From: Epiperipatus broadwayi
Taxonomy: Eukaryota; Animalia; Onychophora
Direction of reading: 5' to 3'
Assembly (NCBI GenBank): GCA_028023455.1
Contig: JAQFVV010000003.1
Location: forward strand, 4,154,001 to 4,218,000
Length of the DNA stretch: 64,000 bases
This document shows, piece by piece, positions 1 to 64,000 of this stretch. The notes below the pieces were generated by a model. The model worked only from the letters and a program-made list of their open reading frames with translations, was not told the origin of the DNA and made no database searches. The stretch's first letter is position 1. Each line of letters opens with the position of its first letter. A program made the position numbers and the translations under genes.

Positions 1-1390
1 TTGAAACTTTTTCGTCACAGAGAATTGTCTGATTTATATTATAACTTAGTTTTGTTTCAGAATTATATTGATACATCTGTTTCATAACCAGAGATAAAAC
101 AGCCCAAAACATTATATTGCCTCTCCAAATCATCTTAGCAAACTTTAACTCAGCTTTTGTTTATTGATGAATTGGGGGGGGGGGGGCATTTTAGCACGTT
201 TCTCATGCCAAGATTTTCAGTTAAGATTTTTTTGTTTCTGTATCGATGTTTACTTTGTCTGCTATACTTCTCTCTGTCAGCTTATTATTTTGGCTCATAA
301 TTTGATAAATTTTTACAAGGTTTTTGTCAATTTGATTGTTACTATCCTCATGTGCCTTCTTTAGTGACAGTTTTTTTTTTTAAAAAAATGTATAATCCAT
401 TTGTATACTCTAATTTTCTTCATAATGTTAGTCTTATAAATGTGGACTAAATCTTGCCAAATTTAACAAGAAATTTAATGTTTGTTCATTGCTCTAATTC
501 AAGTTGTAATATTCTCATGATGGCACACAAAACATATATAATAACAATAAAAAATGCTCAGCAAGACACCTCTACTTATCGATACAAGCAAATACCAAGA
601 TTATGAAATTTTACGAAGTTGTTTGCACGGTGCTGCAAGTGCACAATGGCAGATTTGCACACTTAATTTTCTCGGCTCTCATAGGAATGTGTCATTAACT
701 AATCTGTTGCTTTTATTGCAGAATATGAATGATTAAAAAAAAAAACTAAAAATTATTTTTCATTTTAAGTTTTGTGCAATATAAACAATGAAATAATATT
801 TATATTTAAATCACTGTAAAAACAAAATTTTATGAAGACCTAGAATATATCTATACAAGTTTGCAGTAATATAGAAAAAGTATTTATATAGAATTATTTA
901 AATAGTATTTTCTGTTAACATTGTGCTGCTTATGCGTCTTAATTCATGAAGACATGCCATTCAAAAGTATCTTCTTAAATAACTTGACATCTTGAAGTTT
1001 GTTTTTTCATTCTTTAGTCAGTTTAATGTACAATCACAGTATTTAGAGCTGTATTAAAAAAATTTATTAAGTTTTTTTTTTTTTTATTAGTAAAATACAA
1101 ATATATTATAAAATGTATCTAGAATATATCTAGCTTGTTACTGAAAACATTTAATTCAGTTATAAGTTTTGCTAGCCATACATGTTTTTTAAAACAAAAT
1201 TTACTTCAGATTTCATTTATATACACATAATTTATATAGGCATGTATGTATATTTTATGACTGAATTTTCATTGTTATTCTTATTGTTATTGATTAGTAG
1301 CAGTTAATATCAAGAAATAAAAGATCACATGTAAGTCTTCAGTATTATTAGTTAATAGCAGATTTTTTTTTTTATGTATAATAAATGCAG

Positions 1391-1430
1391 ATTATTCACT
1401 GAATCTCAACTATTTGTGGTAAACATTCAG
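1391..1430 (+). CDS. Possible 40-nt exon (LFTESQLFVVNIQ)
   Basis: T-tract plus GCAG acceptor, CAG|GTATGC donor, one open frame. The phase 0 end does not join the 22960 exon directly, so linkage is unproven. Confidence 0.3.
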
Positions 1431-2899
1431 GTATGCCTAATTAATAATTATGATGTAAATACATTTAAACAGATATTTTAACGATATAATATGAAAATAA
1501 AAAGTAAAAATGCTTATCAAATGTATTTAAAAAAATTTTAGATATAAATTTTTATAAAATTTTTGCAATATCTGAACATTTTAGATAGCTAAATAACTGT
1601 GCTAGCCTTTTCCCCCCTTCCCACATTCTTCAGTTAATGATTTACTTCCGATTTATGCAAAGTGGGAGTATCTATTCCTTTATTGACAAGTGAAATTTAT
1701 TAAACACAAAATAATATATTCATTTGTGGAAGATATGCTTTAATACTGTACAGCAACAATAAGTTGTTTTTTTAAAAATAGAATCTCGATATCTGCTATA
1801 TTTTGTACATCTTACATCACATATAATAGCTCTTGTTTTGTTGATAAACTTTGATTAGAATAGAACACATATTGCTTAAGGAACTGCTTGCATACAATCT
1901 TTTTCAACATACCGTTATATATAACAGACACTTATATATAGTATACTCATAAAAATTGTAATATAAACACTTTTTTTAGAAATAATGTTATTAATTATAA
2001 ATTGAGGGGACATATTTACTTATATTTTACTGAATGTATATTCACTCATTTGTTCATTGAAAAAATAATATGAAAAAAAAACCTTACTCTAACTGTATTT
2101 TTACTTTTTAAAGTGAAATGTCTGACTTTTATCACAATTAAATTAGCTCAGGGCAATATTCTTTTTTTTTTTTTGTTCAGTAACTTTTTTCTCATACAGA
2201 ATCTAATAGTAGCCTCATTATTGAAAATTATTATGGCTAATTGTTTTGATGTTTTAAAGTCAATATCAACTTTGAGTATGTTAAAATTTTGTAAAACTTT
2301 TCGCATTATGCTTAGAAAATAGAGTAGGTGAACTACTGAACAGCAAATTTGGAAAGGATAATAAAGGAAGAATAAAATGTATGTCCATCCAATATGAGCC
2401 TAAGAAAATTTATTAATATGTTGTTATGTACTGTATTCCAAAATGGAAAAGTAGTTGCTGGCATATTATAAAATTTATTTACAAATTTTACATTTTGAAA
2501 CATGATAATATATAATACTTAGATGGAAAAATGACTGCTCAAGTATTATAAATTATTAAATTGATGAATTTCAATGTTTTTTTTTTGTTTGTCTATTTAC
2601 ATTTACACTTGTTTATATATTTTTTTGGATTGTGTATAATTGAAGTCATATATGGATGCAGCATAAACACGGCTTCAATATATATTTTGGCAATAAAGTT
2701 TTCTTATAAAACTGTTATTCAAGATAATGTGCTTTTAATACCTTATGGTGGTAATTCTTTTAATTTTTTAAAATTAGTATAACAAAAATTAAAAATTTAT
2801 GCTTGTATTAATTAAAATGTAATCTTAAATGGCTCAAATTTTCAAAAATAGGTTAACAGTTATGAAAAATCATTTTTAAATGATGCATCTGTTTTCAAA

Positions 2900-3150
2900 T
2901 GAAACTCAGGAGCATACACTTTATAACAAAACTTGTTTAACAGACACTGGATTATATATCCATGAAATAGGATGCCTTATGCAATTTAGCACAATAATAG
3001 TGACATGTTCAGGAGCCAAAGGTTCATTGTTGAAAGCTTAATCTTTCGCTTCTGATACTTGTAGCACATCTTTCCAAATAGGATTTTTATACTTGAGTCT
3101 ATTGATGTAAAATTTAACTTCTTATACAATGGAGCTGCCATACTTATTTA
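2900..3150 (-). pseudogene. Possible hAT transposase C-terminal remnant
   Basis: Minus strand gives APLYKKLNF and CATSIRSERLSF, resembling LDPRFKKL and PATSVPSERLFS; heavily decayed. Confidence 0.3.
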
Positions 3151-3189
3151 TTAAGATAATAAAAATAATTAATAAAATGGAATACTGTA

Positions 3190-3552
3190 GTACCATGGTA
3201 CCTGCAGACCATTTTATGTGTGCTCACCGCTATCCTAACACGATAAAAAATTATTTAGCTGGTACAAATAAATTTAATTTTTAATTTTTTTTATAAATTA
3301 TTGTATTATATTGTAATCAAATTGTAGAGCATACTATACTTTTACAGCGTAAAAATATAAACGTTAATTATATGTTAAAATTTTATTTTTGAAATAAATA
3401 TTTTTTTTACATTATGTGTATTATTAACAATATCCAACTATAAATTTACATTGAAAAAATAAATGGTACCTGCCACCTGGTTGAAAAAATAAACGGTGCC
3501 CGCCACTTGGCCGGTATTATAGAATATAAGTGCAAAAAGGTTGGGACCCCTG
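3190..3552. mobile_element. Charlie-type hAT non-autonomous end fragment
   Basis: Ends in AAAAAGGTTGGGACCCCTG, typical of Charlie-type termini. Has repeated GGTACC motifs and a 30-bp tandem duplication (3451-3510). No left TIR found. Confidence 0.4.
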
Positions 3553-5019
3553 ATATATATAGATGTGTTTATTTATTAAGATATAAACAAAACAAAACAA
3601 TAATAAAAAAAAAGCATTTACAATGGACAAAAGGTACATTATTTGAAACTAATAAAAACAAATTTAATGTTAGTGATATTAAAAAATATGCAATAAATAC
3701 ATTAGAGAAAAAGAAAGTTTTTTTGTTTCTTGTTTGCTTTGAAAATTGATTTTGATAAATTGTAAATTCTCTCTTTAATTTTAATCATATTTCAAATAGA
3801 AAGTCGACACAATAATGCATAATGATTTCAGTGTGAAGAGAAAATTTCTAAAATTTATTTTTATCATTTTTTTTTTTTTTGCATAGCAGCTAGGTGAATC
3901 TGTCCTTTTGAAACTAGTTCCACCCATTTTAAAAATAATTCATTAAGCACAATTAATTTATGCACAATTCTTTAGTTTTAGTAAAAGTTTAGCTATTATA
4001 ACAGTCAATATGCATTAAAATAATATATTTCACTTCTGTGCTGCAGCAAAAATGTGCATCTGATAGACTTAATTATTTTGCAAAGTTATGCATTTTAACT
4101 CTGATGATTGTTTTAAAAAGTATACTCTTGAAGAAAAATTGAAATCTTGTCCCAAATGTAGTCTATTTAAAACAATTTATTTGGTAAGGAATCATAGATT
4201 TTTATTGCAGTAATATTCATAAATATTGTGAAAATTGCAACTTCTCACATAGATTAATCTTTTTTTTATATATATATAGTTTTTAACAATGAATGTTCTA
4301 ATAATTTCTGTAATACTCATCTGATATCACTATGTTTTCTATATTAAGAGGCATTTAAACAATCAATTGTGGTATACCAAGCTACTGTTTATCCATCTTA
4401 TTAATTAATGCAGCATATTATAAATACTGTAATTATGTTTTTCATTTATCTTTGGGATCTCTAGAATCTGTGATTTTTTTTTTTTTACTTTTTTAGAATG
4501 TATTAATTTTTTTCGTATTGTATTAATAGTTTTATCTCTGAAGTCTGTATGAAGGTTTGCCAAGGGATTAGAGCCCTGATAATGATTTTTCTATTTATTA
4601 AATTGAGTTGATTTAATTAATGTAAATATAAATTAGCAGTTTACTCTCCCATTTTTATGTGCATATTTGTTATAACTTTCTTCATAAAATTATACCTATT
4701 ATTTCTAGAAACATTATTTCATCTTAATGATTGTAAATTGTTTGCTGTTTCTATTTTAACAATTGGTATGAGTTTGATTAAGAACAATACTCTAAATGTG
4801 TTCTAACTTTTTGTTGACATCAGCATACATTTTTTGTCTACATAACAATTAATTGTTTTTGTTTTTTTTTTTAAAAATCATTCTTTAAATAAAACTGCGT
4901 TTATCTTTTTTTAAAAAATTATAGTATTATTTATTTATATAAATTACTTGAAATAAAGTAATTGTGCTCAGAACATTTGTTAGTTTGGAACATGGGTTAA
5001 ATAAAGAATATATCAATAA

Positions 5020-5822
5020 CTTTACAGCAATTGTGGATTAAAATTGGAAACTAAAGGAATAAAAGTAAATAGAGATTATTTAAGTCATTTAGATTTTGCA
5101 GATGATGTAGTTGTTTTTACAAATAATGCTTCAGGAAATGTTGCAAAAGTTATCAGATGAAAGTAGGACTAGAGGTAAATGTTAAAAAGACTAAAGTAAT
5201 ATTCAATGGATTTTTTCAAAAGATCAAAATAAAGACTGATAATGGTGAATTAGAAGTTAACAATTACAAATGCCTTGGTCAAATTATCATTACAGATGGA
5301 AACATAATGGATGAAATTAATCATAGAATTAAACTTGGTTAGAATGCTTTTGGTAAAAATAACTTATTATTAAAAGGAAATATGCCTATGTGTTTGAAAA
5401 GGAAGGTTTTTAATAATGTCTTTTACCAGTCCTTACTCATTGATCTGAGACTTGAATACTTAATAGGTGAGCATCACTCAAAGCAGTATGAAGAGATGCA
5501 TGTTAGGAGTAACTAGTCAAGATCGAAAATGCTATACATGGATGGGTAAGAGAACAAACGTGTTATTGACATCATTGAAAGGATTAAAAGACTGAAGTGG
5601 AGTTGGGCTGGACATATTGCTAGAAGAGATTATAGATGGACAATTGAAATCTTAAATTGGATTCCAAGAGATTGTAAAAGACTCAGAAAGAGACCACATG
5701 TGAGATGCATGGATGAAATAAAAAGTGTGTAGAGGTGATGTGGAGAAGAGAGACTAGATATCGGAGATGGATTGAAATTGGAGAAATTTTCATCCTGCAG
5801 TGGATTGATAATATTTGATGAT
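5020..5822 (+). mobile_element. 5'-truncated decayed RTE-clade LINE (RT C-terminal part)
   Basis: HLDFADDVVVF, KVGLEVNVKKTKV and KWSWAGHIAR motifs with stops and frameshifts; ends in GGATTGATAAT..GATGAT like the other copies. Confidence 0.85.
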
Positions 5823-6594
5823 ATCACTAAAAATTTTTTTTTTACATATTTTAATTAAAAACTGTTTCTGAAGTTCACTGTATAAAATTTTAAATATATA
5901 TAAATCTTAAAATCATCAAAGTATCTCATGATCATCATTTTCTATGCTTGCACAAGCTGTTAATAATAATAGCAAACTCTCCTTACAGTAGTGTCATCCA
6001 GTGCAAACCTTATTAAAATGCAATCTTTCAATTATAGATGGATTCACTGGTACTAACAATTTGATTTTATATCCAGATAGATACATTTTTTTCTCATGTA
6101 TATATATAAATATTTCTGACATTTTCTTCTTCTTAAAAGTGCTGTTTGAATCATGCTTTATTATCTAGATAGCTAGAGTTAAGTTTTTAGAATATTAAAA
6201 CTTTGATTAGCTCATGTATTTGCATAAGTCAGAAATCATCACTGAAAATAGTTTTCTTTATGTAAGCATAGATGGCTTCATAGTTAAGCTTAATGAAAAT
6301 CTGCAGCTTCAAAAATGTGAATGACAGTATAGGGGTTATTAAGTAGGATATCTTAAAAAAGAAATTGTAAAGAAAGTAGATTAGATTGAAATTGGGTAAG
6401 GAGAAATGTAATGCTGTAATAGATTTAGCTACTGGAAATGGGTAAGCTGTAAAAGAGTGGAATGAGAATATTTGGATATGATTATATAGGAATATAAATT
6501 TAGAAAAAGTAATTACAAAATATTGATTGAGGTGATATGAATGATCATGTTGATGAAATTAATGAATTGGAGAATATGAGTAGAGCAATTATTA

Positions 6595-6870
6595 AAGATG
6601 TGTGGTATAGATAGATTGAAATTGGCAATTAAAGTAAAGTATATGATGGTTTACATAGTTAGGCAGAATCTGAAATATATTGCTAACTATATATTGGTAG
6701 GTAAAGAAAAATTAGAAAAGTTAAAAAGTGTTTAATAAGATGTGTGGTATAGATAGATTGAAATTGGCAATTAAAGTAAAGTATATGATGGTTTACATAG
6801 TTAGGCAGAATCTGAAATATATTGCTAACTATATATTGGTAGGTAAAGAAAAATTAGAAAAGTTAAAAAG
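6595..6870 (+). repeat. Near-perfect 142-bp tandem duplication
   Basis: AAGATGTGTGG...TTAAAAAG starts at 6595 and again at 6737; no substitutions seen. Confidence 0.9.
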
Positions 6871-8319
6871 TAAAAGTGTTTAATAAGAAAAAAGAATGAA
6901 ATAGTGATCATAATTTTAAATTTGATAGAATTAGATATCTGAAAGATTAAATAATGAAATTTATAGAAAGTTAGGCAGAGATAAATAGAAAAGAATCAAT
7001 GAGGTTGAATAGGTTTAATTGTACTTTGGAGGCAATTATGAAAGATGATAAGTTTTAAAAACTATGAAGAATAATGGATTTCATGAAGTTAAGAGAAAAT
7101 GTAGGAAAAACTTTTAGAAAATATAAAAGAAGGCGTGTAAAGATTATGAATAGGCTGCAAAGAAGCAAATGATTGAAGAATAGGAAAAGGTTAAATGATT
7201 TAGGTACTTAAAGAGAAAAAGATAGCTAAAATAAGGGTGAATTTCAGTTAAGGGAGAAAAAGTAAGAATAATAAAAAGGGTTGTGAAAACTTTTGGAGAT
7301 ATATGAAGAAGAGTAAGAAAGCAAGAGATATATTATTACATACAGAGGAAAAGAGTATGAGATTAGGGAAGAATTTGAAATAAAAAAATTAATGAATTTT
7401 GAAGAAAAACATTAGGTAAAGGAGTGTTTATTAATGAATATGATTCATTAATTTAATTTATGAGAAAATAGAGGGAGAATATAGAATTAAATAGAGCACT
7501 AGGTAGATTGAAAAACAAAACAGGAGGATTAGACACTATGGTAGCTGTAATTATAGTAGGTATGGGAAAATATGCAAAGAATTTTACCCAATTTTTAAAA
7601 TATAGTTAATAATAGGTTTCCAAAAATGGAAGCTGTTTGAGCATTAGATTATTATAAAAGAAAGGGAAAAGATTTTAGATTGCTAACTAGCTTTAAAATA
7701 GTAACAACTTCCATATTATGTAAAATATTTATTTACATAATATGGGATAAATTTAGGATTTGAATGAAAGAAATTTTGTCAAGAGATTCATAACGGATTT
7801 TGTTGAGGAAGAAGGATAGGGAATAATTTATTGAATATTAGTTGATTGAAATATCTTACATGGAAAATAAACTATTAATTACTGTATTTTCGGATAATTG
7901 AGGAAAAGGGTTTGAAAATATGTATTGAAGAATTAGCAAGGATATTTTTCATAAGGACCAATTAAATAGATACAGAGTTGCATGTGAAATTGGATTTAAA
8001 AAGAGATATCATCATCTTTGTTATTTATTATGTTTTTAAGAATTGAATGTTGAGATAGAAAGATTAAGGGTGAGGATTCATGCAATTGGTATCAAGGAAA
8101 TAGATGCTATTTTTTTTTCTGATGATGTAGATGATAAAGTGTGGATAGGCAGAAAGAAGTACAAAAATGAAATTCCTGCTGAAAAATTTAAGTCTAATAT
8201 TTAATGAAAATAGTAAAACTGAAAGATAAGAGATTGAGTAGAGAATAGAAATTTAGATAATTTAAAAAAGAAATTATACAGATAGTTCAGGAGAAAAAGC
8301 AAAAAATTAGAATAGGATT

Positions 8320-8721
8320 AATTGTAATACATTAAAGATCAGCCTTTCAAGCTATTGTGCATGCACTTTTTACGGGTGTTGATAATAAATGAATACTTTC
8401 ACTCCCAACACAAGATATAGTGTTTATGAAAGAATAAAATGAATCCACCTATTCTTTCCAACCCAAATGCTTATATATGGGCAAATCTTAAGTACTGGAA
8501 ATGAAAGTGTGAGGATAAGACCACTCACTTTAAATTACTGTTTACAATGTCTGAATGAATGACGTCAACAAAATTATCTAGAATTTACTAAATGTCACTC
8601 TCAAATGAAACTTAAACATATGTAAATAAGCATTTATTTTTATATAGCGCAATGTTTATAAATTGTAATACATTGAAGATCAGCCTTTCAAGCTATTGTG
8701 CATGCGCTTTTTACGAGTGTT
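8320..8721 (+). repeat. 61-bp direct repeats with 341-bp period
   Basis: 8320-8380 and 8661-8721, three mismatches. Confidence 0.85.
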
Positions 8722-9929
8722 AAAATCTGGCATGTTTCTTAATAGATATGAGAGATGTAGAATAATTTGGGAAGAAGTTATGATATCTCTTTTAATATTT
8801 GGAAATGATGCATTTTGTATTGGCTAAGATATTAATTTTTAGATAGAACACAAAAAGTAGTAGGTATGAATCATTTATGATCAGCAAATGAGGCTGGCTA
8901 TTCAAGGTAAAATGGGACTTTTTTTTTTATGAAGGAAATAGGAAGTAAATTAAAAATGTTTTGAAGGTTTCAATGTATAAATGAAAATTAATGGAAATAG
9001 ATTTCTTATTGGATTATGTGGATAGTACAAAAATATGTTGGGCAAGACAAGGTTGTACAATGTGCAAATTGAATAAATAGCCCATTTATTTTCCTATATT
9101 AAAAATAGAATGTGTATAGAATGTATTACAGTTATGTAATTATGAGTTTTCAAAAATTGTAGTCTCATTCTAATCCAATGGAAATAGCATATTCAATTTT
9201 TCATCTAAATAACAGGAAATCATCGTGTACTTTGAATATAATAATAATAAGACTAAAACAGAATTGTACTCCATATTATTTAGGGATAACTGGATTGTAG
9301 CATGACTTCTTTTCCTCATTTATCTAAGGTTAGTTCAAAATTAATTTCTAGGAATTATCTTTGAAAGCTGACTAATAGTATTTTGGGTTGTGGTACCAGT
9401 ACTTCATGAATAGCTTTCTTAGCATTTAGCATATTGTGGCCCTACTCAGTTACATATTCCTGATAAATATTGACACACCTACTTTTTTGAAGTGGTTTCT
9501 GTTCTTTCACGAGATATGAAAAATTGCCTCAGAAAATTATGAAAAGCTGTTAAGCAGATAGGACTTCCCAATAACTCAAGATATAGTTTCACAACCTAAG
9601 ACTTGATTCAAATCAAGAGCCTCTTTTTGATTGTTCAACAGGACAATCGAAGGATTATAGCATAAAAAATGGATTTTTTATGAGGTTTCATTTTTTTTTT
9701 TCATATCCAACATTAAAGGCATTAGGATTTGATTTTTGTAGAATCAACTGGAGTTCCAACAACAGATTCTGACAATCCATCTGTTTTATAAATAAAATTT
9801 ATACCAGCCATTGATCTGTGAAGTGTAAGCAAGTACAAACTATGAACAATGTAGTTATGATTGCCAAATCTGTGGCTGTAGTATTAGAATTGAAGAGCTT
9901 ACTAAAATCACTGGTGAGTTTATTTCCTG

Positions 9930-11400
9930 ATTGGAATCTCTACTACAAATTATTTGGATAATAGTTAATGGGTTTAGCTATTTGAAAAACAATCCATGAG
10001 TTAAATAAATAAAAATTATAAGGGTTGGGGAAATAGGATAGATAAGTTGATTAAAGTTAAATAATTTTGGAAAATGAATAAGGATTGTGAAATCATCAAC
10101 AGTTTTTATTTAAAATATGATAAAGAAAAAATAATGAATTGTTGCTACAGAAGTAAAGAAATAGCTGAATTTTTGTGGTATACAAGATTTTGAAAAAAGA
10201 GAATGTTTAACTTTGCTAATAAGGTTTTTGGTCCATATAGCCTAAGCTATTTTACAGATTATTGAGTAGCATAGGATGAAAAATTATGAGTTTATAATGG
10301 TATAAAAATGTTTCAATGGGAGAGTTCTTGTATTAACAGTGTCTAGGACATATGCCCTGGATGCAAAAACTATTTAAGAAGCTATTTTACATTTATTCTG
10401 CCTAAGAACAGTATACTGTTATGTATTTTTTTTGGAAAAAGGGATACCTTCAAGGGATATTCTAAAAAAATATTTTCTATATGTAGTTAGAAATGTTTGT
10501 GATCAAACTATTTTTTAACTTGATACATAAATGTTTTTAAAAACACTCAAAAATCAAAATGTTTTGTTAGTTTTGGGAAAGTGATTGGAAAGTTTCTCAA
10601 ATGTTATTGGAAATTTATGATAGATAACATTTTTCAGTAATATTTTAAAGTTGTTTTACTTGTAACAATCATTTCTAAATTGTTTTGTTTTAATATTTAT
10701 ATGATTTTCTAAATGAATATTTGTTTCTAAATGAGAAATATATTGCAGTACTTTATAAGTAGAGAATATGAATTTAAAAACAAAATTTTAATTGAAAAAC
10801 TTAGTGCTAAGTTTAGGAGAGAAAATAAATGCTATTAATATTAAAGCAATGAAGTTGTTAGAGAGAATAAAAGATTTAAAGTTAAGTGATATTTGGATAA
10901 GAACTTAACATATAGGATTGTAGTACTAAATTGGTATTTTTTTTCTTTAATTGTAACTTTATATGAACATGACAGTTAAAAAAAACCCAAACAATTGGAG
11001 ACTCTAAAGTGGAGAAATTAAGTTGGAAGGGGTAAAAAATTGTATTTAAAAGAATAAATGCAAAAAGATTATATATTGCAGAAGTAAATGAAACAATTGA
11101 TTTTCATACTTACACTTATAGGAATTTGAAATATATTGCAGCTATTGAAATTATAGGAAAAACATAGAAAAATAAGTTGTTAGATGATTGGAGATTGTTG
11201 GTAATATATAAAACTGAAATAGAACTGTGTTGGACATATTTTTATTAGCTGTGAACTTGTCTAAAAGCAGATTGGATTAACTAAATAAAAATTACAGTTT
11301 AACTATGTTATCTGTGCTATTTGTTTCTAATCCTGTTTGTGTAGACTGAAAATGTAAATGCTATATGACTTCATAATTTTAACTCCTCTTATAATATGCA
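9930..11400 (+). mobile_element. Highly decayed retroelement-like tract
   Basis: Purine-skewed, pseudo-coding composition only; no diagnostic motif resolved. Confidence 0.25.
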
Positions 11401-12506
11401 ATATGATCACAAAAATATAGGTTGAATATCATTATTTTGAAACCATTGATTCTTGACTCTTTTTGAATTGGAAAAAAAATTGAATTAAATCATGCAAATA
11501 ATTATAAAAATGGGTTCTATAGTAAAAAAAGATAACTTATTGCACAAATTCAAAATATACCATAAACTTTGAATATCTTGAAAAATTAAGAATAGATGAC
11601 AATTAATAAATGGTTTAGTTAGCAAATTATTAATCAAAATTATTAATCTGTGAGTAAATATTTTAAGCATGAGTTTTTTTATAAATAAATACATTATGGT
11701 TGTACCTTTTTTATTGATAATTTAAAAAATTTTTCTGAATGTGGTAGTTGTATTAGTGATAATAACATCGAGATGGTAACATCCCATGCAAATGCAATTA
11801 ATTAAAACAAAAGTTAAAAAATAAAAGAATTTTAAGCCAACATAATGTAAATTTTTTATATTTTTTTTGCCCACTTATCTAAACTTGGTCTACCAAATAA
11901 TAAACACATTTACATAATATAATTTAAAAAAAAAATGCATTTTAGCAAATATATATTTTCTAATTTTTTTTAGGGTTCTCATTTTACATATCAGGTTTTT
12001 TTTTTTTTTACTTAATGATGAAAGTAGTTTTGGGGGGGGGGGGTAAGAATATTAATCTATAGCAATTATACAATTTTATTATTACAAAGATTTTAGATAA
12101 AAATTACATACATAAATCACATTTTATTTTGAAATATATGCACCTCAACATTTATTTTTTTGTGGAATTTATTATTGTATGAGATCAAAGTACTCATATT
12201 TATTAAGGGAGGATTGCAATTTTAATACAGTTTCTATTTATTGCTTTAAAACAATTTTAGTGATCATTTGTGAAACGACAAGTTGAAATGAAAGATGCGA
12301 AGAAAGGTCATAGATTCATATGTTAATATTGAATAAATTTTTATAGTGAAGCAATATTGGTTGAAATTGATAGCTTCCTGTAAATGGATTTATATATATA
12401 AACATATATTTTTTATGTTTCATCTTATAAAGAAGAAAGAAACCACTTCATTATGCAGGTAAACAAATGTTTACAAATACAGGTGAAGGAAAAAAATCAA
12501 TATATA

Positions 12507-15500
12507 TATTATACCGTTTGTTTATGTGGTACAAATATATTGGCATCCAGTAAGATAATTAAAAGCTAAGAAAAAAAGAAAAAGTAAATTTAGCGTTCTT
12601 ATTAAAAAGATGCAATTAAATTTTTAGTTTGTATAATCTATTTTTTTTTTAAAATGTACAATGAAAGTAAAATTTTCATCCATATTTTTTTTTGTATCTA
12701 ATTAAAAATTAAGGTAAAAACAATTGGAAAGAACAAAAGACACGCAAATTACTAATCCAGATAAGCTAAAAGAAAAATATTTTAGCTAATTAAAGATGGC
12801 AGAATGTCTTTATGAAAGGAGGACTTTGTAACTTAAATTTAAGAGAGAGTGTACAAGATTATTATCTTATATGCTGATAAAAGGACAAAAGGATGCACAG
12901 TAATTTCAATAACTGGATCGAGGTATAAAAAGAGGAGGACAACTTCGATCTAGGTCTTCTCTTTACCTTCTAGATACGTGTCTGAGGGTTGGAGGTTTCC
13001 GTGAGCATAACCTGTGGCAGTAATATACTTCTGCACAAGTACGCCACTTGCTGTATGAAGCTGTCACGCAAGCATGAAAACAGGCCTTGTGAAGACCACT
13101 TTTTTGTAATGAAAGGGTCACTATAACCGTGACTTTTCTCCAGCTATAGAATGGAACAATAATGGAAGATGCCGGCAGGAGAGACCAATGGAAATTCTTA
13201 TGAACTCTGGATCCCATAAACATACACCAACTTACTGATAAGTTAAGAGTAATTTTTCCTGATTGTGACAAAGTTTGCAAACAATTCTTAAAATAAGCTT
13301 AAAATAATCCCGATAAAGACTTTCAATTCTATTATCAAGAGACTCTTGTTTACCTAAGAACTATAGTTGTTGAACTGTTTTTTTTTTTTTATTAATCAAT
13401 TCATATCTGGATTAGCGTGCATGTCATCTTTCCAATTAATTAATTCATAATGTGTTTTTTTATTTTTATATTTTAATTTGTTAGAATAAAAATATTTATT
13501 TCTAATACCAACTATTCATTGTACGTTATTAATGATTATTAATAAATTTATTAATGTTAATTATTAAGATTTGAAAATATAATTTATCTTTACCAATGTT
13601 ATACTGAAACTCAATCCTCCGGAGTTTCCAGATAATTTCGTCGTAACTAAATAAATAAAAGGGGTTTAGCCAATGGATTCCGATACAGAATCCTGGCGCC
13701 TTTCAAATAAATTAAAAGCTGGCTTACATGATCCCATTATTTTAGTAGTTACATTAGTTAAAAGGGTGTTGTGTGACCAGGAAAAATAATTGCGTCCATT
13801 AAATCTTACTGAATTGTCTGACGAAACAAATTTAATAGATAGGATGTAATTTGGTCACCGAATACGTGTAGTTAATTAGTAAAAACCCTAATAGAGCAAA
13901 GGACGTTACAATGGCGGCCCAACTCGTGGCTTCAATGATAACCACGTCCTGAGATAGGTGTAAAATAATAAAATATTAAAAGTAGTTTTAAAAAAAAAAC
14001 AACGAACTAATATTTGTCTAAATCGCATCTTCAGACCGCTGTTTAACATCTGATTGGCTGTCTGCGAAACAACAGTAGGCGCATGTGAAAGACTAGCAAC
14101 CTTTCAATTTATTACTAAAAATGAACTAACTAAACCAGATTATACAATTAACCCTTGCCTAAATCTAGACGCAAATTTGCGGATGAAGCGTATGTCATTA
14201 GTATTCAATGCAATATCGCATTTTGAATTTCCTTTTACAGCAGTTTTGTCCGTAAAATTTCGTTTTTTCGATTCTAGCATGTGTATACTATTCAGGTATT
14301 AGTTTGTAAAGTTTCACATAGATGGCAGTTATAATTAATGATTTATTTGTTATTCCATAGATGATAATTTGTAGTCCCCATATTGACTTTCATACCTCTA
14401 TAGAGAAAAGACGTTATACTTTGATATCTGCAAAATAATTTTCAATTTTTTTTAATAATTTGCATTATTCTTTCAATTGGTAAGTTATAATAATTATTTA
14501 TGATTTTATTTTTATTTTTTAAAAAATATTTCTATGAAAATAAACTTTGACTTTCTATTCAGATATCTAGAATCTGATAATTCTTCAACTTTCATATTTT
14601 GCACGCATTTTTAGATATTTATTCTCGCAAGTATTATTTTGAAATCAAGTAAATATTACTAACTAAATATTATGTCTATTTCAAAAAATTATAATTATAT
14701 TTTCTGCAATAAATAATAAGAATATTTTTGTAGATTTTGAAAATATGCAGCATCGTTTTGTCAAATGGAAAATTTTTAACATCACATGATGTTTTCTTAT
14801 CTATAAATGTTTGAATATCTATTATATTTTTTTTACAAAATATTTTAGGTTTTAGAAAGTATGTGAATCAAAACTTGATTTATATATATATATGTATTGC
14901 AATAAATTAAATAAACAGCATTTCTTTTTCATATATTTTGAGTCACATGATAGCATATATATATCTATTCACTTTTCACCCTCATTATATCCATCGGGTT
15001 TTTTGGACAAAAAATATATAAATATGTGTTATTTTTTTCATATAAAATATAATTTACATTTTAGAATATATATGATTCAAAACTTTTGATTTATATATAT
15101 TTTTTATAATATATTTCAATAAATAAAATTAGCATTTCTTTTTCATATATTTTGAGTTATGTGATAGCATATATGCATATATCTGTAATTGTAAAAATGT
15201 ACAATTTGGGCCACTTTTTTGAAAAAAAGAAAAAAACCAATGAAAAGGTTAAAAATATATATTTTAAATTAGTCTAAAAAAAAAAAAAAAACGAATAGAG
15301 ACTTAAAACTTAAGAATAAAATTAGTTTAAACACCTATTTTAGTCTTTTCTTCTGGCGCTGGTGGTATTATACCATTTGTTTATACGGTACAAATATATT
15401 GGCATCCGGTAAGATATTTAAAAGCTAAGAAAAAAAAAAGAAAAAGTAAATTTAGCGTTCTTATTAAAAAGATGCAATTAAATTTTTAGTTTGTATAATC

Positions 15501-16641
15501 TATTTTTTTTAAAAACGTAATATGAAAGTAAAATTTTCGTCCATATTTTTTTTTTGTATCTAATTAAAAATTAAGGTAAAAAAAATTGGAAAGAACAAAA
15601 GACACGCAAATTACTAATCCAGATAAGCTAAAAGAAAAATATTTTAGCTAATTAAAGATGGCAGAAAGTCTTTATGAAAGGAGGACTTTGTAACTTAAAT
15701 TTAAGAGAGAGTGTACGAGATTATCTTATATGCTGATAAAAGGACAAAAGGATGCCCAGAAGTTTCAAAAACTGGATCGAGATATAAAAAGAGGAAGACA
15801 ACTTCCATCTAGGTCTTCTCTTTACCTTCTAGTTATGTGTCTGAGAGTTGGAGGTTTCCGCGAGCATAACCTGTGTCAGTAATATACTTCTGCACAGGTA
15901 CGCCACTTGCTGTACGAAGCTGTCACACAAGCATGGAAATGGGCCTTCACTGCTTTTTGCAATGGAAGGGTCACTACAACCATGTTTTCTCCAGCTATAG
16001 AACAGAACAATAATGGAAGACGCCGGCAGGAGTGACCAATGGAAATTCTTATAAGCTCGGGATCCCATAAGTCTACACCAACTTACCATAAGTTAAGAGT
16101 AACTTTTCCCGGTTGTGACAAAGATTGCAAACAATTTTTAAAATAAGCTTAAAATAATCCCGATAAAGACTTAAAATTCTATTATCAAGAGACTCTTGTT
16201 TACCTAAGACCTATAATTGTTGAACTGTTTTTTTTTTATTAATTGATTCATATCTGGATTAGCGGGCGTGTCATCTTTCCAATTAATTAATTCATAATGT
16301 GTTTTTTTTTATTTTTATATTTTAATTTGTTAGAATAAAAATATTTATTTCTAATACCAACTATTCATTGTACGTTATTAATGATTATTAATAAATTTAT
16401 TAATATGTTAATTATTAAGATTTGAAAATATAATTTACCTTTGCCAACCCTGTACTGAAACCCAATCCTCCGGAGTTTCCAGATAATTTCATCTTAACTA
16501 AATAAATAAAAGGGATTTAGCTAGTGGATTCAGATACAGAATCCTGACGCCTTTCAAATAAATTAAAAGCTGGTTTACATGATCCCATTATTTTAGTAGT
16601 TACTTTAGTTAAAAGGGTGTTGTTTGACTAGGAAAAATAAT
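12507..16641 (+). mobile_element. Older non-coding LTR element (LARD/TRIM-like); 3' LTR apparently truncated
   Basis: Direct repeats 12507-13790 and 15366-16641, roughly 90% identical. The first copy continues to ...GGACGTTACA (13910) and then a Lys-like PBS (13912-13933). A TATA-like TATAAAA lies in the repeat. No coding capacity in the interior and no TSD found. Confidence 0.7.
14152..15248. mobile_element. Possible TTAA-flanked piggyBac-like non-autonomous insertion inside the LTR element
   Basis: TTAA|CCCTT at 14148-14156 and AAGG|TTAA at 15245-15252, with an internal ~210-bp imperfect duplication (14870-15180). The terminal match is very short. Confidence 0.3.
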
Positions 16642-18309
16642 ATTAATTACAGATGGGAAGGGAGTACAAATGTAAAACAATAAACATCTTTAACAATGTC
16701 AAATATTTTTATTAGATGAAAACTTAGTAAATATAAATTGCATCTTACTATTTTCCCTCTATCTCACATGTCATTGTTCCAGAAGAATATTAAATTCATT
16801 TTTTCAATGATAATTTTTTTATTCAAACTTGGCAATATATTCCTATGTCATATTCTCACAAATCTACATTGAATAATTCAGTAGAATTTATGCTGTGGTG
16901 TGTGTCACTAGTTATTGTACTGGTCACATATTATACACCAACAACCTAAGCCGCGGTTGGATTCAAACCCAGTTAAAACAAAGAATTAAACCCAAAGACC
17001 AAAGTGAATTTAAACTCAACTCACGAGCTCAAATCAAACCAATGGATAACATATGTCAACAGCACATGACTATGTGCCAAGAAACTAGCTCAACGGATGA
17101 TGATGATTTCTGAGACCCCTGCTCTGACTCTACTAATGACTATGGATATTTATAAATCAATTCGTATATTATGTTTGGGTTGCCAATACAGACAGCGAGC
17201 ATTAACATTGAAATAGTTATTAAATAATGAGGAAAGTCAAAACCAAATGTGTTATATAAAATGTTTGATAATAATAAATATTTTGTTCAAATGTTTATGA
17301 TTGGCATTTTATATTACTTCTAGTCTTTAGAAATGGGAGTTAACAATTTACAATAAGTAATGGCAGTCGTGCTCATACACCAATAATTAATACGCAATTA
17401 TGGGAGAAATATATGTCTATACTCCGACAAGTAAACAAAGGCAAATAAAAGTATTTTGCTGGGAAAGAAATTATCATTCTAATTTTATAGACGAAAGATG
17501 TGAGATTCATTTCCACACATCCATAAAGCAATTCACGAAAAGCATGATAAGTATTTAGGGCATAACTTTAATGTTGAACAAAGAACTTATTTATTTATAA
17601 ATGAATATGAAGTTGTTTGACTTTAATAAAATCAATTCATTACGATTTATGATCATGAGAGCGGGGCTTTATCGGAACTGAGAAATAAACAGTACTAACG
17701 ACTTACGAGCATTAAGAACAAATACGAAATATAATGGCTGGTGATTTAAAAAGTAAAAAGAGCGGCTTGTGTTCTACAAGTCTTTTCTAATATTTTTGAT
17801 TTTTTTACTACATTTTTAAAATTGTAGATAATTGAAATTGTAAATGGTAAGAGTATGGATATGGAAAGACTAATGTATTTTTTTATTACTGTATGATGTT
17901 ACAAAAATGTTCTTTGTTTTTTTGTAAAAATTTTGTAATACAAATTTAAATAATTTGAAAATTTTAAAGAATGTATTAATCATACTAGAAAACTATGTGG
18001 ATTATGTAATGAAGTATCTAATGTATTATTCTTATATATACATTCAAATTTATCACTTCTTAATTTTTTTTAAATGAATGATCAGTTGTGAATTTTAGTT
18101 TTAGAACGTGAATTGGGAAAAAGAATATAATAAGCCATAGATTTTGGTCATCCTGTTAAAATTAATTGTCCTATAAAATTGGATTGGGTTTTTTTATATC
18201 TTATCTAATCCCTACTTTTAGGTCATCAATTATTTTTTGCTTCTTCACATACATAGTTCCTTTCTACTTCAATTTTATACTTTCTTTAATAAATAATATG
18301 TAGGTGGTT

Positions 18310-18628
18310 TGAATTCAGATTTTCACACGACACTCAACTATTCGTGTTATCTCATACTGCTAACACTTGGTCACACACATGTAAAGATAAACAATCACCA
18401 ATATTCGTATTTCGTGCTAAACCAGCACTCGTCATTTGGTCCAGATTATCATCTCCATACATATATACAATCAATGCTCAGCTTATATTAAGATAGCCAA
18501 CTGACGAGTGCTGATTTATCACGAAATATGTATTTTGATTGTTTATCTTTTCAATGTGCGTGTGATCAAGTGTGTCAACAGTATGAGATTGCGCGAATAG
18601 TTGAGGTCGTGTGAAAGTCTGAGGTTCA
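18310..18628. mobile_element. Fold-back element with decayed hammerhead ribozymes in both arms
   Basis: Inverted arms of about 130 bp. The + arm has CCAA CTGACGA GTGCTGATTTATCAC GAAA TATGTA TT TTGA (18497-18538). The - arm has CCAA ATGACGA GTGCTGGTTTAGCAC GAAA TACGAA TA TTGG (18398-18439). Stem II sequence is shared with the 30-kb copies. Confidence 0.75.
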
Positions 18629-20689
18629 CCCTCCCCCCCCATATATTACATATTGGAGTGCAGATAAATAATGTCATGTCTTTTCACTTTTTTTTCAATA
18701 TTTTAATATGATCTAACTTTATCTTTTCTATCTCTTTTCCAAATCCACATTTCAAAAGGCCACTCCCGTAATTGTCCAAGTCTCTGCTCCAGATCAAGTT
18801 ACATTTCAAATAAAACATTTTGCAAGCCCTTTATTAAAAGTGAGTTTTGCTATTTTAATTCTCATTTTAATATGTATCAATACATTTTAAATTAGGCAAC
18901 TGATTAACAAGTATTCAAGGATTAAATCTTAATTTTTTATTACTCTCTTTAATAACAGTTTTTAAATCTGATGTTGACAACACATCACAAGACATAGTTG
19001 TAGAAGTACTTTTTCCCTGTGTTATTGAATAATTGTTTAAAAGGCTCATTAATTAAAATTAACTTTATTTTGTAATACGTAAAGATATATGGTATTAAAT
19101 TTATTGTTCATTTGCATTTAAGCTCTTGGCCAAAGATAAATCTATTAGGTCCAAACAAAAATTACTCTACACAATCTTCATAAGGAATGTTTTTGTGCAG
19201 TTTAACATAATGAGAGAATGATGTCTCGAGAGCTGAAGGTTTTTAGATCAAAGCCTAATCTGCCACTTATCATTGACAGTCCAACTGATTAACAGTTTGA
19301 TCTTTTTTTTTTTTCATCATAAGGCATTGTTTGTCACTAATTAAGTCTTTGTATGAATGCTGACATTATATAATATGCTTTAGTATATGGGTAGCTGCAG
19401 GTGAAATAACTTGTTATTAAGATTCTAGAATGATGTTAAGAATAATCAATTCTCTGATATTATAAAAGGTAGTTTGTAATCAAGCCTAATAATTTAGATG
19501 ATAGAATAAGGTTTGGCAAACAAATGTGCAGCAAGCATTGATGTGTTCATGGTACTACTATATTTTATTTAATTTAGTTATTTTATGTCTTTAGATGGCA
19601 ACTAATATTTCTACAAACTTTTAAATGAAAATTCAAAAGCAAAACAACCAAATATATTTGGAAAAAGTTATTAGTTTGTGAAGGGTCAAAAGTAGATTTT
19701 TTTTTCATCTAAGGGTAAAATAGTTGTAACTTTTTCTAATGATGAGATGAAAGTATAATAAGATTTGACTTAGTTCATCAGATCTCTTGTGTAGAAAAAA
19801 GTTATTGAATTTTGAATTTTTGATAAAGGCTTTTAAAATAAGTTATCCAACTTATAATGTAAATACAACTAGACTAATAATATAAACAAGATTTCAATTT
19901 TTTTGAATTTTTGTCTGTTTAAAAGCTGTTGTATTTTGGGTGTATTAATGTTGAATACAGTGTTCACTACTTTGGTGTTCTTAGTGTATGTTAGGTATTA
20001 AAAAAACTATGTAGTATTTGATTTGTAAAGAGAAAGCACATGAAGTTTTTGTATTGCACACGAAGTTCAGCTTCATTCCTGAACAATCGTCTGCAATATA
20101 CTGTATATATATTTTATTGGGCAATAATTATATGGTTAGTTGTTTTGGGAGTCATGTGATGTTGAACATCCTAGTGGTTGATTAACAAATCATTCAGTTG
20201 GATTGTTTTTTATTTTATTCAGTTGTGAATCATTTCCAGAAGCTTTAAATTTGGTTGTGGTGATAGAAATATAAATAAGAGAGGAGACAAACTTGTTCAG
20301 TTCACAGAAAAAGAAAAACTTTATAATATGAATTTTTTCTTTGAGAAAAATACTAAACGGAAATGGACATAGAAACATCCAAATGAAGGTACAGAAGAAT
20401 TGGATTATATTTTGACTTTAAAAAAAAAAAGGTATTTAAAAATTGTAATGTTCTTAATAAATTCATCTTAGGAAGTAATAATCAATTAGTGAAATGTAAG
20501 ATACATATTATTGCAAAACTAGAGACAAAAATTATTAATAAAACTGTATTCACTGCTAATATTTCTAATCTTAGAAACATTGCAGTGAATTTAAATTATA
20601 ACTTGTATATCATTTTCAAATGTTAACAGATCTTGAATGTGATAGATTTGGGCGAAATCAATAACATAACTGATATACTTAAAAATTGC

Positions 20690-22412
20690 AACAAAGGTAG
20701 CTGGTACCAAAAAAGCAGCAATTGACCAGTAAAATTTCTGCTGAGACAAGGCAATTTATAAACAAAAGAAGGAATATGGAAAATATATAAAAATGATGTA
20801 TTAAGAAAGATTGAATATCTAGAATTGTAAAATGATACGAAAAAGAGTTAATAATGATATAAGAAAATTGTGAATTAGCAAAGAAAGCTATAAAAGGAAA
20901 TAAGTCTCAAAAGTATAAAACAATATCTTGATATTGGTAGGAAATATATTTTTGCAATAATAAGAAAGGATAGAACTATTACCAAAAAGAGAAACAACAT
21001 CATGAAATGTGTAGAAGTGGTTTATCAAGAATTATATAACAATAAAGAACAAGAATAAGTATCCCCTACAATTACTATATCTTCTGATTTGCTTAGGATT
21101 TTAAATGGAGTGATACATGCAATTAAATCTACGAAGAAAGGATAATGATGGAATTATATAATCAGTGTCTTAAAAGAAGTAGGTGAAGAAATAGAGGATA
21201 ATGATGGAATTATATAATCAATGTCTTAAAAGAAGTAGGTGAAGAAATAGAAAAATTGTTGGCAAAGTTTTATTCCAAATGTCTAAATAATAAAGATACA
21301 CTAGATGATTAGAAGAGTGCAAGATTAATATTAATATTTAAAAAAGAGAATAAAGAAAATATTTAGAAATTACTGACCTATTAGTTTTATACAAAATTTT
21401 TACCAAGATAACCACAACTAATTTATAGTGAACTTTGGATTTTAAACAATCAAAAATACAAGCTGGATTTAAAGTGGTTTTAATATAATGGATGGTATCG
21501 AAGTATTGCGAGAAGTTATAGACAGGATCCATGAATATGAGTTCCCATTATGCTTTGGATTTATAGATTATGAAAAGGCATTTGATTTTTTTCAATGATT
21601 AAAGCATTGAATCATCAAAATATAGACCCAGAATGCTGTCAACAGCAATGATTTGATTACATAATATTAGTAGGAAAAAAACATTGAGAATGATGTACAA
21701 TAGGGTGACCCCTTATCTTCAAAAATTTTTACAGCAATTTTGCAATAAATATTTTGTAGATTAAAATGGGGAGCTAAGAGAGCAAAACAGCTTCAGGCAA
21801 TGTTGCAAGAGTTATCAGATGAAAGTAAGATTAAAGTTGAATGCTAAAAAAGGTTAAAGTGTAAGAAGATTGATGAGTTGAAACCTAATGGATGAAATTA
21901 GTCATAGAATTAATCTTGGTTGGTTTGCTTTTGGTAGAAATAACTTAATATTAAAAATGAATATGCCCAAATGTTTGAAAAGGAAGATTTTTAATTAAAT
22001 GTGTTTTACCAGTTTTTACTTATGGATCTGAGACTTGGACACTTAACAGAACAGCAATACAGAGACTTCAGACCACTCAATGAAGTATGGAGAGATGTAT
22101 GTTAAAAGTAAAAAGAAGTGATTGAAAACGAAATACATAAATGAGAGAACAAACAGATGTTATTGACCATGGAAAGAATTAAGAGACTAGAGTGGAGTTG
22201 GGCTGGACAGATTGCTAGGAGAGATGATAATGGATAGTTGAAATCTTAAACTGAATCCCAAGAAATTGTAATAAAAGATCTAGAAAGAGGTCACATGTGA
22301 GATGAATGAATGAAATAAGGATATGATGTGAAAAGAGAGGCTAGCGATCAGAAACTGGATTGAATTTAGAGAGATCTTAATCCTTCAATGAATTGATAAA
22401 GGTTGAAAATGA
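20690..22412 (+). mobile_element. Decayed RTE-clade LINE, longer copy of the same family
   Basis: YRPISL-, QAGF-, FIDYEKAFD- and WSWAG-like segments homologous to 58818-60560, with many indels. Confidence 0.85.
21139..21250 (+). repeat. 56-bp tandem duplication inside the RTE copy
   Basis: AGGATAATGATGG...GAAATAG occurs twice with one mismatch. Confidence 0.9.
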
Positions 22413-22959
22413 TTTTATAGCAAAATAGTTAGGAAATATTTGTTTTTTTTTATTTTTTATCATAAGGCAGAAAAAGTAATTAGACAATAAAACATCTCAC
22501 TTTCAAAGTTGCATAATAAAAAGTTTTAAGTGAGATCTTATATTATTAAAATGCAATATTCTAAATTTTTTTGTTAAACATAAATAGACTAATTGCAATG
22601 TGTTTTATTTTTATCTTTATATTAAATGCTATTATTATTAATATGTGAAAGTATTTATAATAATTTTTGTAAAAGCATATATTTGTATTGAATACTATAC
22701 CTCAATTGAAAATCAGTAAGAAAGTATCTTGTTGTAGGGTCACTCCATATCAAATCAATTAACTGAATAGTAATTTAAAATCTTGTTTCAGATTCACTGT
22801 CTTTGATTTACCAAAAAGTCAGAATTCACATTATTTTTTGATAAATCACGAATATTGTGGACATTGAAAATCCAAATACCTAGACTTTTTAAAATTCTAT
22901 TTTTTTTTAATACAGAATTTTATTATTTTTTTTTTACAAAATTTTGAGAACATGATTAG

Positions 22960-23026
22960 TAACTCCTTGGCCTAGAGAACTAGTTTTGGTTCATTTGGAA
23001 GCTCTTAATGCTCTTTCCTTTGATAG
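22960..23026 (+). CDS. Coding exon of unidentified + strand host gene ((V)TPWPRELVLVHLEALNALSFD-R)
   Basis: TAG acceptor after a T-tract and a strong AG|GTAAGA donor. The 67-nt exon is open in phase 1 to 2, and its terminal 'ag' joins the next exon to give DRFERPGG. Confidence 0.65.
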
Positions 23027-26000
23027 GTAAGAATATTCTTGCAATACCCGCACCCCCATCTATTAAGATGTTTGATTTTTGAAAATTTAGACATGTCATT
23101 TAAATAATTTCTTTTAAAAATATTTATGTTGATAAATTTATTTACAATTTTTCATCATGGAATGCAAAAATACAACCTTGTACCCTATATGTTAGTGTTA
23201 CATAATTTTTTTCTGAATGTGATTTTGATTATAAAATTTCTAAAAGTATCATTTTATATTTTCATGTATTTTTTTATAAAAATAAATCATACATTTGAAA
23301 TAAATGTCAAAGTAAATAAAAATTAACCATACCAAGAAATTTTAAAACTTAACCTCTTACATTGAGAATGAAAAAATTCAATTTGCTGTAAAACAATAAT
23401 TTGGTACAGAATTTTATTTATTTTTTAAAAAATAAATTGAATTTCTTTATATAGCATTTGCATTTAAAGTATGAATATGACTAGTTAGAGTAGAAGGATT
23501 TTTCTGAGAGCATTAGATCAACTGAAATGTCTTGGTTATCTGCATTATAAAGACAGACAAAGAAAGATATTGATCTTCACAGATGGAGAAATTGATTTCA
23601 TTTTTTTTATTTAGAAAAAATATAATATGAGCCACATGATCCATTATATTCAACACTAGTAATTCTAATCTGAAGATGTTGGTACCAAATCAAAGATATT
23701 TTTACTCTCAACATAGACAGTTTCATTGTACGGAATCAAAACCTTGCAGTGAATTTAGATTGTGATTTTGCAGGAAATAGAATATTTTGTTGTTTCAGGA
23801 ATAGAGTAGTCAAAGTGAATATCTGGAACTGTGTGAACTCAAAAAGATCATTTGCCATAATCTATTATATGAGTCCTTTGATAGTAGTTTTGTTAGCAAG
23901 TTGCATGACCGTTTTCCTTAAGCAGTTATACCGACTCTTTCCATGAGATGTGGAAAGAAAATGTCATGCATTAAGTTCAGATTTTTTTCTTATGTTTTCC
24001 TATGTTCAGAAATTTTTTAAAGTTTTGGTATCATTTTTGAGAATTGGTATAAAATTGGAATGTTGTGTATTTGAAGCCTTTATGTATCAAATAATCAAAT
24101 GAAGACAAAAATAATGTTTAGTTGCACTTCTTATCAGTATTTAGTAGGTGTACTGTTGCTTGCATAATTATCCAGTGATAAGACTTAAATTCATCTTGCA
24201 GGATGTTGTGACCACTTCCCTTTAACTAATGTTTTTCAAATAATTTTTGCTGTTGTGCAATGAACTCATAAACTTCAATAAATCTTTATCAGTAACATCA
24301 ATAAATTTTTCTTATCCCTTTAACTATAGTTTCTAGTAGAGAGGATCTGTAGATACTCACTTGAAAGTAATTTTATTAGCAAAATCATCCTCAGGTTTCT
24401 GAATCTGAATTGCACATTGGCAAGAAATGGTAGGTTCTCCAAATGTATTCCACTCATTAATTTTTTTTTGGTCTTAAGTACAATGCACAGACATACCATG
24501 TGCCTTTATTTTCCTCAAATAATAGTAAAATTTATCTAGAACCAATTCTTTATTAATATCTATATGGGTATTTTTTCTCTGATTCAGATATCTTTTTTTC
24601 TATGCATCACTATTGTTTTTGTCACTGATATAAAAACTGTAATGCAATCTTCATCAAATTTTTTTTTTTTAAGTTTATGGTTAGGAGATAGTAAAATTTT
24701 TTTCTCCATCAATAATGTTTTCACAGTTCTCGCTAACATCAAATTTCTTGAATGTTAAATTTAAGCTGACCAACTTTTTGGTAGAATTGAAAATTGTCAT
24801 TTGTTCATTGGGTGTTTAATTGATGCAAACTTATCTTTCAGTTGTGACATTTCTATTCTTATGACAAACTTCATTCATTCTTTTTTTGTAATAATTCCAG
24901 AACAAATTTTAGACTACTAACTTTTATCCATCTGATTTTGCATAACTAGGATGACTAGTTTTTTTATTTTTTTTATATTTATAATTGATTCATCATTAAA
25001 TAAAAATTTTAAATATTCAAGCAAAGTATGGGAATCAATAAATTCACAAGATCTTTCTTTTGACACTTGGAGAAGATATTTGAACTATCAATTTACAGTA
25101 TCAGTTTTTTTGAAGCATATAATTGTAGTTGTTTTTGATACTTCTCATATGCACCTTTAATTTCAGTATCACTTAACAAATACATCAAATTTATATCTTT
25201 TTTCAAAGATAACATTTGCTCTATGATTACTTTCAGAAAATGAATTACATTTTAATGAATAAATGAATCGTTTATTAAGTTTTTGGTCAAATGTATTGAA
25301 ATCTAGATTTTATGATTATATTATAAAACTTTTAACAGTATTAAAAAAATATAATATATAAAAGTCATCAAACTGTTCTTTATCTATACACACATTAGAA
25401 AATCACAATCTTAAAATACTATTGAAATGAGTTTATGAAAATGTTGAGTATATGCTTATATAGGATGTTCTAAGGGTTGCCATATATAGGGGAAATGGGA
25501 AATTGAAGCCAAATGTATTTTTATTTACAAAATATTCATTGCGAAATATTCTCTGTGTTGACCACCTCTTTCTACACATACACTTGAAGTTTCTATTAAT
25601 TATGACTTTTGGAACACATGTGTATATGTCTGGACTTGTTTCTAAATTAAGTAATTTGTTGATTTGTAAATAAAATTGTAAGAGTTAGATGATTTTTCTG
25701 CAACAGTATAATGTTATTAATATGATCTTTCTAATTAGTTTTTCATAGGAACAAAAATATTCTGCATTATGTCATTTAGTTCCCTAAATTTCATTTTATT
25801 GAAAATGACTTATACAATGGAAGGCTAAAAAAATATTACATTGAGTCTGATATTATGATAATCCTTTAAAGAAGAGTAAATCTTTATAAATATTAATAAA
25901 AATATAGCTCAATTCATTCCATGATGAAAGTTTGAATGTAGATTTAATGAAATATCGGAATTTGACATGTAATTTTTTTAAAAAAGAAATTGAAGGTGGT

Positions 26001-27113
26001 AGGGTTTTGAGATTTTTAATAATCAAAATTTGAAAAACTGGTAAATTTTTTTTTATTGCAAAAAATATATGATATTCTGTATATGTAAAATGAAAGGCAT
26101 TAAAAAAATTTTAAAATGAGCAAAAAAAAAAAAAAAAAGGATTTTTATGATAAAAGATTACATTTTATATTTTTGATTATTTTAAAAATTCTGTAAAAAA
26201 AAAAATATAATTTTAAAAATTTGGATTTTTAAAGCGCTCCATAAACTTAAGTGATATATCAAAATTCAAATGAATCTAAAACAGTATATATATCCCAGGC
26301 TAATTTGACATTGAATTATCCTATGATGATATATTAGATTCACCAAATAATTATTTGGTTACTTAACTTATCTGTTTAACACACATATATTTGGAATGAA
26401 TGTGCAAAGATATATCATATTTATTAAACTTTAACAAAAGCTTTTGAGTCACAGCTCTATTCATATTACAATAAATCTTGAATCATAATTTTGATTTTTT
26501 TTTGTGAATTTGATGATGATACTTTTATTAATAGAAATGTTGTGTCTTGATAATGTTAGAATCATTGCATTCATTGTCTATTGGATGGCAAAATTGTTTA
26601 AAAATGAGATATAAAACTAACAAAATTACATATAGAACAGCTATATAAATATATATAAAATTGTATATTATTTATTCTGTATATTATGTTTTATAGTCAA
26701 TTCTTTGAAGTTAATTGGATCTCTATATGAAAGTCTTATTCTATTTTACTAATGTTTTTTGTTATTTTACATTATTACGGAACACTAGATAGTATTCTAT
26801 CTGCAATAATTGGTTAATATTATAATAGATGGTTAACATTTGAAAAGGGCACAAAACCATGTCCTGAAAAAAACTTTTTAGGTATAATTATTATTAATAT
26901 AGGTATATTTATATAGCTATTGTATATGATTTGTATTATTTGTTATAATTTATGTGAAAGAACAGCATAATGGATTTCATTTAGTTCAACATTTTGATGA
27001 TACTAACAAAATACTTTTTGTCTCATGTCAACCATTGTGCTTTCCTAATATTAAAAAATTTACATAATAGCAGAATTTTATTATAATATCTGCTTAATAA
27101 ATTTAAAATATTA

Positions 27114-27960
27114 CATCATCATCATCATTATCAACCATTATCAATCCACTGCAGGATGAAGGTCTCCAAGTTTAATCCATCTTCTCCGATCTTTAGCTTC
27201 TCTTCTCCACATCACCCCTACACATTTTCTTATTTCATCCATCCATCTTACATGTGGTCTCCTTCTGGGTCTTTTACAATCTCTTGGAATCCAGTTTAAA
27301 ATTTCAATTGTCCATCTATTATCATCTCTTCTAGCAATATGTCCAGCCCAACTCCACTTCAATCTTTTAATTTTTTCAATGAGGTCAGTAACACCTGTTT
27401 GTTCTCTTACCCATACATTGCGTTTTCGATCTCTTCTTGTTACTCCCAACATACATCTCTCCATACTTCTTTGAGTGGTCTGAAGTCTCTGTATTGATCT
27501 TCTATTAAGTGTCCAAGTCTCAGATCCATAAGTAAGAACTGGTAAAACACATTTGTTAAAAACCTTTCTTTTCAAACACATACGCATATTTCCCTTTAAT
27601 ATCAAGTTATTTCTACCAAAAGCACTCCAACCAAGTTTAATTCTATGATTAATTTCCTCTATTATGTTTCCATCTGTATTAATAATCTGACCAAGGTATT
27701 TGTAACTCTTAACTTCTTCTAATTCATCATAATCAATCTTTATTTTCATATTTGGAGCAAATCGATTAAACATTACTTTAGTCTTTTTAACATTTATCTT
27801 TAGTCCTACTTTCGGTACTTTCATCTGATAACTCCTGCAACATTTCCTGCAGCTCGGAAGCCTTATTTGCAAAAACAACTACATCATCTGCGAAATCTAA
27901 ATGACTTAAATAATCTCCATTTACTTTCACTCCTTTAGTTTCCCATTTTAATCCACAAAA
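27114..27960 (-). mobile_element. 5'-truncated RTE-clade LINE, best-preserved copy, (GAT)n tail
   Basis: Track ORFs 27787-28002 (YLSHLDFADDVVVF) and 27141-27878 (KVGLKINVKKTKVM...LTYGSETWTL...WSWAGHIARR); ends with a (CAT)n repeat on the + strand at 27114-27127. Confidence 0.92.
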
Positions 27961-30249
27961 TACATATAAATAAATAAATAGAATGGTCAAATTATTTTTC
28001 ATTAGTCAATAAAGTGGGAAAACCATTAAATGAAACAAATATATATGTGCAATATTTTAATATTTTTGATATAATCATCCAAAGATTAGATAAACATGGT
28101 ATTTATATATTGATTTCTGTTGAGCATGTTGATTGTATTTTTCATGTCATTAAATTCTCAGATAGAAAAAATATTAAATACAAGTAAAAGAAACAGATTA
28201 TATTTTTAAAATAGATAAGTGATATTAATACTTTGAAATGTAAAAAGCATTCCATGATTATTAATAATGGATTGTTTTAATTGTCTTTATAGCTTAAATG
28301 TATAATGTCATAAAGACAAAATTTAGAAAATGGAAATTTACCTTTTGAAGAAGCGTAGAGGTATTAGTGACTTACTCAAGAATTAAAGGCTTGGGCATCA
28401 CTACTGTTCAGCTGAATAAAGAGGAAAAAATTACAAATTAATCCTGTTGGGTTTAATCTGTTACTTAAACACTAACATTGCTTGGTTTTCTGAGCAATCA
28501 ATCATATAATTATTTTTATGCTGAATATATCGTGCATATGTGTGTGTGTGCAATGTTAAACCCCTGGCATAGTTAGCTTTTGTGCTTCTCAAAATTAAGA
28601 ACATTTTATAAATAAAAATGAAACTGATCCAATAATGCAATTATTATTATTTAATTTTTTGTTACATTTTTTGGCTTTATTTAAATAAATTATTAAAGGT
28701 CCATTAATAAATTATCTTTCTAAAACTATTTGAAAGTTATGGGTTAAAAAAAAAAGAGAGAAAGTATAATGTATTTAAGTAATTTAACTTACAATTTTTA
28801 ATCCATTTTGTTAAAGTGACTTAATATTTTAGGAAAATTAGGATGAGTTTATATAAGCACAATTTATTTTCTGCAACAATAAATTTATATTTATCCAATG
28901 ATGGCAACTTTAATAAAATACTTGGGATGTTACTTATTTGTTGATTTGAAACATTTAATGATAATTTATTTTATCAAAATGGAAACTATACTGAAATAAA
29001 CTATATTTAACTAAATAATTGGAATATTATTTTATTTGGTATTGTGTGTGTAGAGATATATTTAGATAGATAATTTAAAAAAAAAGTGAAGACCATTTTA
29101 GAATCCCTCTACAAGTACTTGCTAGGATTATCACTTACCAGTTGTTGGAAATCTGAAATGTTTTTTTCCCCCCTCTGATATTCAGTTTCTGACTAGAATT
29201 GCTATCTTTTTTATTATAGATGGCTTACTAAATAAAAACCAAATGATTTATTTAAAAAAAAAAATTAGTTGCTTTGGAAATCATGATTTTTGAGCACTTC
29301 AAGTGACAGATTAACATTGAATTCAGGAATCTTTGATTCTTAAGTCTATCACTCTACCATTCTGTCAACATACTTAAGATATTGGTTAACTTTTAAACCC
29401 CCCATTCTGAACTTTTTTTGAGATATTTGCTATCTGAAATTTTTTAGCTTCATTCAGTTCTTAATTTCTAGATTATGGTCATGGGTATATATTAGATTAA
29501 GCATTGTACTATAAGGTAGGGTTTTGAAAATGTAAGCATTTAACCATACATATAAATGCCTGTTTTAATTCAGTATGATATAAAATATAGATTCAATCTT
29601 GAATTTATTTATATTGTTATTATTTGATTTTGGTAAGTTCTTCAAAGTGAAGATGCCTAACTGCTTTTCTTTTTTTAAATATTCTCTTAGCTGGGAAGTA
29701 ATATGGTAATATCTTTCAAATATATGCTTTTTAAAAATGTTTCAAATACAATAATATATTCATTTCTAGTATAACCTTTAGTTCCTTAATATATGTTAAT
29801 TTAAATAAACATTCTCAATTTTTTCAACTGAAAATAATAATTTTTCTTATTATCAAACAAGTTTCAAAAATATGAAATAACTGAATAAGCCCTATTTCGG
29901 ATCTGATTATAACAGGGTGAACAGAGCTGGAAAATAATAAAGGCAGGAATTACTGTTAAAATGTTGAAAGATTTTAATAAATAAAATATGAAGTATATTG
30001 TAACTTATTAAACTTGATTGAAGACCTGACCTTTTCACTAAAATTTATCAGTGTAATTAATGTAATATGTATAGCCCATTCTTTAATCATCAATAAATCT
30101 TCCATTATAAAGCACTCAATTTATTTTCTTGTATTTCGATCAACTGTTAATCATAGTTAAATATTTGTTAATAGATGTAATAAACACTTCTATACTTAAC
30201 TCTATTCTTTTTAAATTCATATAAATAAAGATATAATAAAAAGACAAAT

Positions 30250-30302
30250 GACCCCCAAGATGCATTTCGTGCTGAACCAGCACTCGTCAGTTGGCACAGG
30301 TC
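30250..30302 (-). ncRNA. Type I hammerhead ribozyme, inverted sister copy
   Basis: Minus strand reads GACC-TGTG-CCAA CTGACGA GTGCTG-GTT-CAGCAC GAAA TGCA TC^ TTGG-G-GGTC. The only two differences from the + copy are at the variable core N7 and in the stem I loop. Confidence 0.9.
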
Positions 30303-30593
30303 ATTATCTCTCATATATATCTATTACATGCAAAGTATTTATCTAGAGTAATTGTTACATTTCCATTTACCATTGTCAAACTCCCTCCACTCACAACTTT
30401 GACTTCATCCATTTCAGATAAATACAATAATGATTATATAACTAATCATTTTCGAAACTAGAGATTATCTCTAGCACAGATTTTCTGACGTCAAAGTTGT
30501 GAGTGGAGGGAGTTTGACAATGGTAAATGGAAATGTAACAATTTACTCTAGATAAATATTCTTCATATAATAGAGATATATATGAGAGATAGT

Positions 30594-30646
30594 GACCTGG
30601 GCCAACTGATGAGTGCTGGTTCAGCACGAAATGCATCTTGGGGGTC
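30594..30646 (+). ncRNA. Type I hammerhead ribozyme (minimal, Penelope/retrozyme type)
   Basis: GACC-TGGG-CCAA / CTGATGA / GTGCTG-GTT-CAGCAC / GAAA / TGCA-TC^ / TTGG-G-GGTC. Complete core, 6-bp stem II, palindromic ATGCAT stem III, bipartite stem I; predicted cleavage after 30637. Confidence 0.9.
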
Positions 30647-31738
30647 TTTTATCTTTTATTATATCTTTATTTATATGAATTTAAAAAGAATGGGGGGAAG
30701 TATGGAGGTGTTTATTATATGTATTAAGATATTACACATGGGACAGAGAAAGGTGAATAACTCCGTGTTTGTGTAAATTTAAAAAATCAGATATATTAAT
30801 CTTTAACTGACGTTTAAAGTTTATATCTGTGCTAGAGATAATCTCTAGTTTTGAAAATGATTAGTTATAATCATTATTGTATTTATCTGAAATGGATGAA
30901 GTCAAAGTTGTGAGTGGAGGGAGTTTGACAATAGTAAATGAAAATGTAACAATTTAAATATTTTTGTTGTTAAATTAATAATTCTCATTATAGAAATTCA
31001 AAAATGACCATGTCACTGGGGAAGCCTTTACTAATATTATGGAGATTGTGATGTTTAATGGTCTAATATTATGTGTTGAATAAACTTGTCTACAAGCACT
31101 CATAGAATAATTATGAAACTTATTCATTTAAAAAATTATTTAAACTCTTAGATTGAATTTATATTTAATAGTAATTTCCCCTCAAAATAAATATGTACTC
31201 TGTCTTTTTTTGTACAAATAGAAATGCAAGCTATTATCTATAAAGGGCACAATATATTTTGTAACTTATAATACATATAGAATTTTTTTTGTTTTATTTT
31301 TCCAATTTTTTTTATTGGGAGTAGAATGTAAATAGACATTAATTTTTTCATATGAATAATCGAAATATATATTTTAAATAAAATATTCTTACATAACAAA
31401 CATGTTAAGAAGTTAATTGAATTCATAATGAAGAAGGTCAAAAAAATTGAAACAATCTTACAGATATAATTGAACTATTTCTAGTAGATTTTTGCTTTTG
31501 GATTTTAAAAAGATATGAAATGTGATTAAATTTGTGAGACAAAAATAAAGATTGTGATTAATTCATTTTTATGATGAAAATTTGAATTACAGCAATACCC
31601 AGTGAGTTGCAATGCAATTTTGTTTATTTAAACTTTAATGTACCATGTACAAGTGATACAATATGTGGTTTGCTATATTTATTGCTGAGTGGGGAAAAAA
31701 AACAATTTACTTAATGGTGGAGAGTTAAGTTTCTATTC

Positions 31739-31781
<43 letters not shown>

Positions 31782-31800
31782 AGATGTACCTATATGATCA

Positions 31801-31896
<96 letters not shown>

Positions 31897-31971
31897 TATT
31901 ATATATATATATATATATTTATATATTTTTTTTTTTTTTTTTTTTATAAGATGTACCTATATGATCAGACA
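31739..31971. repeat. Compound (TTA)n/(TA)n/poly-T microsatellite with a 27-bp duplication
   Basis: TATAAGATGTACCTATATGATCAGACA at 31778-31804 and 31945-31971. Confidence 0.95.
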
Positions 31972-32079
31972 CTTATTTTTTTTCAAAAAGTAACTTAAGA
32001 ATTGTTTTAGAATGTTTACTTGTCACTCATTTTGAGTACAGATTATATATTTGTAAAATATACATTGTTATTTCATTAA

Positions 32080-34099
32080 TTGACAATCTTTTAGCCAATA
32101 AACAAAATTGCTTTAAAACTTATAATGGGCATGATATTGATTGCAGGCCGCTGGTGGACTATCGAAAAGTTTTGAAGTGATTGCTTAAATTAAGAGAAAA
32201 TAATGATAACAGATACTATATTATGCTAGATTAGATAACTACATATAAAAGAAATAGATTTTTAGCATATGTATGTGTGAAAATCTGCTCTTTACAATAA
32301 TTTTAATAGCGCAAACTAGCTTGTGTGTTGTATGACATGTTCCTTCATTCAAAATGCACTTTAATACTTATGTCATCATTGTATGACACAATGGCATGAT
32401 GTGTAGCATTAGATATGTTCTTTTGGTTGTAAAGCTGATAATTAGTTTTTGTTTTAGCAAGTACACAGATTTAAATAGTTTATTATATATATAAAAAACC
32501 CAGTATTTTTATTATATTTTAAAAGAGTGGTTTAATGTTAGAAATACATTCACAGAAAATAAACGTAATCAATTTTAATATAGATTGGGGAACAGAACAG
32601 TTTTCTAAACAATGGTGAATGCAAGGTGTGTATTATATGAGTCATGCAAGTTATGATATAAAATTCTGTTAAAAAGATAATTACATAAACCAAATTTGAA
32701 AAAGATTAACCCAATTAATCAGCCAACAATCATTTTATTAAACATATTATTTAATGTAAAGCTGCAAGGGTTGCATCATTTCATGAGCTCTGTATTAACA
32801 AGACTTAGAAAATCTTTTACAAATGGAGAAATGATAAAAGAAGCATTTTTGGATGCCAGCGACTTATTATTTGACTGATTGAAGAACAAAATGAAATTTC
32901 TGCAATTAAAAACAAAACTTTCTATAGAATTGTCACTCATTGTACACCAATTACAAATTTTGATCTGATTGAATAATTAACAGAAGATATAATTGAATGC
33001 ATGTTTTTCTTTGTTATTTAATGAATCTCCTGAAATATTTGATACTTCTCAGTTTTGTATTTTCATAAGAATACGATTTGGGATCTGAATTAGAAAGAAT
33101 TATTAACAGTGTTATCTTTAATGAAGAAAACACAGGATGAAGTTTATTGTGTTTTCAAAAAACATATAAAGGAGAAAAAAGTCAATTTATAAAGATATGA
33201 ACTCCATGCAAGTTAAAAGTTTCTAGAGAAAAAAGTGAATCTAAATATGTTGAATTATTAAATTGTTCTGATCTTCGTTAGTTAAGTTGATTTTTACAAG
33301 AATTCAGGGATCTATTACAAGAGATGAAATAAATGTTGAACTTAGTGAAAACTTTTTATTGATGAATTTAGTTTCTGACGGTATAACTAATTATCATAAC
33401 TAATGCAATTTACAATTCTAAGGAAGAAATAAAACAATTACAGAAGTGATTGCATATGTTAATACTTTTAAAAATAAGTTGTCCAGTTTTGATGAAGATG
33501 AAATTGAAAAATTTCAAAACTTTTAATTCTTAACTGACTTTGAGTTGTTATTCAAGAATTTACCAGACTAAAAACAGTACTTATCTTCATGAATTATCTT
33601 TTTAACAATGTTGATATGCAACAAATGACCAAAAATATAAATAATTCATTTTTGTAAATTCGTGGAAGAAAATTAAATAGCCCTGCGGAAAGATATAATT
33701 TTAAAAGGACACCTAAGGATGAAGAAAAATATTCAAATAATAAAAAAAGTTTCATCTAACTTTTTTTGGTCACTATCTACCTTTGTGAGTCTACATTTTC
33801 AGCAGTGAATATAATGAAGTCAAAATACTATTTCCATCTCACTGAAAACTATTTAAAATTTTGTGAAGGAGTAGCAATTAGTAATTATATAGCTAGGTAT
33901 TCAAGATAATATTTGGAATTTATATTTTGTACTAATTTTTTAAATTATATATTGAATTTTTTGATAATAAATTAATATCATGTATAGTAGTTTATATTAT
34001 TTAGTAATTATTATTACATTGCAATATATAGGTAGTGGATTGCAATACTTGGCTAAAATGACAAATAGACCTTGCCCTGCAAAAGATTGACCACCCCTG
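32080..34099 (+). mobile_element. Decayed hAT (Charlie/Buster, GTF2IRD2/EPM2AIP1-like) DNA transposon
   Basis: Transposase remnants LTRLRKSFTNGEMIKEAFLD, ESPEIFDTSQ, SDLR.LS and CESTFSAVNIMKSKY. Right TIR TTGACCACCCCTG (34087-34099) is followed by CTTTAGAC (NTYTARAN-type target). The left TIR is only vestigial. Confidence 0.8.
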
Positions 34100-35414
34100 C
34101 TTTAGACTTAACAAGAATATACATTTATGTTTTTCAATGAAATTATGCTGAGTTTAAATTCATAAACACCTAGTAAAAGAATGATTTTTGCTTGGTAGAA
34201 TGATTGCAAAGAAATTGCAGAAATATAATATATTGTTGAAGAAAAAAGTATAATTGTATCTCATTGCAATAACAGATAAAAAAAAAAATGTCAATTATGA
34301 TATTACCATACAGAAACAAAGTGATATCATATTCATAGTTGCTGCTAGTGTATGTATCAAATTTAAGCTAAGGGAATTATAATGTTTTGTTTTGATATAA
34401 ATAAAATATTTTACCCTAAAACTTTTAATCAGATATTACGGAACAAATTTGAAATGTAAAATTACATATATTTAAACAGACTTATAAATGAAATAAGATT
34501 TTACAAACATTAAAAAAAATGTTACTGTAAAGTGAAACAAATTTATTAGATAGAAAACTCCTATAACTATTTTAAGAAAGTAATATGTTGAAAAATTTAA
34601 ATAGTATTAAAAAAATATATCTAGTAGTTAAAAGAAATATACTGAATAAAATTACAATTGAATAAGAGAAATATTTTGAAAATAACAGCAGTCATTTAAC
34701 ACTTATTGTTTACTTAATTTGTACATAATGTACATGCCGTTCATTACATATTGAATTGGGCAGATATATCAAGAAATTTTGGCATATTATAAAAATAATG
34801 GACATAGTTTGGTTCAATCTAGAAAAGAGAATATTGATTTTGAGAAAATATTGATTTTATTGAAAAACAAAATCAAAGTAGCTGAGTACTAAATATCATA
34901 ATTGAAGTTACTTCAGAAATAGTTTTGAAAATTTGTATCATTTACTTGAAATTGAATTGAATTTATTTTTCTTTGCTAATTATTAATTATTTATTTAACA
35001 GTGTATATGGTGATAATTCTATATCATCTGATTAATTAAAAATACTTAAAATTAGCTATTGTAAAATAACATTAATATAATTACTGTTTATTTTTATTTT
35101 CAGTTCATAATGAAAATGCAAATTATTTATTAAAATTATGCTCAGAAAGTGAATTTTCAACAAGCCTGAAAATATAACTCAACAGTTTTTCCGATAATAC
35201 AATTTTATCTGCCCTGTTGATTGTCATATCCAATAAAGATCAATAAAAATTAAAAAATTTTTGGAATTTTTTCTACGATTCATTTTTTATTAGCATTGAT
35301 ATCATTTTATATTGATATGTGGTGTCTATGTATAAAAATTTTACAAATCTATTAGAATTCCAATAAATTAGTATTGCCAAAATTAATTTTGTTACATAAT
35401 TGTTTTAAAAGTTA

Positions 35415-35482
35415 AGATGAATGAATCAGCCATGATATGTATAATTTTAGATGAATGAATCAGTCATGATATGTATAATTAA
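35415..35482 (+). repeat. 34-bp tandem duplication
   Basis: AGATGAATGAATCAG(C/T)CATGATATGTATAATT twice. Confidence 0.85.
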
Positions 35483-38261
35483 AAATGTTAAAAGCATGTA
35501 ATTGTAAAGTTGTATACATATAGCTTAGGTAATTAAGAATAAAATAATTATATTTCAAATGAAAAATATCTGAATTTTTCATTATTGCTCTAGATTTTAT
35601 TCTTAGTACATGTCTAATACTTAACCATTGTTAAATAATTTATAATGTGAACTTAAATTTGAATAAAAAATGGATGGGGTTTGAAAGTAAGATTGAATTC
35701 AATTTAGTCCTAGCCAATTTGTTTATAAATTTAATATGACAATTTTTATGAATGATTCCAAAACCATCTTATCAATCGAATTTATAAATTTTGTGATATA
35801 ATAATAGTAAATATAAATAGGAATGGTTATCAATATGACACACACACATATATATATAATGTAATCACTACTATGATGATGATTAAATAAGCTAGCACTA
35901 AAGGCTTAGTTAAATATTATTATTCCAAAAGTATTTTTTTGATTCTAGATTCAATTTAAAATTAATTTTCAGGTGCCAAGCTTTTTAGTTAGAAAGTGTA
36001 TAAAATTTTAATCCTGCTGATCATCATTGTTTACCATCATTTTCCTTGCATGTCCAACAATGGATTACATGAGTTCTCAGAGTTAATGATATTAATGACA
36101 TATGTTTGGAATGGATTTAAAAAGCAAAAACAAACTAAATTGGTTAATAAAAAGATAAGCTAACACTTTCAGTAGATAAATAAAATATGAACTTGTTGTT
36201 TATACATTCACAAATGCTTCCAGATAAATACAATTAATACAATACGAAATATTGAAATAAATATTAATAATTATAAATATTTAAACTTAAGGCCTTTTAG
36301 TTAACTATAAAGATAAGATCTTAACAAATGTCTTAAATTTTTAAAGTTTTAAACCATGGTTTCTGCAGATATCATACTTTTACTATATATGTGAATAAGT
36401 CTAACAATCTATTCATGATGGTGGATGCTCTTTGGATATTGGTGACTATAGATAGTGTATACAGACTTGATAGGTCTTACAGCAGAGTCCACTTCTTACA
36501 GCATGATTTTCTTCATTAAAGCAGGCAACATCTATGCAACTTCATATCTTAATATGAATGCATAGTTCAGGTCTTTAGACTGTCATGCTTTTAGCTGTAT
36601 TAGCCACACAGTAAATAGTCCTTGGCTAGCTAATGTCATAGTTGCTGAGATGGGTAGAGTATTGAAAAATAGACAATAAGGCACAGGTATTTGAAACTAT
36701 TCTAAGGTAGATTGTTTTTACCAGCAGTTTCCCCTATCTTCACGGAATCATTATACTGCTAGCTTTTTTTTTTTTGTGACCTATTTTTATGGCATGTTTT
36801 TATTTTTTAACACCTATCACATAATTAAAGATGTTTATCAAAAAATGTATTTATTAAGACCTAAATGCAAGATTTAATATCTTTATTTATAAAATATGTT
36901 TATTAATGAATATCATTCCCTAAATTATTTTGTACATGATTATACAATTAAAAAAATTTTTTTTTCTTTATTTACAGTATTGATGGGGGGGGGGGTCATA
37001 ACTGACTTATAAAAAATGTTCTCTAACTTTCTTAATTTTAGTGAATTATAATTTTTAATGTATTTAGATTTACCATTCAGTTTATTATAAGAAAGGGCAA
37101 ATTATTTCTTTAAAACCCTATCCAGTAGGCAAATCTGAAAAGGTCACAAATACATACATTTTCTCAAACTATGCTATTCAAATTCATTTATGCGCACTAA
37201 AACTAATTTTTTTTTCATTTTTTTTTACACAAGTTATTACGTCAATTCTACCAAATATATTTTGTTTACAAAATTTTTCTTTTAATTTCTTAACCAGTCT
37301 AATTAAGTTATACTTATATTTAATATGCACTGCATACATACAGAACAGTGTATAAATTTAGAAATCATTTTAATATATTATTTCTATCATTTATTAAGCT
37401 CTCCCAACTGTGCAGTCTTTTATAATGCAACTAATTTGAGCTTCAATTCAGAATTATTCAGTTGCTATATATATATTAGTTCATTAATATTATTTTAGTT
37501 TTACTTCATTTAAATATGATTATGAATTATAGTTTAGTAACTTAAACTTTTTACTAGTTTTGCTTATAAGTGTCACACTTCATGCACTCTAAATTTTGAT
37601 ATCATCAACTTTAAATAACTACTTAAATAATTTATATATTTTGATCAAATGTTTTTATATCATTTTCAAATCTTATTTACTTTTTATCTAATGTTTGATT
37701 TTATGTAAAGACTTGTTAGATCAGTGGCTTCTATCAGTAAAATGTAGCGAAAATAATAAGCGTATTGTAGATGTTTTGCCTAGAGAGACATTACTGTGAA
37801 TAATGATAGAAATGACACGGATAACTATTTAAACCAATTGGTATTCACTAAAGCAAATTTAAATAATTGAATTTTTCTTATTTGGTTGAAGATAACAATT
37901 TTCACAATATTTTCACCTTACATGATGTTAAAATATTATATGTAATCATAAAGCTAATGCACAATGATAAACAAAATAGTCATTTTCATAAAATAAGAAA
38001 ATAAAGAAGTTAAATATTTTTAAAGTTATTAATTTGTATTTATTCATAAATTTTGAATTTTGATAGATTAGTTAAAATAGAGATTTTAGGAATATATTTG
38101 TTACATTCTTCATAAAATCTTGTTTAAATTAAATATATAAATATTACTATAGTTTATGTCATTACTATTCAAAAAGTGCAGGATCCATTAATATTGTTTT
38201 TTTTGTAACAAAAAAAAAAAAAAAATTCAATAATTTGTTTTCAATTGTTTATTAATAAATA

Positions 38262-38386
38262 TAGATAAATTATAATTTAAAATGCAAATATATCTCTTGT
38301 ATACATATGCTGTTACATTAGATAAATTATAATTTAAAATGCAAATATATCTCTACAATTGTAATGGTATACATATGCTGTTACAT
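38262..38386 (+). repeat. 57-bp tandem duplication, second copy about 11 nt longer
   Basis: TAGATAAATTATAATTTAAAATGCAAATATATCTCT...GTATACATATGCTGTTACAT twice. Confidence 0.85.
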
Positions 38387-40388
38387 TATTTTAAAATTAA
38401 AATAAAAACAAGATTGTAAATAAAAATTGATTTTATTAAAAACTAAAAGCCAAAATTAAAAGTTCTGTTTAACATATATAGATCGCACAGATGGAAAACT
38501 AACACTTTTTTAAAAAAAAAAAGTATTTCAAAGTATTTTTTTTGTAAAAAAAAAAAAGTAAAGATATAAAGATTGATATTTTTGAAAATAGAAATAAATG
38601 TTGATTTCTATCAAGTTTAATCTTAGAAAATGGAAATGATTGTTTTATTAATTAAACGATTGTTTTAAAGCAAACTAGCCCTTGGGGCACTTAAATAATT
38701 GAAAGGTCAGATAAGAGAATAAAAAAAAATTAGATTGACCAATGCAAGCATGAAGCCACAGCACAGCACGGACCGAAAATGGAACATTAGAAACAGTGAC
38801 ATCATGTTCGATCGATCCGGGAAAATGCTGATAAGAGGCTAATAAAAATATAAAAGCCAAAGTAGTTGAATTCATGAGTGGTTGTTGACTTAGAGCTGAC
38901 TATTAATATACCATTATAACTGTAGCTGTATTGCAGACTCCACTATATAGGAGTCTGCAATAGATTTAATTTCCTGACAACCAGCTGAAGCCTCCCGATG
39001 ACAGTTCTTGACCAAATGAATGGCAAGTAGCGGCTTCGTTTCAAGGAAGGATCAACAATCTTCGAAAGTATCACGATGGACCTCTAAATTTGCGGAATCT
39101 GTAAACTATGAACTCTTGTGTTTATCTAATGTGAACTTTTTCAAATTTGCAATTAGTAACTGAAAATAAGAACTCTTATCTGGCCTAAAAAAGAAAATTC
39201 CAAATCAATTAATAATAATAATTTTTTTTTTATGCATATGTTTAATTAATCATTTCCCTTTTTTTTTTTTTTGTGATGTGTTAATTAAAATGTATTAAAT
39301 TTAAGTTGGGTGTAGATAGCTGCATAGATTCTTTAAAGTTTATATTAGTTATTTTTTTTAGATTTTTATTTGTGTGAAATATATATATCAGTAAATATGA
39401 CACCTTATGTTTAGTGTCTAAATGTATTTACTGGTATATATCTTAAGTTGTTGTTGTCAATGCGATATCTTATGATGAGTGCCATTGGGTTTACTTTCTT
39501 GTTAATTTCCCTCAGCAATTTTCAATTAATAACTTTTTGTTTTAATCATTTATATTTATTTTAAATGGGTTTAAATTTCAGACTATCTCATAGTTAGGTT
39601 GATGCTAGTAGAGAGATATATGGGCGTTTATATTAATGCAATGTGAAGTGTGTTAGCGTATAGGGCAAAGCCCAACTGAATGCATGATCCAAAGGCGTAG
39701 TCATTGCGTTGCAATGTATGCAGATGTATTTCCTGCATCATTGACTTCCTTTAGCTCTATGGATAAGGACTATAAGTCGGCAGATAGACCGCTCTTCCCC
39801 ATACGTAGCATTACTCTTTAAATATTTTATTACATGATTCCTTCGCCAGACAGACGCATATTCCTGTACTGGACGAGAATCATGTCCTTTAAATAATATC
39901 ACGCTGCAAACAACAGTGTGGTTTTATGTTAGCATCTTCATATTGCATTGGTTGTGTCTGTATATCTGGAAACAGGCATTGGGTTGGCTGCGAACTTTTA
40001 GTCTGAGATTGAATGATTGTTTTAAAAAGTTTTTAACTGAGAAATCTATCTAGCCTATCTATACTCAACATTCTAAAGTAAAATTTATTAAAATGTCCAT
40101 CTGTGCGGACTTTCTTGAATAATTTAAATGTAAAAAAATAAATATTTTAAATTAATAGTAAAGTCTAAATTTATTTCTCAATTTTAAATATTTATATACG
40201 TGTGTTAATAAATGTTTTTTGTGTGTTATTACTGACAGTGGCTTATTTTATTTTTTTAATATTAAAAATTTTTTTTAACAAGTTTTATATTAAATTTCTG
40301 TGTCTCCTTGAGCTAGTGACATGGGCTAACAGCAATATAAAATAAAATTGGATCTTAACAGTATCTGCCTACTATACAAATTTTCCAG

Positions 40389-40426
40389 GTTCGAAAGGCC
40401 TGGTGGCGCCCTGTATGGCAGATACG
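40389..40426 (+). CDS. 38-nt coding microexon of host gene (FERPGGALYGRY-G)
   Basis: ttttccag acceptor, G|GTAAAA donor and a GC-rich island. Phase 2 to 1 links the 23026 donor and the 42917 acceptor in one open frame. Confidence 0.7.
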
Positions 40427-42916
40427 GTAAAAGACCATCTATTCCCCGACTATTATACTATATACCAACAGTGTGTATTTGGAATTTGTCATGTATGATT
40501 TAATGCAATCGTAGAGTGGTGGATTCTAGATTTCTAGTCATAATATTGCAGTTCAGTGTCTATTGTCAAAACATGAATCCTTGGAACAGTAAGGCATTCC
40601 ATTAGTTTTATTGTGTGATTTAGTGCAGAATAGAGTTATTGTGTCTAAGGTCATGGATCTCTACTTTAGCTATTATTTTCTATTGTCAAACTTTTCATGA
40701 ATTTCCAAGTAATAAATTATTGAATTATTTACTTATTTAGCAATTTCTGGCATATACACGCATACTCTTTTTTTTTTTTTCAAGTTAGTACAGTAATGCA
40801 ATACTTTTTATTTTTTGGAAAATAATCTTAAAATAATTCATTGAAATCTTAATAAATTTTTATATCTTATGAAAAATTATTTTTAATAATGAAAAATGTA
40901 GAGAATTCATATTTACTATAATCATAAGTCAATTTTTTAAGTATGCTTTCACAAAATTTGTTTTTTAAAAAATAAATTTTCAAAAATATGTATTTTAGAA
41001 AAATACTGTGTAAAAAGTAATCCAAAAATATAAATGCTAGATTAAAAATGACGACTAGTTTTGAAGAGCATTTAAAAAAGTGTTGTATTAAGCACACATT
41101 TCATTCATGTTTTTCTGCCAATTTTAATGACAGAAAAAAAAAAAAATCCTTAATTTGAAATCAATGTGACATTATATTTAGAAAGAAAACATAATTTAGC
41201 ATAGATGATATCAGTTTAAAATTGTTATAGAAAGTATAATCTATGGTTTCTAAATTGGATAGAATAACTAATTCAATTACACATTGCTATTATGCTTGTC
41301 TTCTAGGTTATATTTGATAATTAAACCATAACTTATTATAACAATTGCAATATGTTTTTTGTTTCATTGAATTTGGAATATTTCATTCTTTCAATTACTA
41401 CTGTCGATATCTAACAACTAGTATTTGTTATTGATATTATAAAATGACTATTGTAGTAAGATGAAGGAATAATCAATAGATTATGTTGCAATTTTTGTCT
41501 AATTAACAGAAATAAGCATGATAATTTCAATGATGATGAAGTATTGGAGAAATATCTGATAGCAGATTAAATTAATTATTATTTTTTATTTTTAGACAAA
41601 AAAATGCTTCACATGTTTGAAAGATTTGTGGTGATGAAACTTGTAATATTATTTTTTATTCTCAGTATTCATAATTTTCATAGATATCTCCAGAAACTAC
41701 TGGTATCTTTTGAGTTTTAAATGTAAATGCATATGATTATCTGTTCACCTTACTATTACATTGCTTTTTATTCCTGTTATTGGGCTACTTATTTATAGTG
41801 GTAGCATATACATTTAAAATAACAGCAATTATAACAATTACATTTTGCTAATATGAAGGTACAATTAATGGAAACTGCATATGTGAAAAAAGTTTTTAAC
41901 ACTTGTTTTAAAATGACATCCAACTTGTTTTTTCAAGATGCTTAGTGATACATTCATTATCGTGGTATGACTTTCAATAGTCATTTTTTATTCCCATAAT
42001 TATCTTACTGAGTATGTAATACATGTATGCGGATTTTATCATTTGATTATGAATATGCTTTTTTTTTTGGTAGTTTTATTTTCTCACAGATGCATTCCAT
42101 GACAGTAATTTAAGGTTTCACGTGTAGTTGAACATTATTTTTTTTGTTTATTGTCATGCATACTGATTAATCATATAAGTTGATGACTTTAAATAACTTG
42201 CTAGACATGCCAAATTACTGCCTTTTTTGTTTTTACTAAACAATTCTAATGTTATTGATTTCAAATACCCTTTTGGTTTTTTAATATTTAAACAGCTTTC
42301 TACTAACCTCACATGGCTTGATTAGTTCAAATACAATAATATATTGAACACAGTTTTGAATTAAATGTTATAATTACTTATTATTACCATAAACAAATGC
42401 TATAATCACTATTTTTGAAATTCGGATGATACTAATGTGTCAATCATGAATACACAGAGAAGGCACATATGAAACAATATTATTCATCAGCGATAACTTG
42501 CAATGTAAATATATTATTATCTTAGAAAAACTAATAGAACTTTCCATAACATGATTAAAGTACAAACAAAACTATTGTTAATCACTGCTATAATGTACAA
42601 TGGAAATATAATATTTTCAGAAAATAGAACTAATATAACACATATTGCTTGTGTCCTATCTGAGATTAAAGCCATCCAGAATTCTGCATTGAATACAATG
42701 AAGCATAAGATTATTCATTTGAGGATGATTGATTCACATTGACACAATCATGGAGTTGAAGTATGTTTCAACAAAGACAATTATTGAAATTGCAACGAAT
42801 TTCATTATTTTTCAATAAAACATTTAATAATTTTTTTATAAATTTATATATGCTCTAATTTTTTTATTCAAAAGTTAATTAAAAGTAGATTAATACAATT
42901 TTTATTTATTTATTAG

Positions 42917-42987
42917 GAAACTACTTATTAACAGAGGAAGATTTATCAGAATTTTATCGTTCATTAATTCAAGATGCTCCAGATAAG
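42917..42987 (+). CDS. Coding exon of host gene (NYLLTEEDLSEFYRSLIQDAPDK)
   Basis: tttattag acceptor, AAG|GTACTG donor, open frame phase 1 to 0. Confidence 0.8.
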
Positions 42988-43265
42988 GTACTGATTTTAT
43001 GTGTATTTTTTAAATATATGGATGGGTAGTGTAAATGAACATTGGTTTTTATATCATTAAAATATAAAATAAAAGTTGCATTTAAATCCCAGTTTGTTTT
43101 GGACATTTTTGCTCAGCTTAGAAATAAAGAAGCCTAAGATTACAACCATAAATGAGAAAGTCTTTATCAAAGTCTCAAAATGGGATTGAAGTACAGCTTT
43201 TCTTTTATATATTTATACATATATGGAAGTAAAAATATTTCTATATTGTATATTTTGTTTTGTAG

Positions 43266-43467
43266 GCCACACCGGAGGCCGTAATCCGTGCCGTTGTAAA
43301 TTACGTACGCGGCCTACAAAGCATTGACAATCTTGATACCATTGGAGAAAATGTTTTTAGATTTGCAACTACTCAGGCAGAAAAAATACAAAAATTTAAA
43401 CATTGTGTTCAATATTACCTTAATGGCACTAATGATGGCTTCCTCCGCTACCGCCCAACAATGCAAG
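43266..43467 (+). CDS. Coding exon of host gene (ATPEAVIRAVVNYVRGLQSIDNLDTIGENVFRFATTQAEKIQKFKHCVQYYLNGTNDGFLRYRPTMQ)
   Basis: tttgtag acceptor, AAG|GTGAGT donor, 202 nt open, GC much higher than flanks, phase 0 to 1. Confidence 0.85.
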
Positions 43468-43823
43468 GTGAGTGACTGGAGAACTGTCTTTTCAGCCCAT
43501 GAAGAAATGCAGCCAGCTTCCTTCTATTATGATAAAAGCATGTTTTTTTTTATTTTATGTATATATATATTTTGATATTTGGATTTTATGTCCATTGTCA
43601 TGTGTCCTGGGTTATTTTATCTTAGGCAAAATTTGTTTCATTTTTTTTTTTTTTTAAATGTTATAATTAAATTTATTTTGGAAGTTATAGTCATGCATGC
43701 ACAACCATGTCATATGTTGGGAGGGCAGTTTTCTCTTTTATTTTATTTATATTTTTTCTCTTTTTCCATTTTTGGTGAGAAGTAACCGTAACTATCATCA
43801 AGAAATGTTGACTTTTTTAACAG

Positions 43824-43963
43824 TAAAAAAACATGAGCCGGGCCATTATCAGCCAATTCGCCAGGCCCGGGATTCATCCAGTCAACGCACCTCTGATTCA
43901 GCCACTGTGTCCACACCTACAAATGCAGCACAATTTGCCTCAGAAGCTCAGGATGATGGTGAG
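43824..43963 (+). CDS. Coding exon of host gene (VKKHEPGHYQPIRQARDSSSQRTSDSATVSTPTNAAQFASEAQDDGE)
   Basis: ttttttaacag acceptor in phase 1 matches the previous donor. Open frame overlaps track ORF 43697-43993. GAG|GTACTT donor is phase 0, with an alternative G|GTGAGG donor at 43958. Confidence 0.75.
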
Positions 43964-46900
43964 GTACTTATCTATTTATTTATTAATTTTTGATATTCAC
44001 TTCATTGAATACCATTATAAAAATAAATAATTGTCTCAATGTGTTTCATTTTCAAGCAAAAAGTTATCTTTCATATTGAAATGTTACAAAATTATTTTTA
44101 TCTAACTGTATTCGGTATATACATAAGTACACATACACAAGTGCAAATATATTAGAGATATGAGTAAAAAAAAAAGATTAAGTAATACAAATAAGAGCTA
44201 TCTCATTTCCAAACTATACATTTGTTTTCATAGCCTTAGTCTATTACAAATAAAATATAATTCTAAAGTACAAGTTATATACTATACTTGAAATTATTGG
44301 CAATTTTTTTTTTTAATTCTTAAAAATACAAACTTTGTCTATCTTTTAATAAATTGCAAATAAAAGTAGCATAAAATTAATAACACACAAACACACTTGG
44401 AAGACTGTAGATTGTACTCCAGATTTATTTACATACTGATATACAATTAATGGGGATTTGAAAGTCTGTGCTCAAATCCCCTTAAATTACATCTAGCTTA
44501 AATATATGTACTATATTTGTATTCAAATATTGATATTAAGTACATGCTATCCCTCATTTAACAAGTTAATGTATAGGCTGAGAATCTATTGATATGATGT
44601 ATTACAGTTAGACTTTTTTGAACAATCATTTATTATTTAAAATATATTTTTCTAATAGTATTTAAAGTAATGGATGACTTACAGTTACAGTTTTGTAAAT
44701 AAAAAATGTCTTTCTCTTTCTTTTCTACGATTAAATTAAATTACTTAACAATTATAAATAATATGGTAAAGATTTGTATGTGTATAGAATTCTTACCTTC
44801 TTTAATCCAATAAATATAAAAAAAAAAATATGGATTTGATCTGTTTTAAATAAGCTGGGTACATTTTTAATCTTCTTACATACTTTTAAGAGTTATGATC
44901 TATTCTAAATTTTTTTTTTAGGATATCTCCAGAAATGTAGCTGTTAATTAAGATATAGATATCCTTTAGTCATTCTTGATTCATTATGATTTCATTCAGT
45001 AAAAAAAAAAAAAAATTTTTTTTTTTAAAAATTTCATAAAGTTGAAATTTGAAATGGCATGTCTGGGAACTAACTGCCCGTATATTTATAATAGTATACA
45101 AAGAATATGTTTACGTATATACATAAACTTGTACAAGTGTACACATACAAACATATTTATATATATTAAAATTATTGATTCAATGCCCTATTCAAAAATC
45201 TTGCTTGCATGTAAAAAAAACAAAAACACTAAATATGTACATGGTTTATAAATGGTCACTTACGTAATTTTAATGTATTAAAGACTAAATTATAAAAGCA
45301 AATCTGTACCATCAAGTGCCTACAACTTTGGAAAATTAAATATTAAATATATAATAGTCAAATTTGTAATGTAAATTATAATAATGTATGGTTGGTTTCA
45401 AAAGAAATTCCCTTATCAATTGTGCTAAGTCTTCAAACATACCTCAAAATAGGCTTGAATTTTATTTATATTAAGATTTTGTTTGCATTATTTGAAAGTA
45501 TGGAAAAAAAATATAATTTTTAAATGTAGATGGGGGCTCTTTATAATTAACCTTTCAATTGTTTTAATATTTTTTTCTAATAAATGACCATAATAAGATT
45601 TTTTTTATTTGTATTTTTATAAAGAAAAAAGGTTTTTTTTTTTTTTTGAATAATATTATAAATATACATATCCCAAAGAAAAAGGTGTTTATAATTGCTT
45701 TTTTTTTTTTTTTGCATGAATATTTTTAAAGGTTACTAACCTACGAGTTATAAAAACAATTGTTTTTATGAAACTTATAATCTCCATATTCAAAAGGCTT
45801 AAAAAAAAAATAGTTGCAGAAGTAATAGATTTTATAAAAAGCTTTATAAAAACGTTATAGGGATTTGAATCTGGAAATATTTAAATTTAGAATCTATTTT
45901 TATATTAGACATATTTATAATGTTCTAATATATAAAAAAATTGTTTTTATGTACTTTGCAATGAAATTGAACATTTACACATTACCTATCAATGTGAAAA
46001 GTATGAATTAGTTTATATTTCTGGATTACTTACTTACATAGTAATAACTATTTATCACGGTCAAAAAAAAAAAAATTAAAAAAAAAGTATATCTAAAAAA
46101 AAAAAAAGAATCATACATCTTGAGTCATATTATTTAAACATTATAATAACAAATATATTTTTTAATAAAGAAATGGATATAATGAAGGGAAAAAAAATTG
46201 AATTCAAAGTAAGAAAGATATGATATGTTTTGAAAATCTATTATAGAAAAGTTATGTTAGTATAAATATATAATTCAAAAGTTTTGAATCATATATATAA
46301 GCTACACTTTCTAAAGTATACAAAAAATATGATAGATATAACATCAAAAAATCTAAATTCAAACATTTTCAGATATGAAAGATATGCATGTGTCTTTCAA
46401 AATCAAGAATAGAAATTTTTTTTTTTATTATTTATTGAAATATGTTATAAACAATATATATATATATAGTAAAATTCATCACTTGTGAGACTGAAGAATT
46501 TATTATAAAATATAAAATTGTAGATGAAAAAATTAACATATTCTTGAAAATTTGCATTAGTAAATCAAAATTTATTTTTATTGAAATACTTTTTTTTTAA
46601 TTAAAAAAAAAAATGAAATAAAATTTGATAAATGGTAGAATTTAAAATTATAATGAATTAAAAAATGTTGATAAAATTTGGATGATAATTAAAAAAAACA
46701 CGTATTCTCTTCTAAAGTAGTTAGAAAAGTGCAAAAATGATGTCAGATAGAGTTCAAAGAAAATCCAATGTTCATAAATTTTAGCTGTCATTTACATACA
46801 ATTTTCACAAACTAATATCTGAATGTAATGAATTAAAAAAAAAACCCCAAGACAATGTTGCATACTGCTAACAGATTTCTATTCAAACATTATCCTGTAA

Positions 46901-49853
46901 TATTACATGATAAATAAAATAGTACAGGAGCACCAAGATGCAACATTGCATAAGCATACACACATTTCTTATTTTCGTTAATAGGAATTATAATCATTTC
47001 CATTTCCTTTTTTTTTTATAAACATTGTTACAAGTATAAAAGATGTCAAATTTAATAATTATGTATACTATATTTCATCTTTTGTACTTTTAAATAAAAC
47101 AGATGTCTGTTTAATGTAAATATTATTCAAGGCTTTACTGATTTATGGTTAGAGATGGTTGAAGTCTTGCTATAACTGATGTTCTTTTGAAACTGATCTT
47201 GTGAGCCTTCTCATAATTTACAATTCTAAATTTGATAATAAAAACTATCTAATATTTATTTTCATATATAAGCCTAGATGCTCTTATTTATAGATTATTT
47301 ATAAACGTATGATAAGATATTAATCGAATTAATTTCGAAACAGGGATGGTTCAGAGTATCGAATGGTGTACCTGAATAACCAGTTTATACAAAACATTGT
47401 TAATGCAAAGTTTTTGAAATATATATTAATGAAAATGGTAACAGATTTAGAAAATAATTTGTAAATAATGAGGAAAACATTTTGGAGAAATTGTATACAC
47501 ATGCCTCAAAGCTAAGGATGCATTCCAGGATTGGAGAACTAAGAAATAACTTAGTGTAATATTAAATAAAATTAAATATGTAATATTAAATAAAATTAAA
47601 TAGGTGAAAAGACAAATATGCCAAATAAATGAATGGTGAAGTTTTTAATCATTTTTTTTTTGTTTACTTGGCAGCAAAAAAAAAAATATTTTTTTTAGAC
47701 ATAAGTTACTTATGAAGCACTTTATATTTTAAATATATATTGTATAAACTATATTGTTATTCACAAAATTGCTCCAATACATTAGCAGTCAATTTTAAAA
47801 AAAAAACAAACAGAAAATTCATTCTTGTACACAAAGTTGTTAGGTAAGCAGTCTTATATGAATATTTTTCAAACTAAGATATTAGGATAATTGTTTTAAT
47901 AATCATCATCATATTTTTTTATGATAAATGTATTAAAATCAACTGCTTTAGAAATATATTTATTATAAATGAAATAATGTTGCAGCTTTAGTGGAGGTGG
48001 CATAATTGATAGTTAAGATTTGTATAAACAAAGATGAATTGTATTTGGTAGCTGAAACATTAACAATTAATTTCAGTTGAAATGGGCAAAAAAAAAAGTT
48101 AAAGAATAGACTAAAAAGATGAGATTATATAAAAGTCATTAACAGATTTTTCTAATAATCAATAAAAAAAAACAAATATTACCGACTGGCATTCTGATAT
48201 AGACACATTCTTAAAAATAAAAATCAGAATGGTTCAAACATTTAAATTTTTTATGACTATCTACAAATGTCTAAGTTAAAAAAATTGAAGAAATATGATA
48301 TGACGAGTGGATGGTGTTGATATTTTCAAATGGTGCTAACAATGAAGATTTTCAACAATATTATAGATAATAAGGGAAATAACATTTTATCAGATTAAAT
48401 CTAATTTAGCGAATAAATTATTTTGATCATTATGGGATTATCTAATTTATTAAAAGTATATAAAGCTCTTAGTGAAGGAAGATGACTGTCAATGAAATGA
48501 ATAGGATCTTGTCATAATTAATGAATGCATCATTGATAATCCTGAAAAACAAAGAAGATAATAAGTTGTTTTGATTACCATTAATTAACGTCACATTGAC
48601 ATATCTGATATTAATAATTTCATGTTTACTGCATTATTGGATAATCCTATTTTTATTTGAATTTAATTTTTCCTGGAAAGTTTCATATTGTCTACAAAAT
48701 ATTAGATTATAATATCTGTGCTAATTGCAGTCTATACTGACAAATTTATACTTTATAAATGCATCCAATTATATTAAACCAACTTAAAACATAAATCTAG
48801 AGTACATAAACAATTCCCAGCCTATGTTAAACACAAATTTGGAACTTACTTTTTATTTATCTAATGCTGTGCTAATGTTTTTTGTGATATAGAACTTGTT
48901 TTCATTTGTTTAAAAAAATGCTTTCATATTCTACATTATTGTCAATGAGAACTATGTATTTGAAAAAAAAAAAAAAAAATCCATATGCAGAAATTTGCTG
49001 AATGGATTGCTTAAGCAAGTCAAGGACTAGTTGTGTATGATTTAATTTGTATTTTCAAGTAAATTCTTTATTCACATCTTATGTAAGTTAAAAAGATTAT
49101 TGTAATTTTTCTGCATCGATATGGTTTTATAAACTAAGTAGTGTGACAAACTAGCATATAAATACGAATACTGATATTCCAATTACGACATTGTGATTAA
49201 TCTTGATTTATACTGCAGTTTTACATTGCTTATGTAAATTCCCATAGGATTGGTATATAATAATTGTATTTAATCATTAAGAAGTAAAAAAGTTGCACTT
49301 TAGAATGTCATCTTTATTGTAATTAGTTTAGTTGTTGGCTTTTTTTTTATTTTTTATGGCAATGCATTTCATTAGTATTAAATTTTATTCATGATTATGA
49401 ATGTGAAATAATGAATCCATTATTTTAATGTTATCTGCTTTAAGAATTTTGATATACTGATGGATTTATTTGATTAATATTGATAGAATTGATATTTTCA
49501 TGGGATAGTATAATCATCTGATCGTATTCAATCATTATATATATCTTGTAGAAATTTGTATTTATTTAGGGAAAAACAAATTTTCATTAGACATTATAAT
49601 TTTTCTTAGGCTTGGTTAATTTTAAAATAATTTTTTTTTGTTAAAAGTCTATTTTTATTTTTAAAATTTGGTTCAGCATTTTGTCACATTGGCACTGTTA
49701 GAGAAGTTTCCTTATTACCAATGAAATTGATGTATAATAATGTCTTAGTTATGCCATATTTTTCACTATTGTCATGTTGACTTTTATAATGTTTTATATA
49801 AATACATTTAGTTATGACGAAAAGATAAAGCAGCTTTAAATAATCCACTATAT

Positions 49854-51577
49854 TGTAACAAGGTGCGGACTGAGGAGAGCAATGGTCCGCCTAAAGTTAC
49901 AAGAGAAATGGGTATATATATACTAATAAGACTATTAGCTAATAAAGTTACTAATAAGTGTAAATATTAACATTTAATGGTGATGGGAATATTTAATATT
50001 AACCGTATATTATTCATATATTTATTTAGAGGTAGTTGTTAGACTATAAAAGAAAAAAAAAAAATAAACATCGTAGAACTCGTGTTTTGTTGGGGTGTTT
50101 GTGGTATGCGAATATATATATGTGCGTGATTGATATACTTCGAGTGGATGGCAAATTGGAACAAAACGAGATCCGTCTGAAATGCGAATGTATTTTGATG
50201 CGATGGCGACCGCAATGACGCAGTCATGGTCTATTCGGATGACGCAACCAGGGATTTCGCCGGAGGGGATCCCGAAAATGGATGAGAAAGGACGAGAAGA
50301 AAAAGGATATAAAAGAAAATAGAGAGGGGATAAGAGTCTTCTTGCACGGGTCCAGAAAGTAATCAGAATAAAAGTGTATCATGCATCGAGTGGGGTAAAA
50401 ACCTCAACTTGACAGGCGATGAAGGCCTGCCCCACAGTCCAGAAGGTGCTGCAAGGAAGAAAATCAAAGAACGCCGAATTCCGGTTATCGACGGCAAAGA
50501 ATAGTGATCGCTACGGAGAAATGAACCACGAGATCATCCGGTTATAGAGCCTTTATCATCGTAACCCATGCTTTTGGAATATTGAGGTAACGTGAACTTT
50601 ATCAATTGCCTATTGAATTGCTATTACCACACAATCCGAGTGTTAAACGGATTGTGTCATCCATTGGAACTTTGGAATAATTTAATTTTCTATGATTAAA
50701 ACCTGTTTTAATAAAATATACCAACTACAAAGTCCGTGGAGGCAGTTTAATAGACGAACAATATTAATGTGTTTTGTGGGGCCTATTAAAATCCAAAGAA
50801 TAATTTATTTAATCCGTACATGTATGCGTATGCTATAACATTCAATGAAACACGAGTTGTAAATAATGGGGGGTGGGTTAACTAAATGAATTTTAATATT
50901 TTCTTTTTGTTGTATAATAAATTGTTTTACATTAAAAATATCTTTGGAATATTTTTCTTTCGCTTTGTATTTATATTATGTCAATCAAGTTCATAGTTAG
51001 GGCAAAAAAATGTCATAATTAAGGTAAAACGTATACTATACCTCGAAGAACCAGCTTATAAAACTTTAGTATAGGGTAGCGAGCGCACTCCTCCGAAACT
51101 AGTCGAGAACTTCATTCTGCGCAGGGAAAACTAATCGATAAGGTTGGATTTTTAAATCGAGTTAGTTATCAAATATACAGTTGATTACGGATATTAATCC
51201 ACTTCCAGTTAGAGACAGTAGTGTTGGAATCCCTAATTCCCGTCCACGGTCTATTGACCACCACTCCCTGAGATGAGCTAGGCTAATGAACACCACCCCT
51301 TTTCTTACTTACCGCGAAAGGTAAAGCGACAGCAAATATTTATTGAGTCGCTATCGGGGTTTATTCTGCATTAATAGAGTCCCGCGGTGTAATTCTTATT
51401 TGTTCATCGCAAATAGGTTTGGCGCTTGGAAGCAAACACGCTATCCATAAATATGCCCGGGAATCATGCAGAGACAAAATAAATTCATATATCTATAAGG
51501 TTAAATCTTAAGTTAACTATAGCCAGTCCTATGAATTTATTAATACGACCCTTCAGCGGGCAAAGCGGTTCGTTATA
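49854..51577 (+). repeat. 5' LTR (1724 bp, TGTAAC...GTTATA)
   Basis: Direct repeat of 53141-54868. Confidence 0.95.
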
Positions 51578-51579
51578 AC

Positions 51580-51603
51580 TGGACGCCGCAACTGTGGGGC
51601 CTC
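51580..51603 (+). promoter_or_regulatory. Primer-binding site complementary to the tRNA-Lys(CUU) 3' end, with four 1-nt bulges
   Basis: TGGaCGCCgCAACtGTGGGGCcTC starts 2 nt after the LTR. Removing the lower-case bases gives TGGCGCCCAACGTGGGGCTC, the complement of the conserved metazoan tRNA-Lys(CUU) 3' end. Confidence 0.75.
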
Positions 51604-52169
51604 TGGAGAGCGAGGGGGAATAGGAAGATAGTAGAAGGTTCAAATAAAAGAGGGCGCAACGACCAGTGGATTTGACACGAAGTCGGGATATTGAGCAAAA
51701 CTCCGATACTTTCACGCATTTTACGAGGTTAAAGAAAAGAAAAACGGCGAATGATTTAAAATTTTTTTTTCCGCGTAGATTTTTTTTATTGTAAAATTTT
51801 TTTTTATTGTTAAAAAAAAAAAAAAAAGACGAATGGAATATATACATGTTAGAGCAATAACACTGGGCCTTATTAACACGCTGGACAGGGATATATATAG
51901 ATATTTTTATACGTTATCTGAGTTATTAATAAAAACTATTGCTGACCCTAAGGGTTTAAGAGGGCTAAATAGAGCGTCTTGGTGAATTTAGAAGAAAGGC
52001 AGCATAGATCGATAATAAAAGAATGGGAAATACGATGTAACAGCACATGGAAGCGTAGCACTATAGAGTAAAAGGACAGAAAGCAACAGCACTGGATGGG
52101 GGGGCGAGGTAGTCAGAGCCTGTCAAGATAAGCTAGCATAGAAGTAATTAACATTAGCGATAGCCAACC

Positions 52170-53072
52170 ATGGAAACTCGGTCTAAGGGAAAAACGGACG
52201 AGGGAGGGGAAGAAAAGGGAGAGATGATGAGAATGATGGAAGGAATTATGAAGAAACTAGAAGATATTGAGACACGATTGAAGAAAATAGAAGACGAAAT
52301 GGAGGGAAGAAAAGGGAGTGTGACGAGCGAGCAGGGCGAGGCCGAAGAGGGGATGGGAAAGCCAGGAGTAAAAGAGGCAAGACTAGCACCTAATAAAGAA
52401 GAGAGTGTGAAATATGCGCCTGCGCCGGGCCACGTTAACTCATTTGTGAGAATCCGACCTTTCTCAGGGGAAGTGGGGGAGGCGCCAACTGAACATTTAA
52501 AGAGCCTGACGAGATATTACCAAGTGAACCCCATGGATGAAAACAGCAAACTGGCTGTTGCCTGTAGCAATCTCACAGGACACGCACAATCATGGTGGGA
52601 CTCACTGTTCAAACCTCCGTCCACATTTCAAAGATACCAGAAGGAACTAACGGACGTCTTTTGGTCGGAGGATCGGCAGGAGATGGTACGTTATCGAATT
52701 ATGCAGGAGAAATACACGGAAGAGAAACGAGAAAGTTTCACGCAGTTCTTCCATCGCCAGGTGGCGCAACTCCGAACGTTAAACGCTTGTAGGTTGACAG
52801 AGGTTGGGATCATTAGGATCATAAGGCAAAATATGCCAATGAGGGTCGAGCAGATCATGTTGGGAACGGGAAAGACGTCGATAGAAGGAATGGCCGAGGT
52901 ACTTACGGGCGTGGATATAAGTACTCACAATTACGGGTTTGATCCGGGGAAAGGAAACCTGGATATCCGCAAGAGATGGGAAACTGAGGCTAAGACAAGA
53001 GGGAAACTCGACTCCGAGACGGCCAGACCGCCTGGGAAGCCCTACCCCAGCGGGAATCGAGCGCCGGATTAA
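52170..53072 (+). CDS. gag: Ty3/gypsy Gag, Arc-like capsid protein (300 aa): N-terminal coiled coil plus capsid lobes, no CCHC knuckle
   Basis: Intact ORF between PBS and PPT. Motifs IRPFSG..APTEHLKSLTRYY, NLTGHAQSWW, ESFTQFF, EVGIIRII and KTSIEGM align from memory with Arc/Ty3 capsid (DPREFLSHLEEY, HMNGPAKKWW, EPLDQFL, EEEIIQYV, PKTLEQL). Heptad-like stretch at aa ~19-46. Confidence 0.85.
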   Translation: METRSKGKTDEGGEEKGEMMRMMEGIMKKLEDIETRLKKIEDEMEGRKGSVTSEQGEAEEGMGKPGVKEARLAPNKEESVKYAPAPGHVNSFVRIRPFSGEVGEAPTEHLKSLTRYYQVNPMDENSKLAVACSNLTGHAQSWWDSLFKPPSTFQRYQKELTDVFWSEDRQEMVRYRIMQEKYTEEKRESFTQFFHRQVAQLRTLNACRLTEVGIIRIIRQNMPMRVEQIMLGTGKTSIEGMAEVLTGVDISTHNYGFDPGKGNLDIRKRWETEAKTRGKLDSETARPPGKPYPSGNRAPD

Positions 53073-53125
53073 CGGAGGCTCCAAGTAAGAGCCTGTCAAA
53101 CCCATAGTGCGTGTTTGAAGGCTTC

Positions 53126-53140
53126 CGAACGGGGGGGCAT
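53126..53140 (+). promoter_or_regulatory. Polypurine tract
   Basis: CCGAACGGGGGGGCAT-type G-run directly upstream of the 3' LTR TGT. Confidence 0.75.
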
Positions 53141-54868
53141 TGTAACAAGGTGCGGACTGAGGAGAGCAATGGTCCGCCTAAAGTTACAAGAGAAATGGGT
53201 ATATATATATATACTAATACTATTAGCTAATAAAGTTACTAATAATCGGAAATATTAATATTTAATGGTGATGGGAATATTTTAATATTAACCGTATATT
53301 ATTCATATATTTATTTAGAGGTAGTTGTTAGACTATAAAAAGAAAAAAAAAAAATAAACATCGTAGAACTCGTGTTTTGTTGGGGTGTTTGTGGCATGCG
53401 AATGTATATATGTGCGTGATTAATGTATTTCGAGTGGATAGCAAATTGGAACAAAACGAGATCCGTCTGAAATGCGAATGTATTTTGATGCGATGGCGAC
53501 CGCAATGACGCAGTCATGGTCTATTCGGATGACGCAACCAGGGATTTCGCCGGAGGGGATCCCGAAAATGGATGAGAAAGGACGAGAAGAAAAAGGATAT
53601 AAAAGAAAATAGAGAGGGGATAAGAGTCTTCTTGCACGGGTCCAGAAAGTAATCAGAGTAAAAGTGTATCATGCATCGAGTGGGGTAAAAACCTCAACTT
53701 GACAGGCGATGAAGGCCTGCCCCACAGTCCAGAAGGTGCTGCAAGGAAGAAAATCAAAGAACGCCGAATGCCGGTTATCGACGGCAAAGAATAGTGATCG
53801 CTACGGAGAAATGAACCACGAGATCATCCGGTTATAGAGCCTTTATCATCGTAACCCATGCTTTTGGAATATTGAGGTAACGTGAACTTTATCAATTGCC
53901 TATTGAATTGCTATTACCACACAATCCGAGTGTTAAACGGATTGTGTCATCCATTGGAACTTTGGAATAATTTAATTTTCTATGATTAAAACCTGTTTTA
54001 ATAAAATATACCAACTACAAAGTCCGTGGAGGCAGTTTAATAGACGAACAATATTAATGTATTTTGCGGGGCCTATTAAAATCCAAAGAATAATTTATTT
54101 AATCCGTACATGTATGCGTATGCTATAACATTCAATGAAACACGAGTTGTAAATAATGGGGGGTGGGTCAACTAAATGAATTTTAATATTTTCTTTTTGT
54201 TGTATAATAAATTGTTTTACATTAAAAATATCTTTGGAATATTTTTCTTTCGCTTTGTATTTATAATATGTCAATCAAGTTCATAGTTAGGGCTAAAAAA
54301 ATGTCATAATTAAGGTAAAACGTATACTATACCTCGAAGAACCAGCTTATAAAACTTTAGTATAGGGTAGCGAGCGCACTCCTCCGAAACTAGTCGAGAA
54401 CTTCATTCTGCGCAGGGAAAACTAATCGATAAGGTTGGATTTTTAAATCGAGTTAGTTATCAAATATACAGTTGATTACGGATATTAATCCACTTCCAGT
54501 TAGAGACAGTAGTGTCGGAATCCCTAATTCCCGTCCACGGTCTATTGACCACCACTCCCTGAGATGAGCTAGGCTAATGAACACCACCCCTTTTCTTACT
54601 TACCGCGAAAGGTAAAGCGACAGCAAATATTTATTGAGTCGCTATCGGGGTTTATTCTGCATTAATAGAGTCCCGCGGTGTAATTCTTATTTGTTCATCG
54701 CAAATAGGTTTGGCGCTTGGAAGCAAACACGCTATCCATAAATATGCCCGGGAATCATGCAGAGACAAAATAAATTCATATATCTATAAGGTTAAATCTT
54801 AAGTTAACTATAGCCAGTCCTATGAATTTATTAATACGACCCTTCAGCGGGCAAAGCGGTTCGTTATA
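53141..54868 (+). repeat. 3' LTR (1728 bp, TGTAAC...GTTATA)
   Basis: Direct repeat of 49854-51577, followed by the ATAT duplication. Confidence 0.95.
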
Positions 54869-57800
54869 ATATGATAAAAAGTCACTTATAATGTGGCAAG
54901 TAAATATTGATATAATTAGAATTTTTTTATCCTTTAACTAAACTTAGCTAGATCCTTTTTACTAATAATTGATGGCTATATATAATTGCATAAACTTTTT
55001 AATAAGTACCTTTTTTTTTTTTTATTGTTAATAATCAATCACTTTGTAATTAAAAATAGAAATAAATGTTGACTTTTTTTTTTTTTTAATTTATAAAATA
55101 AGTTAATTGGTAATGAATCATGTGGTCTTCATTATCCATTTTTTTTTACAAATTAAAATGCCATACTGCAAAATTTTAATGTAAAAAATTATTTCAAAAG
55201 TAGATTTAAAAAAAAAAAAATTGAAAAACGATTAAATATTCTTCTGAAAGTTAATATTAATCTTTTTTAGAAAATCATGTTGCATCTGATTTTAAAATAA
55301 AATCCAATCAAAAAGTTGTATGTAAATAAATAAAATTCAGAGCTTAAAAAGTTTTCTATCACATTTAACAAAAATGCAGTCTAATTTTGTGTAAACCATA
55401 TGCATTAGATATGTATGTACATATATAAATGCTTATAAAGTATAATTTTTTTTTTTCCCCCAACAAACTTTTTAAAAATTATTTTCCCTGTATATTTGTT
55501 TGAAGATTACAATAAATTTTCTTACACAAGACAAATGTTAACATACAAATCTTATGAAAATCGCATAATTCATGTAAATGAATTTATTTTGAAAATTGGC
55601 TTTACGTTAAAACAAAAAAATGAAATACTTATTCTGCATGAAGGCCTTTTTTAAATATATATATTGAAAGTGAAGTCAAACATTATTATATTAAATTGAA
55701 ATAGAATAAAAGAAATAGATTATCTTTCCTGGAAGTAGTGTTTAGATTGCAAAATGTAGTAAAAGAAATAATTATAAATAATGTAGATGTTTGACTCCTT
55801 TTATTGAAATAAGTTTAAATGGTGATATAAAATTAATACTAACTTTCAGAACGATATTTAATGGTTTTTCAAATTTTTTTTTTTTAAAAATCTGCTTTGA
55901 AATAACTTTTTACATTAAAACTTTGCAGATATTTGGTTAGAAAGTCTGCAAAGAAGCAAGATCATTAATTTCAAAAAATCATTAAGTATATAATTGTTTG
56001 TTTTGATCTCATTTAAAATATTTTAAATGTGTATTGGGTTTGGTTATGTTGTTCTTAATATGGGAGTTAAATTGTACTATATAAGCAGTTTGCTTAAAGC
56101 TCTCTCATAGAGAGATTTTTATTATGATGCAGAATAGTCAGAAATTGACTTAATAAAAGATTCATCATAAGAAAAATATTTGCTGTTTTTAAAAAAATCA
56201 TCAGAAGTAAGATTGCATTTAAAATTTTTACAAATTTAAACTTAAAATAAAAGCGTAAAAAATTTTTTTTCTCTCTTTTTCTAAAGCAAATATAAGTTAT
56301 CATGGCATATTAAATGCATTTAAATGATCATTTAAGAATGCATTATTGAAAATTTTATGATAAAGTGTAAATTAAATGCAACACTTTACTTTTGGAGATA
56401 GAATTTAAATTTTAAAAATAATTGACACCTTGCAATTAATAAACATTAAATTTGATCTATTAAAGAATAACAAGATCTCTTCCCCCTTAATTATGATTGA
56501 ACAATCTAAAAAAATAGAGAAACAATATCCATTTTATCATCTAAAAAGAAATAAAGATAATTTAATAACTTTATAAGATTAATGCCTGTGATTTAAACTT
56601 TGTTTTATTTTTAGCTATCTCACTTTATTGAATGTTAAAATAATTTACTTGCAAGATGTTTTATGCAACTCCAAATTTTGGAACATATTCTACATGCTAA
56701 CTATTGTTATTGATTTTACCTTTTTTATAACCATTTACATATAAATATTTGAATATATAATCTGTTCTTATACTCTTATCTTGTTCAATTTTATTAAAAA
56801 AAATAATTTAATTGCTAATCTAATTAATAAACTTTTTTTTTAAATATGTATTTTTAATATTTTTTTCAATTTGTATTTTTTATTACAATTTCTATTTGTA
56901 TTTAAGTTCATTATACAATTTAATGTTTGTAAGGGACTATAATATCATATACATTGTCTTGGAAAAGCAGGCTGTTATAGACATTAGAATATTTTTATTA
57001 CTAAGCAACTAATATAGAGAAATGGCATTGATATCAGTTTTCCTTTATTTATCAAATTCATTAACAAAATTTTATATAATAAAAATCTTCCTTTACTTAG
57101 TGTTTTTTTTTTTTTTTTGTGACGGGTATATTTAGATTTAATTCTGCCTATCATTACTTTAAACTTATTTCACCAATTTCAATTTATAATTAACAAACAA
57201 ATACTTTATATATGCATATAACATAGAATTAAAATACAGATTTGTTTATTAAAGTGTGAATAGATATTTTTAATTTTATACAATTGTTTTTTTCCTTGTA
57301 TTTGAAAAATGTGCTTTTATTTAAAAAATGCTTTTTATAACTCATTGAGACTAAGCTGCCATATTGAATTTTTTAAAATACTGGCCTGAGACACAATTTT
57401 CACAATAACTTCAGTTTTAATTATGTTAGAGCAAAAACAATTAAATTGCTAGAAACTAGAAAAACGAAGGAAAACAATAAGCATAAAATAAATAATGATA
57501 ACTATATAAAAAAATAAGGAAAAAAGAAATTTTCACATCCGAAATAATTATTATTTTATTGTTTGTTCATAATTTGGAAATTAAAATTAACTAAAATTTA
57601 GATTACATCTTCAGTGATAATTTCTTTGTATTCCTCACAAAATTATCTTTCTAAATATGTATAACATGACTTACCTGAGATAATCCACAGCTTCACAATT
57701 TCCACAAGAAGTCGGATATGACTTCTTCATTTTTATTTTGTACCCCAAATGTTCTAAATGTCAAAGGCATCTATAAAGAAAAAGATTCATCCTAATAAAA

Positions 57801-58817
57801 GATTTAAAAGAAATCATCATAGCAATTGGCTTCTTGTCTATCTAAAACTAGAAATTGTAGGCTGCTGTCACTAATAAAATGGGTTTCATCTCTTCATTTT
57901 ATATTTTTTGTGTACATCAGTGATGTTTATATTCTTTATGCACACAAATGATGTTTATATTCTTTATGTACAGAAGTGATGCTATCTTGTTATATTTATT
58001 GTATCACGTAGATATAATTTCTTTGCATATAATCCATTTGTTAGCTATAGACTTGAAAATAATGTTATGAAACATATAGCAAAACCAGAGTGACTCCAAA
58101 GCATGAACAAGAATAAGCAAAAACATAAACAAGAATCAGAATTTGATTATATGTTTGCGCATGCAATCTTTCTATACATTTGATTATTAGTTTTATAACT
58201 CATTACTTGTAAACACAAACATTATATAAACATAATTATAAATAATAAATTATACTTTTTGAAAATTATTATTTTTATAAAAATAAGTGGATTAGTGTAG
58301 GTAGAACTTTAGAAAATTACAATAGATATGAATTCTATATGAGCATATATAACTACACACTAATTACAAACTAAAATTAATAAAAAAGATAATTTTTTTT
58401 CTTCAAAAAATTAAAAAAAAAATTTAAATATTAAAAGAATTAAAATTTTATACTTACAAGTAATTACATTGAAGCTTTATTGTAGGCCTTGTTTGTGAAT
58501 AACATGCGGCAAATGTTAACTTGCATTCGGTAAACCATTTTTTTTCTTTTAGTGCTTCATGGTAATTACAAAAGTTATCAAAAAAGAAAAAAAATTAAAT
58601 ACTGTGGTCGATTAAAATTGTTGCCAAAATCCAAATTTCAACCGATTTTTTTGAGGTAAACATTTTCCGAAAGCTACGTCATTGAGCTATCAAATGCCCG
58701 TATTTTGGTTGACGTTGTGCTTATACTTTTTGTCAGTAAAGAAAGAAAACGTCATCCAACAAGGGCTCAAAGAGCTCCCACAGCGCACCACATGAGATTA
58801 ATCCATCTATTCATATT

Positions 58818-60560
58818 TCATCATCATCATCAACCATTATCAATCCACTGCGAGATGGTCTTTCCAAGTTCAATCCATCTTCTCCGATCTTTAGCTTCTC
58901 TTCTCCACATCACCCCTGCACACTTTATTTCATCCATCCATCTCACATGTGGTCTCTTTCTGGGTCTTTTACAATCTCTTGGAATCCAGTTTCAGATTTT
59001 AATTGTCCATCTGTTATCATCTCTTAGCAATATGTCCAGCCCAACTCCACTTCAATCTTTTAATTTTTTCCATGAGATCAGTAACACCTGTTTGTTCTCT
59101 TACCCATACATTGCGTTTTCGATCTCTTCTTGTTACTCCCAATATGCATCTCTCCATACTTCTTTGAGTGGTCTGAAGTCTCTGTATTGCTCTTCTATTA
59201 AGTGTCCAAGTCTCAGATCCATAAGTAAGAACTCTTAAAACACATTTGTTAAAAACCTTTTCAAACATATGGGTATATTTCCTTTTAGTATCAAGTTATT
59301 TCTACCAAAAGCATTCCAACCAAGTTTAATTCTATGATTAATTTCCTCCATTATGTTTCCATATGTATTAATAATCTGACCAAGGTATTTGTAACTGTTA
59401 ACTTCTTCTAATTCATCATAACCAATCTTTATTTTCACATTTTGAGCAAATTGATTAAACATTACTTTAGTCTTTTTAACATTTATCTTTAGTCCTACTT
59501 TCATCTGATAACTCCTGCAGCTCTGAAGCATTATTTTCAAAAACAACTACATCATCTGAAAAATCTAAATGTCTTAAATAATCTCCATTTGCTTTCATTC
59601 CTTTAGTTTCCCATTTTAATCCACAAAATACTTCTTGCAGCTTGCTATAAAAAGTTTTGGAGATATGGAGTCACCTTGTCTTACACCCTTCTCAATGTTG
59701 ACTTTCCCAGTATCATTATGTAATCTAATTGTTGCTGTTGCATTTTTATAAATATTCTTTAAAATATGACAATATCCTGGATCTATACCTTGATGATCCA
59801 ATGCTTTAATCACTGAAGAAATGTTTATAGAATCAAATGCCTTTTCATAATCTACAAATGCAAAACATAATGGCAACTCATATTCATTTGTCCTTTCTAT
59901 AACTTCTCTCAATACCTGGATATGATCTACTATACTAAAACCACTTTTAAATCCAGCTTGTTCTCTTGGTTGGTGGAAATCCAATGTTTCTCTGTAGACG
60001 AGTTGTAATTATCTTGATAAAAATTTTGTATAAAACTGATAAAAGGCTGATAGGTCTGTAGTTTCTAATATCTTCTTTATCACCTTTTTAAAATATTAAT
60101 ATTATTATTGCATTCTCCCAATCATCTGGTACATCTTTATCATTTAGACATTTGGTATATAACTTTGCTAAAAAAAATTTCTATTTCTTTACCTGCTTCT
60201 TTTAATATATCAATTATAATTCCATCATTACCTGGAGCCTTTCCTTTCTTCATATATTTAATTGCATGTCTCACTTCTTCATTTAAAATTCTGGCAATTC
60301 GATAGATGTAATAGATACAGGAGGCACTTGTTCTTTATTACTATATAATTCTTGATAAAAGTCTTCTACCCATTTCATGATGTCATCTCTCTTTTTAGTA
60401 ATAATTTCATCTTTTTTTCTTATTACAGATATAAATTACCTACCAATACCAAAATGTTTACTAAGACAATATTCATTTCATGTATTCTTACCCATATATC
60501 TATATAAAACATATACTAATTATTATAATGTCAAAAACATGTTTGCTGATATTTTTTATA
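58818..60560 (-). mobile_element. Decayed RTE-clade LINE, (GAT)n tail
   Basis: Track ORFs 59616-59984 (EQAGF..FVDYEKAFDSI..KGVRQGDSISPKLF), 59235-59546 and 59017-59268 are frameshifted pieces of RT; (CAT)4 tail at about 58819. Confidence 0.92.
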
Positions 60561-61128
60561 TACTTAATTGTGTATTCAACAAACTAAATTCCTATTTTTA
60601 GAATGTATTTATTTATTTTTTTTAAAAAAAAAGCATTAAATTCAGATTCTGTTGAAGTCATAAGAATTGGATAATATTTTATTTAGTTTTAGTCTTATAC
60701 ACTAAGAGTATATTCACTGTTAAATAATCATTCCGATAGCTTTTACAAATATATTATCTATATAACTTTAATTGATTTAGAGATCAAATGCAATCTTTAA
60801 AAATAGGTATTAAACATATTATTTAGTAAAAAAAATATTGGAATGATAATTTTATTTCAATATTTTAGTATTGCAGATGTATTTTGGTAGTTATTGCTTC
60901 ATTTTTGTTATGGAAAAATGAAGGTATAAATGTTATATGGCTAAAGAATTAGAATGATTTGTGTTCTTTAATAGATTAAGTATTGATTCTTAATTAAATT
61001 ATTTCATGTAAAAGTTTTATAGTATTTTGCTGAATGCAAATTATTTATATTTTTAATTCTTTTTAATTACTTCTATAAATTCTGTGATGTGGCTTTATTG
61101 CTATATATTTTTTTCTTTCTGTTTTTAG

Positions 61129-61384
61129 CTGTCTGATATCAATGCCTACACTCAGGCTGCATCCGGGTATGGCAACCACGGCCAGTCATCCAATATGCCC
61201 CAAATAGTGATTGATCCACCCAGTCAATCACAGGCTGACCTGAGCCAGAACCTGGCCAGCGAGATCCAGAGCCAGCTGGAAAAGTCGCTAGAGAAGTTCG
61301 ATGACGACTCTGCTGCTGACGAGGATGGTGAGGCTGATGGTCAGATAGGGGGTGATGTGCAATCCTCCGACCTTCACTCTGCTG
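61129..61384 (+). CDS. Coding exon of host gene, low-complexity S/Q/D-rich (LSDINAYTQAASGYGNHGQSSNMPQIVIDPPSQ...DLHSA-G)
   Basis: Long pyrimidine tract plus TAG acceptor, CTG|GTGAGC donor, 256 nt open, GC-rich island; overlaps track ORF 61195-61542. Confidence 0.8.
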
Positions 61385-62129
61385 GTGAGCTACCGAGCAA
61401 AATTTTTTATGCTCCACCCCTCGCTAGCTTGGTGTTGGTTTTTCCTTTTTTTTTTTACTGTGATATTTGTGTCCATTTTCAAATGCAGTTAGTCACCTCC
61501 CTCCCTCATCATATCGTTAATGGCCTATTTTATTGCTTATAGCTCAGTTGCACGCTTGTGTGTGTATATATTGAATTGAGGCATGGTAATGTAATTTATT
61601 TTAAGTTTCAATTACTAATTATAACTAATCATTTGATGGTGCATTTTCAACATCTGTTAGAAGTTTCAATAGCAATAGATGTAAAGGAACTTCAGTAGCT
61701 AAAATGTGCCTTTTATTTTAATAATAAAAGTTAGTTTTTCTCAAATTTGACTTCAAAAGATGATCTAAGACTTAACTATAAATGATTAAATTAGTTGGAA
61801 AATTTAATTTATCACAGGTGTTAGATAGTTTTATTTTATTACTTGCTATTAGCATATTAAAATGGATACTAACTGGTATGATAGGTTTTTTCTATACAAA
61901 AAGTATGCATTATTACAAAACTCCTCAACTGCAAATTTGAAGTTACCTTATTTTTTTTAAAAGTAGAAAATAAAGAGATAAAATATATTTTATTGCCTTT
62001 TTGGAAATACAGTTTATAAAAGCCATTCCGTTAAAAAGTTGTGATATAATCCTTCTAATTGCTAAAATATAATTACTGCCTAAATTCATTGAATACAAAA
62101 TAAGATAGCCATTCCAAAAGAATATTAGA

Positions 62130-62640
62130 TATACACTGTATTAAAAATTGGTATAGATAGAAAATTTAGTAAATAAAAAAAGAAGAAAATGTTAGGGAAA
62201 TTAAAAAATATGTAGTAAAATCCTAATATGTTATCATAAGAAGATATATATTAAAACAGTAGAGAAATAATTTACTATTTAAGGCTAAAGCAGGAAATCT
62301 AGAAGTAAATGAGCGAACTAAGAAGTAGGAAAAAATTAAGTTTATTGTATGATTAATGCGTGGATGTTCAGCATTTATTAAAGTATAATAATTTTAATAA
62401 AATAGAGACAAGTAATGAAATTATGGAATATGTATTATGAGGTGGAAAATTATGCTAAAAAGTTGATTACTTTATAGTATAAATGAGAAATAACAAATTA
62501 GGAATAAAATAGCAAAGAAAATAAAGAGAATTTTTGAAACATAAGAATAAAAGAAATAGAAATTAAAAGTAAAAGTTTTTATAAATGATATTTATAAATT
62601 GATAGTAATAAACATTTATTAAGTAATAAACATTTATTAT
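62130..62640 (+). mobile_element. Decayed LINE 3' fragment
   Basis: LLFKAKAGNLEVNER followed by Cys/His remnants, as in LINE C-terminal zinc-knuckle regions; purine-skewed. Confidence 0.4.
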
Positions 62641-62905
62641 GAATGGCTTTGGTGTGAGATAGCTCATATATATCACATCAACAACCCTAATTTCTTCTTT
62701 AAACATATTAAAGTCTATCTCAGGATTATTTACTCTACATTTTTTAGAGAAGATATTTTCTGAAAGGATAATTTGATATTCTCATAATCTCATTCATATA
62801 TATGTCAGGATGAAGAATCCTTGGAATATAATGTATCTTATTACTTGAATGATGTAATAGACTGAAGGACTTTCTGAACATCAAAACAAGGTCTTTTATT
62901 TTCAG

Positions 62906-62984
62906 ATGAGGAACAAGACTTTCATTTAGAAACTGCAATCATTTTAAGAATTGGAAATAGTTTAGAATTATCTAAAGGAATTTT
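62906..62984 (+). CDS. Possible further host exon (DEEQDFHLETAIILRIGNSLELSKGI)
   Basis: ttttattttcag acceptor, open in phase 1 (compatible with the 61384 donor), GTAAGA donor. Composition is barely different from intron, so this may be chance. Confidence 0.3.
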
Positions 62985-64000
62985 GTAAGAGAAAGGCAAT
63001 GACTCTGAAAATAGTTCCCATTAAACTGAAATTGTTGCAGAAAATCTGGATGCTTAACAAATAAAAATTGCTTATTTAGGCCTATAACCTCTGTCTGTTT
63101 CAAAAGCTAATAATAATAAAAAAAATTTCAGAATAGATTAACTGGAAATTTTGTTATGATTATCAGAATTTTATATGTTAAATATTTACTTAGGATTTGA
63201 TACTAATTATATATATATATTTTTTTGATCAGTGAATTTTATGAAAAAATTAATATGGACTTTTATATGACTCAGCTCTTTATATTCATACACATGCATG
63301 TTTGTACAGCGCACATTTATATAGAAGATGTTATTTGCTTAGCTTTTGATCAGTGATTTACATTTTGTACATATATGTAAATATAAACACAAATGCATGG
63401 ACATCCCATCCTTTAATGTAAGGCACTTTGTCTTCATGGTTAGGATTTACATGTATAGAATTAAGCTTACACAGTCTTGATTAATAAGTAATGTGTATCT
63501 ATATGTTTTTTTATTATAAAAATTAAGAATTCTTTTATTTATAAAAACTATTTATTTTCTTTAATAATTAAATTATATACTCATGTCTTCTTTTTCTTTA
63601 TTACTATTTGAATATACAATGTTATGAATTTTAAATGTGATTACACATGTAATCACAATAAGTTGTATTAATTTTGTTATTGCAATAGCCGTTTTAAAAT
63701 AGTTTGCATTAATGTAACAACAAAACTCGAGACCCCCCTCCCCACCCTCAGATGTAATTATTAATGTTTGTATCAAAACCATCTGTGAGCTGTTTATTTT
63801 ATTTGTTATTAATGAGGCTCACATGGAAGTTTACAAGATTATTTTATTGCAATGCAATTGTTTAAAAAAATTTTTTTGAGATGTGTTGATATACCTTTTG
63901 CCAACTATTTTAAAATGACAATTATAATAAAATAATTATGGAGTCAAAAATTAAGTATTATCTGTATATATATAAATTATGTATGCTATATATATATATT

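Follow-up and report, generated by a model that had tools for sequence, protein, structure and literature searches.

Gag-only LTR retrotransposons, known as TR-GAG elements, have been described from plants (PMC4350172), as an earlier note on the present DNA had stated. BARE2 of barley is listed among the elements without a functional GAG domain (PMC4350172), so that it would take its Gag from a partner. The pol-less, capsid-only state is also thought to be the starting point of the host capsid genes Arc, dArc and PNMA. Here we describe an element that is a further example of the known TR-GAG-type, non-autonomous kind: between its LTRs there is a single Gag ORF, without reverse transcriptase (RT) or other pol domains, as is usual for TR-GAGs, and its overall length of 5015 bp exceeds the less than 4 kb given when TR-GAGs were first described, owing to its 1.72-kb LTRs.

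The element occupies positions 49854–54868 on the plus strand of the window, the whole 64-kb stretch of DNA that was analysed. The 5′ LTR (49854–51577; 1724 bp, with the ends TGTAAC...GTTATA) and the 3′ LTR (53141–54868; 1728 bp) were delimited by alignment to each other and are 98.8% identical. Immediately outside them lie the two copies of a target site duplication (TSD), ATAT, at 49850–49853 and 54869–54872 on the plus strand, read directly from the letters; a chance match at this exact position was estimated at about 1% in DNA of 25% GC. The LTRs begin with TG and terminate with TA in both copies, as opposed to the canonical TG...CA. Non-canonical termini occur in some LTR elements, and the TG...TA ends therefore do not exclude membership of the LTR retrotransposons.

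The interior (51578–53140, 1563 bp) starts with a leader of 592 nt (51578–52169), in which inspection of the sequence revealed an AT-rich low-complexity block (51741–51830) and seven upstream ATGs, which argue against efficient translation of Gag. A primer binding site (PBS)-like site with a TGG start lies at 51580–51597, 2 nt past the 5′ LTR; tRNA genes with which it could be compared were absent from the window and from the fetched loci of relatives, and no Rfam families were detected in the window. The intact gag ORF of 300 codons plus stop (52170–53072), recognised from the ORF list and corroborated by relatives, a profile and an AF2 model, is followed by only 68 nt before the 3′ LTR. These include the G-rich, polypurine tract (PPT)-like sequence GAACGGGGGGG (53127–53137), which is short (an 11-nt span) and separated from the 3′ LTR by a 3-nt spacer. 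A 16-nt direct repeat flanks gag, with one copy in the leader (52111–52126) and the other 12 nt past the gag stop (53084–53099); the copies agree at 15 of 16 positions, and 5 of 2000 shuffles reached the score of this repeat. The claim of a complete LTR element thus held, with the LTR pair, the TSD and the PBS-like and PPT-like sites all located and the tRNA for the PBS-like site left unmatched. Two other interpretations were rejected: a tandem segmental duplication, given the TSD, the PBS-like and PPT-like sites and gag, and a host gene resembling gag, given that the ORF is placed between LTRs.

The pol gene (protease, RT/RNase H, integrase) is wholly absent from the element. When a 1400-aa pol of a relative and two Gag-Pol relatives were used as tblastn queries, no pol remnant was detected in the element or in the rest of the window, and the other two reading frames around the gag stop held nothing open that could be a gag-pol frameshift relic or the start of a pol. 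The gag-only interior with its single 300-aa ORF, as first reported, was in this way confirmed.

An exhaustive phmmer search with the Gag protein returned 194 remote relatives, all at 27% identity or less. They include insect “retrotransposon gag” proteins and the gag genes of full-length Ty3/gypsy elements, in which gag is followed by pol in the order RT-RNaseH-IN. The capsid (CA) core aligns with relatives at 21–27% identity (E down to 3e-12), and several relatives also align across the N-terminal helical region. About 300 aa is full length for a gag in this clade, as some relatives have 290–340 aa; one of them, P0002, has 321 aa and is followed by pol 47 nt downstream. The Gag protein contains only two cysteines and no CCHC knuckle, as had been claimed, and a zinc knuckle was likewise missing from 157 of 157 fetched relatives, Gag-Pol and gag+pol elements among them; the knuckle-less Gag is thus a trait of the clade and nothing special to this element. 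The nearly invariant residues of the clade (W142, F156, W165 and Q170) are all kept in the CA domain. On the basis of the homology of Gag to gag+pol elements, and of weak Pfam matches in the relatives to Retrotrans_gag, Ty3_capsid and Arc_capsid_dom, the element can be provisionally assigned to the Ty3/gypsy (Metaviridae-like) group.

The relationship to the CA of Arc became visible only with a profile, since searches with the single protein were too weak: Pfam gave a sub-threshold match to Retrotrans_gag alone (E=0.012), and phmmer against the PDB returned Arc only (E=0.75). A profile of the relatives matched the capsid domain of mammalian Arc with E=8e-14 and dArc1 with E=0.014. The AF2 model of Gag reached a pLDDT of 80.8 overall and of more than 90 in the core. 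It contains a long N-terminal helix (residues 14–49, encoded at 52209–52316; pLDDT of about 95 for residues 20–40), which in this model is probably a coiled coil. The two-lobed CA domain of nine helices (residues ~96–255, encoded at 52455–52934) was delimited by the profile, the model and structure matches. Foldseek aligned the model with the dArc1/dArc2 capsids at TM 0.69–0.70 and also with Arc, PNMA2, Copia, Ty3 and HIV CA; the best match in BFVD was a metavirus ORF1, and in the structural superpositions 14–21% of residues were identical to those of dArc1, dArc2 and Arc. Gag is a real protein: a long helix at the N-terminus is joined through a disordered linker to a two-lobed retroviral-type CA, and a short, mildly basic tail follows. 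The fold check therefore upheld the description of an Arc-like capsid, with the two-lobed CA shared with Arc, dArc and Ty3; “Arc-like” here means “typical Ty3/gypsy capsid”, the likeness being that of any Ty3/gypsy capsid.

The age of the insertion was estimated from the LTR pair, which BLAST aligned over about 1730 nt at 98.6%. The global alignment has 1724 columns with 20 substitutions (14 transitions and 6 transversions) and 4 single-base indels, i.e., a divergence p of 1.16%, corresponding to roughly 0.4–6 Myr if between 1.3e-8 and 1e-9 substitutions per site per year are assumed. Of the statement in the earlier note that the element was recently mobile, the youth stands, as a relative one, with absolute dates that follow the assumed rates. 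The CpG observed/expected ratio of the element is ~1.0–1.26 (1.22 in the 5′ LTR, at a GC content of 0.37) versus 0.31–0.35 in host DNA and 0.25–0.41 in old LINE fragments. The element has a GC content of about 40% and the host, which is CpG-depleted, one of 25%; together with the undepleted CpG this composition would also fit a recent horizontal transfer. By our estimate, about 5 substitutions are expected in the 903 nt of gag since insertion, and for an insertion this young the intact ORF is no evidence of selection.

Copies of the element and an autonomous partner were sought widely. The window holds no second copy, solo LTR or LTR fragment elsewhere. A word-indexed protein search returned no close relatives of Gag, and by exact-sequence look-ups and the phmmer search neither Gag itself nor any protein more than 27% identical to it was present among about 15 billion predicted proteins, collections that may not include the host genome. 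Back-translated scans for close copies in viral, metagenome and prokaryote-genome contigs returned nothing, and an exact 22-nt pattern of the LTR start had no match in metagenome contigs. The same protein and contig collections yielded no autonomous partner; the remote gag+pol relatives are too distant to be candidates. Nothing shows that the element is more than a single copy.

Three exon-like segments on the plus strand (43266–43467, 43824–43958 and 61129–61384) bracket the element. Two of the three splice in frame, and the third is in a phase that does not directly continue that of the second. Searches for a homologue of the host gene gave none that was useful (Pfam on 10 exon-like ORFs, PDB on two and a protein search on one), and a strict splice-signal scan was discarded because it missed even clear exons. 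From the sequence, the proposed sense orientation within a host intron is plausible.

We give a slight preference to the view that the locus holds one copy of a non-autonomous, Ty3/gypsy-type LTR retrotransposon that has kept only its cis signals and an intact gag, was pol-less before insertion and was supplied with Pol in trans. A pol-less RNA would have been reverse-transcribed and integrated in its present form, using Pol from an autonomous relative, the integrase of which would have made the 4-bp duplication. As the pol-less RNA itself would have integrated, the loss of pol would be older than the insertion; pol may have been dropped in the replication cycle that gave the present copy, or a gag-only lineage of the TR-GAG type may already have lacked it before then. 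The Gag that such a copy makes could serve to package RNA of the element itself or of a partner. The retained parts are exactly what a trans-mobilised element needs, and two random breakpoints would rarely leave such a set; the anatomy is complete, the young LTRs and undepleted CpG leave little time for a 4–5 kb deletion in place, and gag-only LTR elements are an established type (PMC4350172). Against this view stand the one visible copy, the failure to find a close relative or partner in the collections searched, the TA terminus, the PBS-like site without a tRNA match and the seven upstream ATGs in the leader, and at such an age chance alone can be expected to leave an ORF intact. Some of the same points would suit a private deletion after insertion, which we consider rather unlikely: an autonomous gag+pol element would have inserted and later lost pol, and the locus would be a dead copy that had not been mobile as a gag-only element, with a gag that decay has so far left untouched. 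The window holds a single copy and no other was found in the collections, the intact ORF is uninformative at an LTR divergence of 1.16%, and LTR elements often undergo internal deletion (PMC3286476, PMC4350172). Such a deletion, however, would have needed tiny targets for its breakpoints, one in the first ~55 nt past the gag stop and a second immediately before the PPT-like tract, with gag, its stop and the tract all spared; by our estimate, a deletion with two random breakpoints would achieve this with a chance of the order of 1e-3 at most, and the young insertion allows little time for the loss of 4–5 kb.

The favoured pol-less insertion has a stronger version, which corresponds to the reading in the earlier note: a multi-copy gag-only family of the TR-GAG type in an animal genome, with gag under purifying selection as its spread needs its own capsid. 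The clean retention of gag and all cis signals, the presence of the CA residues that hardly vary across the wider clade and the confident fold prediction are compatible with such a family, and there are precedents in plants (PMC4350172) and in a reiterated gag-only element in Culex (cited in PMC3286476). With a single copy to hand there is none to compare for TSD diversity or dN/dS, and no predicted protein is more than 27% identical, though the host genome may not be covered; we regard the family as a tentative possibility, at less than even odds. Distinctly unlikely, in our judgment, is the further step to an active multi-copy family with a knuckle-less Arc-type capsid under purifying selection and Pol from an unrelated or unseen partner, which would be a capsid-encoding parasite of retroelements and a pol-less stage before Arc-like domestication. 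That gag is itself en route to host co-option, with the LTRs serving as promoter and terminator, appears highly improbable. Arc, dArc and PNMA2 have this same CA fold, the gag gene stands alone without pol, and domestications of gag exist in insects (Gagr: PMC10816282, PMC8956099), but the full pair of young LTRs, the TSD and the PBS-like and PPT-like sites mark a recent insertion rather than a fixed, conserved host gene, neither orthologues nor close homologues were found in the protein collections, and the leader is long and contains seven upstream ATGs.

If the element belonged to an amplifying gag-only family in an animal, the TR-GAG concept of plants would also cover metazoans, and there would be a tractable natural retroelement that has shed its enzymes and kept an Arc-type capsid. 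As seen here, the element is a well-preserved single non-autonomous copy, which is useful for annotation and as the seed of a census and by itself has no bearing on those questions.

Among the known systems, the TR-GAGs (PMC4350172) are most similar: they share with this element the LTRs, TSD, a single Gag ORF, the lack of pol and a presumed mobilisation in trans, and their PBS and PPT have counterparts in its PBS-like and PPT-like sites. They differ in being defined as families of multiple copies whose TSDs vary, with a usual length under 4 kb, whereas one copy of 5.0 kb is known here; their hosts are plants and the present host, judging by RTE-type LINE fragments and the insect relatives of Gag, is a metazoan, and their Gags carry a zinc-finger motif (UBN2 + Zf-C2HC in TR-GAG1) that is lacking in this Gag. 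BARE2 resembles the element as a non-autonomous LTR element for which a related autonomous partner supplies some of the proteins, but it is the reverse case, as the present element keeps gag and is without pol. Autonomous animal Ty3/gypsy elements (a 9.7-kb gag+pol element; loci L002–L005) and the retrotransposon gag domain-containing proteins of Brassicogethes aeneus and Gryllus longicercus have a homologous CA core that is also knuckle-less; the autonomous elements have gag followed by pol with RT-RNaseH-IN, in contrast to the element here, which has no pol at all. Arc of tetrapods and dArc1/dArc2 of Drosophila, which are domesticated Ty3/gypsy Gag genes, share the two-lobed CA fold with this Gag; they are fixed host genes without LTRs that are conserved across species, whereas the ORF described here lies inside a young LTR element with a TSD, and while the capsids of Arc and dArc carry RNA, this Gag is known from its sequence and predicted fold.

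The element at 49854-54868 (+), a 5015-bp LTR retrotransposon with gag alone, emerged from self-comparison of 49000-56000 as one long direct repeat (49852-51578 versus 53139-54869, 98.6% over 1732 columns). The junctions, read directly, place the 5′ LTR at 49854-51577 (+) and the 3′ LTR at 53141-54868 (+), and global alignment of the pair gave 14 transitions, 6 transversions and 4 one-base indels over 1724 columns (p = 1.16%). Canonical LTR termini are TG...CA; both LTRs of the element start with TGTAAC and end with GTTATA, i.e., TG...TA. The TA end (51572-51577 and 54863-54868) makes TGTAAC/GTTATA an imperfect terminal inverted repeat. Directly outside each LTR end lies the 4-bp duplication ATAT (49850-49853 and 54869-54872), a match with an estimated chance of ~1% at a fixed position in 25% GC DNA. 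A TGG-initiated PBS-like site begins at 51580, two bases 3′ of the 5′ LTR, and a PPT-like tract, GAACGGGGGGG, occupies 53127-53137, three bases 5′ of the 3′ LTR. The interior of 1563 bp comprises a 592-nt leader, a 300-codon ORF (52170-53072) and a further 68 nt; the figures given in the earlier note were all reproduced by the self-comparison, the junction reading and an ORF scan. The leader contains an AT-rich low-complexity block at 51741-51830 (GC 0.18), within which are 1.9 copies of an 18-nt unit and a stretch of 17 A. Gag itself is bracketed by a 16-nt direct repeat (15/16 identical) at 52111-52126, 44 nt before the ATG, and 53084-53099, 12 nt past the stop, whose second copy opens with the splice-donor-like GTAAGAG. 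When the 68-nt post-gag segment was shuffled and compared with the leader, the score of this repeat was reached in only 5 of 2000 shuffles; it may be the scar of a recombination, serve as a signal or have arisen by chance.

The gag ORF has neither stop nor frameshift, the other two frames near its stop are closed, and no other credible ORF of at least 80 aa was found inside the element. The claim that protease, reverse transcriptase and integrase are lacking was borne out by tblastn, for which the queries were a 1400-aa pol taken from the autonomous element of a relative and every relative fetched, two of them Gag-Pol proteins (1569 and 1664 aa): the gag ORF was the sole match, and no pol remnant turned up either inside the element or elsewhere in the window. 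Pol is missing entire, not broken.

As a single protein, Gag fell below threshold both in Pfam (Retrotrans_gag, E=0.012) and in phmmer against the PDB (Arc, E=0.75). Using phmmer against 1.84 billion representatives, 194 relatives were recovered at E <=1e-3 (top E=3.4e-12, 27% identity), with the matches concentrated on residues ~95-255; those with a named source are all from insects. Among these remote relatives, the 718-aa P0151 serves as gag in a 9.7-kb element, where a 1400-aa pol whose domains stand in the Ty3/gypsy order (RVT_1, RNase H, integrase) comes after it, P0002 (321 aa) has an RT-bearing ORF beginning 47 nt downstream, and P0011 and P0013, from beetle and cricket, are annotated as “Retrotransposon gag domain-containing protein”. 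One autonomous gag+pol Ty3/gypsy element accounts for all of L002-L005, four contigs (9.74-9.77 kb) that stem from different sequencing runs and show it in circularly permuted form, an assembly effect of collapsed LTRs; the 718-aa Gag of that element is extended at its N terminus by a long stretch that gives a faint Apolipoprotein-like helical match. Four residues that hardly vary across an alignment of 60 relatives (W142, F156, W165 and Q170) are all present in the window's Gag. A few members of this alignment match Retrotrans_gag, Arc_capsid_dom or Ty3_capsid in Pfam; its profile matched the mammalian Arc capsid domain at E=8e-14 and dArc1 at 0.014. The CX2CX4HX4C knuckle occurs in 0 of 157 fetched relatives, so that its absence, judged from these sequences, is a property of the clade and no distinguishing mark of the element. 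The 45-residue tail of Gag is mildly basic (net +3).

In an AlphaFold2 model built on the same alignment (mean pLDDT 80.8, residues 90-255 above 90), residues 14-49 form one long helix and 50-95 a disordered linker; nine helices lie within 106-254 and an extra one at 263-276, and the tail after them is disordered. A Foldseek search of the PDB matched the model to the dArc1/dArc2 capsid chains (TM 0.69-0.70, target-normalised; rmsd 3.4-3.5 Å; ~160 columns), and also to Arc, PNMA2, the Copia capsid, HIV-1 CA and the Ty3 capsid, while the top match in BFVD was ORF1 of a fungal metavirus. The earlier note had named the lack of a structural match to retroviral-type capsid (CA) as a refuting result; such a match is present. 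The “Arc-like” capsid proposed earlier holds as far as the fold goes; the likeness is what is expected of any Ty3/gypsy Gag.

The LTR divergence of 1.16% corresponds to ~0.4 Myr if 1.3e-8 substitutions per site per year are assumed and to ~6 Myr if the rate is set at 1e-9. GC and CpG o/e are 0.37 and 1.22-1.26 in the LTRs, 0.49 and 0.97 in gag, 0.25-0.26 and 0.31-0.35 in the rest of the window, and 0.32-0.34 and 0.25-0.41 in three old LINE fragments. Since CpG is undepleted in the element and CpG transitions number only 3 among the 20 differences between the LTRs, its exposure to the CpG-depleting process of this genome has been short; the contrast with the DNA of the metazoan host, which is very AT-rich and CpG-depleted, fits a very recent arrival, which may have come by horizontal transfer, or else an escape from germline methylation. 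Only about five substitutions are estimated for the 903-nt ORF since insertion, so an intact frame is expected by chance and is uninformative on selection in this copy.

Exon-like segments at 43266-43467 and 43824-43958 (both +), with a polypyrimidine-AG acceptor and a GTGAG donor, join in frame; a third at 61129-61384 (+) has equally good signals, its phase is not directly continuous with the second, and it would have to be joined through a further exon or use a different acceptor. A homologue that would name the host gene was not found for these segments. The element sits between them in the same orientation, so the sense-in-intron placement suggested earlier is plausible for predicted exons. 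Elsewhere in the window, decayed RTE-type LINE fragments of one family (RVT_1 plus the C-terminal part) lie at 5343-5854 (+), 27087-28005 (-) and 58660-60008 (-); their top outside relatives are 63% identical, with relatives annotated in Branchiostoma (amphioxus), Diabrotica (beetle), Apostichopus (sea cucumber) and Eumeta (moth), and one in a contaminant entry labelled Staphylococcus aureus. An inverted repeat of ~105 nt (55163-55265/55829-55932, 88% identity), 300 bp downstream of the element, encloses ~770 bp and is possibly what remains of a MITE-like DNA transposon. Two more dispersed repeat families were seen at 12966-13298 and 15832-16092 (-), and at 18293-18645 and 30445-30648 (near-identical ORF translations).

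The structure described earlier is confirmed, and the interpretation put on it is borne out in part. Pol would have been lost before integration, perhaps through template switching during the replication cycle that founded this copy, perhaps at an earlier stage in a lineage with gag alone, and we lean towards such a loss over a later genomic deletion, because the breakpoint targets are tiny and the insertion is young. A random deletion in place would require both breakpoints to fall in targets of tens of bases within a young insertion, and is less likely; the parts kept are exactly those that a trans-mobilised element needs, namely gag with its own stop, 68 nt to the LTR and a spared PPT-like tract. 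The small targets and the youth do not discriminate between a one-off product and an established gag-only family, the latter being possible, if short of an even chance. The fuller reading, an active multi-copy TR-GAG-type family with gag under purifying selection, acting as a capsid-encoding parasite with Pol from a partner, is improbable. The TA terminus, a PBS-like site for which the window and the fetched loci offered no tRNA to match, and seven upstream ATGs in the leader speak against easy function of the copy. Co-option of Gag as a host gene is unlikely, as the copy retains young LTRs and its target-site duplication.

Neither a second copy nor a solo LTR occurs within the 64-kb window. 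The exact protein was not found by exact-sequence look-up, nor close homologues of 165-525 aa in the protein search, nor relatives above 27% identity among representatives of about 15 billion proteins; no close copies turned up in contigs from viruses, metagenomes or prokaryote genomes, and metagenome contigs gave no exact match to 22 nt of the LTR start. Most likely, the host genome lies outside the searched collections, and the lack of close matches does not speak for a unique element. It would gain wider significance if a genome-wide census showed an amplifying, selected family.

TR-GAGs, non-autonomous elements described from plants, consist of LTRs, PBS, PPT and one Gag ORF without pol (PMC4350172). 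The copy's structure fits this description (LTRs, PBS-like site, PPT-like tract, one Gag ORF, no pol), but at 5.0 kb it differs in size owing to its long LTRs, and TR-GAGs are defined by multi-copy evidence whereas the element is known here from one copy. From Culex, PMC3286476 cites a reiterated gag-only element. Membership of the Arc or dArc gene families, domesticated from Ty3/gypsy Gag, was considered for the copy and rejected, the resemblance being one of fold. The modelled capsid resembles those of Arc and dArc, and, from its sequence, the copy's Gag would be expected to work as a Ty3/gypsy Gag does.
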